The position numbers and the translations under genes were made by a program. Of a stretch of DNA of 64,000 bases, positions 1 to 64,000 are shown one piece after another (positions within the stretch are counted from its first letter, which is position 1; the number at the start of each line of letters is the position of its first letter). The DNA is taken from the NCBI RefSeq assembly GCF_047606085.1, contig NZ_JASGEX010000092.1:1631-65630 (forward strand). The letters are read 5' to 3'. The notes below the pieces were generated by a model, which saw only the letters and a program-made list of their open reading frames with translations, was not told where the DNA came from and made no database searches. This stretch comes from Parafilimonas sp. (GTDB lineage Bacteria > Bacteroidota > Bacteroidia > Chitinophagales > Chitinophagaceae).

Positions 1-1008
1 TATAAACTGCATGGTACTATAAATATGCAGCGGTGCGCATATTTTTTCAGGCACCAGTTCGCTGTATGGTTTATTATAAATACGCTCAAGTATTACGCCC
101 AGTGTAGCTGCCGCCAGGTTGGAATATTCGTACATTGTACCTGGCTTACGTGATAGTTTATATGATAGCAAAAAACTAAAAAGCTCCTTCTCTGTGTAGT
201 TTTTATACGGGTTTAACGAATCAGTTGATGCTTCTGAAAAATTGGAAGGCATCCTCGGCAATCCTGACGTGTGGGCTGATAACATTTTTACAGTGATCAT
301 CGTGCCATCATAACTTAACGTTGGTATAGAATCAGGCAGGTATTTGTTTATGGGATCATCCAGTTTTATTTTGCCTTCATTCACTGCAAGCGCCAGTAAA
401 ATGGCGGTGAATGTTTTTGATATGGAGCCTATTTCAAACAAGGTATGCGCACCCGGTATTTCCTGATTGCCTTTTGCCGTTTCCCCGTAACCATAAAAGA
501 GCATCCTGCCATCTTTCAAAACACCAATGCTTAAGCCGGTTGTAACACTATTGCTTAAATAGTTTTGCGCAACGCTGTCAACAATTTTATCTAACGGTGT
601 GGCAAGCGGGTTATTGGTTGCTGCTGCAACTGCCTTTTTTGCCTGGGCCTGTGCATGCGGTTTAAACAGGAAAGTATATATCTTTTCTTTGTCATCAAGG
701 CTTAAATAAAAATCAAGCATGGCATTGCCAAAGATTGCTTTGTATTGGCTTACACCGTTGTTTATGGCAACAAATTCAGTTTCCATTTTCCCCAGCGGAA
801 AAAGATTATTATCTGTTATCTGTTTAAAAGTTTCATACGGCAATTGATTCCTGAAAATTTCTCCTGTTAATGCATATAATGAGTCAGCCTGCCTGGCATT
901 AAAATATTGCTTTACAAGTGTGCAAACAGAATCTGTTTTTTCCTGTATTTGTGCTGAAACATCCTCTATCATAAGCAGGCAAAGGAAAGAAAATAAAAAT
1001 GGCTTCAT
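1..1008 (-). CDS. Serine hydrolase (beta-lactamase-like) with N-terminal DUF3887-like domain; runs off left edge
   Basis: Manually translated from ATG at 1008 (MKPFLFSFLCLL signal peptide), open to position 1; FEIGSISK (SxxK) and YSN motifs. Confidence 0.85.
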   Translation of the reverse strand, partial: MKPFLFSFLCLLMIEDVSAQIQEKTDSVCTLVKQYFNARQADSLYALTGEIFRNQLPYETFKQITDNNLFPLGKMETEFVAINNGVSQYKAIFGNAMLDFYLSLDDKEKIYTFLFKPHAQAQAKKAVAAATNNPLATPLDKIVDSVAQNYLSNSVTTGLSIGVLKDGRMLFYGYGETAKGNQEIPGAHTLFEIGSISKTFTAILLALAVNEGKIKLDDPINKYLPDSIPTLSYDGTMITVKMLSAHTSGLPRMPSNFSEASTDSLNPYKNYTEKELFSFLLSYKLSRKPGTMYEYSNLAAATLGVILERIYNKPYSELVPEKICAPLHIYSTMQFI

Positions 1009-1144
1009 CTGCTGTGTTTTATAAGAGAGCAAGATAATTTTTTATGAAACACAGTGTTTGGAAGAATGCCTTTATACGTCTTTATTTTCAGCCAGGCCGC
1101 TGTTGCAGGCCGCCGGGCTTTGCCGCCAATCATAGTCTGAAAGC

Positions 1145-2161
1145 TTAGCTTCTTATCTCCCTGCGCATAAATAAATAATATGCTAAAGCGAAGCAGGCCG
1201 TTGTAGCCGCCAGCAGGCCGCTCAACTGCGGCCAAACCACCATCAGGCTTTCTTTAAAAGGCAAAGGCGAAGGAATAGCGCCGGCCATCTGTTCCATGGT
1301 AAGCGGGCCCAGGCTTCTTACCGAAGGCATAAGCAGGGTGGTAACCGCATCGGTATAAAGCTGGTTGGGCGCAAGGCTCATGATGTTCAGCAAAATACCG
1401 TTGTAATAAACAGCTTCTGCCGGGGAAAGAAAATTAGGGTTTGGCAGAAACGATTTGGCTATTAAGCTCACAATCATCGGGTAAAAGATGGTAAAGAACA
1501 GCCAGATGCCAATAGCTACCAGCGCCGATGTGGCCGCCTGTTTGAATTTGATGGAAAGCAAAATGGAAAGGCTCAGCCAAAAGCCAATATATACAATTGT
1601 GATGATAACAAAGCCGGCTATGCGCAGCGCTTCTTCAGGCTCCATGCGCACACCGGTAAGCAGCAGCCCGCCGCCTACCATGAGCAGGGCCAGCGAAAAG
1701 AACAGCGTGCTTACAATAATTAATGCGCTGATGAATTTAGACAGCAGCAAATTATCCCTGTAAACCGGTTGCGCCATCAGGCGGATAAGCGTGCCGCTGT
1801 TTTGCTCGGAATTAATGGCATCAAACCCTAAGCTTATGCCTAATAAAGGGCATAAAAAGCTGAGGAATATATGAAAGGCAGGCAATGAGCCATCGGTTGT
1901 TGTAAGCAGCTTCAGATAAAGAAAAAGATGGTCGGGGTCTTTTACATTCGCTATTGCCGTTTTTATGTTATTTAAGGAAACGTACATGGAAGCGAAGAAA
2001 GTAAGCGCCACCAGCAGCAGCAAAACCAGAAAGCGCCAGCTCCTGATATTATCAGCTATTTCTTTATACACCATTACCCTGAACGGGCTGTGTGGCTGTG
2101 CGTTATTGTTTGTTATATCTTTTAAAGAAAGATTTTTTAAAGAAACCGCCATGCTTTTCAT
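1145..2161 (-). CDS. ABC-2 type transporter permease
   Basis: Multiple TM helices, LGFDAINSEQNSGTL motif, directly downstream of ABC ATPase. Confidence 0.85.
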   Translation of the reverse strand: MKSMAVSLKNLSLKDITNNNAQPHSPFRVMVYKEIADNIRSWRFLVLLLLVALTFFASMYVSLNNIKTAIANVKDPDHLFLYLKLLTTTDGSLPAFHIFLSFLCPLLGISLGFDAINSEQNSGTLIRLMAQPVYRDNLLLSKFISALIIVSTLFFSLALLMVGGGLLLTGVRMEPEEALRIAGFVIITIVYIGFWLSLSILLSIKFKQAATSALVAIGIWLFFTIFYPMIVSLIAKSFLPNPNFLSPAEAVYYNGILLNIMSLAPNQLYTDAVTTLLMPSVRSLGPLTMEQMAGAIPSPLPFKESLMVVWPQLSGLLAATTACFALAYYLFMRREIRS

Positions 2162-3122
2162 GGGCTGTGCCCTCCGTTAAATTGTTTTCAAAATATTTTT
2201 GATAGATTTCATCCAGGCCATATTCTTTTTTCTGAACGCCTGTAACATCAAATTGCCGGTTCACAAAAAAGCGCACAATGCCGGGTGTTATATCTGCAGC
2301 ACAGGCTACTTCAACGGCATTGCCGGCTATTGTAACTTTCTTAACGGCAGGCTGCAGCAGCAGTTCCTGTTCCAGGCTTTCAGGCGATGCTACCGGCTGT
2401 TTAAATGTTACATGCACCACATAAGTTTCTTCTGCAAACAGGTTGCGGGAAAGCTTATCCATATTGCCTTCCACCAGCAACCTGCCTCCCACAAAAATGC
2501 CCACCCTGTCGCACACCTGCTGCACCTGGTGCAGGTGATGGGATGATAATAAAACCGTGAGTCCCTGTTGCCGGCTCAACTGGCGTATCAGCGCAAGAAA
2601 GTCTTTCACACCGCTGGGGTCAATGCCGAGTGTGGGCTCATCCAGGATGATGACTTCCGGCTGTTTTATAAGCACATCGGCAAGGCCAAGCCTTTGCTTC
2701 ATGCCCCGTGAAAAAGCGGCCGTTTTCTTTTCCATATCAGCGCCAAGCCCCACCATTTCCATCATTTCCACGGCACGCAGCCTTACCTCTTTTTCCGGTA
2801 TGCCATTCAGCCTTGATACATACATCAGGTTTTCCAGCGCCGTCATGCCATCATAAAAGCCAACGCTGTCGGGCATATAGCCTACTTTTCTTTTTACATG
2901 AATGGGCTGCGTGGTGGCATTATAACCGCACACCGTAGCAGCGCCTGCTGCCGGCTCTGTTAACCCAAGCATCATCAGTATGGTGGTTGTTTTGCCGGCG
3001 CCATTGGGACCAAGCAGGCCGAATATTTCCCCCTTGTAAATATCCAGGTTAAGGTCGTCAACAGCCTTAAGCGGGCCATAACATTTGGTAAGCCCTTTCA
3101 GTTCTATAACAGGATTTTCCAT
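2103..3122 (-). CDS. ABC transporter ATP-binding protein
   Basis: Walker A GPNGAGKT, signature FSRGMKQR, Walker B IILDEPT, H-loop. Confidence 0.95.
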   Translation of the reverse strand: MENPVIELKGLTKCYGPLKAVDDLNLDIYKGEIFGLLGPNGAGKTTTILMMLGLTEPAAGAATVCGYNATTQPIHVKRKVGYMPDSVGFYDGMTALENLMYVSRLNGIPEKEVRLRAVEMMEMVGLGADMEKKTAAFSRGMKQRLGLADVLIKQPEVIILDEPTLGIDPSGVKDFLALIRQLSRQQGLTVLLSSHHLHQVQQVCDRVGIFVGGRLLVEGNMDKLSRNLFAEETYVVHVTFKQPVASPESLEQELLLQPAVKKVTIAGNAVEVACAADITPGIVRFFVNRQFDVTGVQKKEYGLDEIYQKYFENNLTEGTAHEKHGGFFKKSFFKRYNKQ

Positions 3123-3128
3123 AGCCGT

Positions 3129-4007
3129 TTATCTTCTGCCGTATTTGCGAATGAGACGATAAACAAGATATATCGCCAGCAGTATCACCAGTATGCCTAT
3201 CCATCCTGAAATGATGGAGGTTTTAACCGTCATCCGGAATGCGGCATCGGAATGGCCGTTGGTGTTCCTCGCTGTAAAAGAAGTAACATAATCGCCGGTA
3301 ATGGTTTTATCAGGCACTTTTAAAGTGGCTGTTACGTCGGCGGTTTTGCCCGCGTCGAGCTGCTGTATTTTTGCAGGCTCAAAAGTAGCTTCCCATTTGG
3401 ATGGCGTTTGCGCCGAAAGCTCTACATTACTTAAAGGAAGCGAACCCGTATTCTTTACCACCAGTTGTATCTGCTTCTGGCTGCCTTCTGTTATATCGCC
3501 GCTCAAAAGCCCGGTGGGTGTGCTTAGCTGAATGCCGTAACTGCCTTTTACCACAGCCTGCAGGTTTAGCCGCAGGGTATCTTTTGCAGAAATGGCCATT
3601 ACAGGTATATTGTATTTAGCCGGGCTGGTATTTTCTGCTGCATTTATTTCAATGCTTATATTTTGTGTTTTGCCGGCATCCACGCTTATGGAAGATACCT
3701 GGCTGCCCGAGGCGCGGAACACTATATTCCAGCCTGCAGGCGCCTGTGTGTGCAGGTCGTAAATAAGCTGTTGCGAAGATCCATTGTGCAGGCTGGCATT
3801 GTACCGGAAGGTTTCATTAACCGCCGCTTCCACGTTAATGAGGTTTGATGTGAAAGCAGATGGGGCGTTTGCCCCTGCGGCCGCCGCCGTTTGGGCTGCA
3901 GCAGGCAAAGCACGGAATAAACAAACTGATAAAATAAAAACTGCCTGCAGGCGGAAAAGGCGGCCCATGCGCCGCATGATAATTGTAGATTTTGCTGACA
4001 TAGCCAA
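3129..4007 (-). CDS. NEW3 (NPCBM-associated) domain membrane-anchored protein
   Basis: Signal peptide, two Ig-like repeats (VKNTGS..L..V.L...P.W), C-terminal TM followed by RKYGRR; first gene of ABC operon. Confidence 0.7.
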   Translation of the reverse strand: MAMSAKSTIIMRRMGRLFRLQAVFILSVCLFRALPAAAQTAAAAGANAPSAFTSNLINVEAAVNETFRYNASLHNGSSQQLIYDLHTQAPAGWNIVFRASGSQVSSISVDAGKTQNISIEINAAENTSPAKYNIPVMAISAKDTLRLNLQAVVKGSYGIQLSTPTGLLSGDITEGSQKQIQLVVKNTGSLPLSNVELSAQTPSKWEATFEPAKIQQLDAGKTADVTATLKVPDKTITGDYVTSFTARNTNGHSDAAFRMTVKTSIISGWIGILVILLAIYLVYRLIRKYGRR

Positions 4008-4186
4008 GAAATAAAAATTATTATAGTTAGAATAATAGTTTCGTTATTAAAATACTCCCGGTTAATAAAGGAACATTTGCGGCAGCAGTGGTTAAAAAAT
4101 CGAGCTGCCAAGGTAATAGAAGAAAAAATATAGAAACAACAGATATTTTAGTTTTAAGAAAATTTTTAAATAAAGGCGAAGAAAAA

Positions 4187-4217
4187 AAGGTTTAAAGTTG
4201 AAGGTTTAAGGTGTAGG
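4187..4217. repeat. Degenerate heptamer tandem array (AAGGTTT AAAGTTG AAGGTTT AAGGTGT)
   Basis: 7-bp periodicity read directly in the intergenic region. Confidence 0.6.
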
Positions 4218-4291
4218 GCAGGATGTATTTCATCATTGCTGAACTCTTTTTATTTTGCGATATCTTATTTTAAATAATAATAACCGGTATA

Positions 4292-6913
4292 ATGAAAAAA
4301 ATATGCAGCTTTCTATATACAAAAATCTTTTACTGTTGCTTTATTACCCTCCTTTTTGCAGACTGCAAGCCAAAGCATGCGGCAACTGCAGATGCTTCTT
4401 TAAGCGATGCCGGCGTATCGCTTTCGCTCGCCACAAAAAGAAAAGCTTTAATCAGCAACATTCATTATACAGTAGCCGTGCATATTCCTGCCGATGCTGA
4501 AGAAATAATTAATGGAGAAGAAATCATTGCTTTTAACCTTGCCAGTGCTGACGACAGCTTATTGATTGATTTCAAGAATGATTCCAGCCATATTAAGCTG
4601 ATAAAAGTGAATAAAAAAGAAGCGCCTGTCATCATGAGGAATGAGCACATTTTTATACCGCCCAATCTTTTAAAAAAAGGAAGCAACCATGTTCAGGTAA
4701 AATTTATTGCAGGCAATGAGGCGCTCACCCGCAAGCCGGAATTTATGTACACGCTGTTTGTTCCCGAACGGGCAAGAACCTTTATGCCTTGTTTCGACCA
4801 GCCCGACCTGAAAGCTGTTTTTACCGTAAAGGCTGCGGTGCCATCCGAATGGATAGCCGTTTCCAATGGCGCCGTTAAAAACACAAATATCAGCGGCAAT
4901 GAAAAAACCTATTCCTTTAAAACTTCCGATACCATCAGCACGTATCTTTTCTCTATCGTTGCAGGCAAATTTCAGGCAGTTGCAAAAAAATTTGATAACA
5001 GGCGCATTACCCTGTATTACCGCGAAACAGATACAGCAAAACTCAGGTACAGCCTCGATACCATTTTACAGTTGCAGTATGCAGCACTGCAGTTTATGGA
5101 AAAATATACCGGCATCCTCTATCCCTTTCAAAAGCTGGATATCATCGCCCTTCCCGATTTCCAGTTTGGCGGCATGGAGCATGTGGGCGCTATTGATTAT
5201 GTAGCGTCTTCCCTCTTTCTCGACAAATCAGCCACACAAAGCCAAAGGCTTGGCCGGCTAAAGCTGTTGTCGCACGAAATAGCGCATGCATGGTTTGGCG
5301 ATATGGTTACGATGAAATGGTTTAATGATGTATGGATGAAAGAAGTGTTCGCCAATTTTATGGCCGATAAAGTGGCCGATGAACTGATGCCCGATGACAA
5401 AAGTGATTTTCGTTTTATGCTGGATCATTATCCTTCTGCATACTCGGTTGACAGAACGGAGGGCACGCATCCCATAAGGCAGCCATTGGATAACCTGAAC
5501 CAGGCGGGCTTATTATATGGCCCCATTATTTACGATAAAGCGCCCATCGTTTTAAAACAACTGGAAAAACTGGCAGGTAAAGACCTGTTTCAAAAAGGCG
5601 CACAGGAATATTTAAAAACCTACGCTTATAAAAATGCGGAATGGCCCGATCTTATTGCCATTATAAATAGATTAAGCAACAAAGACATAACGGAATGGAA
5701 TGATACCTGGATAAACAAAGCGGGCAGGCCGGTGATAAGTTATACGATGGGTGCAGCTAATGATGTTATCAGCAAATTCAATATTGCACAAACGGGTGAA
5801 CATAACCAGCGCGGTTTATGGAACCAGCAATTTGCAACAGCATTTGTAGCGGAGAATAACATAAAAACAGTGCCTGTAGCCCTCAACGATGCATCCGTTA
5901 CATTAAAAGAAGCGGCAGGCATACAACGCCCGGCTTTCATATTGTTCAATGCTTCGGGCGAAGGCTACGGATTATTCCCTGCCGATGAAAACATGCCTGC
6001 CAATATGCGCCTGCTGAAAGACCCGCTGATGCGTTTGTCAGGCTATATCAACCTGTATGAAAATGTTTTAAACGGCACCGTATTAACACCGCAGGAATTT
6101 TTGGAGGCAGGCATGAAAAACCTGGCAACAGAAAAAGAGGAGCTTAGTGTAAACCTGCTGAGCGGGCAATTCAGCAGCATCTACTGGCAGTTCCTGCTGC
6201 CTGCTGAAAGGGATATGATTGCTGCAAAAACGGAAACAGCTATATGGCAATGTATGCAGCAGGCAGATAACGCGGCCAAAAAGCGCATATTATTTTTGTT
6301 GTATAAAAATATTGCTGTAACAAAGCCTGCTGCCGATGTTATTTTCCATATATGGAAAACACAACAGGCGCCCCAGGGCGTGTTGCTTACGCCGGACGAC
6401 TATACCTCCATGGCCGCCGATCTCGCCATACGGCAATATCCCAATGCTGATACTATTTTATACAGGCAGCTTTCAAGAATAACGGATGCCGACCGCAGGG
6501 CAAGGTTTAGCTATTTGCTGGCGCCGCTTTCAAATAATGTAAGCACAAGAGATTCTTTTTTTTATTCTTTATCGGTTAAAAGCAACCGTATGAATGAAGC
6601 CTGGGTATTAACGGCCTTATCGTACCTGCATCACCCGTTAAGGGCTGCTTATTCGGAGAAATACCTGCCGCAAACACTGGAATGGCTGAGCGATGTGCAG
6701 CAAACAGGCAGCGTATTCTTTGCCATGCGCTGGCTGAATGCGTCGTTCGGCTCATATCAAACCCAAAGCGCTGCTGATGTGGTACACGCTTTCCTGAATG
6801 AGCATCCTGATTATAATCCAATCCTGAAAAGAAAAATTTACCAGGCAACCGATATGTTATTCAGGGCGGAAAAGATCACGCAGCATATTGAACAGGCCGG
6901 CAAAGTAAGATAA
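4292..6913 (+). CDS. pepN: M1 family aminopeptidase (lipoprotein-like N-terminus)
   Basis: GGMEH exopeptidase motif, HEIAH-x18-E zinc motif, YDKAP catalytic Tyr. Confidence 0.9.
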   Translation: MKKICSFLYTKIFYCCFITLLFADCKPKHAATADASLSDAGVSLSLATKRKALISNIHYTVAVHIPADAEEIINGEEIIAFNLASADDSLLIDFKNDSSHIKLIKVNKKEAPVIMRNEHIFIPPNLLKKGSNHVQVKFIAGNEALTRKPEFMYTLFVPERARTFMPCFDQPDLKAVFTVKAAVPSEWIAVSNGAVKNTNISGNEKTYSFKTSDTISTYLFSIVAGKFQAVAKKFDNRRITLYYRETDTAKLRYSLDTILQLQYAALQFMEKYTGILYPFQKLDIIALPDFQFGGMEHVGAIDYVASSLFLDKSATQSQRLGRLKLLSHEIAHAWFGDMVTMKWFNDVWMKEVFANFMADKVADELMPDDKSDFRFMLDHYPSAYSVDRTEGTHPIRQPLDNLNQAGLLYGPIIYDKAPIVLKQLEKLAGKDLFQKGAQEYLKTYAYKNAEWPDLIAIINRLSNKDITEWNDTWINKAGRPVISYTMGAANDVISKFNIAQTGEHNQRGLWNQQFATAFVAENNIKTVPVALNDASVTLKEAAGIQRPAFILFNASGEGYGLFPADENMPANMRLLKDPLMRLSGYINLYENVLNGTVLTPQEFLEAGMKNLATEKEELSVNLLSGQFSSIYWQFLLPAERDMIAAKTETAIWQCMQQADNAAKKRILFLLYKNIAVTKPAADVIFHIWKTQQAPQGVLLTPDDYTSMAADLAIRQYPNADTILYRQLSRITDADRRARFSYLLAPLSNNVSTRDSFFYSLSVKSNRMNEAWVLTALSYLHHPLRAAYSEKYLPQTLEWLSDVQQTGSVFFAMRWLNASFGSYQTQSAADVVHAFLNEHPDYNPILKRKIYQATDMLFRAEKITQHIEQAGKVR

Positions 6914-6930
6914 CCTTCCAAAGGTTATCT
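6908..6930. terminator. Perfect 10-bp hairpin at the pepN stop (AGATAACCTT-CCA-AAGGTTATCT); terminator or REP-like
   Basis: Inverted repeat read directly; no clear U-tract. Confidence 0.5.
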
Positions 6931-6992
6931 TACTTTGGTGTAAAATTGCATCAGGGTTTATTCACAATACACCAATCAAAAAAAATTCTGTT

Positions 6993-8393
6993 ATGTCAAA
7001 ACAAAACCACGCATCACGCAGAAAATTCCTGCAACAGATCGGCGCTACAGGCATACTGGCTGCCGCCGCGCCATTAAGCAGCCTGGCTGCAAAAGAAAAA
7101 GCGGAAGAAAGAATTCTGCATTACGAGAAAAAAATATCACCGGCAGACAAGATACGGATAGGTGTTATTGGTTTTGGCATACAGGGGCATTACGATCTTG
7201 CCACCGCATTAAAAGTGCCGGGCGTAGAATTAGCCGGCATTTGCGATTTATATACCGGCAGGTTAGAGAATGCGAAAGAACTATATGGCAATGATCTGTT
7301 CACCACAAGAAATTATAAAGCGCTTTTAGACAAAAGCGATATAGACGCCGTAATAATTGCCACCACTGATTGCTGGCATGCCCGCATTACAAAAGATGCA
7401 CTGGCAAAGGGCAAAGCAGTTTACTGCGAAAAACCAATGGTGTATAAAATAAGTGAAGGCGCCGATGTAATTGATGCGCAAAAAAAAGCCGGCAAAATTT
7501 TGCAGGTGGGCAGCCAGCGGGTAAGCAGCATTGGACTGGCAAAGGCAAAGGAATTATTGGCGGCAGGGGAAATAGGCAAGCTGAATATGGTGAATGCTGT
7601 ATATGACAGGCAGGGATCAATCGGGGCATGGGAATATACCATCCCTGATGATGCCAGTGCAGAAACAACGGACTGGGAACATTTTATTGAGGTGACTGAA
7701 AAAATGCCTTATGATGCTAAAAAATTCTTCTGGTGGCGCGCCTTTAAAGAAGTGGGCACCGGCGTGGCCGGAGATTTGTTCATCCACTTATTAAGCGGTA
7801 CACATTTTATCACCAATTCCAAAGGCCCCTCCTCCATTTACAGCACCGGCCAGTTCAGTTACTGGAAGGATGGCCGCAATATGCCGGATGTGATGGCAGG
7901 CGTAATGCAATATGCCGATACACAGGAACATCCTGCATTTCAATTGACGCTGCAGGTGAATTTTATAAGCGGCACCGGCGGGCAGGAAGCCATACGCTTT
8001 GTTGGCTCTGAAGGCGTAATGGATGTGAAGGGAAGCAATATTACGATACACCACAGCATAATGCCCGAAGCGCCGGGTTTTGGCGGCTATGATTCTCTTT
8101 TCACCTTCTCAAAAGAAATGCGTGAAAAAATGCAAAAGGAATATGATGCCAAATGGACTGCGGCGCAAAAGACACAACTAAAAAAAGATGATATTATTTA
8201 TAAAGCGCCGGAAGGATACAGCGAACATTTAGATCATTTCACCAATTTCTTTGACGCCATAAGGACCGGAAAACCCGTGGTGGAAGATGCCGTATTTGGA
8301 TTCAGGGCGGCTGCGCCTGCACTTGCCTGCAATGAGAGCTATTTCAGGAAGAAGATCATGAATTGGGACCCGGAAAACATGCAGTTGCTGTAA
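6993..8393 (+). CDS. Gfo/Idh/MocA family oxidoreductase, Tat-exported
   Basis: SRRKFL Tat signal, GxGxxG-like Rossmann, CEKP motif, DLFIH. Confidence 0.9.
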   Translation: MSKQNHASRRKFLQQIGATGILAAAAPLSSLAAKEKAEERILHYEKKISPADKIRIGVIGFGIQGHYDLATALKVPGVELAGICDLYTGRLENAKELYGNDLFTTRNYKALLDKSDIDAVIIATTDCWHARITKDALAKGKAVYCEKPMVYKISEGADVIDAQKKAGKILQVGSQRVSSIGLAKAKELLAAGEIGKLNMVNAVYDRQGSIGAWEYTIPDDASAETTDWEHFIEVTEKMPYDAKKFFWWRAFKEVGTGVAGDLFIHLLSGTHFITNSKGPSSIYSTGQFSYWKDGRNMPDVMAGVMQYADTQEHPAFQLTLQVNFISGTGGQEAIRFVGSEGVMDVKGSNITIHHSIMPEAPGFGGYDSLFTFSKEMREKMQKEYDAKWTAAQKTQLKKDDIIYKAPEGYSEHLDHFTNFFDAIRTGKPVVEDAVFGFRAAAPALACNESYFRKKIMNWDPENMQLL

Positions 8394-8424
8394 TTAAAAA
8401 AGGCTTGAAACAAGCCTTTTTTAA
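8394..8424. terminator. Bidirectional intrinsic terminator
   Basis: Perfect 14-bp arms TTAAAAAAGGCTTG-AAA-CAAGCCTTTTTTAA between convergent genes. Confidence 0.85.
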
Positions 8425-8445
8425 TTTGCAGGATTTTCAGATGCA

Positions 8446-9762
8446 TTACTTGAATGTATTGAAAAGCTCATCATATTTTTTGTACAAAGCATCATATTTA
8501 TCGTAATCGGCAGCATTACCGTCGAATTTGGTCCTGTCGCGTTTCCACAGGTATATCTGCGAAAGAAAATTAACGGTGTGGTTCAGGTTCGCGGTTTCAA
8601 GCTTTTCCCTGTCCTGTTTGGCGCTGAGAACGGCAAAGGCCTTTTCAAGCCATGCTGCTGATGTATCGGCGTATAACATTTGCTCTTTAGCTATGTCGTT
8701 ACGCTTGGCTTTTAATGCTGCCGATTCACCCGTATAGCCGTGATAACGGTCATCAAGCACTTCAAATGCATAATGATAATAATAACCGGCCCCAAATGCA
8801 TACAGGCCGTTAGCGCCATTGGTAGCATCGAATGCTTTACCATACGCCTGGGCAGCCGCTAATTTTAGCTGGACCTTCTGGGTGCTGTCAAGCCCGTTTA
8901 ACTGGGCAGAATCATTGGTGGCAAATGCTTCCCCGTATGCCACCAGTTTTTGTTCGTCCAGGCTTCCTGCCGATGATTCCTGCTGGTACTTTTGCAGAAG
9001 CTCAGTAAGGCTTGCATTGGCGGTCATGTTAGACATTTCATACTGCGACCAGGTGGAAGCGCTATCCGGGTAAACTTCTTTTGCAAGCGCAAGATATTTT
9101 TTAAAATCGTCATTGTCTTTTTTGTCCATGTAATATTGAATCAGGAACTGGTAGATGCTTGCATAATCTTCACCGGTTATTTTCAGGTCGGCCAGCCTTG
9201 AATAATATTTGGCGGCAGAATCAAGCTGTTTTGAATTTTGCGCGGCAACGCCGGTAAACAATACCATGGTTGTATCAATAGTAGAGGTTGACTGTGTCAG
9301 CTTATTATCAATCATCACCTGTCCCAGCCTTTCAGCTTTTGAAAAATATTTAAAAGCGCTATCCCAGGTTTTGGCTTTCCAGTAATCGTTGCCCCTTACT
9401 ATATACCCGTTATAAACACTGCTTAGCCCATTAACAAAATTGCCTTCCTTCATTTGTTTTAAGGAAGGGTCTAATTGCTGGTACTGGTAAAAAGCATCCA
9501 GGGAAACAGCATCGGCGTCAGGGCTTTGCGGGCCCATCGCAGAGTCGCCGTACAACTGTCCATATACATAGGATTTCCAGAGTAAGGCAGTTGGCTTTTC
9601 TTTATCTTTCAACTTGGGATCGGCCGTCCATTTATCCACCTGTTCTTTTGCTTTATCAAATTTCTTTTGCGACACATACAAGGCTATAACATCGCCATCC
9701 TGTGCCATAAGGTAACTGCTGAATGAAAATGAAAGCGCAATCAATAGAATTATTTTTTTCAT
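8446..9762 (-). CDS. TPR-like secreted protein
   Basis: MKKIILLIALS signal peptide (start moved to 9762), helical repeats; follows gyrA as commonly seen in Bacteroidota. Confidence 0.7.
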   Translation of the reverse strand: MKKIILLIALSFSFSSYLMAQDGDVIALYVSQKKFDKAKEQVDKWTADPKLKDKEKPTALLWKSYVYGQLYGDSAMGPQSPDADAVSLDAFYQYQQLDPSLKQMKEGNFVNGLSSVYNGYIVRGNDYWKAKTWDSAFKYFSKAERLGQVMIDNKLTQSTSTIDTTMVLFTGVAAQNSKQLDSAAKYYSRLADLKITGEDYASIYQFLIQYYMDKKDNDDFKKYLALAKEVYPDSASTWSQYEMSNMTANASLTELLQKYQQESSAGSLDEQKLVAYGEAFATNDSAQLNGLDSTQKVQLKLAAAQAYGKAFDATNGANGLYAFGAGYYYHYAFEVLDDRYHGYTGESAALKAKRNDIAKEQMLYADTSAAWLEKAFAVLSAKQDREKLETANLNHTVNFLSQIYLWKRDRTKFDGNAADYDKYDALYKKYDELFNTFK

Positions 9763-9892
9763 TGTTCTGTTTTTTAATTTTATATTAACCGATATTATAA
9801 TTAATGCTTTTATATATTTTTTAAACAACCAACATACCTTCCGGTTTATGGTTCACAATAAAGTGTAAACAGCTTTATTAAATATATCAAAT

Positions 9893-12514
9893 TTAGGCCG
9901 GCGCGTTTACATCATCACTATTCTTTTCATCATTATCCTCAGCCCCCTTATCAACATGCTCCTCTTTGCCGGTTGTTCCGGCGACGGATTCTTCACTGTG
10001 CTCTTCTGCTATATCATTTATTTCCGTCTCTTGCTCCTGTTCATCCAGTTTGGAAATAGCGGCTATTTCATCGCCTTCATCCAGCCGTATCAGTTTCACG
10101 CCCTGTGTGGCGCGGCCGGCCTCTTTAATATTGGCAACAGACGTTCTTAAAATAATGCCAGATTTACAAGTGATCAATAAGTCTTCCTTTTCCTGAACAT
10201 CAAGAATGCCCACAAGGCTGCCTGTTTTTTCTGTTATGTTGATGGTTTTTACGCCTTTTCCGCCTCTGTTGGTAATGCGGTATTCATCTACTTTTGTACG
10301 TTTTCCAAAACCTTTCTCACTCACCACAAGAACAGTTTTGCCGGTTTCGCTCCTCTCGACACAAATCATACCAATTACTTCATCGTTTGCATCCTCCACT
10401 TCAATTCCTCCCACGCCAATAGCGCCACGGCCGGTGGCCCTTACTTTTTCTTCGGGGAAACGAATGGCACGCCCGCTTTTTACTGCCATCATTATTTCAG
10501 AATTGCCATCAGTTAACCTGGCAGTAAGCAACTCGTCGCCTTCCAAAACAGTAATGGCATTTACACCGGTGGTTCTTGGCCTGCTGAAATCTTCCAGCAC
10601 TGTTTTTTTAATAACGCCTTTTTTGGTGCACAGCACGATGTTATGGCCCTGAACAAATTCTTTGTCATCAAGGTTTTTAACATTGATGATAGCCTTTACT
10701 TTATCGCCCGGTACCAACTGCACCATATTCTGAATAGCCCTGCCTTTGCCCTGCTTTTCTCCTTCAGGCACTTCATATACCTTAAGCCAGTAACATCTTC
10801 CCTGCTGGCTGAAGAACAACATGGTATCGTGCGTGGACGCTACAAACAAATGCTCTACATAGTCTTCTTCCCTCGTTTTGCTGCCTATGGCGCCGCGGCC
10901 GCCGCGGCGCTGCTGCCTGTATTCAGATGCACTGGTTCTTTTTATATAACCCAAATGGGAAATGGTTATTACCACATCTTCTTTTTCAATCAAATCTTCA
11001 ATGCGCATTTCATTGGCGAGGTATTGAATTTCCGTTTGCCTTGGCTTGCCGTATCTTTCTTTAACCTCAAGCAATTCTTTCTTTATAAGATCATAACGCA
11101 GTTCTTCGCTTGCCAGCAAGGTTTCCAGCGCAGCAATCTGCCTTTGCAATTCTTCATATTCCTCCTTAATCTTTTCACGCTCCATGCCCGTAAGACGCTG
11201 CAGCCTTAATTCGAGGATGGCCTTTGCCTGAACTTCATCCAGGCCCCAGCCTGCATGTATTAAATTGTCTTTTGCAATTTCAGGCGTGGAAGAATTTCTT
11301 ATTAAACGGATCACTTCATCCAGGTGATCGAGTGCAATTAAATAGCCGTTTAAAATATGCGCCCTTTCCCTGGCTTTGCGCAGTTCATAATTGGCGCGGC
11401 GTATCACCACCTCCATCCTGAAATCAATAAACTCGCTGATGAGTGCTTTTACATTTAAAGTCTTTGGCCTTCCCTTGCTTAAAGCAACATTATTAATGCC
11501 ATAGCTCGTTTGCAGTTCAGTAAACTTGTATAACTGGTTAATGATAACGGTGGCAACACCATCGCGTTTCAAATCAATAACAATACGGGTTCCTTCTTTC
11601 TTATTGCTTTCATTGTTTACATGCGCAATGCCTTCAATGGTTTTATCGTTCACCAACTGGCCGATGCGGTCGGTTAACGTATCGCGGTTTACCTGGTAAG
11701 GCACGGCTGTAATAATGATCTGTTCCCTGCCGCTTGCCTTTGTTTCCACATGGCATTTTCCGCGCAGCACTACCCTTCCGCGGCCGGTAAGCATGGCCTG
11801 CTGCACACCGTCCATTCCGTAAATAACGCCGCCCGTTGGAAAGTCCGGCGCCTTTACATATTTCATTAAATCTTCTGCTGAAATTTCTTTGTCATCAATA
11901 TGCGCAATACAGCCATCAATCACTTCAGATAAATTGTGCGGCATCATATTCGTGGCCATACCAACAGCGATACCGCTGGACCCGTTTACCAGCAACTGCG
12001 GGATGCGGGTGGGCAGCACAACCGGTTCTTCCAGCGAATCATCAAAGTTTAACTGGAAATCCACGGTTTCTTTTTCAATATCATCCAGCATGCTTTCGGC
12101 AAGGCGTTCCAGCCTTGCTTCTGTGTAACGCATGGCTGCCGGCGGGTCGCCATCGGGGCTGCCAAAGTTTCCCTGCTTATCCACAAGCGGGTGGTTCATG
12201 CTCCACTCCTGCCCCATTCTCACCAATGCATCATATACGGCGCCATCGCCATGCGGATGGTATTTACCCAGCACCTCCCCCACTATACGGGCGCATTTTT
12301 TATACGGGCGGTTATAGCTTAAACCCAGTTCATTCATAGCGTATAAAATGCGGCGATGCACCGGTTTAAAGCCATCCCGCACATCAGGCAGGGCACGGCC
12401 CACAATAACCGACATTGAATAATCAATGTAGGCCGTTTTCATTTGTTCCTCAATGTTTACCTGGATGACACGATCGTTATCTGCAGTTTCCTGCGGTAGT
12501 TGATTTTCTTCCAT
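9893..12514 (-). CDS. gyrA: DNA gyrase subunit A
   Basis: [15 protein letters not shown] catalytic Tyr, GyrA-box QRRGGRG, beta-pinwheel repeats, acidic tail. Confidence 0.97.
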
Positions 12515-12559
12515 TCGTTATTTACATGTAATATAAAATCGCTAAAAAAATAAAGCCCG

Positions 12560-12567
12560 CAAATTTA
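12560..12567 (-). promoter_or_regulatory. Bacteroidota -7 promoter element for gyrA (TAAATTTG)
   Basis: Matches TAnnTTTG consensus about 45 bp upstream of the start. Confidence 0.55.
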
Positions 12568-12630
12568 ATGATTTATATGCTGTTTAAGGGTTTAAATAAA
12601 GTATTTTTTGCACGTGTGAATGTTAATAAA

Positions 12631-12665
12631 CCTCATCCTCATTCCTTCTCCAGAAATGAAGGGGA
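12631..12665. repeat. Degenerate REP-like element CCTCATCCTCATTCCTTCTCC...GAAGGGGA
   Basis: Imperfect hairpin; inverted near-copy at 13631-13649. Confidence 0.45.
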
Positions 12666-12798
12666 TGCCCCTGTTTTAGTGTCATCATAAACTCGTGCAT
12701 GGGGTTGCGAATATTTTTAGGTGCGCTTAAATATTTATTATTACGCTACGCTTACAGGATTTTTTATTTGGTTTAGCAGCAATGTTTTTTTATGGCAG

Positions 12799-12812
12799 TC
12801 CGCCGCGGCGGA
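12799..12812. repeat. GC palindrome TCCGCCGCGGCGGA
   Basis: Perfect 14-bp palindrome in an AT-rich intergenic region. Confidence 0.55.
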
Positions 12813-12829
12813 TCTCAACACTTGTGCAA

Positions 12830-12868
12830 TATAGACCCCGAGGGTTTTTGAAACCCTCGGGGTCTATA
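12830..12868. repeat. REP-like hairpin, 18-bp perfect stem with TTG loop
   Basis: TATAGACCCCGAGGGTTT-TTG-AAACCCTCGGGGTCTATA; overlaps the stop of the DUF6624 gene. Confidence 0.8.
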
Positions 12869-13502
12869 GCTTAAGCACATTATAATCTATTCCAAAATAT
12901 TTTTTTGCATAATCTTCTAATGGCTCAAGCCCAACAGATGCCCTGCGTTTATTAACATTTGGTTCGTCTATAATCGGATAAAACTCATTTTTACCAGTTT
13001 GTTCATTTCTTCTAACCTGACTGCCATATATTTGAGGTTTGCCCTGATTGGTTAACACTCGGTCTTCAAGCAGCGCTAATTGCTGGGGCTTGGCTTTCCC
13101 TTCTTTTACTGCTTCTTGCATTTTAGGCAAATAAGTTACTTGCGTCAGTGAATCAGCATGCTGAACTACTAAAAAAATTGTTGATGCTCCCTTTTCACCA
13201 ACTACATCAGGTCCGGGCCAGCCATGCATATCAATAATATGTTTCACCCTCATTAAGTTCATTGAATCATGATAACCCATTATATTCATCAGAGAATCCA
13301 TTTGTTTTGATTGCCATCCAAATTGTTTCCGGATCGTATCTATATTTAACCTGTCGCCTTGATCTTCTTTGAATATCGTATCAAGCAAAGCAATCAAGGG
13401 TTTGCTAAGGTTGCTTGCTGCGTTCTTCTTATCTGACATTATCTGTCCAATGCAATAACCTGTCATTAATACACAACAAAGAATTAATACTATTTTTTTC
13501 AT
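12864..13502 (-). CDS. DUF6624 domain secreted protein
   Basis: HGWPG..VG..GA..IFLVVQHAD, LEDR....GKPQIYGSQ, VNKRRASVGLEPL motifs; MKKIVLILCC start. Confidence 0.8.
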   Translation of the reverse strand: MKKIVLILCCVLMTGYCIGQIMSDKKNAASNLSKPLIALLDTIFKEDQGDRLNIDTIRKQFGWQSKQMDSLMNIMGYHDSMNLMRVKHIIDMHGWPGPDVVGEKGASTIFLVVQHADSLTQVTYLPKMQEAVKEGKAKPQQLALLEDRVLTNQGKPQIYGSQVRRNEQTGKNEFYPIIDEPNVNKRRASVGLEPLEDYAKKYFGIDYNVLKL

Positions 13503-13613
13503 TATGTAAACAAGTGTTTGTAATACCGCATCTGCAACCGACAGGGATGACAACCTTTTGAAAGCAATCAGCTACCCGCATTCAAATTATATAAACATTT
13601 TCGAGGCAGGGCA

Positions 13614-13649
13614 TCCCTCCCGATGCATCGGGAGGGAACGAGGGTGAGG
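13614..13649. repeat. REP-like element with 24-bp perfect palindrome TCCCTCCCGATGCATCGGGAGGGA plus GAGGGTGAGG tail
   Basis: Read directly; lies just past the Dabb gene stop. Confidence 0.75.
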
Positions 13650-13653
13650 ACAA

Positions 13654-14055
13654 CTACACTTCCTGTATATCATATACCACCACCTTATTCCAAAGCCCGC
13701 TGTAGTTTTTAATAAACGCCTGGTGAATGGGATGATTTTGATAGTTTGCCTGGTCGGCGAGCGTATCAAAAAACATCAGTTCGGAAACGGCCCAGGATGC
13801 ATCTACCACATCCCGCTTTTCGGTATCAGCAACAATGCCTACCTGTAATTCTTTTATCAGGGGAATTTTTGATAAAGTTTTTACACCTTCCACCAGCTTA
13901 TCGCGGTCTTCAACAGAGCCGGCATTCTTAAGCCAGAAAAATACATGATGCGCTATTTGTTTACTTTTCATTTTGAGTGGTTTTGCGTTCAAAGCTAAGG
14001 CAGCGCCGCCTCCTGCTGATGTAAGTATAAATTTTCTGCGGGACGATTTTTTCAT
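13654..14055 (-). CDS. Dabb (stress-responsive A/B barrel) family protein, Tat signal
   Basis: SRRKFI Tat motif; HHVFFWLK and YQNHPIH motifs. Confidence 0.85.
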   Translation of the reverse strand: MKKSSRRKFILTSAGGGAALALNAKPLKMKSKQIAHHVFFWLKNAGSVEDRDKLVEGVKTLSKIPLIKELQVGIVADTEKRDVVDASWAVSELMFFDTLADQANYQNHPIHQAFIKNYSGLWNKVVVYDIQEV

Positions 14056-14334
14056 TGATAAGTATTTGAAGTGGGTGCTACACGTAAGTTTATAACCGAA
14101 TATAAATATGTAAAGGATAATTAATCAAGATTAATTTCTTTATATCACAAACATACAAATTGAACTATTGTTTATTATCACTGTACATCTGAGATTTTGC
14201 CTATTTCTAAAATCTTCGCATTTTCTGGCAAAATATTTTTGAAGGTCTTTCAAATTCAGTATGGACAAGGGTTTCAGAGAAAAAATAAGAAATTCAACTT
14301 TTGAATTTTTATCCTTTATGGTCTGGCTTGTCTG

Positions 14335-14724
14335 GTGTCATGTCAATTATAAATTTTCTGGTAAAATAGATTACTTTTATAGCTAAAAAGGCTATGAAGA
14401 AATATAAAATTACCCTTACAGAGGAAGAAAATAGAGGAGTTAAAAGGGATAATGCAAAAAGGTAAGCACAATGCGAAAGTTGTTAAGAATGCCCTGATCT
14501 TACTGAATGCAAATGAAGGAAAGTATGGGAAATCCAAGAAAGATGAAGACATAGCGGATTTTATAGAAGTAACAGTAAGTACAATAGAGAACATCCGTCG
14601 CAGGTTTGTAGAAGAAGGATATGAGGTTGCTTTGTACGGCAAACCAAAAGAGCGGGAATATATAAATAAAGTAGATGGGGATATTGAGGCATATCTGGTG
14701 GCACTGAGTTGCAGTAAGCCACCA
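14335..14724 (+). mobile_element. IS630-family transposase remnant (HTH part only, frameshifted, 3' truncated)
   Basis: ATG at 14394 MKKYKITLTEEE, extra A near 14428, then ..RRRFVEEG..LVALSCSKPP; stops abruptly before the DDE domain; the left end at 14335 is tentative. Confidence 0.75.
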
Positions 14725-15143
14725 TTGCATCAAGTGCTGCTGATCTAAAATCGAAAGCTGCAGGAATTGTTGCTGCTAAGTATGGAAGTGAAGAATTATT
14801 TGAAATCACTGGTATTGAATATTTTTCTGTTCAAAAAGGGCTTGCTGCAATTGTCATTTATAAAACTAAAAGCGGAGAAACAAACAACTTTGCAATGGTC
14901 AGGGGTGTAAAATCAAATATTAAATCGCTGTCCTTGGTAACCAGTACCAACAGAGGAAACTATGTAACTGCAAATGAAGTAAGTAATTCTGTGCCATCTG
15001 ATAGTGCAGTTACTATTAAAATTTCTTGCACACGCACTGGCAGTTGCGAGTGTAAAGTTGAAGGAACGATCAATTCTAATACTGGTGTTATAACTTGGCA
15101 ATGCAGTTGCGAAGATTGTGATGCTACAGTAACTTATAGTTGA
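14718..15143 (+). pseudogene. 5'-truncated Cys-rich protein (six Cys at C-terminus)
   Basis: The frame of the 14895 ORF stays open back to 14718 without a start codon and abuts the IS630 break point. Confidence 0.6.
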
Positions 15144-15173
15144 TCTTAAAATTTCCAATCATTACCTTTCGAT

Positions 15174-15830
15174 ATGCGCACATTTTTTTCCTTTTTTTTT
15201 ATTTTTTCTGGATTAACGTTTCATGTACTGGCACAAACAGATACCGCTTCCAAAAAAGCTATAACAATAAATGCAGCAAAAGCAATTTTCTTAAATGCAA
15301 ATAAAGACACCCTTACGTCTGATGAATACATGAGATTAGTAAATTCTGGTTTATATGCCATTAGTTATAAACAGTCAACTAATCAGCCAACTGTTTTTAT
15401 ATTGGATTCAACAGATCTGCTAAAATCAATTGGTAAAAAATTGCCAGAATTAAAATTCACTTTATTAAACGGAAAAAAGGCTTCTATAAAGAAAGGCCAC
15501 GCAACTATTATAAATTTTTGGAGCACAACCTGCAAACCTTGCATAGAGGAGCTTGATTCTTTAAACGTACTATCTAATAAACAACAAAATGTAGATTTTT
15601 TAGCAATAACCCCGGACTCTATTAGTACAGTTCATACATTTCTGCAAGGCAGACATTTTAATTATAAGATAGTTTTTCTCAGCAATCAGGATATTGAGAC
15701 CTTGCTTAAAGTGAGCGTGTACCCTACTCATTTTTTAGTTGATCCAAACTATGTTTTAGAAGATGTATATGTAGGAAAAGAACCAGCTACCTATAAAAAA
15801 ATCAGAAACTTTATCAAAAAATATAAATAG
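15174..15830 (+). CDS. TlpA/ResA-like thioredoxin-fold disulfide oxidoreductase, secreted
   Basis: Signal peptide, INFWSTTCKPC CxxC, YPTHF cis-Pro motif. Confidence 0.85.
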   Translation: MRTFFSFFFIFSGLTFHVLAQTDTASKKAITINAAKAIFLNANKDTLTSDEYMRLVNSGLYAISYKQSTNQPTVFILDSTDLLKSIGKKLPELKFTLLNGKKASIKKGHATIINFWSTTCKPCIEELDSLNVLSNKQQNVDFLAITPDSISTVHTFLQGRHFNYKIVFLSNQDIETLLKVSVYPTHFLVDPNYVLEDVYVGKEPATYKKIRNFIKKYK

Positions 15831-16019
15831 CCCAGATAAACAACTTTAGATAAGGCCTGAAGGTTTAATAACCATTATTACTGACTGGTGCCAATCCGGC
15901 CGGCCCGCGGCAGCGGCCTGACCGCAGAATGAAAGCGCATAAACTGCACATCTCCCAACCATCATCCATCACACCGGCTTTGCCGTGCTTTGCTGCATAT
16001 ATTTATGGGTTCTCTCGCT

Positions 16020-16027
16020 TACATTTG
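16020..16027 (+). promoter_or_regulatory. -7 promoter element TACATTTG
   Basis: TAnnTTTG consensus 20 bp before ATG 16047. Confidence 0.55.
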
Positions 16028-16046
16028 CTGCAATCAAGAAAGAAAA

Positions 16047-17687
16047 ATGAAAAAGTTTTTACTCCTCCTGTTATTATTCCCTGTTGCAACGGCAATGCAG
16101 GCCCAGTCGAAAAGAGCCAGGGCAAAGGCGGATAAAATCATTACCGCAAATATTGAGTCGCACATTAATTACCTGGCAAGCGACAAGCTTGAAGGCAGAA
16201 GGGCGGGCAGCCCGGGCGAAAACCTGGCCATGCAATACATCAGCAATATGTTTGAGAAATACAGGCTTTCGCCCAAAGGTGATAATGGTTTTATTCAGGC
16301 GTTCAATGTGAGCGAAGGCAATGCATACACCTCGCCCGATAATCATTTTTCTGTAAATAATGAAAAGCTTGAGCCCAAAACAGATTATTATCCTTTGTCT
16401 TTTTCAGCAAATACGGCTGCCAAAGGCAGCGTTTCGCCCATGCTGCGGGAGAAAGGCCAGATATGGTTCTGGAATGTATCGGATGTGCTGGAAGATAATA
16501 AAGGCAATCCACATTTTGATATGGCCGGTGCAGTAAAAGAAGAAGCGGAAAAGGATGCAAAGAAAGGCGCAACGGCTTTAATTGTGTATAACAGTTCCAA
16601 TTTAGCAGATAATGTGCTGTTTGATAAGTTTGATACCACAGCGACAGTGGATATACCGGTGATTTATGTAACGCAGCAGGGCCTTCAGAAATATTTTGCT
16701 GATGTTACGGGCTATTATGACCTTGACCTGAATGTGCACCTGCAGGCTGATAACCGCAAGGCGCATAACGTGGTGGGTTATATTGATTTTAATGCGCCCA
16801 CCACTGTGGTGATAGGCGCCCACTACGATCATTTAGGCTATGGGGAAGATGGCAACAGCCTTGATGGCGCCGGCCAGATACATAACGGCGCAGATGATAA
16901 TGCAAGCGGCACCGCCGCCATGATGGAACTGGCAAGAATTTTATATAACACCAAAGCAAGAAACAATAACTACCTGTTCATTGCTTTTTCCGGGGAAGAA
17001 TTAGGCCTGCTGGGGTCAAAATACTGGCTGCAGCACGCCTCAGCCGATATCAATATGAATTATATGATTAACCTGGATATGGTGGGAAGGTATTCGGCTG
17101 ATCGCAAGCTCACCATTGGCGGTTATGGCACTTCACCCACATGGGGAGAGGTTTTTCAAACCACAACCGATCCCAATCTTGAAATAAAATTCGACAGCAG
17201 TGGCAGCGGCCCAAGCGATCATGCGGCTTTTTATAACGATAGTGTGCCGGTGCTTTTCTTTTTTACCAACAGCCATGCCGATTACCACAAAGCCACAGAC
17301 GATGCTGATAAAATAAATTATAAAGATGAAACGGAAATAGTGGATTATATCGTAAACATCATTAATGCAGCCAACGATAAAGGCAAGCTTGCCTTTAGTA
17401 AAACAAAAGATGCGGAAATGCGCATGGTGAGCCTGCCTGTAACATTAGGCGTAATGCCGGATTATGGCTTTACCGGCGCCGGCATGCGCATTGACGGTGT
17501 AAGCAAGGGCAAAACGGCTGAAAAGATTGGCCTTAAACCCGGCGATGTTTTATTACAGTTGGGCGATTATAAATTTGTGGATGTGCAAACCTATATGCAG
17601 GCATTGCAGCATTTTAAAAAAGGCGATAAAACAACATTGATTATTTCAAGGGATGGAAAAGAAAGCAGCTTTGATGTGCAGTTTTAG
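16047..17687 (+). CDS. M28 family metallopeptidase with PA-like and C-terminal PDZ domains
   Basis: GAHYDH, GADDNASG, GEELGLLGS, NLDMVG, SDH, YH motifs; LGVMPD PDZ. Confidence 0.9.
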   Translation: MKKFLLLLLLFPVATAMQAQSKRARAKADKIITANIESHINYLASDKLEGRRAGSPGENLAMQYISNMFEKYRLSPKGDNGFIQAFNVSEGNAYTSPDNHFSVNNEKLEPKTDYYPLSFSANTAAKGSVSPMLREKGQIWFWNVSDVLEDNKGNPHFDMAGAVKEEAEKDAKKGATALIVYNSSNLADNVLFDKFDTTATVDIPVIYVTQQGLQKYFADVTGYYDLDLNVHLQADNRKAHNVVGYIDFNAPTTVVIGAHYDHLGYGEDGNSLDGAGQIHNGADDNASGTAAMMELARILYNTKARNNNYLFIAFSGEELGLLGSKYWLQHASADINMNYMINLDMVGRYSADRKLTIGGYGTSPTWGEVFQTTTDPNLEIKFDSSGSGPSDHAAFYNDSVPVLFFFTNSHADYHKATDDADKINYKDETEIVDYIVNIINAANDKGKLAFSKTKDAEMRMVSLPVTLGVMPDYGFTGAGMRIDGVSKGKTAEKIGLKPGDVLLQLGDYKFVDVQTYMQALQHFKKGDKTTLIISRDGKESSFDVQF

Positions 17688-17697
17688 GCTGGCGCCG

Positions 17698-18726
17698 TTA
17701 CTTTAAGGCATTCCAGCCCTGCGCCGTAATATCAAAAACATTTCCACCTTTGCTTATTAGTTTGCAGCCTTCGCTTTGATCAGCCATATAACCAACTATG
17801 CTGATATTATCGTTCAAAACAAGTTTATCATAATCATCCTGCTTCGCCGTAAAAATCAGTTCATAATCTTCACCGCCGTTAAGCGCACAAACGGTGGGAT
17901 CGAGCCCAAACTTAAAAGCAGCCAGGCGGGTTTCCTCGGCAATGGGCAACTTATCTTCATACAGCCTGCAGCCCAGGTTGCTTTGGTTACTTATATGTAA
18001 TATTTCGCTGCTTAAGCCATCGCTTATATCCATCATGGCAGTTGGCACCATGTTTTGTTCAGCGAAATATGCTGTTATATCCTTCCTTGCCTCAGGCTTT
18101 AAAAAACGGCCGACAATATAATTTTCCCCTTCCAGGTCGGGCTGCACCTGCGGGTTTTCGAGGTAAATGCCTTTTTCCCTTTCCAGTAATGTAAGGCCTA
18201 AGAATGCAGCGCCCAAATCGCCGCTTACACAAATCAAATCGCCTTTATTCGCGGTGCTTCTTTTTACAAATTTATCAGGCGCCATTTCCCCTATTGCCGT
18301 AACGGAAATAATAAATCCTTTTTGGGAGGAAGATGTATCGCCGCCAACCAGATCAACATTATATTTTTCGCAGGCCGCATAAATGCCTTCATAAAATTCA
18401 TTCAGGGCTTCGAGGCTGAAGCGGTTGCTTATGCCAATGCTTACGGTAATTTGCGTGGGCGTTGCATTCATGGCATACACATCGCTCAGGTTTACGATCA
18501 CGCTTTTATAACCCAGGTGTTTTAAAGGCGTGTACATTAAATCGAAATGCACGCCTTCAATTAACAGGTCGGTTGTAACAACGGTTTGCCTTCCGTAATG
18601 ATCAATTACGGCTGCATCATCGCCCACCCCAACAATAGTGGATGCATTATTTATTTCAAAGTTTTTTGTGAGGTGATTGATCAGGCCAAATTCTCCCAAC
18701 GTTGATATTTCTGTGCGGTTACTCAT
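17698..18726 (-). CDS. thiL: Thiamine-monophosphate kinase
   Basis: GEFGLI, GDDAAV, NLSDVYAMNA, GGDT, MDISDGL, GGEDYEL. Confidence 0.95.
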   Translation of the reverse strand: MSNRTEISTLGEFGLINHLTKNFEINNASTIVGVGDDAAVIDHYGRQTVVTTDLLIEGVHFDLMYTPLKHLGYKSVIVNLSDVYAMNATPTQITVSIGISNRFSLEALNEFYEGIYAACEKYNVDLVGGDTSSSQKGFIISVTAIGEMAPDKFVKRSTANKGDLICVSGDLGAAFLGLTLLEREKGIYLENPQVQPDLEGENYIVGRFLKPEARKDITAYFAEQNMVPTAMMDISDGLSSEILHISNQSNLGCRLYEDKLPIAEETRLAAFKFGLDPTVCALNGGEDYELIFTAKQDDYDKLVLNDNISIVGYMADQSEGCKLISKGGNVFDITAQGWNALK

Positions 18727-18730
18727 TGCT

Positions 18731-18756
18731 ATTTACGATTTACGATTTACGATTTT
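18731..18756. repeat. Heptamer tandem array (ATTTACG)x3 plus partial copy
   Basis: Three perfect copies, 4 bp upstream of the thiL ATG. Confidence 0.85.
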
Positions 18757-18785
18757 AGCCTCTGCTATTTTAATGGGTTAATTAT

Positions 18786-19145
18786 TTATTCTGATTTCCG
18801 GCTGCGCAAAGTTTTCAGGCTTGCAACAATAATGGCCAGCAGTTCATCACCTTCTTTATGCAAAAGATTTATTGATTCGCCAAACGAAGGATTTAATTCA
18901 ACTATCATTTCAAGAAAAAAAGTTGACTCATCCAATTCTTCTTCAACAATCTTAAATTTATTTATAAAATCTGCGTGTGATTTTGCCCGGCATGCAGCCC
19001 TGTAATTTGCTGCTGATGAAGATGCGGAACGATTACCCTGATCAGCATAATTTTTATTAACAATATTATACGGAAGGCGTAAAACAAGCTTTGCATAGTC
19101 CAAAGCATATTGCTTTAATCTGTGCATTAAAATTTCTTTCGTCAT
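18786..19145 (-). CDS. Four-helix-bundle protein (23S rRNA-IVP / TIGR02436 / Avd-like)
   Basis: DQGNRSASSSAANYRAACRAKSHADFINKFKIVEEELDESTFFLE signature. Confidence 0.9.
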   Translation of the reverse strand: MTKEILMHRLKQYALDYAKLVLRLPYNIVNKNYADQGNRSASSSAANYRAACRAKSHADFINKFKIVEEELDESTFFLEMIVELNPSFGESINLLHKEGDELLAIIVASLKTLRSRKSE

Positions 19146-19155
19146 TTTGCTAAAG

Positions 19156-19257
19156 ATTTAGAATTTACAATTTATGATTAAAATTTGTTTTGAATTATAC
19201 ACATATAAAGCAATCAAACATAAATAAATCGTAAATCCAAAATCGTACATCGTAAAT
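19156..19257. repeat. Two opposed heptamer arrays: ATTTAGA/ATTTACA/ATTTATG (19156-19183) and CGTAAAT/CCAAAAT/CGTACAT/CGTAAAT (19230-19257)
   Basis: The second array is the reverse complement of ATTTACG and begins at the suhB stop codon. Confidence 0.8.
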
Positions 19258-20036
19258 CATTCCACCTCTCCGCCCTGTACCACTTTTAATAATGCATCAT
19301 GAATAATGCCATTGGTAGCAATTATGCCTGGCTGGTAAGGGTTATAAGGATTGCCTTTCATATCTGTTACTTTTCCTCCGGCTTCTTCAATTATTAAAAA
19401 ACCAGCGGCGCTGTCCCAGGCATTCAGCTTATGTTCAAAGAAACCATCAAAGCGGCCGGCAGCAACATAGCAGAGATCAATGGCGGCGCTGCCCAGCCTT
19501 CTCACCGGCACGCCTTTTCGTATGAATTTGCCAAATACTTCCAGCGGGCCATTCGGCATATCAAGATACGTGTAAGGAAAACCCGTAACGAGGCAACTGC
19601 TTACCAGTTCTTTCCTTTTGCTTACCTGTATGGGCTGCCCATTCAGTGTGGCGCCTTTGCCGCGCTCTGCAAAAAAGAGCTCATCTATAAAAGGGTTATA
19701 AACAGCGCCCAGTTCCATGCTGCCATCTTTTTCTATGCCAATGCTTACACAGCATACCGGTATGCGGTTGGCATAGTTTACGGTGCCGTCAATAGGGTCA
19801 ATTATCCATTTATAATTTGAATCCTGTATGATCTCTCCCGATTCCTCACTTAAAATATAGTGGTCAGGATAATTTTTTCTGATGATCTCAAAAATAACTT
19901 CCTCGCATTTATGGTCCACTTCTGTTACCAGGTTGTTGATCCCCTCTTTATTGCTGATAGAAAAATTACGGGTGGAATAGTCTTTCATAATTGCGGCTGC
20001 TGTTTTAACCGCATCGAATAATACCTGTTTAAGCAT
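19257..20036 (-). CDS. suhB: Inositol monophosphatase family protein
   Basis: LVTEVD, ILSEE, WIIDPIDGT, GSAAIDL, WDSAAG. Confidence 0.9.
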   Translation of the reverse strand: MLKQVLFDAVKTAAAIMKDYSTRNFSISNKEGINNLVTEVDHKCEEVIFEIIRKNYPDHYILSEESGEIIQDSNYKWIIDPIDGTVNYANRIPVCCVSIGIEKDGSMELGAVYNPFIDELFFAERGKGATLNGQPIQVSKRKELVSSCLVTGFPYTYLDMPNGPLEVFGKFIRKGVPVRRLGSAAIDLCYVAAGRFDGFFEHKLNAWDSAAGFLIIEEAGGKVTDMKGNPYNPYQPGIIATNGIIHDALLKVVQGGEVE

Positions 20037-20163
20037 GTGCAAATATACCTGACTTTATTTTCCAGAAACCCGTTTATCCTTATTGATTAGTTAAGAGGGA
20101 AATGAAATTGGTATGCTGATGTAAAATTTCCGTAGTTTCGTAGTTTGAATAAAGACCACATGG

Positions 20164-21699
20164 ATGGCATTATTTGACATCAAACTTCCTGAAACTATTC
20201 GTGCACGACTTGGCCTGCCACAAAATGATTTTAAAAGGCAGCAGGAACGTGTTTTAAGGAAATTGTTACATAAAGCAAGGTTTACCGAATTTGGCCAGCA
20301 ATACCGTTTTGATGAGATTGCCATCCGGGAAAACTGTGTGCAGTTATTCCAGGAAAAAGTTCCCCTGTTTAACTATAATAAAATTTATGATGCCTGGTGG
20401 CACCGTTCTTTACAGGGCTATCCGGATGTTTGCTGGCCGGGCAGAATAAAATATTATGCTTTAAGCAGCGGCACCAGCGAGGCTGCCAGCAAATATATTC
20501 CCATCACAAACGATTTGCTTAAAGGCAACCGCGTAGTTATGATGCGGCAGATACTTTCTTTGCGCAACTACAGCGATATTCCTGTACGTTCCATAGGCAA
20601 AGGATGGCTGATGCTGGGGGGCAGCACGGCTTTGCAAAAAGGGGCGGGCTATTATGCAGGCGACCTTAGTGGCATTACGGCTAAAAAAGCACCATTCTGG
20701 TTTCAGCCGTTTTATAAGCCGGGCAAAAAGATTGCAAGGCAGCGCAACTGGAACCGTAAGCTGAGGGAAATTGTAAAGAAAGCGCCTGAATGGGATATTG
20801 GCTTTATTGTGGGCGTGCCGGCCTGGATACAGATGTGCATGGAAATGATAATTGAGGAGTATAACCTGAAAACCATTCATGATATATGGCCCAACCTTGC
20901 GTTTTATGTGCATGGCGGCGTAAGCTTTCAGCCGTATAAAAAAAGTTTTGAAAAGCTCCTTGCCAAACCGCTTACCTATATTGAAACTTATCTTGCCAGT
21001 GAAGGCTTTTTTGCTTACCAGGACAGGCAGAATGCAAAAGGCATGCGGCTTGTAACCAACGAACATATCTTCCATGAATTCATCCCGTTTGATGAAAAGA
21101 ATTTTGATGCGAACGGAGACCCGGTGGCCAATCCGCAGATTTTAACTGTTGCAGAAGTAGAGGAGCATAAAGATTATGTGCTGGTAATAAGCACCAGTGC
21201 AGGCGCCTGGCGGTACATTGTGGGCGACACCATCCGCTTTACCCACAAGCAGCGCTGCGAAATAGTTATTACGGGCCGTACCAAACATTATTTAAGCCTG
21301 GTGGGTGAGCACCTGAGTGTTGAAAACATGAATAAAGCCATTGAGTTTGCCAGCAGCGATATGAATATTTCCATTCCTGAATTTACGGTTGTGGGTGAAC
21401 CGCACGAAAATTTATTTGCCCACCATTGGTATGTGGCCTGCGATGATGCGGTGAATGCAGAAACCCTGCGCTTTAAGATAGATGATTATCTTAAACAGCT
21501 CAATGACGATTATGCCACGGAAAGAGGCCATGCGTTAAAAGAAATTTTTCTGGATGTGCTGCCTGAAAAAACGTTTATACAATTCATGCGCTCGCTGGGC
21601 AAGATAGGCGGCCAGCATAAATTTCCCCGCGTATTGAAAGGCAAGATGCTGGAAGACTGGAAACTTTTTTTGGCAAATGAACTGGTGCCAAAACAATAA
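20164..21699 (+). CDS. GH3 auxin-responsive family acyl-adenylate/amido synthetase homolog
   Basis: SSGTS motif, YLASEG, AWRYIVGD, QHKFPR. Confidence 0.9.
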   Translation: MALFDIKLPETIRARLGLPQNDFKRQQERVLRKLLHKARFTEFGQQYRFDEIAIRENCVQLFQEKVPLFNYNKIYDAWWHRSLQGYPDVCWPGRIKYYALSSGTSEAASKYIPITNDLLKGNRVVMMRQILSLRNYSDIPVRSIGKGWLMLGGSTALQKGAGYYAGDLSGITAKKAPFWFQPFYKPGKKIARQRNWNRKLREIVKKAPEWDIGFIVGVPAWIQMCMEMIIEEYNLKTIHDIWPNLAFYVHGGVSFQPYKKSFEKLLAKPLTYIETYLASEGFFAYQDRQNAKGMRLVTNEHIFHEFIPFDEKNFDANGDPVANPQILTVAEVEEHKDYVLVISTSAGAWRYIVGDTIRFTHKQRCEIVITGRTKHYLSLVGEHLSVENMNKAIEFASSDMNISIPEFTVVGEPHENLFAHHWYVACDDAVNAETLRFKIDDYLKQLNDDYATERGHALKEIFLDVLPEKTFIQFMRSLGKIGGQHKFPRVLKGKMLEDWKLFLANELVPKQ

Positions 21700-22680
21700 T
21701 TAATGCTTTAGCGGCCTTTTCTTAATCATGCCGCCCTTAGTATCTTTTACGCTATTCATTACAATAAAGGCCCCGCTGTCTATTTTATCAATTTCTGCAG
21801 TAAGCTTGCTTAATTCAAGGCGCGTTATAACGGTATAAAGAATATCCCTTTCCTTATTTTCACCGCTTTTGCCAAAGCCTTCGCTGCCTTTATAAATAGT
21901 AACGCCGCGACCCATTACATCAATTATCATTCTTTTTATTTTTTCATTATGAACAGATATGATGGTAACGCCTATGTACTCTTCAATGCCTTCAATAACA
22001 AAATCAAGTGTTCTTGACGCAGCCAGGTAAGTTATCATGGAATACAATGCTGTTTCTATGGTAAGAAAATAAGCGGCAAAGGAAAAGATGATCGCATTTA
22101 CGATAATGATGATATCGCCAATGGATACATTTAATTTTTTGCTCAGGAAGATGGCAAGTATTTCCGTACCATCCAGCACAGCCCCGCCGCGTATGGAAAG
22201 CCCGATGCCCGCTCCAAGAAAGAAACCGCCAAAAACAGCTACCAGCAATGCATCATGCGTTATTTCAGGCAGCTTTAAAAATGCAACCACAACGGCAAGC
22301 CCGGTTATGGTAATAATTGTTTTTATGGCAAATATGCGGCCAATGGTTTTATAGCCAAGCAATACAAACGGGATATTCACCAATACCAGCAAAGCCGAAA
22401 CGGAAGCGCCTGTTACTTCGGCAGTAAGCAAAGAGATGCCTGTGGCGCCGCCATCAATAAAACGGTTTGGCAGCAAAAAGCTTTTTAACCCGCAGGCCGC
22501 CGAAAATATACCGCAAATTATAAGCGCCCAGTTTCTTATGCTGCGTATAATATTTTTCTTTAGCTGCTTCTGCCCTTTTGCAATTTCAAAAGAAGAATAT
22601 GCAGAGCCTTTCTTCTTTGTTCCTTCCCAGTTATAAAATATAATAAGCCACCGGTAAAATTTATGCATAAGCTGCAGCAT
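21700..22680 (-). CDS. YitT family membrane protein (DUF161 + DUF2179)
   Basis: DGGATG and DGTEI repeats, GRGVT, AFI C-terminal domain. Confidence 0.88.
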   Translation of the reverse strand: MLQLMHKFYRWLIIFYNWEGTKKKGSAYSSFEIAKGQKQLKKNIIRSIRNWALIICGIFSAACGLKSFLLPNRFIDGGATGISLLTAEVTGASVSALLVLVNIPFVLLGYKTIGRIFAIKTIITITGLAVVVAFLKLPEITHDALLVAVFGGFFLGAGIGLSIRGGAVLDGTEILAIFLSKKLNVSIGDIIIIVNAIIFSFAAYFLTIETALYSMITYLAASRTLDFVIEGIEEYIGVTIISVHNEKIKRMIIDVMGRGVTIYKGSEGFGKSGENKERDILYTVITRLELSKLTAEIDKIDSGAFIVMNSVKDTKGGMIKKRPLKH

Positions 22681-22923
22681 TGAGTTGTTCCAAATCTAAT
22701 AAAATAAAAAACTCTGAAGATAAATTGAAAGATATTCCCGCAGTTCTTTAATGTGTTTTTACCTCACCGCACAGGCAACATAACCTGCCTTGATTGCTGT
22801 TAACCATCTGTCATCCACAGTTTTCTTTTCAAAAGCATTAAAAATGCCTGGTAAGATATTTATCACTAATTATAAATTAAAATACTAATTGCAATCCGTG
22901 TTATCTTTAATCAAATTTATTTC

Positions 22924-23313
22924 ATGGTTATCAGGTTGCCTTTACGGTTTGAAGGAAGCAAAGGAGAACAAAATCTTTATGCATTATTTGATAGTGGCGC
23001 AACTTATTCCTGCATTAATGAAGAAATAGCAGAAGGGCTTGAAGTGTTTACAACACTTCATACACCCATGCGTATGGCAACCGCTACTGCTACTACAATC
23101 ATGGAAATCAAGAATCGTGTAACGCTCGATTTTTATCATTATGACACAAGGTTAACGGATGAATTTTATGTAATACCCGATTTGAGCGAACAGGTAATAA
23201 TCGGTGCTTCGACCATGCAGAAATGGAGAATAAAACTTGATTTTGAGAACGATACTATTATTCTTGACCCAACGGTTGCGAAGGCAATTTTAATAAACCT
23301 TATAAAACATTAA
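22924..23313 (+). CDS. Retropepsin-like (clan AA) aspartyl protease
   Basis: ALFDSGATYS catalytic motif, VIIG C-terminal motif, 129 aa single lobe. Confidence 0.85.
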   Translation: MVIRLPLRFEGSKGEQNLYALFDSGATYSCINEEIAEGLEVFTTLHTPMRMATATATTIMEIKNRVTLDFYHYDTRLTDEFYVIPDLSEQVIIGASTMQKWRIKLDFENDTIILDPTVAKAILINLIKH

Positions 23314-23327
23314 TCCTTTTATATCTT

Positions 23328-24959
23328 TTACTTCTTTTCATCTAATCTGTCTAACCATTGCCTGGCAGTAATATCATCCTGCACGGTTGATTGCATTAAC
23401 AAGTTAGCGCCTTTGGGAATATTGAGCGGAAATACGCAACGGCTATAATAGTTCAGTTGCTTTAACGTGTTTTCATCGTTGGCAAATGCATATAAAAAGC
23501 CCAGTGTGGTTTTGGCGGGGAGATAATTTTTATCGCTCGCTTTAGTAAGCATCTCAAAAGCCTCATTGCAATCCAGCCGGTCATTCTTTCCCTGCAATGC
23601 AAGGTTGGCATACTGAAACATGGCCTGCGGGATTTCCTGCTGCGCCAATGTTTGGTAAATATCGAGCGCAGCGTCTTTATTATTGGCTTTTAATAAATCC
23701 CTTGCATTGTTTAACTGCTGCTGTTGCTGCGGTGTTATACGCGTTAAAGAATCAGTGAGCAATGTTCTTCCGGCAGTATCACGGATATTGTTTTTATGGT
23801 TTAACTGGATGGCATATATAAAGATGGCTGCTACGAACAAGCCGGCAAGTATCCATAAGAAAACTTTAGGCGCACTGCTTTTCTTCTTTTGTATAAGTAT
23901 ATCTTCCCCTGAAGTGGTTTGATAAGAGGTAACGGTTATTTTGCCGGAACGAAACTGCTGCAATTCATTTTGCAGGTTCCTGTTCTGTTCAAGCAGCTTA
24001 CGGTTTTCCTGCTGCAACAATCTGATCTGGTCTGAAGCTTCGCCTTTTGCAAAGAAAACACTGTTTCTCACAACAAAGTCATGCAAGGCCATGCCGCTTG
24101 CAAACCTGTTTTCAGGCTTCTTCTCAAGACAGCGATATACCATTGTAAACAGCCACTCCGGTATCAGCATTTCACTTTCTTTCTTCTCACTATTCCATGA
24201 TTCCGGCAGCGCCTTTCCACGCAGCGCAAAAATATTGGGCGGCGTATTTTCCATGTGCGCAAGCATTACGGCATTGCGGGATGTTTCGCCTTTATCTTTT
24301 AACGGAAAGGGAACAACGCCGGCAAGGAGCTCAAACATCACCACGCCAAAACTGTACACATCTGTTTCAAACAACATGCGGCCTTCATTTTGTTCAGGCG
24401 CCATAAATTCTATTGCGCCCGCATGGCGCAGGCTGGTGCGCCTGTCTTCATCGCTCATGATGGCCAGGCCAAAATCAAGTAAAACATAATTGCCGGTACG
24501 CACATTAAATTTTATATTATTGCTTTTTATGTCCCCATGCTTTACATTAAAGCGATGGCAATGCGCCAGAGCGCCGGATAACTGTTCTGCTACCTTCAAA
24601 CATTCTTTTATAGTAAAAACAGGGTCGTGTGGCAGCTTTAATAATTCTTCCAGGTCAGGCCCTTCAATAAATTCCATTTCAATGTATGGAAAATTGCCTG
24701 TTTCCGTTACGCCGGAGCTGACGAGCTTTACAACATTGGGGTTGGGCTGCTCATTCACTTTTTTTAATTTCTGTACTTCATTCTGAAAATGGGTAAAGTT
24801 TTTATCATCGGCTGTTTCACTGTAAATAGGCGTGGGCAACAGTTTAATGGCGGTGATAATTTCGCCCATGCGCCGGCCTTTATACACAGATCCCTGGCCG
24901 CCTGTTTTAAGGGCACCCATAGTTTCCAGGCCTGATGTTATCGTAAAAACTTTACTCAT
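23328..24959 (-). CDS. Membrane Ser/Thr (Hanks) protein kinase with periplasmic SEL1-like repeats
   Basis: GGQGSVY, AIK, HGDIKSNN, DFG, APE, DVYSFG; coiled coil; one TM; AMFQYA/AKTTLGFLY SEL1-like tail. Confidence 0.9.
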   Translation of the reverse strand: MSKVFTITSGLETMGALKTGGQGSVYKGRRMGEIITAIKLLPTPIYSETADDKNFTHFQNEVQKLKKVNEQPNPNVVKLVSSGVTETGNFPYIEMEFIEGPDLEELLKLPHDPVFTIKECLKVAEQLSGALAHCHRFNVKHGDIKSNNIKFNVRTGNYVLLDFGLAIMSDEDRRTSLRHAGAIEFMAPEQNEGRMLFETDVYSFGVVMFELLAGVVPFPLKDKGETSRNAVMLAHMENTPPNIFALRGKALPESWNSEKKESEMLIPEWLFTMVYRCLEKKPENRFASGMALHDFVVRNSVFFAKGEASDQIRLLQQENRKLLEQNRNLQNELQQFRSGKITVTSYQTTSGEDILIQKKKSSAPKVFLWILAGLFVAAIFIYAIQLNHKNNIRDTAGRTLLTDSLTRITPQQQQQLNNARDLLKANNKDAALDIYQTLAQQEIPQAMFQYANLALQGKNDRLDCNEAFEMLTKASDKNYLPAKTTLGFLYAFANDENTLKQLNYYSRCVFPLNIPKGANLLMQSTVQDDITARQWLDRLDEKK

Positions 24960-25111
24960 TAATGTACCGGATAAACATTTATTTTAAACTATACAAAACG
25001 GCTTCAGCCTGCTAATAATACAAATATTTTCTTTGGCATACATGTTCATGCCAGACGATTTTTATTTTTATTCATACAATTGCGCTACGCTTTGTGCCGG
25101 GCGGTTGCTAC

Positions 25112-25420
25112 CGGTCTGACGCTTTGAAGCGTCTGACCGCGTTCCTGCTCTGCGAAGTCTCCTGACCATAGCTGTTCGAAACTATTTTCTTAAAGCCTCA
25201 CAGAGGCTTAATGTGTGTACAATGCTGCCCGTAATGTTTCTTTACCGTTCCATTGGAACGGAACGTTTACGCGCTCCACACCTACGGTGTGGAATCCCCC
25301 CTGGCACAATTATTTCCACACACGTGGGCGATTCTATGGATCGCGGATCGCTAATGCAGGTTTCGAACACTTGTGGTGCCCGGACTTCACAAGCCTTATG
25401 CGCGAAGTCTCCAACTTCAC
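25112..25420. repeat. Mosaic of at least five different REP-like hairpins
   Basis: Hairpins at 25112-25139, 25193-25209, 25245-25261, 25275-25293 and 25402-25420; GCGAAGTCTCC repeated at 25152 and 25402. Confidence 0.75.
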
Positions 25421-25436
25421 ATAAACACATCGTTCA

Positions 25437-26207
25437 TTATTCCGAATAACTAAACTCCAGCAATGCCGATTCACCCAAAATCACCTGGTCGCCTTCTTTT
25501 AAATGATAACCCACTTCCGTAGTGATCAGTTTTACTTCTGCGCCTTTTTCAGGTTTCACTTTCACTTTATTTGCCGGCGGAATGCCGCCTTCATCTGCAT
25601 ATAAAAAAAATGCGCCAAGCTCTTCATTCCACTCAATATGCGCATGCCGGCGGCTGATGGATTTATTGCTCTTGTTGCTGCTGCTGTCAGTAAAAGCGAT
25701 GTGGTTCTGGCGCAAATAACCATCGGCAACCTGCACATTTTTTTCACGGCCGATATTAATTTTTTTACCGGATGATGTAAGCGTGTAAACGGCCTGCTCC
25801 GCTTCACCATTCAATACCTTCAGGTAGGCAATTGCTTCCCGCCTGATAGCAGGCCGCTGCCGGGTTGATATAAATATAGCAGCATCAAGGCTTGCAGATT
25901 GTATAGCTTCCGGCGGCACCTCTTCCTCACAAAAAACCTGGAACTGCCAGCCTGTATGGAGGCTGATATCAAAATCATCGGCTATGCGCTGTATTTCTTC
26001 TCTAAACTGTTCGGTATCGTTTATATATACAGCGCTCTCGTATAAAAATTTATCCTGCGCATGGCAGTTGATATATAAATGCATGCCTTTAATATCGGCG
26101 CCTTCGCCTTCTGCTTTTTTTAATTGATCTTTAATAAAATCAAGCAGGTCGCTCCTTAATGTTTTTACATCTTTGGGCTGTTTGTCTTTTTTTAAGAAGC
26201 TAAGCAT
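25437..26207 (-). CDS. FHA domain protein
   Basis: Canonical IGR ... SISRRHAHI ... N motifs in the C-terminal half. Confidence 0.88.
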   Translation of the reverse strand: MLSFLKKDKQPKDVKTLRSDLLDFIKDQLKKAEGEGADIKGMHLYINCHAQDKFLYESAVYINDTEQFREEIQRIADDFDISLHTGWQFQVFCEEEVPPEAIQSASLDAAIFISTRQRPAIRREAIAYLKVLNGEAEQAVYTLTSSGKKINIGREKNVQVADGYLRQNHIAFTDSSSNKSNKSISRRHAHIEWNEELGAFFLYADEGGIPPANKVKVKPEKGAEVKLITTEVGYHLKEGDQVILGESALLEFSYSE

Positions 26208-26218
26208 ATTATCATTAT

Positions 26219-29200
26219 TTATTGTTGATTATTTGTATTGGGCTGATCACGGTTAACCGCAAGTTGTTGCTTTGCTATAACCGGCTCTTTCTTCACCGGT
26301 TTCTTTTTATCTTCTCCAAAACCTTTTATATAACCCATCTGTTCTAATACAGGAACAACATGTTTACCGGCAAGCTTAACCGCCACGCTTGAGCCCTGGC
26401 AGCTTTCAATGCGCACACAAACCACTATGTTACCACTGTCTTTTGGATTAGGTGCGAAGAAAACGTAAAGGCCATCGTTCACCCTTTCATTTTTCACAAT
26501 ACGCTCCGGTGTGCCTGTTTTGCCGGCAACGCTTATTCCCAATTTTGAAACTTTAGGAAGGCTTTGCTCGATCATATATTTTGTCATCAGCTTCGATGCA
26601 GAATCATTCGTTAACTCAATGCCCGGCGCCAGCTTTGTTTGTTTACCGCTTACTTTTAAAACATAACGGCTTTGCATCATCGTGCCGTTATTGGCAATAC
26701 CAGATGCCACACGGGCTACGGCGGCAGGTGTGGCAATTAACTCTCCCTGCCCCCAGGCCATGCCCGAAATGCCTTTACCTCTTGTTCTCCTGATGTTAGA
26801 GGGGTTATACGTTTTTAAACTGGCAAACTCGGTTTTACGCCATATATTTTTCCATGCCTCTTCCTGTTTTTTATTATTCATGTCATAATCATAATAATAG
26901 CCGCCAACGCCATGCAAAAACATGCCTGATTTCAAATACAGGTCGCCCATGTATTCCTGCAACTGCGATTCATTGGCAAGCCGTATAAAAAATGAATTAT
27001 TTGATCTTACAATAGCACGTTCAATATTTATATTACCCGCTTCATCAGGCTCATAACCTTTGGTACGTATAAGGTCTGCGGGATATACCTTAATAATTTT
27101 TTTTGCAGCAGCGAGGCCTAATTTATTAAATGCGGCAAGCGCCGTAACAAGCTTCGCCGTTGAACCAGGCTGCGATGCTATGGTGAAGCCAATATCGTTA
27201 TCTGTAATCCAGCCTGGCAGTTCATTTTGCTGCTGTGGGGAAAGATTAAGCTGATCCCAGTCGTTCACAGGCGGCAGGGGGTAATTGGCTGAAGCCAGCA
27301 CATCGCCGGTTTTATCTTCCATCACCACAACGGAAACCCGGTTGTTCACCAGCGAATCGTCGCTTTGCAATGATTGCTGTATCCTTGTTTGCAGGGCGGC
27401 ATCAAGCGTTAAATGCACATCGCGGTTTTTATTTTTGAATGCATCCACAGCAGCGCTGTTTATACCGGCAATTAATAAGGGCGCCAATGCGCTATAATCT
27501 TTCTTTTCCACACTCATCTCCGTTGATGTTTCCGGCAGAAAACGTTGCTCATGAAAACGTGTTGCACTTACGGAGAAACTGTTTTTGGGAACAGGGAAAC
27601 CACGCATCTCAGCCGCTTCGCAGTATTCGGCAAAATAACCATTGGATGCGCCATTGAATACATTGGTATTGGCATCGCCCGTCCAGAAAAACATTTGTGC
27701 GCCGAAAGGATAATAACGATCCTGCCGTTTATAAAACATGGCATTAATATCTTCTTCCGGTATGTTCAGGGCCAGCAAAGAATCGCGTTGTGTATTGATT
27801 AAATCCTGGTGGCTGGTGGCCAGTATGCGGCCATTCCTGTCCAACAAATTACCGGCCTGCAGCCTGTTCATTAAGATGCTGATGCGCGGGTTATAACTGA
27901 ACATTCTTGCGCCGCTCCTGTCTGCTACCAATGCCGGCTGCACAATCCACTGCGTATTATTGAATAAATATTTTGAGACGCTCACGCCAAGCAGTACAAT
28001 GCCCGCACATGCGGCCATTAATGCGGGCATAAGGTTTTTATCCTGTTGCTGCGATATAAATTTCATTTGCACAGGCGAGCCCTGCACCGTTGAGGCAGAT
28101 AATAAAAATCCTGCTGCCAGCATATTGACTATTAATGACGAGCCGCCATAACTCATGAACGGCAGGGCCACACCCGATAAAGGCAGGGCGCCCACTGACC
28201 CTCCTGCAATCAGCAAAAACTGAACAAAGGTGGCAATACCGATTCCCGAGCATATATAAAATAAAAACGGCCGTCCCGAATGCCGGCCTATAACAATGGA
28301 ACGGTGCAGATAAATGAAAAACACAATGAACACGCTTATAATTCCCATGAAGCCAAACTCCTCTCCCATGGCCGGCAATATCATATCTGTATGCGCTTCC
28401 GGGATTGTTTTAGCAAACCCCTCTCCTGCGCCCTGCCCGGTTACGCCGCCGCTTGACATGGCCCAGATTCCGTTTGCAATCTGGTCGCCGCCAAACACTT
28501 CATTATTCCATGGATCCTGCCAGATAGCTTTACGATCAATTAACCTTTCCATAGGCCCGGGAAAATATTGTGCGATCAATGGTATTGTATCCAGCAGCAA
28601 AAATGCTGCAATAACCACCAAAGCCATCACAGACGATTCGCTTAATTTCTTTGTAACCGCCAACGTGTAGATAACAAAAAATACAGCGGTAACAGCCGTA
28701 GCTGTTAATACATTATCCAGTAACCAAACAGCGAGCACATAAAATAATACAGATATAATTATATGCAAAAAATCGCCCCTCGAAAAAGAAAATAAAATAA
28801 TAAAGGTGAAACAGCAAACCATGGCCGGGCCTAAATCGCCCAGCATTAAAAAGAGAAATATGGTTGCGAGTATGGCAACTAATGCAAACACAAAGAACCG
28901 GCTTCGCTTTGTCCAGGTAAAATAAGAAGAAATAAATTTTTCATTGGTGGCAAAGAAACCGGCAAGGAAAAATACAATAACAAATTTTACAATTTCACTT
29001 GGCTGAAAACCAAAGAGATTTACTTTAACGCCGCTGCCTTCAGGGCCGGTACCAAACATCAATGTCATGGCAAGCAGGCCTGATGCGATAACAGCCCAGG
29101 GCCATCCGTTTGAAGCAAGCTTCATTTTGCTGAAAACAAATAAGCGATAGCGTTTTGAATCGGTTGTAAAACGCTTTAGATCGAATAATAACAACAGGAT

Positions 29201-30367
29201 CATCCCAAGAATGCCGGCAATAAAATAGCCGGTTGTATTTCTTGCCAGGAACCAGTCGCGCAAGGGATCCTGCAGGCTAAACAAGGTTATAAAAGATAAA
29301 CCGGTAATCACCATTACGGCCGGAAGTATTAGCTGGTCAGCATGTTTAAACCACACGCTCATAATTATATGCAATAAGAGAAATCCTGCAATAAAAGAAA
29401 TGGAGATGATCCAGAACCATTGCATTACTTCATCCGGGGTTCTTACAATAAACGCTTTTTCTTTTTTTAATGAACTGAAATCTTTTGTTGAAAAAAGTTT
29501 TAAGCGATGCGGTGAACGGTAGAAATTAAACGATGCATCATGGTCTAATTTTTCTATGCCCTGCGCATAACCGAAAGCATAATTCATTTGCAGCGGAAGC
29601 ACCTGGTAGGTTTTGTTGTCCGGAAGGTTTTTGAAAGAGAAACGGCCCTTTGCATCTGTTTGTGTATAGGCAATCAACGATTGCAGCTGTTTATTGTTTA
29701 ATGAATCAACGGCATAGGTTTTTCTTACCGTGATGGTACTCTGCTGCAGCATGCTGTCAATCTCTTCCACGGTATTGCTGTATAAACTATCCTGCGGTAA
29801 AACCAGTTGCAGACGAACAATAACATTTGGCACAGCAGCGCCCGCCTCCTGTATTAACCCGTTAATGCTATGGCTGCCTGCATGCAGATCGTTAACTGAA
29901 TTAATGGCGGAAGCATTTTTCTGCTGCCATGCAAACAGCGCACTGTCTTTACCGGTTATGCCCAGGGCCATTCTTTCGCTCCTTACTCTTTTCTTAAAAG
30001 ATTCGCCGCCCTGCGCCAGGGCTGTTTCTGCGGGAACACTGTATTGTTTTTTATTGAGATCGCCTATATTATCTATTGCAACGCTGTCTGCCAGCCTGGA
30101 CTTTTCAAAAGTTGAACTAATCAGGTTAATATCTTTTTCATCGCTGAAGTAACGGCCCTTTTGCAGCAGCATTTGCATGTTCCTGGCATAGTGTGCATCA
30201 TTCAGGTTAATCATTGTGCCATTTTTCACACGTTCCGGAACGTCTTTAAAACCGGCATGTATAACCAGGTACATTTTATAAAAAAGCACAGCCATTACCG
30301 CAGCTATCAGCAGCAAGAAAATTCTTTCCGTATTCCTGTTTATATGCGGGCCTGCTTTTGCATTCAT
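26219..30367 (-). CDS. SEDS glycosyltransferase (RodA/FtsW) fused to class B penicillin-binding transpeptidase
   Basis: FQPSEIVK, GDLG, AHTDM..GEEFG, LPFMSYGGSS; then GSTAK (SxxK), SNN (SxN), KTG. Confidence 0.92.
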   Translation of the reverse strand: MNAKAGPHINRNTERIFLLLIAAVMAVLFYKMYLVIHAGFKDVPERVKNGTMINLNDAHYARNMQMLLQKGRYFSDEKDINLISSTFEKSRLADSVAIDNIGDLNKKQYSVPAETALAQGGESFKKRVRSERMALGITGKDSALFAWQQKNASAINSVNDLHAGSHSINGLIQEAGAAVPNVIVRLQLVLPQDSLYSNTVEEIDSMLQQSTITVRKTYAVDSLNNKQLQSLIAYTQTDAKGRFSFKNLPDNKTYQVLPLQMNYAFGYAQGIEKLDHDASFNFYRSPHRLKLFSTKDFSSLKKEKAFIVRTPDEVMQWFWIISISFIAGFLLLHIIMSVWFKHADQLILPAVMVITGLSFITLFSLQDPLRDWFLARNTTGYFIAGILGMILLLLFDLKRFTTDSKRYRLFVFSKMKLASNGWPWAVIASGLLAMTLMFGTGPEGSGVKVNLFGFQPSEIVKFVIVFFLAGFFATNEKFISSYFTWTKRSRFFVFALVAILATIFLFLMLGDLGPAMVCCFTFIILFSFSRGDFLHIIISVLFYVLAVWLLDNVLTATAVTAVFFVIYTLAVTKKLSESSVMALVVIAAFLLLDTIPLIAQYFPGPMERLIDRKAIWQDPWNNEVFGGDQIANGIWAMSSGGVTGQGAGEGFAKTIPEAHTDMILPAMGEEFGFMGIISVFIVFFIYLHRSIVIGRHSGRPFLFYICSGIGIATFVQFLLIAGGSVGALPLSGVALPFMSYGGSSLIVNMLAAGFLLSASTVQGSPVQMKFISQQQDKNLMPALMAACAGIVLLGVSVSKYLFNNTQWIVQPALVADRSGARMFSYNPRISILMNRLQAGNLLDRNGRILATSHQDLINTQRDSLLALNIPEEDINAMFYKRQDRYYPFGAQMFFWTGDANTNVFNGASNGYFAEYCEAAEMRGFPVPKNSFSVSATRFHEQRFLPETSTEMSVEKKDYSALAPLLIAGINSAAVDAFKNKNRDVHLTLDAALQTRIQQSLQSDDSLVNNRVSVVVMEDKTGDVLASANYPLPPVNDWDQLNLSPQQQNELPGWITDNDIGFTIASQPGSTAKLVTALAAFNKLGLAAAKKIIKVYPADLIRTKGYEPDEAGNINIERAIVRSNNSFFIRLANESQLQEYMGDLYLKSGMFLHGVGGYYYDYDMNNKKQEEAWKNIWRKTEFASLKTYNPSNIRRTRGKGISGMAWGQGELIATPAAVARVASGIANNGTMMQSRYVLKVSGKQTKLAPGIELTNDSASKLMTKYMIEQSLPKVSKLGISVAGKTGTPERIVKNERVNDGLYVFFAPNPKDSGNIVVCVRIESCQGSSVAVKLAGKHVVPVLEQMGYIKGFGEDKKKPVKKEPVIAKQQLAVNRDQPNTNNQQ

Positions 30368-31791
30368 CTTTCGTGAACAATGGTTTTAGCGGAATCAATT
30401 TTTAATAAAGCGCTGTCTGAAATAACGCCGGATACATATATATCACCGGGCAGGCTTACAGCATACAAAACAGGCGCAATACAGTTTTTAAACCGTACAT
30501 CTTTTAAATGCACAGACGTATTGCGGGCAATGAATGCTGTATTAAAGCTTTGAAATGTTATACTGTCGAGCAGCACATATTTGCATTGCGGGAAGAAAAT
30601 AAAAGCTGCTTCGTTATAACCTGAATCGGCAACGAATGTGGCATTATTGCCGTGAATAATCAGCGTATCTGCCTTTATAAGCAATGAATCGTTTATAACG
30701 ATTTTAGGGTTATTGCCAAAAAGGGTTCTTAATGAAATAATATTTGATTTCGAGTTCCTTATGCTGTCTGATAATTGTACAACCTGGCTGTTTCTTGCAA
30801 CCGCAGGTTCATCTGCAATAACGGTTTGTGTATTATCTTTTATAAAATAATCCTTGTAAATAAACCAGGCAAGCGCAGCGAGCAGCAGCAGGAAAAGCAC
30901 TATCAAAAAACGAGCGCCTGCGCCGCTGCTTTTCTTAACCGCCACTTCCTTCTGAATGTATTCCACGCGCTGTGGTTCTGTAATTACTTCCTCCGCACCT
31001 GCCTTCTTTACAACGGGCCTGGTTGCTTCATACTGTGAAGGCGATTTATCATTCTTAATTAAAACAACGGTTATATTATCTTTTCCGCCGGCAAGATTGG
31101 CGGCATCAATTAAAGCGGCAGATTTTTCTTTCAGGCTGTGCGATGAACTTAAAATGCCGGCGATGGTGCGGCTGTTAATCATATCATACAGGCCATCGCT
31201 GCAGAGCAATAAAGTATCACCCGGCAAAAAAGGTGATTCGCCTGTTTCAATATAATCTGATTCCAAAAATTTTTCTTCATCAAAGCCCAATGCTTTATTG
31301 ATTTCATTTCGTTTGGGATGGCTCATCGCGGCTTCTTCCGTTAAGCGGCCGCTTTCCTCCAAAAAGCCGACAAAGGAATGATCATGCGTAACCTTTACCA
31401 GCGAGTTATCACGAAAGAGATATAATCTTGTATCGCCCACATGCGCGTAATAAAATTTGTTTTCATTTATATCAGCCAGTGCAAGCGTTACCACGCAAGC
31501 CATTTGGGCATGTTCCGCGCTTGTTTGTTTTTTTTCAACAATCTTTTTACTTGCCCCGGCCATTGCGGTTTTCAGTATATCAATTATATCGCCCGAAGCG
31601 TTTTTTAATGTATTAAGAATAGCTGTACGGGCAAGCGCTGCCGCCACTTCACCGCCTTCATATCCGCCCACACCGTCAATAACACAGCCAACAATATATT
31701 TATCATGTACGATCGTCTGGGCAATAAAGTTATCTTCATTATTGTCGCGCATTTTGCCTGTATCCGTATTGCCGTAAAAGTTATCAGCCAT
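30364..31791 (-). CDS. PP2C/PstP-like Ser/Thr phosphatase with TM and periplasmic beta-helix-like domain
   Basis: RDNNED, DGVGG, VGDTR, CSDGL, GGKDNIT; one TM. Confidence 0.92.
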   Translation of the reverse strand: MADNFYGNTDTGKMRDNNEDNFIAQTIVHDKYIVGCVIDGVGGYEGGEVAAALARTAILNTLKNASGDIIDILKTAMAGASKKIVEKKQTSAEHAQMACVVTLALADINENKFYYAHVGDTRLYLFRDNSLVKVTHDHSFVGFLEESGRLTEEAAMSHPKRNEINKALGFDEEKFLESDYIETGESPFLPGDTLLLCSDGLYDMINSRTIAGILSSSHSLKEKSAALIDAANLAGGKDNITVVLIKNDKSPSQYEATRPVVKKAGAEEVITEPQRVEYIQKEVAVKKSSGAGARFLIVLFLLLLAALAWFIYKDYFIKDNTQTVIADEPAVARNSQVVQLSDSIRNSKSNIISLRTLFGNNPKIVINDSLLIKADTLIIHGNNATFVADSGYNEAAFIFFPQCKYVLLDSITFQSFNTAFIARNTSVHLKDVRFKNCIAPVLYAVSLPGDIYVSGVISDSALLKIDSAKTIVHER

Positions 31792-31885
31792 CGTTCCTGT
31801 GCGTTTTTTTTACATCGCGAAAATTCGCAGCCAGCAGCAACAGGCAAACAATAAACAGCGATGATGAAAGAATGATATTTAGCAT
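31784..31885 (-). CDS. Small 33-aa single-pass membrane protein (not in ORF track)
   Basis: MLNIILSSSLFIVCLLLLAANFRDVKKTHRNDG; its stop overlaps the PP2C start (ATGGCTGA). Confidence 0.55.
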   Translation of the reverse strand: MLNIILSSSLFIVCLLLLAANFRDVKKTHRNDG

Positions 31886-31910
31886 GGTTGATGTTTTTTG
31901 AACATTTTTT

Positions 31911-32095
31911 TCGTCAAACGTGAATCGTCAAACGTGAATGTAACAATGTTCATTTTTTTATATTCCCAATTGATATTTATACTTCGAATTATCAAATTAC
32001 TTTAAACAGACTGCCTTCAACACCTAAAATATTTTGACTGCTGCATTCCAAAAAACCTTTCAGGGTTTTCACGTTTGACGATTGACGTTTCACGT
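31911..32095. repeat. Inverted heptamer arrays (TCGTCAA/ACGTGAA)x2 ... TTCACGT/TTGACGA/TTGACGT/TTCACGT around a 129-bp spacer
   Basis: 32068-32081 is the exact reverse complement of the 14-mer repeated at 31911 and 31925. Confidence 0.8.
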
Positions 32096-33049
32096 TCATG
32101 ATTTAAAAATATTCACGCCCACAATACCATTCAGCACAATACGTGAATTAAGCGGCAACGGAACCCATACCGGGTTATCCATATCGCTCGCCACTACTTC
32201 ATTTTCATTCACCAGCGTTTTTTCCCCAAAAGAAGCGAGATAAAATTTATGGTCATCCTTATTAAATTTCACGCGCAAATGCGGCGTATTCACCCATTCT
32301 GACGGTATGCGGAAAATATCTTCCTTATCAGCAGCTTCATCCTTACCTGAAATAAGCACATCCGGTTCGCGCATGTAATATTCAATTTTTTTCCCTGCAA
32401 ATTCTTTATCAGGCACAATCGTCTCAAACCTTGCAAGGAGCTTAGGCGCACCGTTTTTTACAACTGTATCCTGCATGCGGAAATGCGGGTTGTAAGCAAT
32501 TTCATAATAGCCGTCGCTGTAAAAGATAAAGCCATCCAGTAATTCGGGGTTTACATCAAAGGTTTCCGCAATACCCGTTTGCCTTGGAATGAAAGTAACG
32601 CGCACACTTTCTTTTTTCTGCTGCAGGCTGCCTGGCATTAGTTTGCCGATTACACTTTTATCGCCGGGCAAATATTCAGGATGCGCTGCAAAACGAAACA
32701 CCCATTTATTGGAAGCCGGCGCTACTATTTTTCCTTCATTGTGGCAGCGTTCGAGAATATTGTAAAACTGTTTTATACATTCCTGTACAATCAGCCCGAA
32801 AATGCCTTTTTTATTTTGCGCGAACTGGTTGTAATCATCTTCATTAAAACACACGATGTATTCATGAAAGAAAACAACGCGGTTAGCGAATGAGAGCTCT
32901 TTTATGGAATCTTCAAATCGCTGAACAATATATTTATATACATCAGCAGCAGTAAGCGGCTGCGTTTGTTTTACATTATAGGTTGCTTCACGTTTAAGGA
33001 ACCATTCGTGAAAGCCCATGCGCTGCCAGAAAGAAGTTTTAGTTTTCAT
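32096..33049 (-). CDS. FhaA-like protein: DUF3662-like N-domain plus degenerate FHA-like C-domain
   Basis: FFHEYIVCFNEDDY resembles the FhaA N-domain; the C-terminal beta-rich region lacks canonical GR/SxxH; operon context. Confidence 0.55.
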   Translation of the reverse strand: MKTKTSFWQRMGFHEWFLKREATYNVKQTQPLTAADVYKYIVQRFEDSIKELSFANRVVFFHEYIVCFNEDDYNQFAQNKKGIFGLIVQECIKQFYNILERCHNEGKIVAPASNKWVFRFAAHPEYLPGDKSVIGKLMPGSLQQKKESVRVTFIPRQTGIAETFDVNPELLDGFIFYSDGYYEIAYNPHFRMQDTVVKNGAPKLLARFETIVPDKEFAGKKIEYYMREPDVLISGKDEAADKEDIFRIPSEWVNTPHLRVKFNKDDHKFYLASFGEKTLVNENEVVASDMDNPVWVPLPLNSRIVLNGIVGVNIFKS

Positions 33050-33505
33050 CTAATCTTTATTTTTTTTACCGAAAAGCCTCTTAAAAAAGCCGGGTTTTTT
33101 TTCAGGCTCTTTATTTTGAGGCGCCGGATTTACCGTTCTTTTCACTTTACGCTCTGCTGCAAGGCCCTGGTTTAATACAGCCGTATCGCTTGCCAAAACA
33201 TTTATTATATGACCGTTGTATTGCTGAACATGCTGAGCGTTATTCAGCCAGATGGCATGCGATTCACTGTGCAAAACCTGTTTATTGCCAAGCGTAGCAG
33301 GCTCTTTGCCGGAAGCCACAAACAGCGAATCCCAGGTTTGGCCGCCGTCTAAAGAATAGATATATTCTTTATTCCCAACATCGTAATATATATTTTTCTC
33401 CGGATAATAATGAAATTCATAGTCTTTCTGCAAAACACTGTTACAGGAAGAAGCCATTAAAATAAAAGCCGTAGAAAAACAAAACAGTATGGCAGATTGT
33501 TTCAT
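33050..33505 (-). CDS. Hypothetical lipoprotein
   Basis: Lipobox MASSC; basic amphipathic tail KKPGFFKRLFGKK; stop abuts the next start. Confidence 0.7.
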   Translation of the reverse strand: MKQSAILFCFSTAFILMASSCNSVLQKDYEFHYYPEKNIYYDVGNKEYIYSLDGGQTWDSLFVASGKEPATLGNKQVLHSESHAIWLNNAQHVQQYNGHIINVLASDTAVLNQGLAAERKVKRTVNPAPQNKEPEKKPGFFKRLFGKKNKD

Positions 33506-33670
33506 GCACAAGGTTTATCTCAAAGATTATTCCACTAAAACGAAAATTATAAGAAATACTTATACGGACAAACTTTCAGAACTGTTAGAAGAAATGTAAT
33601 TTATGAAAAAAGGGAACAATACGCAAACCCTCAAAGTTTTTTGCGTTTGGCGATTTATACAAGCCGCTCA

Positions 33671-36286
33671 TCATCTTATTAAAACAAAAGTGCCCTTTTT
33701 AAAGTAAGGCTTGTTATTATAATCTGTTGCCGCCACAACGTAAACGTAAGTGCCGCTTGGTTGTTTATTGCCATTGTATGTGCCATCCCAGCCTTTGTTT
33801 GGCGTTCCGGTATTGAAAAGCAACTGGCCCCAGCGGTTATAAATTCTCAGGTAGGAAAACTGTTTCATCCCGGCAACTGTTATTTTATATACATCGTTCA
33901 CACCATCTCCATTGGGTGTAAAAGCTGTGGGTATAAATACTTCGGGGCCTGTTTCAAAAATATATATCTTAATGCTGTCGTAACTGTAGCAGCCTTCCGG
34001 CGTGCTTACCTTCACGCTGTATGTAACCGTATCGGGCCCGTCTGTAAATGTTGCAACCGGATTGGCTATAAACGGATTGCTTAAATTAGATGAGGGTGAC
34101 CATTCATAATTGGTGCCGCCTGTTGCATTAAGCTGCAATGGCTGCTGCCTTACAATAACCGTATCGTTACCGGCATCAGCAATTACTTTTGGAATAACGG
34201 TTACCACAACCGAATCGCTTACAGGTTTGGGGCAGCCAATTGTATCTGTTACCGACAGCACATACGTTGTTGTTGATTGCGGCCCGGCAATGGGCGATAA
34301 ACTTTCCGGATTAATAAGCGAGCTTACCGGCGCCCATGAAAAGACGGAGCCTTCAATGCTTGCATTCAACTGGGTTGTATTACCATAACAAATACTTACA
34401 TCGCTGCCGGCATCAGCAGTGGGATATGGCGCTACCGTTACGTTCATTGCATCTGTGGCCGTGCATTTTCCTACAGAAGCCGTAAGCGTATATTGTGTGC
34501 TTGACAAAGGAGCAGCCATGGGCGCCTTTGTGGTATCGCTGCTTAAGCCGTCTGCCGGCTGCCACAAAAAGTAAAGTGCATTGGTTGATGGCGTAATCTG
34601 TATGCTGTCGGTTTTACAGATAGCCGTATCGGCAGGCAGTTCCAGCAATACTTTATCAATAACATTCACGGTAACCGAGTCTTCTGCTTCGCAACCTTTA
34701 TAATTTACCGTGAGATTATAGACAGTGGTTTGTTTTGGGTAAACATAAGGATTGGCGGTATTGGCATCAATTATATTATATGCCGGCAGCCAGCTAAATG
34801 TGGCGCCGGCTGTGGTGGAAGATGCATTCAGCCTTAGCGTGTCAATGCTGCAGATAAGCGTATCCCTGAAGCCGAGAGATACATCGGGACCGGTGCTAAC
34901 ATCAAGCGCTTTGGTAGCAGTGTCTATGCAACCTTTGGAACTGGTTGAGATCAATGTTATTGTTTTTTGCCCGGTATCTGTATAATTATAAACAGGGTTT
35001 TGGATGGTATCGTCCAATGTGCCGGTTTCGCCAAAATACCATTTCCATGAATCCACATAACCATATTTTGTGGTGGTGAGGTCTGTGAAATTGTATGGAT
35101 TGAAGATGCAACTGCCATCAATGGAAAAATCTGTGGCAAAGCCCGGGTAAATTTTCACTTCCGTTTCTGCGGAATCTTCGCAGCCGGCCGTGTTTTGCGC
35201 TTTTAGTTTAACCGTGTAAACGCCTGTATCAGGATAAGTATAGGTGGGCTGCGCTTCTGATGAAGTATCTGTGGTTAAAGTGGTAACGCCAAAATCCCAG
35301 AAATATGTATAGTCAGCGCTTGTGCCTGCCCCATTCACAAAGGTAAAATCAAAGCCATCGCAGGATATATAGGAAGAATCTAACCGGGCCCCGCCTGTTT
35401 TACAGTTAGAAACCTCAAGGTGCAATTCTTTTCTTGTATGCCCGATGTAAACACCGTTCCGGTATTCGTCAATGCAAACGGCAGCTACATAGGTGCCTGT
35501 GGTTGCAGGGGCGGTGCCGGAAAATATGCCGGTTGCCGGATCAATGGAAGCGGCCGAGCCAAGCGGCTGGGAACCTGAATACGGAGATGTATAGGAAATA
35601 GAACTGTATGGCGGCGCCGGGGGATCTTCTACTACGGGCTCTAACTCGGTGCCCCCGGTTAAGCCGCTGCATAATGAATATACGAGGGAATCGCCGTCTA
35701 TATCTTCCGCAGAAAAATCGAAGGAGAAAGGCGAGCTTACGCAAATGGCAGAAGCATCATTGAAGCTAAATACCGGGCTGTTATCCTCACTGTTGCTTCC
35801 GCCCGGTATGCTTAGGGTATAAGTTAGCCCAACTGTATTGGACGAAGGCACATTTTCAATGCCGGAAATGCGGCAGCACCGCTGCACCGTAAGCACATAA
35901 CCGCTTTCGTTTTCGGGAACGCCAATGGTGGTAGTATATACAGCCACAAGATAACATACATCGGGCGGGTTTTGAAAGCAGGGCCCGAAATCGCTTTTTG
36001 ATTCTTTAGACAAGCTTGTTTCAGCAACGTATTTAACCATTAAGGAAGACGTGGAATTACCGGCAAATACGGCAAGATAAATACCTGCATCCACCTTTTC
36101 GGCCTGGTCGCAATCAGAATACTGATAAAAGGAAATTTTGTAATTAAGCGTGCTGCCTGTTTTACCGGTATAGGTATATTTCATCCAGCCGCCTTTAAGA
36201 TGATCTGCATAGGATTTTTGTGCTGATAATAAACATACCAATACAAACAATAACTTAAAAATATGTAAATGCCTATGCCACGTCAT
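33671..36286 (-). CDS. PKD-domain surface protein with T9SS type B (gliding-motility-associated) C-terminal domain
   Basis: PKD WDFG/WYFG repeats; FIPTAFTPNGDGVND, IYNRWG, WDG, GTYVY, KGTFVLIR. Confidence 0.92.
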   Translation of the reverse strand: MTWHRHLHIFKLLFVLVCLLSAQKSYADHLKGGWMKYTYTGKTGSTLNYKISFYQYSDCDQAEKVDAGIYLAVFAGNSTSSLMVKYVAETSLSKESKSDFGPCFQNPPDVCYLVAVYTTTIGVPENESGYVLTVQRCCRISGIENVPSSNTVGLTYTLSIPGGSNSEDNSPVFSFNDASAICVSSPFSFDFSAEDIDGDSLVYSLCSGLTGGTELEPVVEDPPAPPYSSISYTSPYSGSQPLGSAASIDPATGIFSGTAPATTGTYVAAVCIDEYRNGVYIGHTRKELHLEVSNCKTGGARLDSSYISCDGFDFTFVNGAGTSADYTYFWDFGVTTLTTDTSSEAQPTYTYPDTGVYTVKLKAQNTAGCEDSAETEVKIYPGFATDFSIDGSCIFNPYNFTDLTTTKYGYVDSWKWYFGETGTLDDTIQNPVYNYTDTGQKTITLISTSSKGCIDTATKALDVSTGPDVSLGFRDTLICSIDTLRLNASSTTAGATFSWLPAYNIIDANTANPYVYPKQTTVYNLTVNYKGCEAEDSVTVNVIDKVLLELPADTAICKTDSIQITPSTNALYFLWQPADGLSSDTTKAPMAAPLSSTQYTLTASVGKCTATDAMNVTVAPYPTADAGSDVSICYGNTTQLNASIEGSVFSWAPVSSLINPESLSPIAGPQSTTTYVLSVTDTIGCPKPVSDSVVVTVIPKVIADAGNDTVIVRQQPLQLNATGGTNYEWSPSSNLSNPFIANPVATFTDGPDTVTYSVKVSTPEGCYSYDSIKIYIFETGPEVFIPTAFTPNGDGVNDVYKITVAGMKQFSYLRIYNRWGQLLFNTGTPNKGWDGTYNGNKQPSGTYVYVVAATDYNNKPYFKKGTFVLIR

Positions 36287-37079
36287 CTATAAAATTCTTC
36301 AATATTGCATTTAGCTTTTCCGGCGCTTCCAGCATGCTTGCATGCGCCATGTTTTTCATAATGTGAATGTATGCAATTTCAGGCTCATGCACCTGTTTTA
36401 AAACATCGCTCAAGGGGGCAGCCATATCTTCTTCCCCCAAAACAAATAAAACAGGCGATATATTGTTTCTGAGCAGATAGGTTTTATCTGCCCGGCCCAT
36501 CATGGCATAATAATACTGCTGCAGGTTTTCTTTTTTAAAATGCTTCCCGTCTTCAATTAAACGCTTTACCACTTCAGCATGTTTTTCCTTAAAAGCTGCG
36601 GTAAATAAATTGGGGGTGACCGTCTTTAAAAAAGCATAGCTTCCATAGGCTTCCATTATTTCAATGGCGCGTTGCCGGTTTTGTTTTTTCTCCTCATTAT
36701 CAGCATAAGCCGTTGAATGCACAAAGCCAAACGCTTTTAATTTATCAGCATATCGTTCAGCAAACGATAATGTAACATATCCGCCCATGCTGTGGCCAAG
36801 CATGATGCAACGGCCTATATTTTCATTTATAATTATTGCATAAACACTATCTGCCAGTTCATCAATGCTTAAGTTCCCTTTACCGGTTTTGAACAATCCC
36901 GATTCGCCGGAGCCGGGCAGATCGGGCACGATCAATTGAAAATAATCTTTTAAAAAATTAAACTGATTACGCCATATCGTATATGTTTCAGCAAACCCAT
37001 GCAATAATACCACAGGGAAACCTTCACCATAAACATGATATGACAAAACAATATTTTTATAAGCAATATTTTTTTTCAT
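36273..37079 (-). CDS. Alpha/beta hydrolase
   Basis: LLHGF, PDLPGSG, GHSMGG nucleophile, C-terminal His. Confidence 0.9.
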   Translation of the reverse strand: MKKNIAYKNIVLSYHVYGEGFPVVLLHGFAETYTIWRNQFNFLKDYFQLIVPDLPGSGESGLFKTGKGNLSIDELADSVYAIIINENIGRCIMLGHSMGGYVTLSFAERYADKLKAFGFVHSTAYADNEEKKQNRQRAIEIMEAYGSYAFLKTVTPNLFTAAFKEKHAEVVKRLIEDGKHFKKENLQQYYYAMMGRADKTYLLRNNISPVLFVLGEEDMAAPLSDVLKQVHEPEIAYIHIMKNMAHASMLEAPEKLNAILKNFIDDVA

Positions 37080-37080
37080 T

Positions 37081-38241
37081 TTAAGCTGCTTTCCGGTATT
37101 TATTGGAAAGGACTGCATAACGGTATAGTAATAAAACCACCACAGGCAGCAGGGCTATGTTTAGTTGCTGGGGTATGAAGAACCAGGTAACAATAAATAC
37201 GGCTGTGATAACGGCTATTATAAAAAAATAGTTACTTAACCAGGAAGGCTTTTTAATTAAACAAAACGCAACAGGCAAATTAAACGGCAAAGCCCAAACC
37301 AGGTTCATGTTATTTTTGCAAACTGTATGATCTGTTGCAAACCACATAAATAATAAAAGAACACCTATCAGGCCGGTTATATACAGCAGCAAAGCATCAG
37401 TAAAACTTGTTAGCTTATTAGCCCAGTTTGCTTTATGCCCGGACACGAAAAACAGGGCTATGGAAATTATGGCGAGTATAATAAGCGGAACATATTTGCC
37501 GGAGGATCTGTCTGCCTCATTTCCCTTTAATATAACCGTTGCATCTTTTGCCAAATACACGCCTTTATCTGTTGCCTCTGCCAGGCCCTTCATAAAAAAT
37601 GCAGGCATAAACATAGCTTCATCGTTTGAAACCACCTGGTCAACTCGGCTGCCAAGCAGGATGTCTATTCCCATTTTCGTCCAGTGCTGGCCGCCTCTTT
37701 CAAGATAATGGTGTATGAGGTCCCGTGCAGTGGTATTTTCAGGAACAATCTTATTCTGTATAACAGCGCCTTCAATATTTTTTAGCACAATATCCTTTAC
37801 CCTCGTTGTACAGTTGTCGAGCAGGAAATCGTATTTATAAAAACGGTTATTGCCCTGCATGTTGAAGCTAATGGCATCCATGATTTTTTGTTTTGAAGCA
37901 CTATCTATTTTTAATTCCTGCTCATACACGCTGCGGTGATCCTGTAAATATTCATACATGAAGTCGGGGAATGCATCGGCGGAGGAATAATACAACAGCT
38001 TGCCGCGCATAAACTTGAGATAGAAGTTAGGCTGGTCGAAAGTAAACCCGCCCCAGTTATATACCATATCCGTATGGTGCATGCTGTCAATGATGCGCAA
38101 TGCCGTATGGCCAAATAAGGAATACAATTCATCGCCCGGGCCGCAGGTTATAACGCTGATTCGCGTATGTGCACTATTAGCCTGGGCCTTAATAAAAGGT
38201 GAAATAAAAAGCAAACAAATGCCGATAATAAAACACTTCAT
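37081..38241 (-). CDS. lnb: DUF4105 protein / Bacteroidota lipoprotein N-acyltransferase Lnb-like
   Basis: YSLFGHTALRI, YNWG.F, YDFLLDNCTT, C-terminal multi-TM region. Confidence 0.7.
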   Translation of the reverse strand: MKCFIIGICLLFISPFIKAQANSAHTRISVITCGPGDELYSLFGHTALRIIDSMHHTDMVYNWGGFTFDQPNFYLKFMRGKLLYYSSADAFPDFMYEYLQDHRSVYEQELKIDSASKQKIMDAISFNMQGNNRFYKYDFLLDNCTTRVKDIVLKNIEGAVIQNKIVPENTTARDLIHHYLERGGQHWTKMGIDILLGSRVDQVVSNDEAMFMPAFFMKGLAEATDKGVYLAKDATVILKGNEADRSSGKYVPLIILAIISIALFFVSGHKANWANKLTSFTDALLLYITGLIGVLLLFMWFATDHTVCKNNMNLVWALPFNLPVAFCLIKKPSWLSNYFFIIAVITAVFIVTWFFIPQQLNIALLPVVVLLLYRYAVLSNKYRKAA

Positions 38242-38295
38242 ATAAAACGAAATAAGCGGGTTCGGTTGCAAACAATATTAAGCAATTCAATTAAA

Positions 38296-39306
38296 CTATA
38301 CCGGATCGTTCGCTGCTATCTGCGACATGCCAAAACGTTCATTCTTCATTATATTTTCCAGCTTCCATTCTTTCTTTTCCCGCAGAGAGACACAGGAAGA
38401 TTTACCCTTTTCATCAAATATAACGGCGCAGCTTACCGGGTAGCTGCCATCGGTATGAACAAACATTTCAACCTGGTCTCCAAACTCAGAAATAATTAAA
38501 TTTTCCAATGCCACCACTTCTTCATGCGCTTCCAGTACATTCAAATAAAAAGGAAGCGTAAGGTGGCAGTCTATATGCAATATGCTACCATATTTTATAA
38601 TGCGCAGATTGTGTATATCAATCCAGTCCGGCCTTCTTTTTTCATTAAGCAGCCGCACCATCCGTTCAAGCAACTGCATATCTGCTTCATCCATTATGCC
38701 GGCCAGTGATCTGCGCACAATATTATACCCGTTAAAGATAATTGCAATAGCAATAATACAGGCAACTATCTTATCAAGCCAGTAAAACTTCGTGAATAAA
38801 ATAATGGCAAGCGTTGCAACAATAGCCAATGTTGACCATGTATCAATTATTAAATGCCGTCCGCTTGCCTGCAAAGCAAGCGATCTGTTGCGTTTTCCAA
38901 TTTTTAAACAAATCAGGCCGGCAATAAAATTCAGCACGGCTGTAAGCGCAATAAGCCATACGCCTTTATCAAGTTTTTCAAGCGGCCGGGCTGATATAAA
39001 ATTTATGACGGCTTCGTAGAGGATGAGTATGCCTGATGCTACAATAAGCGATCCTTCGGCGGCAGCAGAAACAAACTCTGCTTTGCCATGCCCGTAAGGA
39101 TGGTCTGCATCTTTCGGCTTTGCCGCCACATATAAACTATACAGCCCTATAAAGCCGGCCAAAACATTCACAATGCTTTCAAGCGCATCGGAAAGCACAG
39201 CCAGTGAATTGGTAAAATAATAGGCTACGATCTTTGCCGCAAAAAGTATTACAGATAAAGCCGTAATCCATTTTTGAACCTTAAAATTTTGTTGTGCTGT
39301 TTGCAA
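38296..39306 (-). CDS. Cation diffusion facilitator family transporter
   Basis: SDALES, HPYGHGKAE, HLIID, HIDCH. Confidence 0.92.
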   Translation of the reverse strand: MQTAQQNFKVQKWITALSVILFAAKIVAYYFTNSLAVLSDALESIVNVLAGFIGLYSLYVAAKPKDADHPYGHGKAEFVSAAAEGSLIVASGILILYEAVINFISARPLEKLDKGVWLIALTAVLNFIAGLICLKIGKRNRSLALQASGRHLIIDTWSTLAIVATLAIILFTKFYWLDKIVACIIAIAIIFNGYNIVRRSLAGIMDEADMQLLERMVRLLNEKRRPDWIDIHNLRIIKYGSILHIDCHLTLPFYLNVLEAHEEVVALENLIISEFGDQVEMFVHTDGSYPVSCAVIFDEKGKSSCVSLREKKEWKLENIMKNERFGMSQIAANDPV

Positions 39307-39385
39307 ATGCAGTTTGTTGAATTGAATAATGTTTGTCTTGAAAAATGCCTGTCACCATCGCCCGGAAAACAAACGGATCGGGCGA

Positions 39386-40828
39386 TCAGACTTCATCAGC
39401 AGGCTGCGTTTTTTTTAAAGTTGATTTAACCCTTTTGAAAAACCTGAAATAAAATTCTTTATTGAACAATTGCGAATCTCTCATGGCTTTCGAGGTAAGA
39501 AATATGCCCACAGGCACCAAAACAATACTGGAAAGCCACATGCCGAAAGCAGCACTTGTAACACCCTGCTTTGAAAATTTTTCTCCGAATGTGTTGAGCA
39601 AATGAAATATAACAAAGAAAATAACGGCAAACACCAGCGGCGAGCCGAGGCCGCCTTTTCGAATGATGGAGCCCAGCGGCGCCCCGATCATAAAAAGCAC
39701 AATGCAGGCAAATGATAAACTAAATTTACGATTCCATTCTACCCGGTTTTTACGCAAAAAGTTTTGCTTTTCGCTGTACTCGTTCTGCGCAAGGTCAACA
39801 AACCCTTTTATGGAGCTTAACGAGGAAGATGCCCGTTCATACACGGTTGATGACATGCTGTCCGGGATAATTGACCGCATATTTTTCAGGGGCTTGTTTT
39901 TTAAGGAATCGGGCAGCATCCAGGCACTGTCCCGGTATTTTAAAAAAATGAGCGCAGGCCGCAACTGCGATTTTAACCGGTTAATACTAGAATCTCTCAG
40001 TTTGGTTATGGAATCAATAGACAGGTTTAGCTGATGCACGGTGAGCATTTTCGGATCCCACTTAAACAGGCTGTCTTCCGTTTTATTCATTTGAAAGCTG
40101 CTGAGGTCAAAGTCTTTTTGATAATCTTTAAAGCCCAGCCTGATAAAATCTGTATTGGTACTGTACTTGTTCCCGTTTTCCTGGTAACGCCACCCATCAT
40201 GCAATGTAAACTGAAGAAAACGTTTATCAGGCGTTACCTTCATTACACCGCTGTTGGCCACCAGGAAATCATCCTGCGGGCCATTATTCTTTTCGTAAAT
40301 AACAACATTGTGAATGGTGCTGTCGTCTTTTTCTTTTTTACCAACCTTAATTACAAAGCCTTCAATCTTATCATAAAAAACACCTTCTTTAATATCGAGC
40401 GCAGGCTTGGTAACAATTATATCATATTTTAAAGCGTTCAGCTTAAGATTAGCAACAGGTATGATATTATTGGCAAATAAAAAAGCAACGCCGCTTATAA
40501 GCACTGCAACTATAAGCAGCGGCGCCATAAACCGCAACAGCGGAATGCCCGCCGATTTTATAGCCACTAATTCAAAGCTTTCGCCGAGATTTCCAAACGT
40601 CATGATGGATGAAAGCAATAATGCCAGCGGCAATGCCAGCGGCACTGCTGTGGCAGCTACATAACTTATTAGCTTTAAAATGGTAATTATATCAAGCCCC
40701 TTGCCTACCAGGTCGTCAATATACAGCCAGAAAAACTGCATTACCAATACAAACAGTGAAATAAGAAAAGTGGCAATAAAAGGCCCCACAAATGCTTTAA
40801 CAATAAGTATATCAAGTTTTTTAAACAC
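39386..40828 (-). CDS. LptF/LptG family LPS export permease
   Basis: GNLGESFELVAIKSAGI, IGAPLG, 3+3 TM layout with jellyroll. Confidence 0.9.
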   Translation of the reverse strand: MFKKLDILIVKAFVGPFIATFLISLFVLVMQFFWLYIDDLVGKGLDIITILKLISYVAATAVPLALPLALLLSSIMTFGNLGESFELVAIKSAGIPLLRFMAPLLIVAVLISGVAFLFANNIIPVANLKLNALKYDIIVTKPALDIKEGVFYDKIEGFVIKVGKKEKDDSTIHNVVIYEKNNGPQDDFLVANSGVMKVTPDKRFLQFTLHDGWRYQENGNKYSTNTDFIRLGFKDYQKDFDLSSFQMNKTEDSLFKWDPKMLTVHQLNLSIDSITKLRDSSINRLKSQLRPALIFLKYRDSAWMLPDSLKNKPLKNMRSIIPDSMSSTVYERASSSLSSIKGFVDLAQNEYSEKQNFLRKNRVEWNRKFSLSFACIVLFMIGAPLGSIIRKGGLGSPLVFAVIFFVIFHLLNTFGEKFSKQGVTSAAFGMWLSSIVLVPVGIFLTSKAMRDSQLFNKEFYFRFFKRVKSTLKKTQPADEV

Positions 40829-40848
40829 TTTGCAATAAGTTTTAAAAT

Positions 40849-41451
40849 ATGCTTATGGCCGCCACAAATGTAGAGCTTTCAAAAAATGAATTGGAACTGG
40901 TTGTAAACAGCGAATTTATTTTAACAAAGAATAGTATCATAAAAAAGGTATATGATTTATTTGGTGCGTTGAGTGAAAGCTATAAAACAACGCTGGCTGA
41001 AAATAAAACCTGGCTGCCCCGGGAAATAGTTGATACGTCTCCCAAAATTTATAAAGGTGAAAATTATCTGCAGCTTCCTTATGTAATGATGGATTATCCA
41101 AGAATTTTTTTTAAAGGGGATGTGTTTGCCATAAGAAGTTTTTTCTGGTGGGGAAATTATTTCAGTGTTACGCTGCAACTGGCCGGAAAATATTTTGAGC
41201 ACTTCAAAAACACGATCCATCATAATTTGAAACAGCAATTCAACAGTGATCTTTTTGCCGGGGTTAATGATGATATGTGGCAACATCATTTTGAAACAAG
41301 TAATTATAAGCCCCTGAATGAAGCTGATATTGATGAATTATTGGAAAAGCCATTCATTAAAATAGCTGATAAACTTTCTTTAAATGAATGGAATAAAGCG
41401 CCGGGATTTTTTGAAGGAGCCTATGGGCGCCTGCTGGCATTGCTGATGTAG
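40849..41451 (+). CDS. Conserved hypothetical protein
   Basis: 200-aa ORF with GENYLQLPYVMMDYPR, RSFFWWG; no recognised domain. Confidence 0.65.
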   Translation: MLMAATNVELSKNELELVVNSEFILTKNSIIKKVYDLFGALSESYKTTLAENKTWLPREIVDTSPKIYKGENYLQLPYVMMDYPRIFFKGDVFAIRSFFWWGNYFSVTLQLAGKYFEHFKNTIHHNLKQQFNSDLFAGVNDDMWQHHFETSNYKPLNEADIDELLEKPFIKIADKLSLNEWNKAPGFFEGAYGRLLALLM

Positions 41452-41472
41452 GGCAGTTATCTTATTTATTTT

Positions 41473-41812
41473 TTATTTCCCGGCAGGCTCATTCCATGCA
41501 GGCTGAAGGCGGGTAAAAAATACTTCATGCTGCTGTTCTATACTATATTTTTCTTAAAATTTTCAGGAAGCTGCGACCAGTTTCTTATTTCCACAAGTAT
41601 GGGAATGCTGCTGTTTCTTATCTTTTCAGCAAGCGCATTCATAACTGCAGCGGGATTTGGCATTTGTTCATTAAAGAATAATACAAGGTCTAAATCGCTG
41701 CCATCATGCGCCGTGCCATTTACCCTGCTTCCATAAGCCCATACCTCAATGGAAGCGTTAACAGATGAAAAAATTTGCAGCAACGCTTTTTTATCTTTTC
41801 TCTTAACAACAT
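41473..41812 (-). pseudogene. Minimal nucleotidyltransferase (MNT antitoxin), frameshifted
   Basis: GSRVNGTAHDGSDLDL motif; one A missing near the start and a 5-bp tandem duplication at 41538-41547. Confidence 0.8.
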
Positions 41813-41813
41813 T

Positions 41814-42237
41814 TTAAATGGCTTTTAAATTTTTTATTGTGGCCGCAATATTTAAAGCATCAATAATAAACTGTGGCAAAAAAACAAGTGTTTCTTCTGC
41901 AAAACTTTCGCCGTAATCATGTGCTGTATTATTCCGGTTATCTCTGTATGTAAACCATCTGTCACAGGCGTCTGCATCAATAATATTATGCTTTACCGCA
42001 TGGCGAAACACATCTTTAAAAACCAGCCCGTCAACAGCTTTGGATGAAGAACAATAAAGCTTCAATGTTTTGCGAAGCAATTTGCCGCTTTGCTCGAGAA
42101 TAATTTCAAACTCTTTTCACACAGGCAGAACGCTACAAATCATAGTCAATATTCCCCGGGCTTGATTGTTTAAGCAACACCAATGCTTTATCTAAAGCAG
42201 CAATACAACGTTCCAGATAAGTGGTATCAATATTCAT
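41814..42237 (-). pseudogene. HEPN (HI0074-like nucleotidyltransferase substrate-binding) toxin, inactivated
   Basis: MNIDTTYLERC...; in-frame TAG at 42133-42135 and an extra base at 42114-42117; RNNTAH Rx4H motif retained. Confidence 0.82.
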
Positions 42238-42405
42238 AATACGTAAACTGACTAATGCAAATTAACGCTTACTAATTGTATTGCAAATTTGCTGCTTTCC
42301 CAGGGTTAATAATTATGTAATATCAAAGTCTAATGCTATATAACGAAGAACCTGCTATGCAAAGCATATACAATCAGGACGGGGAAAATATCTTTTGTAT
42401 AACCC

Positions 42406-42780
42406 TTACTTCTTAATTTGGGATTGTAACATTTCAATCAATAATCTTTGATTGCTTATTAATTCATCTTTTGCATGTAATAAAACTTCCCAAAGTTTGC
42501 GTTCATCTATGAGAGAATTATAATGATTAACAAATCCGATAGAATTATCATTCATACTTGGTTGATACAAAATATTGCTCTCAGAATTAGGAAGCAAAGA
42601 AGAAACAGGAACTTCTAATTTTTCAGCAGTAGAAACAATTGTTTCCCATTTGGGGGAAACTTTATCATTTTCAATATCAGATAAAACGCTTTGCGTAATA
42701 CCTAATTCAGATGCAAGCCTTTCCTGCGTCCATCTTTTAGTTAAGCGTTGCTGTGCTATACGTTGTCCTATTGTTTCCAT
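42406..42780 (-). CDS. XRE/Cro family HTH transcriptional regulator
   Basis: IGQRIAQQR..WTQERLASELGITQSVLSDIENDK. Confidence 0.9.
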   Translation of the reverse strand: METIGQRIAQQRLTKRWTQERLASELGITQSVLSDIENDKVSPKWETIVSTAEKLEVPVSSLLPNSESNILYQPSMNDNSIGFVNHYNSLIDERKLWEVLLHAKDELISNQRLLIEMLQSQIKK

Positions 42781-42791
42781 AAGGTAAAAAT

Positions 42792-42852
42792 ATAAAATAT
42801 CGAACCAAACAGATTGTTTTGATAAAATATCTGCAATGCCGATAAAATATCG
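42792..42852. promoter_or_regulatory. Three ATAAAATATC copies (two as GATA-N3-TATC palindromes); candidate XRE operators
   Basis: Copies at 42792, 42822 and 42842 in the divergent promoter region. Confidence 0.55.
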
Positions 42853-42992
42853 CTTTAAAAAATTTTTTAGTTTAAAGCGAAAATGGAGCATTGTGCAACT
42901 TGTGCTATTAGTAACAATCCCAACAAATGCACGAGATACTGAAACGATAGCAACGCAACCGATGCATTAGTTAAACCAAAGTTTTTTATTTT

Positions 42993-43670
42993 ATGTTACA
43001 AATCAATTTTTTAAAAATTAGAACAACTCTAATTCCTGCTGTTATTGTAATTCTATTTACTTCCTGTTCAGCAAAAATTTACACTAAAAAAGATGCAACA
43101 CGTTACACAAGTAAGCATAATACAGTTGCTATTATTCCTCCAAAGGTAAAAATAGAAGTAAGGAAAAGGGATAATGACGAAAAAAGAAAAGCCAAGCAAG
43201 AACAAGAAGTAATTGAGTCCCAAAATGCTCAAAATGAAGAATATAGCAGATTGCTTCAATTCGTTAGAAAAGGTAAAATGCATCTTGAAATCCAAGACAT
43301 TGAAAAGACTAATGCAATATTGTTAAAAATAAATTGTCCTAATGGAGATTGTGGCATGGCACCCGAACAATTGGCACAAGCATTGGGTGTTGATGCAATT
43401 ATAGAGTCCAATTATGTGTTTTCTTCCCAAAAGAATATTGGATTAGGAATTACGTATGCGATAATATTTTTCCCATATTTAACACCTTTGGGAATTATGA
43501 TGGCTTGCTCCCCGACCAATAGAGCGGATTTAAACATAAAATTGGTTGACGGCACTACGGGTTATTTACTCTACAGTTATAATAATAAACTTAGTAGGCT
43601 AAATAAGAAATTTGTTGATATTGTTGATAAGGCCACAAAAAAAGCAGGAAAGAAAATACCTTACCATTAA
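42993..43670 (+). CDS. Hypothetical lipoprotein, AT-rich
   Basis: Lipobox LFTSC; AQALGVDAI motif typical of CsgG/DUF799-like folds. Confidence 0.65.
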   Translation: MLQINFLKIRTTLIPAVIVILFTSCSAKIYTKKDATRYTSKHNTVAIIPPKVKIEVRKRDNDEKRKAKQEQEVIESQNAQNEEYSRLLQFVRKGKMHLEIQDIEKTNAILLKINCPNGDCGMAPEQLAQALGVDAIIESNYVFSSQKNIGLGITYAIIFFPYLTPLGIMMACSPTNRADLNIKLVDGTTGYLLYSYNNKLSRLNKKFVDIVDKATKKAGKKIPYH

Positions 43671-43758
43671 AAGAGGAATCAGGAGTAAATAATAAAAAAA
43701 CGCCTGCCACTTTCAAATTTACATTATCCTTTAAACCAAAATATCTCAGCACCAAAAT

Positions 43759-44139
43759 CTAATTGCCCAGGCGATGAAAGAGTTCTTTTACCTGGTATTC
43801 CCAAAGCTGGGTTTGGTCTTTTACCTCGCCTTTTTCTGCAAAATCTTTTATAACCAGTATAGTTTGATTGGTAATTTCGGTTTTCTCAATCCTGAATTCA
43901 AAGTATTCATCTTTTGGCGCAGTAAGCCAATGAAAACGGATAAATTTATCCAGTTCAGAATCCACCACTTCAGCTTTCTCAACAGAACCATTCCATGAAA
44001 AAATAAATACATTGTCCCTTTCATCAACTTTATCAGCAAACCACTCTCCCAAGCCTGCCGGCGTTGATAAAAATCCATAGAGAATACCTGGCGAGCAACG
44101 TACAGGATACTCAAGGGTAAAAATCTGTTTTTTTTGCAT
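43759..44139 (-). CDS. START-like domain protein
   Basis: LSTPAGLGEWFADKV, VIKDFA. Confidence 0.85.
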   Translation of the reverse strand: MQKKQIFTLEYPVRCSPGILYGFLSTPAGLGEWFADKVDERDNVFIFSWNGSVEKAEVVDSELDKFIRFHWLTAPKDEYFEFRIEKTEITNQTILVIKDFAEKGEVKDQTQLWEYQVKELFHRLGN

Positions 44140-44250
44140 GATGCAACTTTAATTTGTGCTTTTCAGAGTTTGCAATAATATTAAATTATTATTAGCGTAA
44201 AAATTTTTTTCGCAAACTCCTTCATAACTGTTTTTATTCTGCAATATGTA

Positions 44251-44982
44251 TTAATTGTTCCATATTTTCCAGTTTTCTTCTGCCTGCAGCACAAGCATTT
44301 CGTGCCCGTTTTTAATGGTGCAACCCGCATCTCTTCCATATTGCAGAAATTTGGTAAGCGGCGGGTTATATACCAGGTCGTAGAGGTAGTGCTCAGGCGT
44401 TAATAAACCATAAGGTAACAAAGGCGCATTGCCCGCATCCGGGTATGTTCCAAGCGGTGTACAGTTAATAATAATTTTAAATTCAATAAATACGGCCGGA
44501 GATATATCATTATAGGTAATTGTTTTTACAGAGCCATTTCGTGAAACCAGCAAATATTCAATATTAAGTTTTTTAAGCACATATTGTACAGCGGCAGAAG
44601 CGCCGCCGGTGCCTAATACCAGCGCTTTTTTATGATGCGGTTCCAAGCCTTTTATAAATGATTGTTGAAAGCCGGTTATATCGGTATTGAAGCCTGTTTT
44701 TGCGTTGGCGCTGATCTTTATACAATTGCAGGCGGCTATTTCTTTAACAGCGTCATCTACGCTGTCAAGATAAGGAATAACTGATTTTTTGTAGGGAATG
44801 GTTACCGCAAGACCCTGCAACCTGGTATGTTCTTTAAAAACAGTTTCAACATCTGCAATGGAAGGGATGGAAAAGTTGAGGAATTCCGCATCTTTAATAT
44901 TCTCTTTCAGAAACTTCTCTGCAAAATATTTTTGAGAGAAAGAATGCGAGAGCGGAAAGCCAATCAAGCCAAATTGCCGCAT
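44251..44982 (-). CDS. aroE: Shikimate dehydrogenase
   Basis: HSFSQ, VTIPYK, NTD, LGTGGAS, INCTPLG, DLVYNP, NGHEMLVLQA. Confidence 0.93.
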   Translation of the reverse strand: MRQFGLIGFPLSHSFSQKYFAEKFLKENIKDAEFLNFSIPSIADVETVFKEHTRLQGLAVTIPYKKSVIPYLDSVDDAVKEIAACNCIKISANAKTGFNTDITGFQQSFIKGLEPHHKKALVLGTGGASAAVQYVLKKLNIEYLLVSRNGSVKTITYNDISPAVFIEFKIIINCTPLGTYPDAGNAPLLPYGLLTPEHYLYDLVYNPPLTKFLQYGRDAGCTIKNGHEMLVLQAEENWKIWNN

Positions 44983-44983
44983 A

Positions 44984-45748
44984 TTAGTTTTTATCTAAAA
45001 ACAAATGAAAACTATCGCCTCTCAGTCCAAGCCGCATGGCTTCCAGCGCTATAACCTCGGCGGGCGCAATATTACCAAGGTTCACATTAGCGCCAAGCAA
45101 TTCAAGAAAATACAATTGCTGTGATTTTTGGGGAGCTTCCCATATAATTTTTTCGGCAGGTATCTGGGTAAGAATTTCCTGCACCAGACCCTGTCTTACT
45201 TCGCCGGTGCCGCGATATAAACCCACGTTACCTGCTTCTCTTGCTTCTGCAATTACATAGGATGAGCCAGCTTCAAGTTCTGCCCGCATTAATTCTATCC
45301 ATTTATATGGCGGAAAAATGTTTGTTTCATCTTTGGAGCCCACCTCGCTTAGCACGGTTCCGTATTTTGCGAGCTTTTCTATATACCCACATTTTTCAGC
45401 ATGTGGTATGGTTATAGAACCATCGCTTACCTCCATGTAGTTAATATTATAATCCTTGCATATTTCTATATAGTCGTTAAACTGGTTGCGAATAAGAAAT
45501 GCTTCAAACAAAGTGCCGCCAAAATAAACAGGTATATTATATGACTGATAGACTTCTATTTTTTCCCTGAGATTTGGCGTAACATACGCCGTTCCAAAAC
45601 CAAGTTTTAAAATATCTACGTGGGGATGGGAAATACTTAAGAAATTTTTTGTTTCCTCAAAGCTAAGCCCCTTATCCATTATCATTGTTATTCCACTTGC
45701 ACGAGGCTTCTGCTTCCTTTCAGGAATTTGAGTAAGATTAAAATTCAT
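44984..45748 (-). CDS. comA: Phosphosulfolactate synthase (ComA) family
   Basis: MDKG, KLGFGT, GGTLFE, EVSDG, EVGSK, EAREAG, WEAP, NLGNI, LRLGLRGD-like motifs. Confidence 0.88.
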   Translation of the reverse strand: MNFNLTQIPERKQKPRASGITMIMDKGLSFEETKNFLSISHPHVDILKLGFGTAYVTPNLREKIEVYQSYNIPVYFGGTLFEAFLIRNQFNDYIEICKDYNINYMEVSDGSITIPHAEKCGYIEKLAKYGTVLSEVGSKDETNIFPPYKWIELMRAELEAGSSYVIAEAREAGNVGLYRGTGEVRQGLVQEILTQIPAEKIIWEAPQKSQQLYFLELLGANVNLGNIAPAEVIALEAMRLGLRGDSFHLFLDKN

Positions 45749-45816
45749 GCAAACCTATTTGGGTCGCAAAAATAAGGTTATGAGGTATTATTATGATGTG
45801 TAATAAAAAAAGCAAC

Positions 45817-47241
45817 TTATTTTTTGCGTTTTGTTTTCCTGTAACGGGCTAACAAATCAACCACACAGGTATTTTGAAGTATGGATGGGTATATTTCTAC
45901 AAAGCTTTTTACCAGGGACGGCGATTTTTTAAGGCCGGCTTCCAGCTGCGCCAAAGCATCTTTTTGCCTGCCGGCAGCAAATAAAACCGCACTGTATAAA
46001 TAATGGATTAACGGCTTGCCTTCGGTAACTCTCAGGGCGGCAATACATTGCTGAATAGCTTCTTCAAAATACTTTGACCGGTAAAGGCAGGTTATAAGCG
46101 CTTTCCAGCCACGCACATTCTTAGGGCGGCTTCTTACCACCATGCTAAAATAATGCACGGCGTCTTTATAATTTTCAAGCTGCAATACACATTGCCCCAT
46201 GGCCAGGTTATACTCAGGCACATTCTTATGAATGCGCAGGGCATTTTCAAGGTGGGTGATTGCCTTGTTCCATTTTTGTTCATTAACATAAGTGAGCGCT
46301 ATTTTATATTGAAGCTTGCTATCGCCGGAATTGATGTGGCTCGCTTTGCGATAATTAAAACGGGCTGATGCAAACTTGCCAAGTTTATGATAGCAATGGC
46401 CAATGGCTTCAAATATCACATCTTCAGGCCGGGTTATTTCTCCCACTTTTTCAAGCACTTCTATGGCATCTTTATACCTGCGCAGCCGTATATAGGCATC
46501 TCCCATATTGCGGTAAGCGTAATCAAACTTATCATTTATGGCAACTGCATATTGATAAGCATCAATGGCTTTTTCGAACAATCTCAGGCCCTGGTAAGCC
46601 GAGCCCAGGTTAAACCAGGCCAGCTCTGAATAGGGATGATCTTCAATTATTTCCTGGTGCAGCCGTATGCTTTCTTCATTGCGGCCTGTAAAATCTGTCC
46701 AGAAACAAATTTTATACAGCGCCTCCTCATTGGCCGGTTCCTGTTTAAGAATTAATACAAGACAATCGAAAGCCTTGTCAAATTCCTCGTAATCGTCATA
46801 TACATCGGCAAGCTCAAACAAAAGGTCAAGCCTGTCATCGCCCTCAAAGGTCAGCAGGGCTTCTTCCAGCAATGAGGCGGCTTTTTGTGGCAGGTCCAAT
46901 GCCAGGTATGCATCTGTCTTCAGGATATATATGTCTATATTGTCATGATCATAAAGCTCAGCCTGCTTTAGTGTATCCAAAGCGCCTTTAAAATCGTGGA
47001 TAGCGATAAGCAGGTCGGCTTTTCTCACAAAAAGGTCACCCGAATAAGGAAAATAATCAAGTGCGGTTTCCGCTATTTCAAGCGCTTTATGAAAACTGTT
47101 CTTCTCATTAAAGTGCTCAATTAATATTTCGAAGGATTCTTCTTCGAGAAAAGATGATTTTTTGCCGGCCCGCAAATCTTCGTATTGCCTGATCAAATCA
47201 TCAATCTCATCTGTATTTCCGCGAAAAGGACGGTCGTGCAT
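45817..47241 (-). CDS. Tetratricopeptide repeat protein
   Basis: Many TPR motifs (AWFNLG, AYRNMG..Y). Confidence 0.88.
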   Translation of the reverse strand: MHDRPFRGNTDEIDDLIRQYEDLRAGKKSSFLEEESFEILIEHFNEKNSFHKALEIAETALDYFPYSGDLFVRKADLLIAIHDFKGALDTLKQAELYDHDNIDIYILKTDAYLALDLPQKAASLLEEALLTFEGDDRLDLLFELADVYDDYEEFDKAFDCLVLILKQEPANEEALYKICFWTDFTGRNEESIRLHQEIIEDHPYSELAWFNLGSAYQGLRLFEKAIDAYQYAVAINDKFDYAYRNMGDAYIRLRRYKDAIEVLEKVGEITRPEDVIFEAIGHCYHKLGKFASARFNYRKASHINSGDSKLQYKIALTYVNEQKWNKAITHLENALRIHKNVPEYNLAMGQCVLQLENYKDAVHYFSMVVRSRPKNVRGWKALITCLYRSKYFEEAIQQCIAALRVTEGKPLIHYLYSAVLFAAGRQKDALAQLEAGLKKSPSLVKSFVEIYPSILQNTCVVDLLARYRKTKRKK

Positions 47242-47347
47242 AGGCGTGAAGGTTGCGGAAAATTAAAGAATGAAAATATATTTTCCAACTTATGTAACAA
47301 AAGATAATTATTTCCGTTATAAAAAAGTATATTTCATGTTAAAGTTG

Positions 47348-47355
47348 TATATTTG
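47348..47355 (+). promoter_or_regulatory. -7 promoter element TATATTTG
   Basis: TAnnTTTG 4 bp before ATG 47360. Confidence 0.5.
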
Positions 47356-47359
47356 CGCC

Positions 47360-47716
47360 ATGAAACAGATTTTATCTCCAAAAAAACTAATGCTGCTGCT
47401 GGCTTTTGTGATTAGTATGCGGGCATTCGCTTCTTTTGTGGATAATAGCACGAAAGCTAAAAAAGCCGACACTACAGATATTAGCCTTAAAAATTTCAAC
47501 CGGAACGCTTTTAAAAATACGGCTTACCCAAGTTTCACGCTTTCTAAATTTCAATATAAGGGATCTTCCAGCCTGTACCAGATAAATTCTCAAAATTCGG
47601 TTGAAGGCCAGTCAATTATACGTATGGAAAACGGCAATACCTCCTATGTTTATCCATACAAATACAAGGTAAAAACGCCTTTCTTTAAAACGCCCACGCC
47701 TCCTAACACGCATTAA
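47360..47716 (+). CDS. Hypothetical secreted protein
   Basis: Signal peptide MKQILSPKKLMLLLAF; C-terminal YVYPYKYKVK..FKTP. Confidence 0.65.
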   Translation: MKQILSPKKLMLLLAFVISMRAFASFVDNSTKAKKADTTDISLKNFNRNAFKNTAYPSFTLSKFQYKGSSSLYQINSQNSVEGQSIIRMENGNTSYVYPYKYKVKTPFFKTPTPPNTH

Positions 47717-47797
47717 TGCCGCTACAGTTATATTTTAGGTAATCATCGCTTACTTTGAACGGTCTTATAATCTTTTAAAAGTTCAATTGTATAAATT

Positions 47798-48412
47798 TTA
47801 GTGCAAAACCCTGTAACCGGCCTGGGGTATATCGAATTGGTGCGTAGCTACCGGTTTAAAGTCAATGTTTTGCGCCGAATACGTTATTCTTTCCCTGCGT
47901 TTATTGGTTGATTCATATTCAAGCACCATGCCCGGTATATTATTCGCTTCAAAAGGCATTTCCATAATTGAAGGAATAAGCCCCGGCACATAGTACGCTT
48001 TATAGGTGTCCCCATTTTTTAAAGTAAGTACCGCCTGTTTGCAATGATAACCGAGAATGTTTTTTTCAGAATCGTTCAGTGTCACTGTAATACTATCATA
48101 AATATGATTCGATCTTTTCCATTCGCCGGCATTGTACTGGGCTATATATTTTGATACCCCTATCTCCTTTAAAACGGTAGCACTTCCTGTACCGCTGTTA
48201 TAAAACAGCGTTTGGTTAAAAGCCCTGGTCTCCAGGTCAACACGCATCTGTTTTCCCTTGATAAAAATGGTTTTCGAACCAATATCCGGATGCTCTGAAT
48301 CAGAGCTGTTTATAGAGAAGAAAATGGTGCAGTCAGAAATTATTTTCTGGTCCTGTGCAATTGAAACCATACATAAAATAAGCGCCGGTATGATGATGAT
48401 TATTCTTTTCAT
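47798..48412 (-). CDS. Secreted protein, DUF4412/GLPGLI-like
   Basis: Signal peptide; KNILGYHCKQA and IPGMVLEYE motifs. Confidence 0.6.
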   Translation of the reverse strand: MKRIIIIIPALILCMVSIAQDQKIISDCTIFFSINSSDSEHPDIGSKTIFIKGKQMRVDLETRAFNQTLFYNSGTGSATVLKEIGVSKYIAQYNAGEWKRSNHIYDSITVTLNDSEKNILGYHCKQAVLTLKNGDTYKAYYVPGLIPSIMEMPFEANNIPGMVLEYESTNKRRERITYSAQNIDFKPVATHQFDIPQAGYRVLH

Positions 48413-48548
48413 AAGCATTTACAGCATCTTATACCTGCAATTTAACACGCAATATTTTAAGCAATAGCCTGCGGCTTAATAATAAGCACATTTTTAAGAA
48501 AGCATTACATTTAATTTTACCTTCGGCTTAAGTATAGCAAAACAATTT

Positions 48549-49232
48549 ATGCAGGCAAAACAAGAAAATGGCCGTAACAGTTATATTTTACAAATGCACC
48601 CTCTGCAAAGAATTGCCATCAGCCTGATCATCAGCGCTACCGTTCTTTTTCTTTTTCACAAAACGCCTTTCCTGATAAACATAATGCTTATATGGGATAT
48701 ATTTTCAATATGCTATCTCATTTTAAGCTGGATAGTTATTGTAAAAAGACCGGTTGCCCAAATAAGAAAAACAGCAAAGAAAGATGATGGAAGCGCTATA
48801 TTTATTTTTATACTGATAGTAGTTTCATCGCTGGCAGGCATGTTCACTATTTTACTGCTCATGCTTTCGCAGCAGGCGGGCTCAGTAAAAGAAAGCCTTT
48901 ACCTGCCTGTGTCTGTAAGCGGCATGATGCTTTCGTGGATAATGGTGCATTCCATCTATACTTTTCATTATGCACACATCTATTATGATGACGATAAGCA
49001 TAATACAGGTAAAGATGCGGCCGGGCTTGAATTTCCCGGAGATGCAAAACCAAACTACCTCGACTTTGCTTATTTTTCTTTTGTAATTGGCTGCACCTTC
49101 CAGGTTTCGGATATTGAAATATCCTCTCCCAAAATAAGGCGGATTGTATTGTTTCACGGCCTGTTATCATTTGTGCTTAACACATTTGTTGTAGCGCTTA
49201 CCATCAATCTTATTGCAGGGCTTAAAAGGTAG
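48549..49232 (+). CDS. DUF1345 membrane protein
   Basis: FHYAHIYY, GLEFPG, PNYLDFAYFSFVIGCTFQVSD. Confidence 0.9.
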   Translation: MQAKQENGRNSYILQMHPLQRIAISLIISATVLFLFHKTPFLINIMLIWDIFSICYLILSWIVIVKRPVAQIRKTAKKDDGSAIFIFILIVVSSLAGMFTILLLMLSQQAGSVKESLYLPVSVSGMMLSWIMVHSIYTFHYAHIYYDDDKHNTGKDAAGLEFPGDAKPNYLDFAYFSFVIGCTFQVSDIEISSPKIRRIVLFHGLLSFVLNTFVVALTINLIAGLKR

Positions 49233-49253
49233 ATCTCTTATATCTGGATTTAC

Positions 49254-49742
49254 ATGAAATTATTGCACATAAAACCATCCATCATTTTTTTCTACTTGCC
49301 TGCTTTTCCCTGGTTGAAACAAGTGCGCAGAAAAACAACCCGCCTTTTAAAGTACTGGCTTTTTATACCGCAAAACAAGACCTTGCCCATATAAGTTTTG
49401 TACATGAGGCAAACAAATGGTTTCCTGAAATTGCCAGGCAATACAATTTCATTTACGACTCAACCAACGACTGGAGCAAACTGAACACCGGATTTTTAAA
49501 GCAATATAAAATTGTTATTTTTCTGGATACAAGGCCCGAAGATCCGCGTCTGCGCCTGGCTTTTGAAGCATATATGAAAGAAGGCGGCGGATGGATAGGC
49601 TTTCATTTTTCTGGCATTGCCTTAACGCCTTCCGGTTACCCGCAAAACTGAAACTTGTATTCTTAATGAATTTATGGACGCAGGCGAATATAAATCCAAT
49701 ACCTGGCGTAATACCATCCTCTGGATGGGGAGAAACAAATAA
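49254..49742 (+). pseudogene. ThuA-like (class I glutamine amidotransferase-like) protein pseudogene
   Basis: Frameshift in T7 at 49285-49291, TGA at 49649, NTWR joined directly to NTILWMG (internal deletion); GGGWIGFH motif. Confidence 0.75.
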
Positions 49743-49822
49743 ACGCTCAAAGCCGATGCATTTTAAAAACGTGTCCTGCCTGATCCTTCTTTTCTATGGT
49801 TTACCGGCATGGCTTATGCACA

Positions 49823-49856
49823 TTAAAAAACCTTTCGTTGCTGAAAGGTTTTTTAA
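49823..49856. terminator. Bidirectional intrinsic terminator
   Basis: TTAAAAAACCTTTC-GTTGCT-GAAAGGTTTTTTAA perfect 14-bp arms. Confidence 0.85.
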
Positions 49857-49873
49857 AATATAGATAGATGATA

Positions 49874-51628
49874 CTATTTCTGACTTTTGCCGGAACCACT
49901 GCCGCTGTTTTTTGATTTATTAAATTTATCGAGCGCAGCCTGTAATTGTTTTCCTGCACCATCTGCATTTTTATATTCCTCTGAATTAGGATCAGGATAT
50001 AAAGCTTTCATCTTTTCAGTTACGTCAATTGCTTTTTGATATTCCTGGTCTTTTGGTATATCGCTGGCATATTGCGCATAATAAATCAACAAATAATAAT
50101 AATTAAAGTACGCTGTCTTTTTATTATCAGCGCCGGTATCTTTTGACAGGAAGTCGTTGTATTGTTCTATGGGCGCTACAGCCAGCCCCCTTGTGGTATC
50201 AGCATCAGTCATTTTTGCAAAACGCGTTCTGAATGAATAACCCTGCGGTTTATCCGGATAAGCGGTTATGTACAGTTGTATAACAGAATCGCCAACAAGG
50301 TATTTTGAAGAATCAAACGTATGAGTGGCATCTGCCGCTTTTGCATCAGTAATAGCCTTTGCCAAAGTAAAGTATTCTGTTTCGGAAAGCTTACCACCTT
50401 TTAAGGCTTCCATTTGCTTAACAATGGATAGCTGTTGTGAAAATTTGCTGTTTTTTGCTGCAATTTCCCCTGCTGTTGTTAAAAACTTTATCTGTTCTTC
50501 TTTTATAGTATCTATGGCAGCAGCTTTTTGCAGATAAGCAATTGCACTGTCTCCTGTCTCCGGGAATTTAGCCAGCACTGTTCCTGCAAATGCGTAATCA
50601 TCAGGCTGGATGGTTTCTGCCGGGGCTGTTGCAAAATATTTCTGGATATATGTTCTGGCTTGTACCGAATCGCCTAATCTATCATAGTTATAAGCATATA
50701 AAACATTTAGTCTTGTATAATTGGCACAGCCGCCATTTTCCATATCCTTTGCTTTCTGCAATGATTCCTGGTACTTGCCGGCCCTTAAAAGATAGTTGCC
50801 TACGAAATATTCTGTTTTACAATCTTTATCTGCATTGGCAATGTATTTATCCAGATATTCTTTTGCGGCAGAAACATCGGTTTCAGAATAAAATTCGAAA
50901 TACTGAAGGTAAACCGGTGCAAAAGCAGGGTCTGCGGCAATTGCTTTTCCATACCATTCATTCATAGACTCCAGGTTGCGCTGGCTTTGATATATCCTGC
51001 CTATCCTGTAAAAACCTCTGGCATACTGCTGGCTGGCGGTAGTTGATTTATTGAAAGCTTCAAAAGCCTCGCCACCATGATCGCCGCCCAGTTTCAGGTA
51101 ACATACGCCCAGGTTATTAAAGATGTCTGGATTTTGAGGAGCTATAGCTGCAGCCTGTTTTAATTTATCAATGCCATAGTTCGGATCGCCTACACCACTG
51201 CCCCCGTCAGCCATGGCACGACCTATTGCATCCAGGATATCAGGGTCAGGCCCTTTATTTTTTCCTTTGGTTTTAGTAGTTGCAGTTATTGCCTGCTCAA
51301 ATTTTTGCTTGGCCGCATTAATATCTCCGCCCTGCAATACATCCACATGGGCGCTGCCAATCCATATCCACGGATCGTTAAGACCTGCATTCAAAGCATT
51401 TTGATATACAATTTTTGCACTATCCAATTGTTCTGCATCCAGGTAAGCCTGTCCAAGCCAGTAAACGGCCTGTGCATCTTTATTGCCCGCTGCAAGTTTT
51501 TGAAATACCTGTTTAGCGCTTGTAAGCCTTTCGTAATACAGAAACTTTTTCCCATCGTCAATGCTCTGTGCAGAAACAATAGCGTACGCGCTTAAGAAAG
51601 TAACAAGAGATAAGATAGTTTTCTTCAT
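49874..51628 (-). CDS. Secreted TPR protein
   Basis: Signal peptide, TPR motifs; follows the PstS-like gene. Confidence 0.85.
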   Translation of the reverse strand: MKKTILSLVTFLSAYAIVSAQSIDDGKKFLYYERLTSAKQVFQKLAAGNKDAQAVYWLGQAYLDAEQLDSAKIVYQNALNAGLNDPWIWIGSAHVDVLQGGDINAAKQKFEQAITATTKTKGKNKGPDPDILDAIGRAMADGGSGVGDPNYGIDKLKQAAAIAPQNPDIFNNLGVCYLKLGGDHGGEAFEAFNKSTTASQQYARGFYRIGRIYQSQRNLESMNEWYGKAIAADPAFAPVYLQYFEFYSETDVSAAKEYLDKYIANADKDCKTEYFVGNYLLRAGKYQESLQKAKDMENGGCANYTRLNVLYAYNYDRLGDSVQARTYIQKYFATAPAETIQPDDYAFAGTVLAKFPETGDSAIAYLQKAAAIDTIKEEQIKFLTTAGEIAAKNSKFSQQLSIVKQMEALKGGKLSETEYFTLAKAITDAKAADATHTFDSSKYLVGDSVIQLYITAYPDKPQGYSFRTRFAKMTDADTTRGLAVAPIEQYNDFLSKDTGADNKKTAYFNYYYLLIYYAQYASDIPKDQEYQKAIDVTEKMKALYPDPNSEEYKNADGAGKQLQAALDKFNKSKNSGSGSGKSQK

Positions 51629-52578
51629 TATTCCGTTGTTTTATTTATGAGATTTGTATTTGACTCCATCATGGATTTTCTTACCGTAAAATTCATTTTT
51701 GCCGGCACAAGATAACTTCTTCTGAATATTAATTGTCCCCGCTCAAGGCTTAAGAAGTTTACAAAACCTGAACCTAACCCTAAGGTGTTTTCTTTCAACA
51801 CAAAAAACAAAGGCCGTACCAAAGGATATTCCCCTGCTGAAATTGTTGCCTGCGAAGGCCTTGCATATATTCCTTCCCCGCAATTTTTGCATTCTACCAG
51901 GCCAAACCTTATAGAATCTTTATATCGTTTCTGCACAGGGTCATCCTCATCCCCAACCCATGAAAAACCAATGAAGCCTATAGCGTTTTCATTGGATGAA
52001 ACGTAACTGATTAAGTCTTTACTATCCGGCGCGGCCATCACATTCTTTCCAAATTCTGCTCCCATTAATAAAGAATCTTTTAACATTCGTACAGTACTTG
52101 TGGCATTCCTCCCATCCACAGCAACCAGTTTGGCGGTATCTTTTCCGCTTAAATACGCTTTAAGTTTATTGATAGTAAAGAGACTGTCTTTTGAATGTTT
52201 GTTTACAATTGCCACAATGGCATCGTAAGCTAAAATATCCCATTGTACTTTAAACGATAATTTCTGTTTATAATACTCGTTTTCTTCCTCGTTCAGGCCC
52301 CTGGAAACAATTATCATTCTTGTACTGTCTTTCTGCAGATCCCTGAAACAATCGGCTTCTGATTTATAACTTGCTTCAATATGCGTTTCCGGATGCGATG
52401 ATTCATACACTTTAATCTGTTCCGTTATTACGGGCTTAAAACTTTCATCAACGCTTATAAAAATTGTACCCTTTACCGGCGAATCGTATTTGTCAACTTT
52501 ATTTCTGCAGTTTACAAAGGCCAAACATAAAAAAACACTTGTATAAAAACCAATAAAAAGCCTGCGCTCGCTCATCAT
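51628..52578 (-). CDS. PstS-like periplasmic substrate-binding lipoprotein
   Basis: GTIFISVDESFKP, AYDAI, YPLVRPL. Confidence 0.8.
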   Translation of the reverse strand: MMSERRLFIGFYTSVFLCLAFVNCRNKVDKYDSPVKGTIFISVDESFKPVITEQIKVYESSHPETHIEASYKSEADCFRDLQKDSTRMIIVSRGLNEEENEYYKQKLSFKVQWDILAYDAIVAIVNKHSKDSLFTINKLKAYLSGKDTAKLVAVDGRNATSTVRMLKDSLLMGAEFGKNVMAAPDSKDLISYVSSNENAIGFIGFSWVGDEDDPVQKRYKDSIRFGLVECKNCGEGIYARPSQATISAGEYPLVRPLFFVLKENTLGLGSGFVNFLSLERGQLIFRRSYLVPAKMNFTVRKSMMESNTNLINKTTE

Positions 52579-52585
52579 TCAAAAA

Positions 52586-52819
52586 TTAATAGTCGTGTTT
52601 TATGCCACGGTACACTCTGAATCCCCCATACAATAAACACAATGCGCCAAAACCATAACGTATAAGCGAATCAAGGCCTGCAATTAAATCCAATCCGATT
52701 TTATCGCCAAAAAAAAGTATAACAGACATACCAATCATAAGGCCGGCCATGGTTAAATCATAAATCATGCGCATTTGCGTATAGCTTTTACGGCGCCTGC
52801 TTTCGAAATCATTATTCAT
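52586..52819 (-). CDS. Small two-TM membrane protein
   Basis: Two hydrophobic helices; LYGGFRVYRG; in operon. Confidence 0.65.
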   Translation of the reverse strand: MNNDFESRRRKSYTQMRMIYDLTMAGLMIGMSVILFFGDKIGLDLIAGLDSLIRYGFGALCLLYGGFRVYRGIKHDY

Positions 52820-52853
52820 TTATAAATTCAAAGTTGGCAATATAAAATATTTT

Positions 52854-53660
52854 TTATTCTTCACTCATAAATGTTACAGGCAAATTAAAATATACTGCAA
52901 CAGCAGTGCCATTTTGCCTGCCAGGTTCCCATAGCGGCATTTTATTAATCACCCTTATCACTTCTTTATCAAGGTCTTCTCTTCCGCTGTTCAGGATTTT
53001 TACCTCCTCAATTTGCCCGTTTTTATTTACAACAAACGATACCCTTACAATGATTTTTTCTCCGGCCTGCAAATCATCGGGTTGTCTTACATTTTTCAGC
53101 ATGAACTTTTTAAGCGCCTCCATCCCACCCGGATATTCCGGCATAACCTGTGCTGTAATCAATGGTTTATCATCTTTTACCGGTTCAGGCTTTACCCCGT
53201 AAGTTCCTTTACCAGCGCCTGTTTCCACAGGCGGTTTAATAGAGCCATCATCATCTGCGCCAATAATATTTTGTGTTCCGATTATACTCCTGTCTAAATC
53301 TTCAAGGGTCGGCATTTCCGTTTTTACATTATCATCAGCAATTACCGGCGCTGAAAATATTTTCCGGTTAAATTTTTTTTCAGCCGGTTTAGTTTTAACA
53401 GGTTCCGGATTTTTAGGAACATCCACTTTTATCAATTCCTGGTTAGGAATAAAAACAACAGGGCCTGCCGGCATAACATTATTTTTATGATGCATAAACT
53501 GTAAAAAAGAAAAAACAGTTGCCATTAAAAAAGTAATACCCGTGGCATACAATATGGTTTTCTTATACGATTTTCTTAGTGCGTACGCACCATAGGTTTT
53601 ATTCCTGTTTTCAAAGAGTATATCAAGCAAATCACCCTGCATAATTTTTTCAGGCAGCAT
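52854..53660 (-). CDS. tonB: Energy transducer TonB
   Basis: DILFENRNKTYGAY.LR, TM, PEYPGG, TonB-C domain. Confidence 0.88.
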   Translation of the reverse strand: MLPEKIMQGDLLDILFENRNKTYGAYALRKSYKKTILYATGITFLMATVFSFLQFMHHKNNVMPAGPVVFIPNQELIKVDVPKNPEPVKTKPAEKKFNRKIFSAPVIADDNVKTEMPTLEDLDRSIIGTQNIIGADDDGSIKPPVETGAGKGTYGVKPEPVKDDKPLITAQVMPEYPGGMEALKKFMLKNVRQPDDLQAGEKIIVRVSFVVNKNGQIEEVKILNSGREDLDKEVIRVINKMPLWEPGRQNGTAVAVYFNLPVTFMSEE

Positions 53661-53958
53661 ACAGTGAAAATTTAATGATGAATAAATATTGTTACAGAGC
53701 GCTCTGTATTTAAGATGCTTTAAAAAAGCAATTCCATAAACACTGAAGTATTTGAAAAAACATACCGGTTTTGATTTCAGCATAGCTGAATGCTTGTTTG
53801 GATACATTATTGTTGCAAATGAATTGCGTAAATACAGGGATTGTTAGTTGCACTGGCGCAATAAAAAATTGTAAATTGCGGAAATTTGAGGGCAGTCCGG
53901 CAATGCGAACTGTGACACCACAGACACAGGCAAGCGAAAAGATTGCGGCCTTTGACAA

Positions 53959-54219
53959 ATGAAAGATATTTTTCCGTTTTACAGTATTGGGCGCTTCATT
54001 AACCAGCCGGCAAACCCGACAGAGTTTGAAATACTGCAGTTTGACAAAATGGAAAAATCCAATGTGAACGACTTTCACAAACACTGCTTTTACGAAATTC
54101 TCTGTGCAGAGAAAGACAAAAGCAAACAGATTATTGACTGCAGCGGGTATGAAGTAAAACCAAACAGTTTGTTTTTTATTTCGCCTAACCAAGTTCACCA
54201 TTTTGAAGAATGGTGCTGA
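53959..54219 (+). pseudogene. AraC-family regulator N-terminal (cupin) fragment, HTH missing
   Basis: FHKHCFYEI and LFFISPNQVH cupin motifs, then stop. Confidence 0.65.
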
Positions 54220-54382
54220 ATTGGTTGCCGCTTCGCCACAAACACCCTGTAATTCTTTGAGCCTTGTTGAAAAAAACGGATTAAAACCTGACGTGCTTAG
54301 CGATAAAAAACAGTTGCCAGCCAGTTTACGGCTGTTTTCAAATACTCTGATAAATCTTTTGAGGCAATGAAAAATCTTGGCT

Positions 54383-54880
54383 TTAGCTCATACTATACAC
54401 TTTCTTCTGTGACGTGGAAATAAGGAAATCAACAGACCTTCTTCCGGCGCCTTCAATCAGAAGAAAAAGACAGGTAAGTATTTGTGCATAGTCGGAACGG
54501 ATTTCGTGTAATACTGCCCAAATGCCCGTTTTTGGCGGGGCTGGCGGCAAAGGCAATGGGCTTGTACCAAAATATAAATCAATTTTAGTACTAAGTACGG
54601 CAACTATCATTTGTACAATAAAATAAAATGCTGTTATCCTTGTCAGTAATCCGAAGATGAGTAACAGCCCGCCAATAATTTCACCTACAGCAATAAAATG
54701 AGCAGTAGTTTCAGGAAAAGGAAAACCCAATTTCGTAAACCTGCCCACACCCTGGTTTGTGTAAACAAATTTTAAAATGCCTTCCCAAAAAAATACGCTT
54801 CCCGCCATTAAACGCAGGATTAAAATAGCAGATTGCCCTGTAACAGGAGGATTGATAAACCAATTGATAATTTTTTTCAT
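54383..54880 (-). CDS. DoxX family membrane protein
   Basis: LRLMAG.VF..EG..KF, EIIGGLLL..G, GAGRRSVD. Confidence 0.88.
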   Translation of the reverse strand: MKKIINWFINPPVTGQSAILILRLMAGSVFFWEGILKFVYTNQGVGRFTKLGFPFPETTAHFIAVGEIIGGLLLIFGLLTRITAFYFIVQMIVAVLSTKIDLYFGTSPLPLPPAPPKTGIWAVLHEIRSDYAQILTCLFLLIEGAGRRSVDFLISTSQKKVYSMS

Positions 54881-55058
54881 TTTTAAAAATTTTATTGTTT
54901 GATAGTGCAAACATCAACACTATACCACAGGCCAAAAAATTACTTACAGCATCTATGCTTTTTTCTTGATTAAAGCCTGCCTTATCAAGAATTTCACATG
55001 GGTTATGTAATAAAATTTACGCCGGTACATACATTGTTACCTTTGAGAAAATAAAAAA

Positions 55059-56073
55059 TTGAAAAACAAAACATTTTTATACCATTCGTTTTTTTGGATA
55101 AGCATATATCTTTTCTGGGTGCTTGTTTTTCGCAGTTATTCGTTTTCCATTACCAAAACAATGACGGTTGAGTTTTGCTATTTAATTTTCATAACAACAG
55201 ATTTTTATGCTGTCAATAATTTCATCGTTCCTCAGTTTCTATTTAAAAGAAAATATATACTTTTTGGGTTGGCTACAATAATCATCATTGCTGTTTCGGC
55301 ATGGTTCAGGGCATTAATAGCTGTTCAAATGAATTTGCATTTTTTTCATGCCCCCCTTAGTTGATTTCAAAACAATATATCTAAATTCAGTAGTCAATAT
55401 TTCTCTTTGGGTATTGTTAGTTACGATAATAAAAATGCTGATTGACAGAATACAAACCCAGCAACAATTAGATTTCCTGGAAAAAGAAAGAATACAAAGT
55501 GAATTAGATTATTTAAAAGCACAAATCAATCCCCACGCACTTTTCAACTCTTTAAATACAATCTATGGCCATATTGACAAAAGCAACCAAACCGCCAGAG
55601 ATGCACTCCTGCAGTTTTCTGAATTATTGAAATATCAACTCTATGAATGCGGGGCAGAAAAAGTGAATGTAGAAAAAGAAATTGCTTATATAAAAAATTA
55701 TGTGGCTTTTCAGAGATTGAGGCAAGATGATAAATTAATTGTAAATATTGACGCGGATAACATTGCATCAGGATCAAAAATTGCCCCGCTTTTAATAGTT
55801 GTGTTAATCGAAAATGCTTTCAAATTTGTAAGCAGTTTTTCCGGCAAACAAAATAAAATCAACATCAAAATATTTACAAAAGGAAATTTAGTGTATTGCT
55901 CTGTTATCAACACCAAAGAAATGCAACACAATTCGGTTAATGTAAATCCGGGAGGAATTGGAATAGTAAATTTAAAAAGAAGACTGGAATTGCTGTATCC
56001 CGATAAACATACGCTTAGCGTGAACAATGAGAATGACTTTTATCAAACAGATTTAATAATAAACTTAGCATGA
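55059..56073 (+). pseudogene. LytS-type sensor histidine kinase split by a one-base frameshift
   Basis: TM part 55059-55364 and LKAQINPHALFN..IENAFK part join if one base is removed from T7/C6 at 55340-55356. Confidence 0.75.
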
Positions 56074-56789
56074 AGCTGAAATGTATTATAATAGACGATG
56101 AACCCATTGCAAGGAAAATATTGCAGGAATTTATTGAAGAAATAGACTATTTGGAGTTTGCAGGCGAGGCTGAAAACCCTTTAAAAGCAATGTCTTTGCT
56201 GAATGATGATAACATTGATCTTATTTTTTTAGACATTAATATGCCTAAAATAAATGGAATTGATTTTCTGAAAAATTCAAAAACTACTGCAAATGTTATT
56301 ATGACAACGGCTTATGCCGAATATGCAGTGGAAGCCTACGGCTTAGATGTTTTGGATTATCTGGTAAAGCCAATTGCCTTTGACAGATTTCTGAAAGCCT
56401 GCAACAAAGCAAAAGAAACAGGCGCATTAAGAAAAAATCTACAAACCCAACCGAACAAATTCGATGACCATTTTTTTATAAAATGCAACAATCAGATCGA
56501 GAAGGTTTTTTATGATGATTTGCTATACGCAGAAGCTATGCTAAACTATGTGATGCTCTGCACCAGTTCAAAAAAAATGATGGTTTATGTTACTATTAAA
56601 AACTTAGAAGAGCAACTGCCTGCCGGCATCTTTATTAAAGTGCACAAATCATTCATTGTGAATAAAACAAAAATAAAAAGTATAGAAGGAAATATTCTGG
56701 ATATAGGAATTGAAAAAATTACAATCAGTCAAAACCTGAGAGAAAAAGTTATTGCTGAAATTGTAAAAGATAAAATGATAAAGCGGTAG
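56070..56789 (+). CDS. LytTR family response regulator
   Basis: IIDDE, FLDINMP, DYLVKP, FIKVHKSFIVN. Confidence 0.93.
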   Translation: MKLKCIIIDDEPIARKILQEFIEEIDYLEFAGEAENPLKAMSLLNDDNIDLIFLDINMPKINGIDFLKNSKTTANVIMTTAYAEYAVEAYGLDVLDYLVKPIAFDRFLKACNKAKETGALRKNLQTQPNKFDDHFFIKCNNQIEKVFYDDLLYAEAMLNYVMLCTSSKKMMVYVTIKNLEEQLPAGIFIKVHKSFIVNKTKIKSIEGNILDIGIEKITISQNLREKVIAEIVKDKMIKR

Positions 56790-56813
56790 CAGAATAAAAC
56801 AGTATTAGAACAA

Positions 56814-57292
56814 ATGGAAATTGATAAACCGGAAATCGTAATAAGACAGCTAAACACAAACGAGGCTATACCTTATGACCTGCTATTGCTTTCAGATGAT
56901 TCGGCAGAAGCCATTGATAAGAACCTTGCCAATGGCGAACTTTATATTGCAAAATAAAAGAGAATATAGCAGGTGCACTTATTTAAAAGTAATTGAAAAT
57001 GGCGCCATCGAAATCAAAAATATTGCCGTAAATGAAGCAGTGCAAGGCAATGGTATTGGTACTATATTATTGCAATACATCATAAAAATGCTAAATACAG
57101 GCAGTTTAAAGCACTTGTCGCAGGTGCCTGCAGCCAATGCCATAAGGAGATACGGTTTTATCAAAAATCAGGATTCGTTGTTTTTTCAATCCGAAAAGAT
57201 TTTTTATAGAAAATTATACAAACCCAATTTATGAAAATAACATTCAAAAAAGGGTATGCAGCCAACATATAAGGTTTAAGAAGAAATGAATG
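56814..57292 (+). pseudogene. GNAT N-acetyltransferase pseudogene
   Basis: IPYDLLLLSD start, TAA at 56955, EIKNIAV..QGNGIG fragment, further frameshifts; end approximate. Confidence 0.7.
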
Positions 57293-57387
57293 AAACGAAT
57301 GGCACAGCAGGCATTTTAAAAAGCAATGTCCATGGCTGCATTTTTTGTAAAACCAAGAATTTGCATTTTTATAAAAATGATAGCTTT

Positions 57388-57395
57388 TACCTTTG
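57388..57395 (+). promoter_or_regulatory. -7 promoter element TACCTTTG
   Basis: TAnnTTTG 32 bp before the desulfurase start. Confidence 0.55.
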
Positions 57396-57427
57396 CCGCC
57401 TGTACTTGATGACTGATTGGATAGATT

Positions 57428-58564
57428 ATGCAAACAAGAATTTATTTTGACAATGCTGCAACCACGCCGCTTGATGCAGAAGTGCTCGATGCAATGATGC
57501 CCTATTTAACCACGTACTTTGGCAATCCTTCTTCTATTTACAGTTATGGCAGGGAGACAAGGCTGGCGGTAGAAAATGCACGAAAAACAGTTGCAAAAAT
57601 TTTAGGGGCTCATCCCGGTGAAATATTTTTTACCAGCGGCGGCACCGAGAGCACCAATATGGCTGTTTGGGCTGCGGTAAACGATTTGGGCTGCGAAAGA
57701 ATCGTCACTTCGCCTTTGGAACATCATGCCACCCTGCATACAGTGGAATATTTACACCGGCAAAAAAATACAGGGCTTGAATTTGTAAAAATTCTGCCTG
57801 ACGGCCATATTGATTTGAATGATCTGGAGAAATTGCTTTCCTCATCCGGTAAAAAAACACTCGTTACGCTCATGCATGCCAATAATGAGATCGGGAATAT
57901 AACTGATATACATACCGTTGGCGGGCTATGCAGGAAATTTGATGCCGTTTTTCACAGTGATACGGTACAAACCGTTGGCCATTTTCCGTTTAATTTACAT
58001 GCAATGCCCGTTGATTTTATAAATGGCGCTGCACATAAATTTCACGGGCCAAAAGGTGTAGGCATTATTTATATAAGTGAAAGAAGGAAAATAAAACCTT
58101 TTATCCAGGGTGGCAGCCAGGAAAGGAATATGCGTGCCGGAACGGAGAATATTTATGGCATTGTTGGAGTTGCCAAAGCATTGGAAATAGCCACAAAAAA
58201 TTATGAAACAGATAAAGCCTATATATACGGCCTGAAAAATTATATGCTGCAGCAATTGCAAAATAATATTGAAGGCGTAAGCTTTAACGGCGATTATGCC
58301 GGCAACAGCTTATACACAGTGCTCAGCGCCAACTTTCCAAAAAATGACAGGAGCGAGCTCCTGCTTTTCAATCTTGATATCAATAATATATGCGCCAGCG
58401 GCGGCAGCGCCTGCGCCAGTGGCGCCAGTACAGGCAGCCATGTGATAAGCGCAATTAACCCGGCTGCTGACATTGATTTTGTAACTGTACGATTTTCTTT
58501 CAGCAAATACAATACAAAAGAAGAGATAGATGCGGTTGTGCATAAGCTGAAAAACATTATATAA
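57428..58564 (+). CDS. iscS: Cysteine desulfurase (IscS/NifS type)
   Basis: YFDNAATT, GNPSS, EHHA, NNEIG, AHKFHGPKG, RAGTEN, SGGSACAS. Confidence 0.88.
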   Translation: MQTRIYFDNAATTPLDAEVLDAMMPYLTTYFGNPSSIYSYGRETRLAVENARKTVAKILGAHPGEIFFTSGGTESTNMAVWAAVNDLGCERIVTSPLEHHATLHTVEYLHRQKNTGLEFVKILPDGHIDLNDLEKLLSSSGKKTLVTLMHANNEIGNITDIHTVGGLCRKFDAVFHSDTVQTVGHFPFNLHAMPVDFINGAAHKFHGPKGVGIIYISERRKIKPFIQGGSQERNMRAGTENIYGIVGVAKALEIATKNYETDKAYIYGLKNYMLQQLQNNIEGVSFNGDYAGNSLYTVLSANFPKNDRSELLLFNLDINNICASGGSACASGASTGSHVISAINPAADIDFVTVRFSFSKYNTKEEIDAVVHKLKNII

Positions 58565-58570
58565 TGCTGT

Positions 58571-59467
58571 ATGAATAATATCATTCATTATAATAATTGC
58601 CCGGCCTGTTCAGGCGCTAACATTGCTTATGCGCTGAAAGCAAAAGATGAAACAGTAAGCAGGGAATATTTTGAAGTATGGCAATGCAACGATTGCACGC
58701 TCCGGTTTACGCAGGATGTTCCCGGCGAAGAAAGCATTGGCCGTTATTACCAGTCATCAGAATACATTTCCCATTCTAACACATCAAAGGGCGTGGTGAA
58801 TAAATTATACCATGCCGTTCGCTCAATAACATTGCAAACAAAAAGAAAGCTGGCTGAAAAAAGCAGTGGTGTAAAAAAGGGGCATTTGCTTGATGTGGGC
58901 GCCGGCACAGGCGCTTTCGCTTCCGCCATGAAAAGCGCTGGCTGGCATGTAACAGGCCTGGAGCCAGATGAAACAGCAAGGGCTAACGCGGAAAAAGATT
59001 TTAATATTACGTTGCAGCCAACAGGAAATTTATTCAGCCTTAACCGGCAAAGCTTTGACGTCATTACATTATGGCATGTGCTGGAGCATGTGCATCGTTT
59101 GCATGATTACCTCAGTATGTTTCATGCTTTATTAAAACCCGGCGGCGCGTTAATAATTGCTGTTCCCAACTATACCAGCTACGATGCGGCAATATACAAT
59201 AATAACTGGGCGGCTTATGATGTGCCGCGCCATCTGTACCACTTTTCCCCGGCAAGCATGCAGTGGCTTTTGAACGCGCATCAATTTTCCCTCGCTGATA
59301 AAAAACCTATGTGGTTCGACAGCTTTTATGTGAGCCTTTTAAGCGAGAAATATATTTCAGGAAAAAGCCATTTTATAAAAGCCTTTTTTAACGGCCTGCG
59401 CTCAAACATAAAAACCCTGCAGTACGCCTCCAATTGCAGTTCAATAATTTATATTGCCAAAAAATAA
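58571..59467 (+). CDS. Class I SAM-dependent methyltransferase with N-terminal Zn ribbon
   Basis: CPAC..CNDC, LLDVGAGTG, WHVLEH, DVPRHLYHF. Confidence 0.88.
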   Translation: MNNIIHYNNCPACSGANIAYALKAKDETVSREYFEVWQCNDCTLRFTQDVPGEESIGRYYQSSEYISHSNTSKGVVNKLYHAVRSITLQTKRKLAEKSSGVKKGHLLDVGAGTGAFASAMKSAGWHVTGLEPDETARANAEKDFNITLQPTGNLFSLNRQSFDVITLWHVLEHVHRLHDYLSMFHALLKPGGALIIAVPNYTSYDAAIYNNNWAAYDVPRHLYHFSPASMQWLLNAHQFSLADKKPMWFDSFYVSLLSEKYISGKSHFIKAFFNGLRSNIKTLQYASNCSSIIYIAKK

Positions 59468-59786
59468 ATTTGGCATTGTATCTGCCTAAAACTCTCAGGG
59501 ATTTTACCTGATAATTTTGCTGAAACATTTCAGGGTGGTTATTTAAATTATAATTGCCCGGTAATCTTAAAATAAATTACTACTGTAACCCATTGTGTGA
59601 TTTGAAGTATAAATTTGCGCAATTTAATATAAGCAAATACATGAGGTGGCAGTGTTTTGGTACCACTTCATAAAGTTGTAAAGATAAATCAACAACCTGT
59701 ACGCCTTTCCCACAAAATGGGAATGTTTTAATTGCACAACAGGTTAGATCATTGCTGTAATTATTCAGGACATAAAACAATACCTA

Positions 59787-62700
59787 TTGAACGCGAAAAA
59801 AATTGGCAAGAAAGTTTTAAAAGTTTTTGCATGGATTATTGGCATCATTATTTTTTTAATCGTGCTTGTGTATGTATTGATACAGGTTCCGGCCGTTCAA
59901 AACTTCGCAAAAAACAAAGCCATTGCTTACCTCGAAGGGAAAATTAAGACCAAAGTTGAAATAGGAAAATTCAGTCTTGATTTTCCTAAAAAAATAGTAC
60001 TGGAAAAAATCTATTTTGAAGACCAGCGGAAAGACACGCTTTTATACGGGGGTAAAATAAGGGTTGATATTTCGTTGTTCAGTTTATTAAACAATGAAGT
60101 AAACCTGCAGTATCTTGAACTGAACGGCATTAAAGCCAATATTTACAGGAATTATCCTGATACCAGCTTCAACTTTGATTATATTGTAAAAGCATTTGCC
60201 AGTGAAGAAGAAAAAAAACCGGAACCCCAAGACACTTCGGCGCCAATGAAATTCAACATTGGCAAAATTGTTCTGAAAGATATTACAGCAAAATTTAAAG
60301 ATGATGAAAGCGGCAACAACGTTTACTTTTATCTCGGCAATTTTAATACAAGCATTGATACATTCGATCCGGATAAGCTTGTTTATAAAATAAAAGACAT
60401 CAGTATTGCAGATATAAATGCAAAGGTTTACCAATATAAACCGCTCATTGAAAACAAAGACAGCATCAGCCCTGTTTCGTCACCATCCGAATCTTCCTCG
60501 CCCATGCCCACCCTGCAGTTAAACAGCTTAAACCTGCAGCGTATTTATTTTAATTACCGGAACGATGTTTCGGCATTGCTCGCATTTCTTAAGATTGGGG
60601 AGTTAAGTACACATCCCGAAAATATTAACCTGCAAAACCTTGATATCAACCTGAAGGATTTTGCATTTCATAATTCAGTAATTAAAGTTGGCCTTGGCAA
60701 ATCGCAGGAAGCAAAGGAAACCAAAGATGTGGTGGCTGCCAAAACCGACAGCCAGTTAAATAACCCATGGAAGTTTTATCTGGCTAAAGCCGATTTTAAA
60801 AACAATGAATTGATTTATGATGACAATAATGCCACACCTTTGCCCGAAGGTTTTGATGCCAGCCATTTGCATATTAACAATTTTGTACTGGAAGGCGACA
60901 GCTTAAGTTTTACGCCTGCTGTATTCCAGGGAAACATAGGCCAGCTTGCATTGAATGAAAAAAGCGGGCTTGCCCTGCAGAAATTTCATACAAAATTTTA
61001 TTACAGCGATACAACCGCATCGCTTACTGATTTATTGCTGCAAACCGATGGCACAACCGTTCAAAATAAACTCATAGTAAAATATCCTTCCATTGAAGCC
61101 ATATCAAAAAATATCGGGGCTTTATACATTGATGCCAGTCTGTCCAATTCAAAAATCTCTGTAAAAGATTTTTTGGCATTCATGCCTTCCTATAAAAGAA
61201 CCATGGGCAACTATAAATTATCTGCTATAAAATTAAATGCAGCCCTTAAAGGTTTTGTTCGCGACCTTTCCATACCCACATTTGAACTAAGCGGTTACGG
61301 CGATACCTATATAAAATTGTCAGGACGGCTGCAGGGTTTGCCCGATGCAAAGCGTGCTTATTATAATGTAAAAATTAACCAGTTTACTTCAACCAAAAAA
61401 GATATACTTAGCTTATTGCCGCCAAAAACATTACCGGATAATTTTAATCTTCCCGACAGGTTTGCCCTTAATGGTTTTTTGAAAGGAAACACCAGCGCAT
61501 TTAACACGCAGCTTGCTTTAAAAACAAACAAAGGCAATATAAATGTTGACGGCAGCATGAAGCCCGGCGATGTATATGCCGTGAATGCAAAGCTGCAGAA
61601 TGTGGATGCAGGTTATTTAATGAAACAACAGGGCAATCTTGGAAAAGTTACGGCTAACCTAACGGCAAGCGGCAAAGGCCTGGATATAAAGAAAGCCAAC
61701 GCAAAATATAACCTTGATGTGGCCAGTGCAGAAGTAAAAGGCTATAATTACCGGGGCCTGAATGTAAACGGCGAAATAAACGATGGCGTAAATACAACCA
61801 AGGCATCCATTAATGATTCTGCTATTGCGCTAAACCTTGATCTTACTGCAAACCTGAACACATCTTCCTCTTACCCGCCACTGAAATTGGATTTGCTTAT
61901 TGATACATTAAATGCTAAAGCATTGAACCTAATGAGCGATACATTAAGTGTAAGCGGGCATATAACAGCCGATCTTCCTTCTACCAATCCCGATGACCTG
62001 GTGGGAACAGTTAATATAAACAACTTATCGTTAACGAGGGCCGGCCAAAAATTAAATACGGACAGTATTTCTCTCGTTGCAGGAGGCGACTCAGCCAATA
62101 AAAGCATTGTAATTAAAGCAGGCAATGATATTGACGCCGCACTTGTTGGCCAATATAAATTAACGGAGATAGCGCAGGCATTGCAGCAGGCAATCAATCA
62201 ATACTATAAGCTGCCCGGTTATGAACAAAAAAATATAACAGCGCAAAACTGGACGTTTGATGCAACAGTTCGCCCGCAGGGGCTTATATTACAGTTGGCG
62301 CCAGATTTAAAAGGCAGCGATTCCATCACCGTACATGCACATTTGAATGCTGCGCAAAACGATCTGGGCTTAACGGCAAAAAGCCGGCGCATCATTGTCG
62401 GAACAAATCAGATAGACAGTTTAAATGTAACTGCGCAATCTTCGGCAGAGGCTTTTAATGCAAGCCTTTCTGTTGAAGGCATTAAAGCCGGATCAACCCA
62501 GTTGTATAAAACCGCAGTGAATGCAAAAATTGCCAATAACCAGTTAGGCGTTGATGTTAGCTCGAATGATTCAAAAGATAAAACACAATATGCCCTGGGC
62601 GCCTTATTAAACCAGATTGACAGCGGCTTTCGCATTAGTTTAAAACCCGATCTTGTTTTAGATGGCGACAAATGGAATGTAGGCGCCAATAACGCTATTC

Positions 62701-64000
62701 AATACGATTCATCAGGTATTGTCATCAATAATTTTTCCATCAGCCAGGGCAATCAATCCTTATCTTTAAACAGCACTTCCCCATTGCCAACCGCACCTAT
62801 AAAAATTGATCTCAAAAATTTTGAAATAGCTACCATCACCAAAATAGCGCACCAGGATTCTTTGTTAGCCTCCGGCACCATTAACGGCACTGCAGAAATT
62901 ACCAACCCCACAAAGGATATGGTATTTACTTCCGATTTAACTATAAATAATCTTGCCTATAAATTAGATACCATTGGCAATCTTGCCATAAAGGTTGATA
63001 ATAAAACAGCCAATGCCTATAATGCAGATGTTTCTGTTACAGGCAAGGGCAACGACGTTCGCTTAACCGGTTTATATTATACCGGCGAAAGCAGGATGGA
63101 CCTGAACCTGGCACTGAACAACCTGAACCTGGCTATGGTTAAAGCCTTTGCCGCCGGGCAACTGGATGATATAAGGGGTTTTCTAAGAGGCGGGATTGCC
63201 ATTAAAGGCACAACGTCTGCGCCCGATATTGATGGCAGGCTAAATTTTGCAAACGCGTCATTTGTACCAACCATTTCCGGTGAGAGATTTACAATACCGA
63301 AGGATGCCATCCGCGTAAATTCGAAGGGCATTCATTTTAATAATTTCGACCTGGTTGATTCATCCGGCAACAAAGCCACTATTGATGGCGATATCCTCAC
63401 CAAAGATTATAAAAGCTTTACATCGAACCTTACGTTGAATGCAGATGATTTCACGGTAGTAAATGCGCCGCAGGCAACAGACCGTATTGTATATGGCAAG
63501 CTGAATATTGATGCAGCCGCAGATATAAAAGGCGATTTAATGGCGCCAACCGTAAGCGGCAATTTAAGGGTGAACAAGATTACCGATTTTATTTTTGTGG
63601 TGCCGCAATCAGACCCCGAAGTGGAATCGAGGGAAGGCGTAGTTGTTTTTGTTGACAAGGATAACCCGGCCGATACGGCGCAGGTAGTGATTGATTCGGC
63701 AGCCATTGCCAAACTTACCGGCCTGTCGGTTGATGCCGATATAGAAATAGACAGCTCGGCAAAATTTACCGTTATCATTGATGAAAGAAACGGCGATGCC
63801 CTAACACTGAAAGGAAGGGCCAATTTAAACGGCGGCATTGATAAAAGCGGGAAGACAACCTTAACCGGCGCTTATGAACTGGAAAGCGGCTCATATAATT
63901 TGTCGCTGAGCCTTTTAAAAAGGCAGTTCCTTATTCAGAAAGGAAGCACCATTACATGGACAGGCGACCCTACGGCAGCCAATATAGATGTAACCGCCGT
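59787..64000 (+). CDS. tamB: TamB/AsmA-like translocation and assembly module protein; runs off right edge
   Basis: TTG start, N-terminal TM and IQVPAVQN motif, long beta-taco repeats, WTGDPT.ANIDV near edge. Confidence 0.85.
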   Translation, partial: MNAKKIGKKVLKVFAWIIGIIIFLIVLVYVLIQVPAVQNFAKNKAIAYLEGKIKTKVEIGKFSLDFPKKIVLEKIYFEDQRKDTLLYGGKIRVDISLFSLLNNEVNLQYLELNGIKANIYRNYPDTSFNFDYIVKAFASEEEKKPEPQDTSAPMKFNIGKIVLKDITAKFKDDESGNNVYFYLGNFNTSIDTFDPDKLVYKIKDISIADINAKVYQYKPLIENKDSISPVSSPSESSSPMPTLQLNSLNLQRIYFNYRNDVSALLAFLKIGELSTHPENINLQNLDINLKDFAFHNSVIKVGLGKSQEAKETKDVVAAKTDSQLNNPWKFYLAKADFKNNELIYDDNNATPLPEGFDASHLHINNFVLEGDSLSFTPAVFQGNIGQLALNEKSGLALQKFHTKFYYSDTTASLTDLLLQTDGTTVQNKLIVKYPSIEAISKNIGALYIDASLSNSKISVKDFLAFMPSYKRTMGNYKLSAIKLNAALKGFVRDLSIPTFELSGYGDTYIKLSGRLQGLPDAKRAYYNVKINQFTSTKKDILSLLPPKTLPDNFNLPDRFALNGFLKGNTSAFNTQLALKTNKGNINVDGSMKPGDVYAVNAKLQNVDAGYLMKQQGNLGKVTANLTASGKGLDIKKANAKYNLDVASAEVKGYNYRGLNVNGEINDGVNTTKASINDSAIALNLDLTANLNTSSSYPPLKLDLLIDTLNAKALNLMSDTLSVSGHITADLPSTNPDDLVGTVNINNLSLTRAGQKLNTDSISLVAGGDSANKSIVIKAGNDIDAALVGQYKLTEIAQALQQAINQYYKLPGYEQKNITAQNWTFDATVRPQGLILQLAPDLKGSDSITVHAHLNAAQNDLGLTAKSRRIIVGTNQIDSLNVTAQSSAEAFNASLSVEGIKAGSTQLYKTAVNAKIANNQLGVDVSSNDSKDKTQYALGALLNQIDSGFRISLKPDLVLDGDKWNVGANNAIQYDSSGIVINNFSISQGNQSLSLNSTSPLPTAPIKIDLKNFEIATITKIAHQDSLLASGTINGTAEITNPTKDMVFTSDLTINNLAYKLDTIGNLAIKVDNKTANAYNADVSVTGKGNDVRLTGLYYTGESRMDLNLALNNLNLAMVKAFAAGQLDDIRGFLRGGIAIKGTTSAPDIDGRLNFANASFVPTISGERFTIPKDAIRVNSKGIHFNNFDLVDSSGNKATIDGDILTKDYKSFTSNLTLNADDFTVVNAPQATDRIVYGKLNIDAAADIKGDLMAPTVSGNLRVNKITDFIFVVPQSDPEVESREGVVVFVDKDNPADTAQVVIDSAAIAKLTGLSVDADIEIDSSAKFTVIIDERNGDALTLKGRANLNGGIDKSGKTTLTGAYELESGSYNLSLSLLKRQFLIQKGSTITWTGDPTAANIDVTA

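Follow-up and report, generated by a model that had tools for sequence, protein, structure and literature searches.

The suhB-thiL junction in the 64-kb window (the whole stretch of DNA analysed here) harbours a small four-helix-bundle (IVP) gene, placed exactly between two co-transcribed housekeeping genes and within inverted arrays of 7-base repeats. The same cassette is present in many other Bacteroidota operons, and hence looks like an undescribed, evolutionarily mobile mRNA "intervening sequence". IVP-encoding intervening sequences (IVSs) of the 23S rRNA, as found in Leptospira, Coxiella, Xanthomonas and others, are excised by RNase III. We regard it as rather probable that the suhB-thiL junction contains a copy of a widespread IVS-like, promoterless and evolutionarily mobile intercistronic cassette, in which RNA pairing loops out the IVP gene. 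The literature searched (on IVPs with heptamers, intercistronic elements and BT_0352) contained no description of the cassette, and yielded only a paper on the Coxiella IVS (PMC4990558).

Anatomy of the suhB-IVP-thiL cassette

The features of the cassette, in the order of transcription, and a second element of the window are as follows.

19257..20042, minus strand: suhB-like inositol monophosphatase gene, upstream operon partner (ORF list; Pfam Inositol_P, E=9.5e-72)
19225..19259, minus strand: 5' (forward) heptamer array, ~5 units of type nnGAwkT (Tandem Repeats Finder, sequence, unit logo)
19177..19224, minus strand: AT-rich loop from the 5' array to the local complementary array (sequence and fold)
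19155..19176, minus strand: local degenerate complementary array CATAAATTGTAAATTCTAAATC (Tandem Repeats Finder, sequence, fold)
18786..19145, minus strand: IVP (four-helix-bundle protein) gene, 119 aa (TIGR02436, PF05635, AF2, Foldseek)
18731..18758, minus strand: 3' (reverse) heptamer array AAAATCGTAAATCGTAAATCGTAAAT (Tandem Repeats Finder, 100% matches; duplex with the 5' array)
17698..18726, minus strand: thiL, thiamine-phosphate kinase, downstream operon gene (Pfam AIRS and AIRS_C; homologues named thiamine-phosphate kinase)
31911..32096, no strand assigned: two inverted heptamer arrays with no gene between them (the window's second-longest inverted repeat; Tandem Repeats Finder)

The suhB TGA stop codon (19259-19257) forms the first unit of the 5' array, which reads aTGATTT, ACGATGT, ACGATTT, TGGATTT and ACGATTT on the minus strand (19259-19225) or, in the other phase, (T)GATTTAC, GATGTAC, GATTTTG, GATTTAC and GATTTAT. 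The local complementary array (CATAAAT, TGTAAAT, TCTAAAT and a final C) lies 9 nt 5' of the IVP ATG (19145). The 3' array, composed of AAAATCG, TAAATCG, TAAATCG and TAAAT, contains a perfect (CGTAAAT)x3 and is separated from the thiL ATG (18726) by the 4 nt AGCA. The arrays therefore have the positions and sequences given in the preliminary description, which had placed one at the suhB stop, a complementary one before the IVP ATG and (CGTAAAT)x3 before thiL. Besides suhB and thiL, the genes within ~4-5 kb of IVP encode an M28 peptidase, a GH3 protein and YitT. A 23S rRNA location (helix 25 or 45) is excluded for this cassette by its position between the protein-coding suhB and thiL.

Tandem Repeats Finder detected the period-7 arrays at 18731-18755 (100% matches), 19156-19174 and 19225-19258. 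The pattern CGTAAATCGTAAAT, allowing up to 2 mismatches, returned 7 hits against 0.92 expected, a number reached in 0 of 100 shuffles. The pair 18726-18755 / 19226-19255 constitutes the longest inverted repeat in the whole window, and a stringent array scan of the window identified period 7 at two loci, period 12 at two, and none of periods 4-6 or 8-11. The element at 31911-32096 begins within the stop codon of the minus-strand gene upstream of it, and its arms, (TCGTCAA ACGTGAA)x2 and TTTCACG TTTGACG ATTGACG TTTCACG, are separated by 129 nt. Its polarity is inside-out relative to the IVP cassettes, its fold has a z of -2.8, and its spacer contains no IVP remnant.

A scan for sigma-70 promoters and intrinsic terminators detected nothing above shuffles. 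A Bacteroidetes-type TAnnTTTG box (TATGTTTG) is located within the 5' loop and is not conserved in P. terrae. Rfam searches returned no hits in the suhB-IVP-thiL region of the window and sub-threshold noise only on the Bacteroides cassette, and PADLOC defence models gave no match.

The IVP protein scored 57.9 bits against TIGR02436 (cutoff 24) and 31.8 bits against PF05635, just below the GA of 33.8, and a precomputed PF05635 hit is present on all of its close homologues. A profile search matched PDB 2RLD (E=1.7e-15), and the AF2 monomer model (pLDDT 95.3) presents helices at 3-23, 28-52, 57-84 and 86-118. The nearest structures are BT_0352, Xcc0516 and Avd, with Foldseek TM scores of 0.80-0.85 for 2RLD, 0.79-0.84 for 2GSC and 0.74-0.80 for 4DWL. 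These profile and structure matches bear out the earlier assignment to a four-helix-bundle, Avd-like family. The 2RLD entry contains five chains, and pentamers have been reported for Xcc0516 and Avd (PMC4990558; 10.1101/2023.10.23.563531).

The fold is shared with Avd (PDB 4DWL, 8UBE), as is the pentameric barrel of homologues, and Avd binds structured RNA beside its own gene. The cassette might accordingly be a remnant or satellite of a diversity-generating retroelement (DGR), in which case IVP would be an Avd with a reverse transcriptase partner elsewhere and the arrays relics of a TR/VR-associated structure. Structural likeness and the place of PF05635 as the family most often associated with DGRs (PMC10053308) point in this direction. 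The context largely refutes it, and we deem it very improbable: neither in the window nor in the loci with called genes is there a reverse transcriptase, TR/VR (template/variable repeat) pair or target gene at a distance of up to 4-5 kb, and no RVT domain was detected in any of these loci. Furthermore, identity to Avd is 8-10%, and the heptamer arrays do not resemble the stem-loop to which Avd binds in Bordetella phage DGR RNA (10.1101/2023.10.23.563531).

The intact IVP genes that were compared are under purifying selection, with a dN/dS of 0.10 between the window gene and P. terrae and an overall range of 0.05-0.15. The dS of IVP (0.32) is below that of the flanking genes (0.78 and 1.52). 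The PF05635/TIGR02436 family is very large, a search having yielded 3,626 clusters at 50% identity; to our knowledge, two crystal structures are available for it, and it has no known function or genomic logic beyond 23S rRNA IVSs and DGRs.

Heptamer arrays around IVP genes in Bacteroidota operons

Comparison of 77 related IVP genes with 88 control ORFs identified period-7 arrays or inverted flanks around 86% of the former and 14% of the latter, in agreement with the enrichment of flanking inverted heptamers predicted for family members. Lag-7 scores were higher for IVP genes than for controls both upstream (9.6 vs 4.1; p = 6e-19) and downstream (8.9 vs 4.2; p = 3e-14), as were inverted-repeat scores (13.5 vs 7.7; p = 1e-12). 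Across 955 kb, 125 lag-7 arrays were located at most 250 nt from an IVP gene and 57 elsewhere; the other periods between 4 and 12 yielded no more than 13 arrays in total each, and the enrichment is thus confined to period 7. Heptamer arrays were found again beside homologous genes of unrelated operons, and also beside a second IVP subfamily. Simple repeats can occur in AT-rich spacers, and the arrays might on this basis be put down to chance or to slippage-prone AT-rich intergenic DNA unrelated to the gene. The shuffle tests, the exclusive enrichment of period 7 and the recurrence across operons and subfamilies already refute this explanation, whose probability we consider negligible.

The repeat unit has a conserved core, nnGAwkT, with G in 85% of units at position 3, A in 95% at position 4 and T in 86% at position 7. 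The arms match better within one element than between elements (13.2 vs 9.6; p=1.5e-8), and the order of the arrays is always F-[IVP]-R (forward, then reverse) and never R-[IVP]-F. An FR-[IVP]-R arrangement, with a local complement as in the window, is a lineage-specific minority (~5/52 loci), the local complementary array being conserved in loci L001, L002 and L085. A conserved core is unnecessary for the mere formation of a stem, which suggests recognition by a protein, and this recognition could be of DNA. The correlation between IVP distance and heptamer type was weak (r=0.16; p=0.01) and limited to close relatives, with none for pairs more than 40% divergent, and hence provides no evidence of specificity co-evolution between protein and repeat.

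Placement of the cassettes is closely tied to the host reading frames. The 5' array starts at -3..+5 nt from the upstream stop codon in 30/42 loci (median +1.5), and this codon falls into the register of the heptamers, as TAGATTT or nTGATTT. On the other side, the distance from the end of the 3' array to the downstream ATG is -2..+7 nt in 22/31 loci (median 3). Both neighbours are co-directional in 27 of the 29 non-suhB cassettes. Host junctions include suhB-thiL and those of the classical operon pairs argE-argH, mreB-mreC, mraY-murD, hisB-hisH, cdsA-dxr and sdhA-sdhB, as well as araD-araA in Bacteroides, where the cassette gene is BT_0352 (PDB 2RLD) and the neighbours belong to the araMPRDAB operon (PMC4666351). 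Arrays have previously been predicted as terminators, in the form of TransTermHP entries beside BT_0352 and BT_0353 (Ryan et al. 2020 supplement).

Predicted pairing of the arrays in operon mRNA

The cassette consists of a promoterless Avd-like IVP gene, a forward nnGAwkT array and a downstream reverse-complementary array, and fills the entire intercistronic gap, its first unit including the upstream stop and its last ending a few bases before the downstream ATG. Once transcribed as part of the operon mRNA, the two arrays are predicted to form a stem of ~20-30 bp, with the IVP ORF in its loop and the stop codon of one host gene next to the start codon of the other at its base, a topology that would be the same as that of an IVP-bearing 23S rRNA IVS. 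The stem may be a substrate for RNase III and/or keep downstream translation coupled to upstream termination, and either effect would leave the operon almost unharmed by the insertion. IVP itself would be translated from the host transcript and maintained by selection, and the analogy with pentameric Avd suggests that it may attach to the repeat units.

In the RNA fold of the cassette in the window, the 3' array is engaged by the first three 5' units (duplex of -28.5 kcal/mol, 18.9 expected pairs), giving 24 bp with one mismatch in the MFE as well as the centroid fold. The local complementary array pairs with the final 2-3 units of the 5' array (-18.7 kcal/mol), and the -25..-5 region of thiL is sequestered in the stem, with an unpaired probability of 0.23. 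The total fold energy of the 581-nt window region is unremarkable with respect to shuffles (z=-1.1), indicating that the signal resides in a specific stem and not in global stability. The long-range stem was also predicted in the MFE fold of the whole ~500-nt RNA for 22/27 related loci. RNA folding predicts both of the helices, local and long-range, that the preliminary description had envisaged at the arrays. Its proposal of a switch between alternative pairings was rejected as a necessity, since both helices coexist on different units in the ensemble and few family members possess the local complement.

Assembled metatranscriptome contigs from four runs extend, at a relative's locus (L126), from the 5' end of suhB through the suhB-IVP-thiL region as unprocessed read-through RNA, and the cassette is hence co-transcribed with suhB and thiL in this relative. 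No RNA run contained the window itself, and for an sdhA-IVP-sdhB locus (L159), only 5-10% of words were present in RNA runs. The arms of the elements are ~86% complementary, and mismatches in 49 arm alignments showed no asymmetry between G.U (31) and A.C (26). The test for an RNA-specific wobble signature was thus negative, and complementarity could equally be kept at the DNA level.

The Coxiella 23S IVS carries two to three copies of GACAGAT upstream of the IVP ORF, between stem and ORF; RNase III cuts at the first repeat and copy number varies between strains (PMC4990558). The link to 23S IVSs made in the preliminary description is thus supported by a matching position of the tandem heptamers with respect to the IVP ORF. 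Both systems present the same protein family in the loop, complementary ends giving a long stem (here a predicted one) that would restore host RNA continuity at its base, and a GA within the heptamer, as in the cassette core. They differ in the host RNA, which is operon mRNA and not rRNA, with ends at stop and start codons, and in that the stem arms of the cassette are themselves heptamer arrays. Excision by RNase III is known for 23S IVSs, whereas the stem described here is a prediction, and the cassette IVP is under clear purifying selection, in contrast to the decaying Coxiella ORF.

Presence, decay and probable mobility of the cassette

Most Chitinophagaceae have an empty suhB-thiL junction, and the presence of IVP is patchy. 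The junction measures -4..54 nt in 33 of ~50 species and contains IVP in at least 10, while gene-less heptamer hairpins occupy it in L058, L048 and L011. In one pair of relatives with 96% identical thiL, IVP is present in L012 and absent from L014. The window IVP is 71-72% identical to IVPs from argE-argH and 52% identical to that of L005, from the same genus and junction; protein identity among IVP copies ranges between 45 and 93%. Pseudogenes were identified in L042 and L051, and gene-less inverted array pairs in L026, L138, L145, L058 and at 31911-32096 of the window. Over evolution, the cassette would hence be gained, lost and replaced, decay to pseudogenes and leave gene-less hairpins. 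IVP clades largely follow junction type, which indicates that much of this history is vertical.

The number of units also changes. The 3' array of the window differs from that of P. terrae by a one-unit (7-nt) indel, and two Bacteroides contigs differ by 21 nt (3 units). A mechanistic precedent for such register changes is provided by the hmw genes of H. influenzae, in which an (ATCTTTC)n hairpin in the 5' UTR is cut by RNase III and changes in repeat number require both hairpin and RNase III (PMC12721329). There too, a transcribed heptamer array of variable unit number makes up one side of a long RNA hairpin, but a single array faces a non-repeat G-rich arm, with no enclosed gene, no IVP and no intercistronic location. 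Differences in multiples of 7 nt are in line with the register slippage anticipated in the preliminary description, and the comparison of filled and empty junctions agrees with its expectation of inheritance that is not strictly vertical. Lack of array enrichment, lack of processing or structure at the arrays and strict vertical inheritance, which it had named as evidence against its reading, were none of them found.

Patchy presence, replacement and pseudogenes would also be expected of a DNA-level mobile element (foldback, MITE or REPIN-like), with the arrays as terminal inverted repeats in which protein-binding sites are arranged in tandem, a transposase acting in trans or IVP as a RAYT-like partner, RNA pairing being incidental and placement reflecting surviving insertions. 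This alternative, which we consider unlikely, accommodates the GA core conserved in every unit beyond mere complementarity, the lack of a G.U excess in the arms, the fixed F...R polarity and the gene-less array pairs scattered at other junctions, and the low dS of IVP is compatible with recent transfer. Against it, more than 100 loci contained neither a transposase nor an integrase, the filled and empty junctions compared showed no recognisable target-site duplication, no transposition intermediate was seen, and the copies compared are divergent instead of near-identical. Termini within a few bases of stop and start codons, together with co-orientation in 27/29 cassettes, are unusually precise for survivorship alone, and the same protein family is found in RNase III-excised rRNA stems.

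The known elements of this kind show the same mixture of likeness and difference. Foldback elements and MITEs share terminal inverted repeats of short tandem units, gene-less derivatives and a patchy distribution, but no transposase, target-site duplication or high-copy family of near-identical members was recognised among the loci compared here, and their placement at stop and start codons inside operons is precise. The REP/REPIN-RAYT systems of Proteobacteria likewise comprise a gene flanked by inverted short repeats that also occur gene-less in intergenic or intercistronic positions and form mRNA hairpins. RAYT, however, is an HUH/Y1 (IS200/IS605-like) transposase, whereas IVP is a 119-aa four-helix bundle without known catalytic motif, and REPs are single palindromes and not tandem 7-mers, so that the relationship is by analogy only.

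A further possibility is that the cassette is not selfish at all and constitutes a host regulatory module, in which IVP would act as an RNA-binding, TRAP-like toroid on GAU-core mRNA repeats, controlling the stability or translation of neighbouring cistrons and being kept for host benefit. Purifying selection on IVP, its lasting vertical inheritance at suhB-thiL and at further junctions, and the sequestration of the thiL -25..-5 region are consistent with such a role, as is the coincidence of arrays of 3-5 or more units with pentameric homologues (five chains in 2RLD; 2GSC, 4DWL), given that all five protomers of the Avd pentamer touch an RNA stem-loop (bioRxiv 10.1101/2023.10.23.563531). Nevertheless, the same cassette is found in functionally unrelated operons, most species have the same junction without it, close relatives differ in its presence, pseudogenes and gene-less remnants occur, and no deep co-variation links protein and repeat. 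A host module is therefore decidedly improbable in our assessment.

The preferred reading, an IVS-like cassette looped out by RNA pairing, can be extended, tentatively, to a new selfish class: a transposase-free, protein-coding intervening sequence of bacterial mRNAs and rRNAs, in which pentameric IVP would bind GA-core arrays, pairing and RNase III excision would neutralise the insertion by restoring stop-start juxtaposition or the rRNA helix, and arrays and IVP would mediate spread through an unrecognised RNA- or slippage-based mechanism. If true, this would account both for how 23S rRNA IVSs arose and for what thousands of orphan "four helix bundle protein" genes do. The heptamer arrays could also explain the association with CRISPR arrays reported for a 23S rRNA IVP (PMC10910872).

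The cassettes bring the intervening sequences of rRNA together with an mRNA form that is much commoner. Their layout points to a sequence-specific pair of repeat and protein, and offers a plausible way for an insertion to stay silent to the host operon. The old question of the role of IVS ORFs and of the way in which IVSs spread also becomes directly testable in a genetic model, because B. thetaiotaomicron carries BT_0352, whose structure is solved, as such a cassette within its ara operon, which has been studied in detail.

Anatomy of the suhB-thiL cassette

The junction between suhB and thiL holds a cassette in which a gene for an IVP, a four-helix-bundle protein of the family known from 23S rRNA intervening sequences (IVSs), is bracketed by inverted heptamer arrays. 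Its components, with arrays read on the transcript strand, are as follows.

20042-19257, minus strand: suhB-like inositol monophosphatase gene
Opened by the suhB stop TGA (19259-19257), transcript strand: 5' array, aTGATTT ACGATGT ACGATTT TGGATTT ACGATTT
19176-19155, transcript strand: local degenerate complement, CATAAAT TGTAAAT TCTAAAT C, ending 9 nt before the IVP ATG
19145-18786, minus strand: IVP ORF, 119 aa
18758-18731, transcript strand: 3' array, AAAATCG TAAATCG TAAATCG TAAAT, followed by AGCA and the thiL ATG
18726-17698, minus strand: thiL

Re-reading of the sequence bore out the preliminary description of these arrays, their positions and their sequences in every detail. Tandem Repeats Finder called three period-7 arrays at the locus, and the 5'/3' array pair is the longest inverted repeat in the 64-kb window. 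A two-unit heptamer pattern had 7 matches in the window against 0.92 expected, a number reached in none of 100 shuffles, and a stringent scan of periods 4-11 returned arrays at period 7 only. Together, these tests place the arrays beyond what chance would produce.

The window ORF matched TIGR02436 ("four helix bundle protein") with 57.9 bits (cutoff 24) and PF05635 slightly below its gathering score, and a profile of its relatives found the five-chain entry PDB 2RLD (Bacteroides thetaiotaomicron BT_0352) with E=1.7e-15. AlphaFold confidently predicts a four-helix bundle (pLDDT 95.3), with 2RLD and 2GSC (Xcc0516) as nearest structures, followed by Avd, the accessory protein of diversity-generating retroelements (DGRs) (4DWL, TM 0.74-0.80), and the DGR ribonucleoprotein 8UBE. 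A reading of the locus as a DGR remnant is effectively excluded. The family comprises 3,626 clusters at 50% identity (E<=1e-3).

Opposite the IVP gene, on the plus strand (18832-19005), lies a 57-codon ORF (MASSSSPSLCKRF...) that is conserved in Parafilimonas terrae and is probably a by-product of sense-strand constraint. Elsewhere in the window, a second inverted heptamer pair (31911-32096), composed of (TCGTCAA ACGTGAA)x2 and TTTCACG TTTGACG ATTGACG TTTCACG, forms its second-longest inverted repeat, with arms 93% complementary and 129 nt apart. This pair opens in the TGA of a minus-strand gene (32096-33049) with no Pfam match, contains no IVP gene or remnant, and is inside-out in polarity relative to IVP cassettes (complement-type first). 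Downstream lie a 33-codon hydrophobic ORF (MLNIILSSSLFIVCLLLLAANFRDVKKTHRNDG, 31788-31886, minus strand) and a PP2C phosphatase gene, whose ATG overlaps the ORF stop (ATGGCTGA); the ORF could encode a small membrane peptide translationally coupled to the phosphatase.

Distribution across junctions and association with heptamer arrays

A thiL profile scan with one genome per species yielded 80 loci, in which suhB-thiL adjacency is conserved across the Chitinophagaceae. Empty sites, which the preliminary description proposed to look for, occur in relatives, with a spacing of just -4 to 54 nt in 33 loci. The IVP gene was present at this junction in at least 10 loci, including P. terrae, close to the source organism, and is broken by a stop in L042 and by a frameshift in L051. 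All suhB-thiL IVPs are flanked by inverted heptamer arrays, with lineage-dependent units (ATTTACG, ATTGCAG, ATTTTAG, ATGTACG, GAAGTAC), and three loci (L058, L048, L011) carry arrays without the gene. The spacer also takes other insertions, as indicated by unrelated ORFs of about 85-135 aa in L016 (2999-3497, with a lipoprotein-like N-terminus) and L057 (3060-3497). In L006 (3313-3500) and L007 (3307-3500), a long-range inverted repeat not built of heptamers (TTTCACACAAAGAAGCAAAGG ... CCTTTGGAGCGTTGTGTGAAA) closes an ORF-less insert of 187-193 nt, a different gene-less stem element. In L052 (2729-2971), an additional 80-aa ORF lies between suhB and the cassette, and the 5' array opens at the stop of this ORF rather than that of suhB.

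A further 80 loci, about 30 of them at suhB-thiL, came from scanning metagenomes with an aligned set of IVPs. Among 29 IVPs at other junctions, 27 had both neighbors close and co-directional, and the neighbors are classical operon partners: an argE-like M20 peptidase gene and argH, mreB-mreC, hisB-hisH, mraY-murD, cdsA-dxr and sdhA-sdhB. Measured from where the upstream stop codon ends, the 5' array begins at -3 to +5 nt in 30 of 42 loci (median 1.5), and the stop usually falls in unit phase (TAGATTT or nTGATTT). The distance from the 3' array's end to the downstream ATG is -2 to +7 nt in 22 of 31 loci (median 3). These positions imply that the cassette replaces the whole intercistronic spacer.

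Flanks were scored for 77 full-length IVP genes and for 88 ORFs taken from these loci as controls. IVP genes scored higher for lag-7 repeats upstream (9.6 vs 4.1, p=6e-19) and downstream (8.9 vs 4.2, p=3e-14), and for inverted repeats between the two flanks (13.5 vs 7.7, p=1e-12). Overall, the heptamer signal marked 86% of IVP genes as against 14% of controls, in line with the enrichment of flanking inverted 7-mers expected from the preliminary description; with the window tests, this effectively excludes a chance association. No lag other than 7 and its multiple 14 was elevated. Over 955 kb, 125 lag-7 arrays were no more than 250 nt away from an IVP gene and 57 lay elsewhere; each other period from 4 to 12 gave at most 13 arrays. 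Aligned units follow the consensus nnGAwkT (G 85%, A 95%, final T 86%), with its complement in 3' arrays, and the order forward array, IVP, reverse array is invariant. Arms match better within than between elements (p=1.5e-8).

Very long, near-pure arrays in L156 (about 300-370, ACGATTT x9), L133 (about 640-725, GAAGTnn x12), L058 (1571-1623, TATCTGG x7) and L057 (2202-2260, ATCCTGT x8) suggest slippage expansion. Gene-less array/complement hairpins with short loops and cassette-type units lie directly upstream of suhB, directly downstream of thiL and upstream of cdsA (L026 2590-2694 and 4521-4634, L138 1110-1188, L145 1401-1468). A figure legend of a large clustering study names "23S rRNA IVP" among CRISPR-array-associated proteins (PMC10910872), an association to which IVP-flanking arrays might contribute.

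The BT_0352 subfamily is divergent (about 25% identity to the window protein) and resides between araD and araA, in the Bacteroides araMPRDAB operon (PMC4666351), or between aminotransferase and DAHP synthase/chorismate mutase genes. Its flanks, (AATTGAC)n and (ATTGTCA)n, correspond to TTGACAA units, in which the GA core recurs. The design is repeated with CGGATTn units in L163 (540-2240), a contig rich in GC that probably comes from outside the Bacteroidota. The order there (array and complement, IVP gene, array-complement hairpin, 194-aa ORF, another hairpin, IVP pseudogene) is a tandem arrangement of cassettes. Outside the family's operon sites, the Coxiella 23S IVS resembles the cassettes in that its IVP ORF is preceded by heptamer repeats (GACAGAT x2-3), with an RNase III cut at the first repeat and strain-variable copy number (PMC4990558); this IVS aside, a literature search found no description of the architecture.

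Selection and history

IVP dN/dS was 0.05-0.15 in six of nine close pairs, the other three being dS-saturated. Between the window (18786-19145) and P. terrae (L001, 4001-4357), dS was 0.32 for IVP, 0.78 for thiL and 1.52 for suhB, meaning that either the IVP RNA is under additional constraint or the cassette's common ancestry is more recent than that of its flanks. Their 3' arrays differ by exactly one unit, and two BT_0352-type contigs differ by three, in agreement with the 7-nt register slippage put forward earlier.

Strict vertical inheritance at suhB-thiL is contradicted by the scattered presence of IVP over the thiL tree: L012 carries it and L014 does not, at 96% thiL identity, as is the case for L059 and L053 (89%). 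IVP clades match junction type only in part. suhB-thiL IVPs fall in at least three clades with other junction types nested among them, and IVPs of argE-like/GNAT-argH junctions share 71-72% identity with the window IVP, as against 52% for that of L005, from the same genus and junction. IVPs of L117 (suhB-thiL) and L118 (GH3-LysE) are 80% identical, and heptamer type follows IVP among close relatives only. These comparisons indicate long vertical runs, interrupted where a cassette was gained, lost or replaced or, now and then, changed junction.

Predicted RNA pairing and proposed mode of action

In the window, the predicted 5'/3' array duplex spans 24 bp with one mismatch (-28.5 kcal/mol), and that of the 5' array with the local complement reaches -18.7 kcal/mol. 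The ensemble assigns units one to three of the 5' array to the 3' array and the final two or three to the local complement. Since each helix uses different units, the two are predicted to coexist, and there is no need to invoke the proposed switch between local and long-range pairing. The array-array stem itself was recovered in related loci: of 27 intercistronic RNAs folded whole, 22 had 10 or more long-range pairs between arrays. The thiL -25 to -5 region falls inside the predicted stem (unpaired probability 0.23). In four wastewater metatranscriptomes, contigs for L126 start at the suhB 5' end and run through arrays, IVP and thiL, indicating that this cassette is co-transcribed with its operon. 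The Theta-Base supplement lists TransTermHP hairpins beside BT_0352 and BT_0353, with FALSE in the last table column for both.

The best-supported reading is that of an IVS-like, promoterless cassette resident in intercistronic junctions, carried along on the operon transcript and looped out by array pairing, so that host stop and start codons would meet at the stem base. Its main rival is a DNA-level mobile element of foldback or REPIN-like type; the arms gave no sign of RNA-specific wobble when tested (31 G.U vs 26 A.C). A regulator purely of host benefit ranks second. Under the looped-out cassette reading, the stem would permit RNase III excision, by analogy with 23S IVSs and the heptamer hairpin of Haemophilus influenzae hmw (PMC12721329), and termination-dependent opening that would free the sequestered thiL region. 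In the DGR ribonucleoprotein, an RNA stem-loop makes contact with each of the five Avd protomers (10.1101/2023.10.23.563531). By analogy, it is plausible that IVPs bind the arrays that flank their own genes, as the units share a conserved GA core, each array has 3-5 or more of them and the homologs are pentameric.

What the first reader, a model, noticed from the sequence alone, without database searches (positions are those of the whole stretch)
23328..33505. Actinobacterial-style fhaA-pstP-rodA-pbpA-pkn cell-wall phospho-signalling operon in a Gram-negative Bacteroidota
One strand with abutting or overlapping genes: lipoprotein, FhaA-like, micro-protein, PP2C, SEDS-bPBP fusion, FHA, Ser/Thr kinase. 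The order parallels the conserved Mycobacterium fhaA-fhaB-pstP-rodA-pbpA-pknA-pknB cluster. All kinase, phosphatase, SEDS and transpeptidase motifs are intact. It implies an accessory, phosphorylation-controlled peptidoglycan synthase separate from the Rod and divisome systems. I know of no characterisation in this phylum but cannot verify novelty.
Basis: partly seen in the sequence, partly recalled or inferred. Interest (0 to 1): 0.8.

Follow-up and report, generated by a model that had tools for sequence, protein, structure and literature searches.

The report
Kinase-controlled fused cell-wall synthase operon
A soil Bacteroidota bacterium carries a tightly packed gene set in which a fused cell-wall-building enzyme sits with a protein kinase, a phosphatase, two phosphothreonine-reader proteins and a 33-residue membrane peptide. 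The set is conserved in hundreds of Gram-negative species but nobody has tested what it does.

Summary
All seven genes lie on the minus strand at 23328-33511, and the catalytic motifs are intact.

- **Micro-protein:** the 33-aa micro-ORF is real. It recurs in about 70 of 75 related loci, with dN/dS about 0.26.
- **Conserved core:** the order FhaA-like, TM micropeptide, PP2C, SEDS-bPBP fusion, FHA, kinase(s) is the same in about 80 Chitinophagaceae and Sphingobacteriaceae genomes. At least 565 species genomes encode a relative of the fusion.
- **Other phyla:** the same module occurs in contigs whose fusion proteins are named Rhodothermales or group with Acidobacteriota-named ones.
- **Functional link:** some relatives fuse the PP2C onto the synthase.
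- **Lipoprotein:** it is lineage-specific and not part of the core.

The "actinobacterial-style" reading is only partly right. Gene content and order parallel fhaA-pknB. However, the kinases are non-RD (HGD) and have no PASTA domain. There is no FhaB. The SEDS part scores best with FtsW and the transpeptidase part with PBP2/MrdA. Nothing points to a specific actinobacterial origin.

A 2025 survey noted one Pedobacter example of the fusion flanked by a kinase and a phosphatase. I found no functional study.

Most likely this is an accessory peptidoglycan synthase controlled by phosphorylation. Regulation is inferred, not shown. Two checks could not be made: co-transcription, and whether this genome also has mrdAB and ftsWI.

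I rate it a new variant of a known kind, interest about 0.6.

The parts
33050..33511 (-). 153-aa lipoprotein-like gene. The ATG at 33505 gives MKQSAILFCFSTAFILMASSC... It is an accessory, lineage-specific neighbour, not a core member.
   Evidence: ORF; signal peptide plus Cys; no Pfam or NCBIfam hit. It lies upstream of p317 only in Parafilimonas, Segetibacter and some Ferruginibacter. It lies after the kinases in L001 and L039, and is absent in Sphingobacteriaceae. Identity falls to 24-36% outside the genus.
32096..33049 (-). FhaA-like adaptor 'p317' (317 aa). It has an N-terminal alpha/beta domain (res ~30-136), an invariant low-confidence linker (res ~137-200, RVTFIPRQTGIAETFDVN) and a C-terminal divergent FHA domain (res ~200-310, with GK and N-T-P-H in place of GR and S-x-x-H).
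   Evidence: No Pfam, NCBIfam or PDB sequence hit. 1660 homologs, all named 'hypothetical'. AF2 model. Foldseek top 50 hits are all FHA domains, including Rv0020c/FhaA entries 2lc1 and 3oun. The N-domain alone gives Rv0020c_Nter 2lc0 at rank 3 with the best TM-score (0.40/0.42), but E is about 1. Positional equivalents in distant loci hit PF12401 FhaA_N at E = 0.003-0.06 and PF00498, and the p317 HMM hits them.
31886..32095 (.). Spacer of about 210 bp with 27-nt terminal inverted repeats (31912-31938 and 32068-32094). It is a lineage-specific insertion between p317 and the micro-ORF.
   Evidence: In most relatives the micro-ORF follows the p317 stop directly.
31784..31885 (-). Conserved 33-aa membrane micro-protein, MLNIILSSSLFIVCLLLLAANFRDVKKTHRNDG. 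It has one TM helix and a basic, presumably cytoplasmic tail with a conserved Thr/Ser. Its stop overlaps the PP2C start by 8 nt.
   Evidence: ORF. Synonymous-rich divergence against P. terrae and L006. Present in about 70 of 75 loci between p317 and PP2C. Median pairwise dN/dS is 0.26. TM micro-ORFs sit at the same position in the distant loci L083, L084, L086, L087 and L088. It is mostly unannotated: 8 of 10 variants are absent from the 15-billion-protein collection.
30364..31791 (-). Membrane-anchored PP2C (PPM) Ser/Thr phosphatase. Catalytic domain at res 1-250, TM at 293-311, extracytoplasmic C-terminal domain at 312-475.
   Evidence: PF13672 and PF00481. Stp1/IreP NF033484 scores 203 bits, below its 230 cutoff. 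PDB best hits are tPphA, PstP and Stp1. Motifs and TM. Homologs in the distant loci carry a Beta_helix C-domain. The window's C-domain has no detectable sequence match.
29354..30367 (-). N-terminal module of the fusion (res 1-338): TM 18-36, a periplasmic domain of about 280 aa with a CarboxypepD_reg-like beta-sandwich hint, and TM 320-338.
   Evidence: Hydropathy. PF13620 is sub-threshold at 0.0028. PF13620 is recognised in Rhodothermales homologs. This N-terminal stretch ahead of the SEDS match is present in most long fusion relatives.
28088..29353 (-). SEDS glycosyltransferase domain (res ~339-760). It is a single domain of 10 TM helices by analogy with RodA and FtsW.
   Evidence: PF01098. 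The TIGR02210 RodA model aligns res 345-760 to model positions 2-354 in one stretch. FtsW scores 157 bits and RodA 139 bits, both far below their equivalog cutoffs of about 337. Invariant Q455, E458 and D661. PDB profile scores: FtsW 134, MrdB 96, RodA 83 bits.
26219..28087 (-). bPBP part. It comprises a TM anchor (779-797), a non-canonical linker or 'pedestal' region (~800-1010) and the transpeptidase domain (~1011-1340, with S1069-x-x-K, S1122-x-N and K1283-T-G).
   Evidence: PF00905. No hit to PBP_dimer PF03717, to the PBPA_dimer domain PF21922, or to anything else in res 798-1010. Profile scores against PDB: Thermus PBP2 116, MrdA 108, PBP2a 106, Mtb PbpA 100, FtsI about 58 bits.
25437..26207 (-). 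Second FHA protein (256 aa). It has a conserved N-domain of unknown fold and a canonical FHA domain (invariant G153-R154, S185-R-x-H188, N213).
   Evidence: PF00498. 20-sequence alignment. Orthologous FHA genes lie directly after the synthase in the Acidobacteriota-type and Rhodothermales-type loci.
24960..25436 (.). Unusually long FHA-to-kinase spacer. It contains an insertion of about 250 nt (25152-25412) bounded by the 11-nt direct repeat GGAGACTTCGC. The insertion is strongly structured.
   Evidence: RNA fold z-score is -4.4. No Rfam match. The spacer is 165 bp in P. terrae, and in most relatives the two genes abut or overlap.
23328..24959 (-). Hanks-type Ser/Thr kinase (543 aa). It has a non-RD (HGD) catalytic domain (res 1-300), a coiled coil (~308-337), a TM helix (366-384) and a periplasmic Sel1/TPR-like domain (385-543). 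There is no PASTA domain.
   Evidence: PF00069. NF033483 scores 135 bits against a cutoff of 450. Motifs and TM. Sub-threshold Sel1 and TPR hits. A Rhodothermales homolog carries PF08238 Sel1. PDB best hits are S. aureus Stk1, StkP and PknB. HGD is found in 108 of 110 cluster kinases.

Best explanation
This is a conserved, operon-like six-gene module of diderm bacteria. It encodes a self-contained, extra peptidoglycan synthase together with its own Ser/Thr phospho-signalling set.

The enzyme is a natural fusion. It comprises an N-terminal TM hairpin with a periplasmic domain of about 280 aa, a SEDS glycan polymerase and a class-B transpeptidase. Polymerisation and cross-linking are therefore hard-wired 1:1.

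Inferred mechanism:
1. One to three membrane kinases (non-RD Hanks type, dimerising through a coiled coil, with Sel1/TPR-like periplasmic domains) sense an envelope cue and phosphorylate Thr residues on cytoplasmic partners. The best candidates are the invariant linker of the FhaA-like protein (T152, T158, T163) and the basic tail of the 33-aa TM micro-protein (T28).
2. The two FHA proteins read these phosphothreonines and switch the synthase on or off, or place it in the cell. The micro-protein acts as the membrane tether or co-factor.
3. The membrane PP2C, which has its own periplasmic domain, resets the system.

Shown here: gene content, motif integrity, fold assignments, deep synteny, purifying selection on the micro-ORF, and PP2C-synthase fusions.

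Inferred only: enzymatic activity, who phosphorylates whom, the signal sensed, the physiological role, and accessory status relative to RodA-PBP2 and FtsW-FtsI. Possible roles include stress repair or a change in cell shape or cell type.
For: - Domains and motifs.
- Topology fits a SEDS C-terminus inside the cell, followed by the bPBP anchor.
- Same gene order and strand in about 80 genomes of two orders, at 43-64% protein identity.
- At least 565 GTDB species genomes hold a relative.
- More than 140 clusters (at 50% identity) of long fusions.
- The same module (FHA, micro-TM, PP2C, STK, fusion, FHA) is present in contigs whose fusion proteins group with, or are named, Acidobacteriota and Rhodothermales.
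- PP2C is fused to the SEDS-TPase in L083, L085, P0448 and P0452. This is a Rosetta-stone link between the phosphatase and the synthase.
- 4-nt and 8-nt start/stop overlaps suggest translational coupling.
- The micro-ORF is under purifying selection.
- FHA fold of p317. Canonical pThr-binding residues in the second FHA protein.
- In Pedobacter ginsengisoli the homolog coexists with FtsI/FtsW and MrdA/RodA: PMC12516126.
- The analogous actinobacterial locus controls wall synthesis: PMC6554272.
Against: - There are no expression or phosphorylation data. No sequencing run holds this stretch.
- The kinase is separated from the other genes by 477 bp here and may have its own promoter. This is also reported for pknA/pknB.
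- The p317 FHA domain lacks the canonical Arg and Ser (register), so pThr binding by it is uncertain.
- No conserved Thr was found in cytoplasmic parts of the synthase itself.
- The region that should be the bPBP pedestal, which is needed to activate SEDS in known pairs, has no recognisable sequence match.
- Presence of canonical mrdAB and ftsWI in this genome was not checked.
Confidence: 0.6

Rival explanations
1. The fusion is the organism's primary elongation (RodA-PBP2) or division (FtsW-FtsI) synthase, not an extra one. The signalling genes would then tune the core machinery, as PknB does in mycobacteria.
For: The TPase profile is closest to PBP2/MrdA and the SEDS profile to FtsW. In Actinobacteria the equivalent locus encodes the main RodA (PMC6554272). 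I could not verify that this genome has separate mrdAB and ftsWI genes.
Against: Scores are far below the FtsW, RodA and MrdA equivalog cutoffs: 157 and 139 against about 337, and 85 against 455. There is no mre or dcw context in the 64-kb window. Pedobacter ginsengisoli, which carries the homologous fusion, retains FtsI/FtsW and MrdA/RodA (PMC12516126).
Confidence: 0.08
2. The cluster is a recent horizontal acquisition from Actinobacteria or Firmicutes. On this view it is a transplanted fhaA-pknB locus.
For: The gene content and order resemble fhaA-(fhaB)-pstP-rodA-pbpA-pkn. That locus is documented only in Actinobacteria and some Firmicutes.
Against: GC content of 0.40-0.45 matches the surrounding window. 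The module is conserved with vertical-looking divergence across Chitinophagaceae and Sphingobacteriaceae. It is also present in Cytophagales and in contigs whose fusion proteins are named, or group with proteins named, Rhodothermales and Acidobacteriota. There is no preferential similarity to actinobacterial proteins. It has no PASTA domain and no FhaB, and it has a different kinase class (HGD).
Confidence: 0.03
3. The kinase, phosphatase and FHA genes are general signalling genes with other targets. They would be merely co-located with a constitutively active synthase.
For: Bacterial Hanks kinases usually have many substrates. The kinase copy number varies from 1 to 4 and their ectodomains are variable. 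The kinase is set apart by a long spacer in this window.
Against: The linkage has survived across three phyla. PP2C is physically fused to the synthase in several lineages. Overlapping start and stop codons link the micro-ORF, PP2C and fusion.
Confidence: 0.1

Closest known systems
Actinobacterial fhaA-fhaB-pstP-rodA-pbpA-pknA-pknB cell-wall and division locus (M. tuberculosis Rv0020c-Rv0014c)
   Same: - Both start with an FHA adaptor that has an N-domain, a long linker and a C-terminal FHA domain.
- A small membrane protein comes next.
- A TM-anchored PP2C with an extracellular domain follows.
- Then come SEDS and a class-B PBP, then Hanks kinase(s).
- All genes are on one strand and tightly packed. 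In the mycobacterial locus the kinase genes have separate transcription start sites, and a separate promoter here is possible but untested.
   Different: - SEDS and PBP are fused here and carry an extra N-terminal periplasmic module.
- The gene in the second position is a TM peptide of about 30 aa with no FHA domain.
- A second FHA gene follows the synthase.
- The kinases are non-RD (HGD) with Sel1/TPR-like ectodomains instead of PASTA.
- The host is a diderm.
- There is no specific sequence affinity to the actinobacterial proteins.
[quoted passage not shown]
   Same: It is very probably the same family. Pedobacter homologs of the window protein are 55-58% identical over the full length and have identical neighbours. 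The paper also reports no canonical pedestal and coexistence with FtsI/FtsW and MrdA/RodA.
   Different: - The paper describes one example and calls for future study.
- In the passages I read it does not report the FHA genes, the micro-protein, the breadth of conservation or the PP2C fusions.
- Its 'two GTase domains in tandem' is probably a single SEDS domain split by HMM matching. The RodA model aligns res 345-760 in one stretch.
Other natural SEDS-bPBP fusions and accessory pairs: the Senegalimassilia (Coriobacteriia) RodA-PbpA fusion flanked by kinase and phosphatase genes, the Rhodococcus jostii fusion, and SpoVE-SpoVD
   Same: They combine a SEDS polymerase with a class-B transpeptidase, either in one polypeptide or as a dedicated extra pair. 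Some lie next to Ser/Thr kinase and phosphatase genes.
   Different: Those fusions are about 930-950 aa and have a recognisable pedestal or PBPA_dimer domain. They lack the N-terminal periplasmic module and occur in monoderms. SpoVE/SpoVD are unfused and specific to sporulation.
StkP/PhpP-MacP-PBP2a of Streptococcus pneumoniae, where a small membrane protein is phosphorylated to activate a PG synthase
   Same: This is a working analogy for the micro-protein. A short single-pass membrane protein with a cytoplasmic Thr would act as a phospho-dependent co-factor of a peptidoglycan synthase. The basis is the abstract listed and my own knowledge.
   Different: There is no sequence relationship. MacP is about 100 aa and acts on a class A PBP. 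Phosphorylation of the micro-protein here is untested.

Membership tests
Actinobacterial fhaA-pknB locus | FhaA: N-terminal FhaA_N (PF12401/DUF3662) domain, long linker and C-terminal FHA domain | tested here: inconclusive
   The FHA fold is met (Foldseek E = 2e-6, including hits to FhaA itself). The linker is present. p317 itself gives no FhaA_N hit. Homologous or positional equivalents hit PF12401 at E = 0.003-0.06. The N-domain model matches Rv0020c_Nter 2lc0 at rank 3 with the best TM-score of 0.40, but E is about 1 and pLDDT is 61.
Actinobacterial fhaA-pknB locus | FhaB/FipA: a small protein with a TM helix plus an FHA domain as the second gene | tested here: not met
   The second gene is a 33-aa TM peptide with no room for an FHA domain. 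The other FHA protein (256 aa) has no TM helix and lies after the synthase.
Actinobacterial fhaA-pknB locus | PstP-type TM-anchored PP2C | tested here: met
   PP2C motifs are intact, with a TM helix at 293-311 and an extracytoplasmic C-domain. PstP structures 1txo and 2cm1 hit at 6e-27 to 1e-26.
Actinobacterial fhaA-pknB locus | Separate rodA and pbpA genes, with PbpA carrying a PBPA_dimer domain | tested here: not met
   There is a single 1382-aa ORF. There is no PF21922 or PF03717 hit. The SEDS part is closer to FtsW than to RodA by score.
Actinobacterial fhaA-pknB locus | PASTA-domain kinase (PknB/Stk1 family) | tested here: not met
   No PASTA hit. NF033483 scores 135 bits against a cutoff of 450 and aligns the kinase domain and the following stretch (res 18-425), not the ectodomain. 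The ectodomain is Sel1/TPR-like. The catalytic loop is HGD, not HRD.
SEDS (FtsW/RodA/SpoVE) glycosyltransferases | PF01098 domain with the conserved periplasmic-loop Glu/Lys motif and the catalytic Asp in the large extracellular loop | tested here: met
   PF01098 at 5.6e-47. Q455-P-S-E458-x-x-K461 and H-T-D661 are invariant or nearly so across 31 diverse fusions. Equating D661 with the catalytic Asp rests on motif analogy (my own knowledge), not on an alignment to a solved structure.
Class B penicillin-binding proteins | SxxK, SxN and KTG active-site motifs in a PF00905 domain behind an N-terminal TM anchor | tested here: met
   S1069TAK, S1122NN and K1283TG are invariant. PF00905 at 1.7e-24. 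TM helix at 779-797.
Class B penicillin-binding proteins | Pedestal (PBP_dimer PF03717) domain that contacts and activates the SEDS partner | tested here: not met
   Res ~798-1010 match no Pfam family. PDB profile matches begin only at the TPase domain.
Hanks-type (eukaryotic-like) Ser/Thr kinases | Catalytic Lys, the HxD catalytic loop with a downstream Asn, DFG and APE | tested here: met
   AIK39, H141-G-D-I-K-S-N-N, DFG162 and APE187. PF00069 at 1.8e-33. Activity was not tested.
FHA phosphothreonine-binding domains | Conserved G-R, S-x-x-H and N residues of the pThr pocket | tested here: met
   The 256-aa protein meets this. G153-R154, S185-R-x-H188 and N213 are invariant in 20 orthologs. 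The 317-aa protein does not. It has G235-K236 and N254-T-P-H257, although its orthologs in the Acidobacteriota-type and Rhodothermales-type loci are canonical.

The most novel reading that the evidence does not exclude
Many FCB-group bacteria and Acidobacteriota may possess a third SEDS-bPBP machine that has not been characterised. It would be a single-chain synthase switched by phosphothreonine signalling. Its key switch or co-factor would be a conserved TM micro-peptide of about 30 aa, largely unannotated, working with a degenerate FhaA-like adaptor. If so, phospho-regulated wall synthesis with the FhaA/PstP/PknB logic would be an ancient, cross-phylum invention and not a speciality of monoderms.
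Probability: 0.35. Interest if true: 0.75.

Novelty: new variant of a known kind. Interest (0 to 1): 0.6.

Why it matters
Control of SEDS-bPBP synthases is a central open topic in bacterial cell biology and a target area for antibiotics. Phospho-control by Hanks kinases, PP2C and FHA proteins has been worked out almost entirely in monoderms (Actinobacteria, Firmicutes).

This module puts the same logic into diderms. The synthase is a natural single-chain fusion, which is convenient for biochemistry and structural work. The PP2C is sometimes fused on as well.

The module also comes with a conserved micro-protein that annotation pipelines mostly miss. It offers a tractable system, for example in Pedobacter or Mucilaginibacter, for three questions:
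- How do phosphothreonine readers switch a peptidoglycan polymerase?
- What envelope cue do kinases without PASTA domains sense?
- Why do soil Bacteroidota and Acidobacteriota keep a third synthase?

It matters less as a surprise. The fusion and its kinase and phosphatase neighbours were already pointed out for one Pedobacter species in 2025.

Tried and rejected
- **RNA families:** Rfam found nothing in the whole window or in the 477-bp spacer. No tRNA was found.
- **Co-transcription:** no public sequencing run holds the stretch, so this could not be tested.
- **Promoters and terminators:** the sigma-70 promoter and terminator scan was not above the shuffled background. A Bacteroidota-type -33/-7 pattern gave no hit in the cluster. 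No promoter claim is made.
- **p317 by sequence:** the sequence and its profile against PDB gave nothing. hhalign of p317 against the 256-aa FHA family was not significant. The two FHA proteins are therefore not demonstrable paralogs outside the FHA core.
- **p317 N-domain by structure:** the only suggestive match to FhaA_N has E of about 1. It is kept as inconclusive.
- **Taxonomy of distant loci:** look-ups of the distant proteins gave only one organism name, Emticicia, and look-ups of their neighbour genes gave none. The last homology search then supplied the Rhodothermales and Acidobacteriota names.
- **2025 paper supplements:** none are held as text.
- **Extracytoplasmic domains:** those of the PP2C and the kinase show no sequence similarity to their counterparts in other phyla. 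Calling them beta-helix and Sel1 rests on weak hits and on analogy.
- **Rejected readings:** a T6SS-type Fha/PpkA/PppA module or a phage-defence kinase. There are no such neighbour genes, and the weak kinase hits to the defence families (MAD6 with two stretches, best at res 115-288; BREX PglW at res 50-217) lie within the kinase domain.
- **Literature:** searches for any functional study in Bacteroidota or Acidobacteria found none.

Full report
**What is there**

On the minus strand of 23328-33511 the ORF map shows seven genes:
- a 153-aa lipoprotein-like gene (33511/33505-33050);
- a 317-aa gene, called 'p317' here (33049-32096);
- a 33-aa micro-ORF (31885-31784);
- a 475-aa PP2C (31791-30364);
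- a 1382-aa gene (30367-26219);
- a 256-aa FHA gene (26207-25437);
- a 543-aa kinase (24959-23328).

Pfam and NCBIfam confirm several of these. The PP2C is Stp1/IreP-like. The 1382-aa protein carries SEDS PF01098 plus Transpeptidase PF00905. The 256-aa protein has FHA just above the gathering score. The last gene has Pkinase.

The lipoprotein stop abuts the p317 start. The micro-ORF stop overlaps the PP2C ATG by 8 nt. PP2C and the fusion overlap by 4 nt. The FHA gene follows the fusion after 11 nt.

Two spacers break the 'abutting' picture. One is 210 bp between p317 and the micro-ORF. The other is 477 bp between the FHA gene and the kinase. Both hold lineage-specific insertions (see below).

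The window is ordinary chromosome of a diderm. It carries gyrA, LptF/G, TonB, a T9SS CHU_C protein and peptidases, with no mre, mrd or dcw genes. GC across the cluster (0.40-0.45) is like its surroundings. The closest named genome is Parafilimonas terrae, Chitinophagaceae, at 90% identity for the fusion.

**Anatomy of the proteins**

*Catalytic motifs.* All expected motifs are present:
- Kinase: AIK39, H141-G-D, DFG162, APE187.
- PP2C: RDNNED, DGVGG, DG199, GGKDN.
- SEDS: QPSE..K at 455-461 and H-T-D661.
- Transpeptidase: S1069TAK, S1122NN, K1283TG.

The SEDS and TPase residues are invariant in an alignment of 31 fusion proteins that reaches down to 29% identity.

*The fusion.* Hydropathy gives a coherent topology. 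The N-terminus is inside the cell. TM 18-36 leads to a periplasmic domain of about 280 aa, then TM 320-338 returns to the cytoplasm. A ten-TM SEDS domain follows, ending inside. TM 779-797 then acts as the bPBP anchor, and the periplasmic PBP follows.

The RodA model aligns res 345-760 in one stretch. There is therefore one SEDS domain, not two. The N-terminal periplasmic domain has only a weak CarboxypepD_reg hint. That family is recognised outright in Rhodothermales homologs. The stretch where a bPBP pedestal should be (~800-1010) matches nothing.

*The kinase.* It has a coiled coil, one TM helix and a Sel1/TPR-like ectodomain. It has no PASTA domain. Its HGD catalytic loop is shared by 108 of 110 kinases in the related loci.

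*The PP2C.* It has a TM helix and a 164-aa outer domain.

**The 'FhaA-like' gene**

p317 has no Pfam, NCBIfam or PDB sequence match. It does have 1660 homologs of nearly fixed length, all named 'hypothetical'.

An AlphaFold model shows two folded domains joined by a low-confidence linker (mean pLDDT 63). Foldseek places the C-terminal domain firmly in the FHA fold. The top 50 hits are all FHA domains, with E down to 2e-6, and include M. tuberculosis FhaA (2lc1, 3oun).

The pThr-pocket residues are altered. p317 has G-K and N-T-P-H where the 256-aa protein has the canonical G-R and S-R-x-H.

For the N-domain the evidence is weak but points one way:
- The p317 profile matches the gene at the same position in distant loci over both domains (1.4e-19).
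- Three such positional equivalents give sub-threshold hits to Pfam FhaA_N (0.003, 0.003 and 0.06) plus clear FHA hits.
- The N-domain modelled alone finds the Rv0020c N-terminal structure 2lc0 at rank 3, with the best TM-score in the list (0.40). Its E-value is about 1.

I call this 'FhaA-like architecture; family membership inconclusive'.

The 'disordered' linker is almost invariant (RVTFIPRQTGIAETFDVN, with T152, T158 and T163). A basic Thr-rich motif recurs there in other phyla.

**The micro-protein is real**

The 33-aa ORF is MLNIILSSSLFIVCLLLLAANFRDVKKTHRNDG. It differs from P. terrae and another MAG mostly by synonymous changes.

An equivalent ORF of 28-36 aa lies between p317 and PP2C in about 70 of 75 loci. 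It has one TM helix and a basic tail, HF.D(I/V)K.(S/T)..., and usually overlaps the PP2C start. Median pairwise dN/dS is 0.26.

TM micro-ORFs sit at the same place in distant loci. These include the Acidobacteriota-type loci (VTTLYWARLVFLAVLLVMAGALAALAFNRRKR) and the Rhodothermales locus (MFDFLFLIVLLAVAGGLLWQHHTDQRSR).

Eight of ten variants are absent from the 15-billion-protein collection. The rest are annotated 'hypothetical'. The gene calls supplied for L001 and L002 miss it.

**Conservation and spread**

The best 80 are Chitinophagaceae (Parafilimonas, Segetibacter, Ferruginibacter, Flavisolibacter) and Sphingobacteriaceae (Mucilaginibacter, Pedobacter, Daejeonella, Hufsiella).

In essentially all of these the order on one strand is p317, micro-ORF, PP2C, fusion, FHA, then one to three kinases. 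Sphingobacteriaceae have an extra kinase upstream. Identity across the two orders is 43-59% for all five larger proteins. The lipoprotein accompanies the cluster only in a few genera, and sometimes at the other end. It is not core.

An exhaustive representative search found 363 clusters at E<1e-30. Almost all of the top 150 are long fusions of 1100-1770 aa. One is from Emticicia, Cytophagales.

A further search, seeded from a distant member, reached proteins named Rhodothermales, 'Bacteroidota bacterium', and many Acidobacteriota (Thermoanaerobaculia, Blastocatellia, Bryobacteraceae).

Their contigs carry the same module:
- In the Acidobacteriota-type contigs L086 and L087 (the L087 fusion is named Thermoanaerobaculia; the L086 fusion is unnamed but groups with the Acidobacteriota-named ones): FHA, micro-ORF, PP2C with a beta-helix domain, kinase, fusion, FHA.
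- In the unnamed contig L084, whose closest named relative is Rhodothermales: kinase, FHA, micro-ORF, PP2C, fusion, FHA.
- In Rhodothermales L088: kinase, FHA, micro-ORF, PP2C with a beta-helix domain, a kinase with Sel1, a kinase with LRR, the fusion with CarboxypepD_reg, FHA.

In several lineages the PP2C is fused to the N-terminus of the SEDS-TPase (L083, L085, P0448, P0452). This is the strongest sequence-level sign that the phosphatase acts with the synthase.

**Comparison with the actinobacterial locus**

Both have an FHA adaptor, a small membrane protein, a TM-anchored PP2C, SEDS, a bPBP, then kinase(s). The mycobacterial locus is documented as conserved in Actinobacteria and a subset of Firmicutes (PMC6554272).

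Membership fails on several defining features:
- There is no PASTA kinase.
- There is no FhaB (TM plus FHA).
- SEDS and PBP are one gene, without a PbpA-type dimer domain or a canonical pedestal.

Nearest solved relatives are not preferentially actinobacterial:
- SEDS: FtsW of Pseudomonas scores above MrdB and RodA.
- TPase: Thermus PBP2, MrdA and PBP2a score slightly above Mtb PbpA and far above FtsI.
- PP2C: cyanobacterial tPphA scores above PstP and Stp1.
- Kinase: S. aureus Stk1 scores above StkP and PknB.

All scores are far below NCBIfam equivalog cutoffs. I read this as a distinct, old diderm version of the same design, not a transplanted actinobacterial operon. A proper domain phylogeny was beyond the tools.

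**How it probably works**

Everything in this section is inferred.

The fusion makes glycan strands with its SEDS part and cross-links them with its TPase part. The kinases sense something in the periplasm through variable ectodomains and dimerise through the coiled coil. They phosphorylate cytoplasmic Thr residues. The best candidates are the invariant p317 linker and the tail of the micro-protein.

The canonical FHA domain of the 256-aa protein, and perhaps the degenerate one of p317, binds these phosphothreonines. This would activate, inhibit or position the synthase. The PP2C reverses the phosphorylation.

I found no conserved Thr in the cytoplasmic loops of the synthase itself.

The physiological role is open. 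It could be envelope-stress repair or a change in shape or cell type.

Accessory status rests on three points. Scores for FtsW, RodA and MrdA are low. The genomic context is neither dcw nor mre. The published statement for Pedobacter ginsengisoli says it keeps FtsI/FtsW and MrdA/RodA (PMC12516126). I could not check this genome.

**Novelty**

PMC12516126 (2025) shows the Pedobacter homolog flanked by phosphatase and kinase genes and says it deserves study. Four other full-text searches found no functional work in these phyla.

To my knowledge the following are new here:
- the six-gene definition of the module;
- the conserved micro-protein;
- the FHA assignment of the 'hypothetical' p317 family;
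- the non-RD kinase signature;
- the PP2C-synthase fusions;
- the spread to contigs assigned to Rhodothermales and Acidobacteriota.

It is a new variant of a known kind of system, and it is untested experimentally.

**Limits**

- There are no expression data.
- Both structure models have modest confidence (pLDDT 61-63).
- Taxon names for distant loci come from database labels of homologs. Only L087 and L088 carry a named fusion. L086 is assigned by similarity, and L083, L084 and L085 have no confirmed taxon.
- The top-80 limit hides how far the module reaches into other Bacteroidota classes.

Noticed in passing
window 25152-25412 (within spacer 24960-25436): An insertion of about 250 nt lies between the FHA gene and the kinase. 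It is bounded by the 11-nt direct repeat GGAGACTTCGC and folds far better than shuffled sequence (z = -4.4). It has no Rfam match and is absent from P. terrae. A 58-nt piece (86% identity) occurs in the opposite orientation in the same spacer of a related MAG (L003). It could be a MITE-like element or a structured RNA.
   Followed up: partly
window 31886-32095: An insert of about 210 bp lies between the p317 stop and the micro-ORF. It has 27-nt terminal inverted repeats (31912-31938 and 32068-32094, 93% complementary). It is shared with P. terrae and absent in most relatives. This is a second small insertion inside the same operon.
   Followed up: partly
window 22924-23313 (+): A 129-aa retropepsin-like aspartyl protease ORF lies right after the kinase gene. 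Three Pfam families pass their cutoffs (PF12384, PF13650, PF00077), with E-values near 1e-5. No gene is called at the corresponding place in P. terrae.
   Followed up: no
window 18726-18755 and 19226-19255: A 30-nt inverted repeat made of TTACGATTT-like units brackets the 119-aa ORF at 18786-19145. The P. terrae counterpart of that ORF hits the 23S_rRNA_IVP family.
   Followed up: no
related loci L001-L082; L084, L086-L088: 108 of 110 kinases linked to this module in Chitinophagaceae and Sphingobacteriaceae have HGD instead of HRD in the catalytic loop. The two Acidobacteriota-type loci L086 and L087 also have HGD. The Rhodothermales-type loci L084 and L088 have HRD.
   Followed up: partly
L086 1266-2126 and L087 957-1712: In the Acidobacteriota-type versions of the module, a YkuD-family L,D-transpeptidase gene sits divergently next to the FhaA-like gene.
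   Followed up: no
window 8446-9828 (-): A 460-aa ORF next to gyrA has no Pfam match at E<1e-5.
   Followed up: no
window 33671-36286 (-): An 871-aa PKD/CHU_C (type IX secretion) surface protein lies directly upstream of the cluster. It is syntenic in P. terrae but not in more distant relatives, so it is probably unrelated to the module.
   Followed up: partly

Follow-up and report, generated by a model that had tools for sequence, protein, structure and literature searches.

Architecture of the fusion protein

The window, a stretch of 64,000 nucleotides from Parafilimonas sp., contains on its minus strand one uninterrupted ORF with an ATG start (26219..30367) that encodes a 1382-aa fusion of a SEDS polymerase and a class B penicillin-binding protein (PBP). 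The original prediction had claimed an ORF of this length at this position, with no strand given, encoding a single-chain SEDS plus class B PBP without GT51, and is borne out by the intact reading frame and by Pfam. FTSW_RODA_SPOVE matches with E 5.6e-47 (160.9 bits, cut-off 26.4), Transpeptidase (PF00905) matches aa 1012-1332 with E 1.7e-24 (87 bits, cut-off 22.1), and Pfam finds no GT51 domain in the 1382 residues. The RodA and PBP2 family models of NCBIfam match as well, the PBP2/MrdA model scoring 85 bits; matches to MecA-family models are all far under their cut-offs. Features of the fusion and its neighbours are collected in Table 1.

Table 1. Features of the SEDS-PBP fusion and of the surrounding genes, with positions in the window
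Feature	Fusion residues (aa)	Window positions	Strand	Evidence
orf317, 317-aa conserved partner, head of module		32096..33049	-	syntenic in 71/80 loci
Intergenic inverted repeat, orf317/PP2C		31912..32094	.	repeat search: 27-nt arms, 93% complementary, 129 nt apart
Membrane PP2C Ser/Thr phosphatase, 475 aa		30364..31791	-	Pfam PP2C_2/PP2C; syntenic in 75/80 loci
TM0a, extra N-terminal membrane helix, cytoplasm to periplasm (predicted)	11-39	30251..30337	-	hydropathy; AF2 helix 11-39
N-domain, family-specific, probably periplasmic	40-310	29438..30250	-	AF2, Foldseek, PF13620
TM0b, second extra membrane helix, chain back to cytoplasm just ahead of SEDS helix 1 (predicted)	311-339	29351..29437	-	hydropathy; AF2
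SEDS (FtsW/RodA/SpoVE) glycosyltransferase domain, single	345-762	28082..29335	-	Pfam, NCBIfam
Cytoplasmic linker and PBP membrane anchor helix	765-802	27962..28075	-	hydropathy peak 779-797; AF2 helix 765-802
Pedestal-like non-catalytic class B PBP module	803-1009	27341..27961	-	box motifs, Foldseek
Penicillin-binding transpeptidase domain	1010-1345	26333..27340	-	Pfam PF00905, motifs, AF2
Low-complexity, poorly conserved C-terminal tail and stop codon	1346-1382	26219..26332	-	pLDDT <50; unconserved in alignments
FHA-domain protein, 256 aa		25437..26207	-	Pfam FHA, 22 bits vs cut-off 20.7; syntenic in 74/80 loci
Hanks-type Ser/Thr kinase, 543 aa		23328..24959	-	Pfam Pkinase, E 1.8e-33; syntenic in 68/80 loci

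The two stretches matched by the Pfam SEDS model are complementary halves of that model, and the fusion carries one interrupted SEDS domain, not a tandem pair. The whole 12-helix SEDS body is kept, with a two-helix insertion at about aa 532-574. The SEDS motifs QPSE..K (E458/K461) and PEAHTD (D661) are present, and D661 aligns with the Asp of the same motif in the structures of P. aeruginosa FtsW and E. coli RodA. An alignment of 54 diverse fusion members, 27-60% identical, shows no change at T660-D661 or Q455, and conservation of at least 90% at E458/K461. The insertion, which lies between SEDS helices 6 and 7, is apparently common to the fusion and the RodA of the same genome.

In the PBP part, the transpeptidase motifs are S1069-T-A-K1072, S1122-N-N1124 and K1283-T-G1285, and S1069/K1072, S1122/N1124 and K1283/G1285 are invariant in the same 54 members. 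Glycosyltransferase and transpeptidase activities are predicted for the fusion from its sequence. PDB and Foldseek matches of the transpeptidase part are PBP2a, PBP5 and PBP3, and Foldseek alignments of the PBP part to PBP3 cover 560-590 columns. Pfam detects neither the PBP_dimer pedestal (PF03717) nor a PBPA_dimer domain in the fusion. The box motifs AGNLLDRNGRILA (838-850) and RYYPFG (884-889) are invariant or near-invariant, and in alignment RYYPF corresponds to the RDYPF found in PBP2 of the same genome; judged by such motifs, class B pedestal elements are present despite Pfam finding no pedestal. For aa 300-1382 AF2 gives a moderate model (pLDDT 71.7, pTM 0.56), confident in the transpeptidase domain and low to moderate in the pedestal region. 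Because of this moderate model, the poorly predicted pedestal and the lack of a PBP_dimer match, productive coupling of SEDS and PBP stays a prediction.

Ahead of the SEDS helices, a soluble and periplasmic region with a carboxypeptidase-regulatory-like beta segment had been claimed. About 275 non-membrane residues are found there, with TDAKGRFSF inside, flanked on both sides by extra membrane helices according to hydropathy and AF2. The region is predicted to be folded (pLDDT 89.1), with a helical subdomain (aa 43-150) followed by a beta-sandwich of the transthyretin/CarboxypepD_reg type (aa 158-290), in keeping with the claim. In Foldseek it matches the C-terminal domain of the SpaA pilin and the accessory domain of carboxypeptidase D/N. 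CarboxypepD_reg (PF13620) hits the fusion's own sequence only below threshold (E 0.003-0.005), and matches 67 of 73 orthologues, with a best E of 1e-7. In profile searches, the N-domain is confined almost wholly to the N-terminus of SEDS-PBP fusions. From topology, and from relatives that carry a PP2C domain ahead of the first membrane helix, we infer that the N-domain lies in the periplasm, which agrees with the original prediction.

Family distribution and the predicted phospho-signalling module

The protein database search returned more than 1000 full-length homologues of the fusion (1099 homologues), of which the best 120 are mostly 1340-1440 aa long and all have both domains. Relatives are encoded in 469 species-representative genomes from Chitinophagaceae, Sphingobacteriaceae and Spirosoma. 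When 80 genomic loci were fetched, 73 had one unbroken, full-length ORF (1330 aa or longer), in several genera and including complete chromosomes; the other seven are cut by contig ends or have a later start. The fusion is thus conserved across hundreds of genomes, and homologs are not split. An orthologue from a Pedobacter MAG (L079, 1372 aa by first-ATG call) is 58% identical to the fusion over its full length. In the sampled Bacteroidota, 7 of 401 genomes and 5 of 180 genera have the fusion, and most, even from the same family, are without it. The fusions form a genuine family with a wide, yet patchy, distribution in soil Bacteroidota.

The fusion lies within a conserved module in the order orf317, PP2C, fusion, FHA, Ser/Thr kinase, the module genes being syntenic by tblastn in 68-75 of the 80 loci. 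Absent genes mostly reflect loci cut by contig ends, though one tblastn match is also missing in a few loci of full length. The TGA stop of the PP2C gene overlaps the ATG of the fusion (ATGA), and an 11-nt gap separates the fusion stop from the start of the FHA gene. For orf317 there is no Pfam match and no PDB sequence match; its C-terminus is faintly FHA-like, the hhalign match to FHA not being significant. The arms of the inverted repeat between orf317 and PP2C are composed of 7/14-nt units.

The phosphatase matches the NCBIfam Stp1/IreP family (E 3.5e-60). Its cytoplasmic PP2C domain (aa 9-248) is followed by one membrane helix (about aa 295-312), and the last 160 residues or so form a domain that has no family match and is predicted to lie outside the cytoplasm. 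In the FHA protein the phosphothreonine-binding signature G153-R154, S185-R186-x-H188 and N213 is invariant in 16 orthologues. The kinase, one of two Hanks-type kinases found in the genome, has its kinase domain at aa 18-293, a coiled region, one membrane helix (about aa 375-395) and an extracytoplasmic tail that is weakly Sel1/TPR-like, with no PASTA repeats. No phospho-acceptor site was identified in the fusion; an FTTDS loop (aa 400-404) is conserved in its close relatives and not in the deep family (54 members). The fusion neighbourhood contains no mreBCD, rlmH, or MreC/MreD or FtsQLB-type activator genes.

In some lineages a PP2C catalytic domain is fused ahead of TM0a, giving proteins of about 1680-1770 aa. 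These triple fusions form three independent 50%-identity clusters and occur on several contigs of up to 95 kb; the kinase gene still comes after them, and an FHA gene is farther downstream. Near a distant 1221-aa variant, preceded by an adjoining protein that keeps the FhaA_N+FHA architecture, neither PP2C nor kinase is found; phospho-control therefore does not extend to the whole family.

Function of the fusion and competing explanations

The same genome also encodes a separate FtsW (flanked by murD and murG and close to FtsI), a separate RodA directly adjoining PBP2 on contig C156, and a class A PBP of 851 aa; the fusion is therefore a third, accessory synthase and not a housekeeping enzyme. 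We consider it probable, at roughly 70%, that it is a functional, self-contained peptidoglycan synthase with a periplasmic N-domain and a dedicated phospho-signalling set. The SEDS polymerase would be joined to the class B PBP where its cytoplasmic C-terminus runs into the membrane anchor of the PBP, in a topology of about 15 membrane helices with a cytoplasmic N-terminus, and TM0a and TM0b would hold the conserved N-domain (about 270 aa) on the periplasmic side, next to the pedestal and transpeptidase domains. There the N-domain may act as a regulatory input. The fusion gene would be co-transcribed, and partly translationally coupled, with those for kinase, PP2C, FHA and orf317. The balance of kinase and phosphatase would be set by a signal from the envelope, perceived outside the cytoplasm, and the FHA protein would read phosphothreonine marks, so that the synthase is switched or localised. 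Both this phospho-control and its physiological trigger are proposals; the scheme has its analogue in the mycobacterial FhaA/FhaB-PstP-RodA-PbpA-PknA/B system.

A more specific version of this explanation, which we regard as unlikely, makes the fusion a beta-lactam-insensitive back-up synthase: a low-affinity transpeptidase tied to its own polymerase, switched by kinase and phosphatase, and activated upon wall damage or inhibition of housekeeping PBPs, comparable to PBP2a or PBP5 of Firmicutes when these are governed by an IreK/IreP-type pair. In the PDB, the transpeptidase part has its best sequence matches in low-affinity PBP2a (MecA) and Enterococcus PBP5, MecA-family models appear among the sub-cut-off NCBIfam matches, the best family of the phosphatase is Stp1/IreP, and the hosts are soil bacteria that still have normal synthases. 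However, the PBP2a/PBP5 scores, at 38-60 bits, are low and comparable to those of the other PBPs listed, the PBP2/MrdA model scores higher, no resistance-gene context is seen around the fusion, and beta-lactam affinity is not readable from sequence. Less probable still is a fusion that serves mainly as sensor or scaffold, its PBP-like and N-terminal periplasmic domains binding wall fragments or antibiotics and informing kinase, phosphatase and FHA protein, with little or no synthase output. Tight linkage to signalling genes, covalent phosphatase fusion in some lineages, the binding-type fold of the extra periplasmic domain and the full synthase set already in the genome fit such a role, but a pure binding module would not be expected to keep the SEDS Asp and the SxxK/SxN/KTG triad invariant over deep divergence, nor the entire SEDS body.

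That RodA and PBP2 have here merged into the main elongation (Rod) synthase is very improbable, even though models of both families match and a survey of such giant proteins ties them to elongation (PMC12516126); the reading is contradicted by the separate RodA and PBP2 genes side by side elsewhere in the genome, by the absence of the fusion from most Bacteroidota, and by the lack of mreBCD or rlmH nearby. An assembly or gene-calling artefact that joined two adjacent genes has only the prior in its favour that SEDS and bPBP usually sit in separate genes. It is refuted, its probability being practically nil, by the same frame in 73 of 80 independent loci and in more than 1000 database proteins, and by relatives in the species-representative genomes.

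Relation to known systems

The actinobacterial operon fhaA-fhaB-pstP-rodA-pbpA-pknA-pknB (M. tuberculosis Rv0020c-Rv0014c) resembles the fusion module in its co-linear FHA, membrane PP2C, SEDS, class B PBP and Hanks-type kinase genes, in nearly the same order. The place of FhaA is occupied by orf317, and the FhaA_N+FHA protein ahead of the distant 1221-aa variant is a further likeness. Unlike the operon, the fusion has SEDS and PBP in one polypeptide, an extra periplasmic domain and no detected PBPA_dimer, and the module kinase has its weak Sel1/TPR-like tail in place of PASTA repeats. The actinobacterial pair is the cell's RodA/PbpA, whereas the fusion supplements the separate pairs of a Gram-negative organism.

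With the RodA-PBP2 and FtsW-FtsI complexes (6PL5, 8TJ3, 8BH1) the fusion shares two catalytic modules and their motifs, and its SEDS-PBP join, from a cytoplasmic SEDS C-terminus to the PBP anchor helix, is compatible with their topology. It differs in the covalent link, in the two extra N-terminal helices and the N-domain, in the insertion between SEDS helices 6 and 7, and in a neighbourhood without activator genes. PDB entries 4OVD and 4MNR, which presumably come from Coriobacteriia/Actinomycetota SEDS-PBPA_dimer-TPase fusion proteins, score 42-49 bits against the profile of the fusion family.

Such Coriobacteriia/Actinomycetota fusions, among them those of Senegalimassilia faecalis (931 aa) and Rhodococcus jostii (947 aa), likewise have SEDS followed by transpeptidase in one chain, and genes for Ser/Thr kinases and phosphatases flank some of them (PMC12516126). 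They belong to another phylum, are about 400 aa shorter and lack the N-terminal periplasmic domain, and their pedestal/PBPA_dimer is recognisable to Pfam, unlike that of the Parafilimonas fusion.

The kind of protein described here has been known since 2025, when a 1341-aa 'giant chimeric' FtsW/RodA/SpoVE-transpeptidase protein of Pedobacter ginsengisoli was described in silico (PMC12516126, Microlife 2025) among 117 catalogued GTase+TPase fusions (section 21, Fig. 7C). Matched by size and gene context, the two proteins are both from Bacteroidota, have about 1340-1380 aa and combine SEDS and transpeptidase domains, in hosts that retain FtsW/FtsI and RodA/MrdA (PMC12516126). The same paper states that the family as a whole lacks biochemical, genetic and expression data, and describes the P. 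ginsengisoli protein as rare, lacking a pedestal and carrying two GTase domains in tandem. In contrast, we find a single SEDS model in two halves, pedestal box motifs, and relatives in 469 species representatives; the N-terminal periplasmic domain, the FHA partners and the PP2C triple fusions are not described there (PMC12516126). To the literature on this family the analysis adds the PP2C triple fusions, the single interrupted SEDS domain, and pedestal motifs that Pfam does not see.

A single-chain SEDS and class B PBP protein and its relatives

The gene at 26219..30367 on the minus strand of the window is one uninterrupted open reading frame encoding 1382 amino acids. Its ATG overlaps the stop codon of the PP2C phosphatase gene upstream (ATGA), and the next gene begins 11 nt past its own stop. 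Pfam model PF01098 (FTSW_RODA_SPOVE) scores 160.9 bits on the protein against a cut-off of 26.4 (E 5.6e-47), while PF00905 (Transpeptidase) matches residues 1012-1332 at 87 bits against a cut-off of 22.1 (E 1.7e-24). Pfam found no GT51 domain (PF00912), the mark of a class A PBP, in the protein. The reading frame and the Pfam results together confirm the original prediction of a SEDS domain and a transpeptidase domain in one chain lacking GT51. NCBIfam models for FtsW, RodA and PBP2 all match as well, all far below their equivalog cut-offs, which makes the fusion a member of the SEDS and class B PBP (bPBP) families and an ortholog of neither housekeeping enzyme.

A word-indexed protein search returned 1099 homologs. 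Both domains are present in every one of the best 120, most of which are 1340-1440 residues long; the source genera include Parafilimonas (90% identity), Segetibacter, Ferruginibacter and Flavisolibacter. When one genome was scanned for each species, 469 genomes proved to encode a relative. The best 80 loci belong to the Chitinophagaceae and the Sphingobacteriaceae (Mucilaginibacter, Pedobacter), with 58-90% identity over the full length, and 73 of them show a single full-length, uninterrupted reading frame of at least 1330 codons, the others being cut by contig ends or having a later start. The ortholog in a Pedobacter metagenome-assembled genome is 58% identical over its full length, and a member from Spirosoma (Cytophagales) has 1321 residues. 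The homologs are fused rather than split, and the fusion is not an artifact of assembly. The soluble domain preceding the SEDS part (N-domain) is carried by 7 of 401 evenly sampled Bacteroidota genomes, representing 5 of 180 genera; among the other sampled genomes of the family to which the window belongs, only one carries it and at least 20 lack it. Several soil genera of Bacteroidota commonly carry the fusion, yet the overall distribution of the family is patchy.

Domain architecture and catalytic residues

The layout of the fusion was derived from hydropathy and from two AlphaFold2 (AF2) models built on 73-sequence alignments; the two partial models share only TM0b, the second of two extra membrane helices that bracket the N-domain.

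Predicted features of the fusion protein (residue numbers) and positions at the locus of a distant family member (nucleotides)
Feature	Position	Basis	Remarks
Cytoplasmic N-terminus	aa 1-10	hydropathy and AF2	
Extra membrane helix TM0a	aa 11-39	hydropathy and AF2	
Soluble N-domain	aa 40-310	AF2 model of aa 1-345, pLDDT 89.1	helical subdomain 43-150, beta-sandwich 158-290
Extra membrane helix TM0b	aa 311-339	hydropathy and AF2	
SEDS core	aa 345-762	hydropathy and AF2	
Short cytoplasmic linker	aa ~762-778	hydropathy and AF2	
PBP anchor helix	aa 779-797	hydropathy and AF2	AF2 helix 765-802
Pedestal-like region	aa 803-1009	AF2	low to moderate confidence
Transpeptidase domain	aa 1010-1345	AF2	confident model
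Disordered tail	aa 1346-1382	AF2	
Distant-member locus L101 (G040:C31)	7808-11473, 11579-12448, 12942-14126		

The first 345 residues are not SEDS-like, as judged from N-domain profile matches and the AF2 model. Searched against 1.84 billion representative proteins, a profile of this region found 854 proteins at E up to 0.001; nearly all strong matches are the N-terminal parts of fusions 1200-1550 residues long, and the short ones look like contig fragments. CarboxypepD_reg matches the beta-sandwich in 67 of 73 orthologs (best E 1e-7), the window copy falling below threshold, and by Foldseek the sandwich resembles the C-terminal domain of the SpaA pilin and the accessory domain of carboxypeptidase D/N (E ~2e-4). 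Ortholog matches and fold similarity thus bear out the earlier assignment of the TDAKGRFSF stretch as a carboxypeptidase-regulatory-like segment. For the helical half there is no matching Pfam family even at E up to 10, and none of the best 50 Foldseek matches of the N-domain is specific to it. Its INLN and IDNIG segments recall helix-hairpin-helix motifs by eye, an unsupported resemblance. SEDS proteins begin and finish in the cytoplasm. The gap from TM0b to SEDS helix 1 is only five residues, which places the N-domain across the membrane and the first ten residues in the cytoplasm.

Pfam reports the SEDS part as two stretches, covering model positions 16-191 (aa 350-548) and 137-352 (aa 536-760). 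These represent one pass through one model, and so one SEDS domain with an insert rather than two domains. The AF2 model has five helices between the helix bearing the QPSE motif and the large outer loop, where E. coli RodA, as we take it, has three; since helix 7 of the E. coli RodA structure aligns to residues 583-601, the insert is a two-helix hairpin at about residues 532-574. A SEDS core has ten membrane helices and both ends in the cytoplasm. AF2 gives the core of the fusion twelve, the ten plus the two of the insert, and an even number of inserted helices would keep the SEDS topology. The housekeeping RodA of the same genome (451 aa; contig C156, locus L002 336-1691) apparently shares the hairpin between SEDS helices 6 and 7 by alignment, and Bacteroidota SEDS proteins may generally have 12 rather than 10 membrane helices, to judge from these sequences.

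HMMER aligns the fusion segment PEAHTD(661)MILPAMGEEFG with PEAHTDFVFAVLAEELG and PERHTDFIFAVLAEELG from solved FtsW and RodA structures; the counterparts of its PEAHTD are PEAHTD in P. aeruginosa FtsW and PERHTD in E. coli RodA. The aspartate of this PE-x-HTD motif, at the boundary of ECL4 and TM8, is the catalytic residue of SEDS glycosyltransferases (D262 in E. coli RodA, D255 in T. thermophilus RodA). Across 54 diverse members at 27-60% identity, Q455 and T660-D661 are invariant, and E458 and K461, the Glu-Lys pair of QPSE..K, are at least 90% conserved. The housekeeping FtsW of the same genome (contig C104, locus L001 1372-2742) reads LPQAYNDSIY against PEAHTDFIF elsewhere, keeping the Asp and replacing the His and the Thr.

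In the PBP part, the transpeptidase motifs S1069-TA-K1072, S1122-N-N1124 and K1283-T-G1285 are all present, and S1069, K1072, S1122, N1124, K1283 and G1285 are invariant in the same 54 members. That both sets of catalytic residues are kept so deep in the family argues, at the level of conservation, for a working enzyme and not a relic that only binds. In class B PBPs a single membrane anchor leads into a non-catalytic pedestal (PBP_dimer, PF03717), whose boxes RGxIxDRNG, RxYPxG and GxxGxE were reportedly described by Goffin and Ghuysen in 1998. Pedestal models PF03717 and PF21922 leave residues 803-1030 unmatched even at E up to 10, and profile matches to PDB sequences begin only at about residue 969. 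The boxes AGNLLDRNGRILA (838-850) and RYYPFG (884-889), the latter aligning with RDYPF of the same genome's PBP2, are nevertheless invariant or near-invariant in the deep family, and PBP3 structures align by Foldseek over 560-590 columns, a span too long for the transpeptidase domain by itself. The fusion therefore likely has a divergent class B pedestal. A specific tie of the PBP part to actinobacterial PbpA was rejected, since M. tuberculosis PBPA, at 38-39 bits, does not outscore other PBPs.

The putative phospho-signalling module and PP2C triple fusions

By tblastn of the window neighbors at the 80 loci, the syntenic order is orf317 (encoding 317 aa), PP2C, fusion, FHA protein and Ser/Thr kinase. 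Each of these neighbors is present in 68-75 of the 80 loci; absences fall mostly at contig-end loci, a few full-length loci miss one, and in some Mucilaginibacter genomes the kinase is relocated upstream. A gene for a 153-aa lipoprotein lies upstream; it occurs in 25 of 80 loci, chiefly those of close relatives, and is displaced in some. Just upstream of the module, 33671-36286 encodes an 871-aa protein that has PKD repeats and a CHU_C type IX secretion signal, confirming that the host belongs to the Bacteroidota.

The FHA protein retains the phosphothreonine-binding residues G153-R154, S185-R186-x-H188 and N213. The kinase, one of only two Hanks-type kinases in the genome, shows the usual motifs of that type in translation, one membrane helix and a weakly Sel1/TPR-like outer tail. 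In the PP2C a membrane helix precedes a domain of about 160 residues predicted to lie outside the cytoplasm. This region (aa 315-475, gene 30364-31791) matches no family and shows short repeated beta-strand-like segments by eye, and its counterpart in the kinase (aa 396-543, gene 23328-24959), also predicted outside the cytoplasm, has weak Sel1/TPR matches only. The outer C-terminal domains of the two enzymes are candidate sensor domains.

No phospho-site was found. The cytoplasmic FTTDS loop (aa 400-404) was considered as phospho-acceptor or FHA docking site; it is invariant in close relatives and was rejected because it is not conserved in the deep alignment of 54 members. Also rejected was the identification of orf317 as an FHA or FhaA_N protein: it has no Pfam match, its profile matches no PDB sequence, and hhalign gives probabilities of only ~2% against both the FHA partner and a true FhaA-like protein.

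Two intergenic regions have repeats of their own. The 304-nt gap between orf317 and PP2C contains a 27-nt inverted repeat (31912-31938 and 32068-32094), 93% complementary with its arms 129 nt apart, in which each arm consists of tandem 7-nt units of the TCGTCAA/ACGTGAA type. The FHA-kinase gap (24960-25436) is unusually long at 477 nt and dense with short, small-looped hairpins, such as those at 25112-25139 (13-nt arms, 2-nt loop), 25245-25261 and 25275-25293. This hairpin-rich gap could decouple expression of the kinase from the rest of the operon.

In three separate clusters at 50% identity, with proteins of 1679, 1684 and 1772 residues, a PP2C catalytic domain directly precedes TM0a. Several independent contigs, reaching up to 95 kb, carry these triple fusions (proteins P0192, P0246 and P0269; loci L102-L104, gene at 6001-11040), whose single chain is ordered PP2C, TM helix, N-domain, TM helix, SEDS, class B PBP. 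PP2C domains of this kind work in the cytoplasm, so the natural triple fusions fix the N-terminus of the fusion inside the cell and tie the phosphatase functionally to the synthase. Nearby genes encode a Ser/Thr kinase, an FHA protein, a Sel1-repeat protein and a monofunctional GT51; the FHA domain sits in a different gene further downstream. Flanking proteins were rejected as homologs of orf317 and the FHA protein, the similarity being not significant and positions alone analogous.

A distant member of 1221 residues, from another Bacteroidota class (locus L101), lacks PP2C and kinase genes in its vicinity. The gene before it encodes a 289-aa protein with FhaA_N and FHA domains, FhaA_N scoring just below the Pfam cut-off, and a gene for an RlpA-like lytic transglycosylase (DPBB+SPOR) faces the distant member.

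A probable third synthase and its relation to known systems

On contig C104 of the same genome, FtsW is flanked by murD and murG and FtsI lies close by; on contig C156 a RodA directly adjoins PBP2. With these two separate pairs present, the fusion represents a third, accessory SEDS-bPBP unit. The genome also has a class A PBP of 851 residues plus a monofunctional GT51, and its GT51 domains lie on contigs C88, C212 and C198, away from the fusion.

We put at about one in four the probability that the fusion family is a self-sufficient third synthase needing no activator in trans, with its N-domain acting in cis, its activity gated by threonine phosphorylation and PP2C docked to it. In canonical machines MreC or FtsQLB act on the pedestal or the SEDS active-site region; the N-domain of a self-sufficient synthase may act there in cis. 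The dedicated kinase may gate activity through reversible threonine phosphorylation, and the docked PP2C may in some lineages have become covalently fused, giving a phosphatase-polymerase-transpeptidase chain. A broader and more probable reading has the fusion polymerise and cross-link lipid II on its own, with an envelope signal that would set the balance of kinase and phosphatase and an FHA protein that would read the phosphothreonine and then switch or place the synthase. This putative phospho-switch is modelled on the mycobacterial FhaA/FhaB-PstP-RodA-PbpA-PknA/B system. It is possible that the fusion is a beta-lactam-tolerant back-up synthase, a suggestion whose sole basis is weak sequence similarity to PBP2a and PBP5.

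In the actinobacterial module, FHA, PP2C, SEDS, bPBP and Hanks-kinase genes are likewise co-linear. The two differ in that the window kinase lacks PASTA domains, having only the weak Sel1/TPR similarity, the fusion lacks PBPA_dimer (PF21922), and orf317 has no FhaA_N (DUF3662) or FHA match, FhaA_N plus FHA occurring only beside the distant variant. The module may work like the actinobacterial one, a likeness of function and not a claim of common descent. No functional study of an FHA-PP2C-FtsW-PBP cluster in Bacteroidetes was found in a literature search.

An in silico survey by InterPro mining (PMC12516126, Microlife 2025) listed 117 proteins with SEDS and transpeptidase domains and described a giant chimera as rare, with two tandem GTase domains, no pedestal and function unknown. 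Like the giant chimeras of its Fig. 7C, the fusion exceeds 1300 residues, joins SEDS and TPase, and neighbors PP2C and kinase genes, in a host that likewise keeps FtsW/FtsI and RodA/MrdA. Judged by size, phylum and gene context, that chimera very probably belongs to the fusion family. Two tandem GTase domains do not describe the fusion, which has one SEDS domain with an insert. The present analysis adds to or corrects that account with the single SEDS domain, a predicted periplasmic N-domain between two extra helices, the pedestal boxes, a family common in several soil genera though patchy overall, and the PP2C triple fusions, which the 2025 survey does not mention. Novelty is modest, since the family had been recorded in silico in 2025 and the fusion is no longer surprising to specialists; the new part is some anatomical detail. 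Overall, the original interpretation is supported at the level of sequence and structure prediction, and the observation itself stands.

SEDS-bPBP pairs are core bacterial wall-building machines and major antibiotic targets, and work on them is difficult because two membrane proteins have to be purified together with their activators. A natural one-chain synthase of fixed 1:1 stoichiometry, with an accessory domain predicted to be periplasmic and, in certain lineages, a phosphatase built in, would be convenient for structural and enzymological work. To our knowledge, control of wall synthesis by Ser/Thr phosphorylation is known almost only from Actinobacteria and Firmicutes, and the fusion and its module would be a rare chance to study such control in a Gram-negative lineage.
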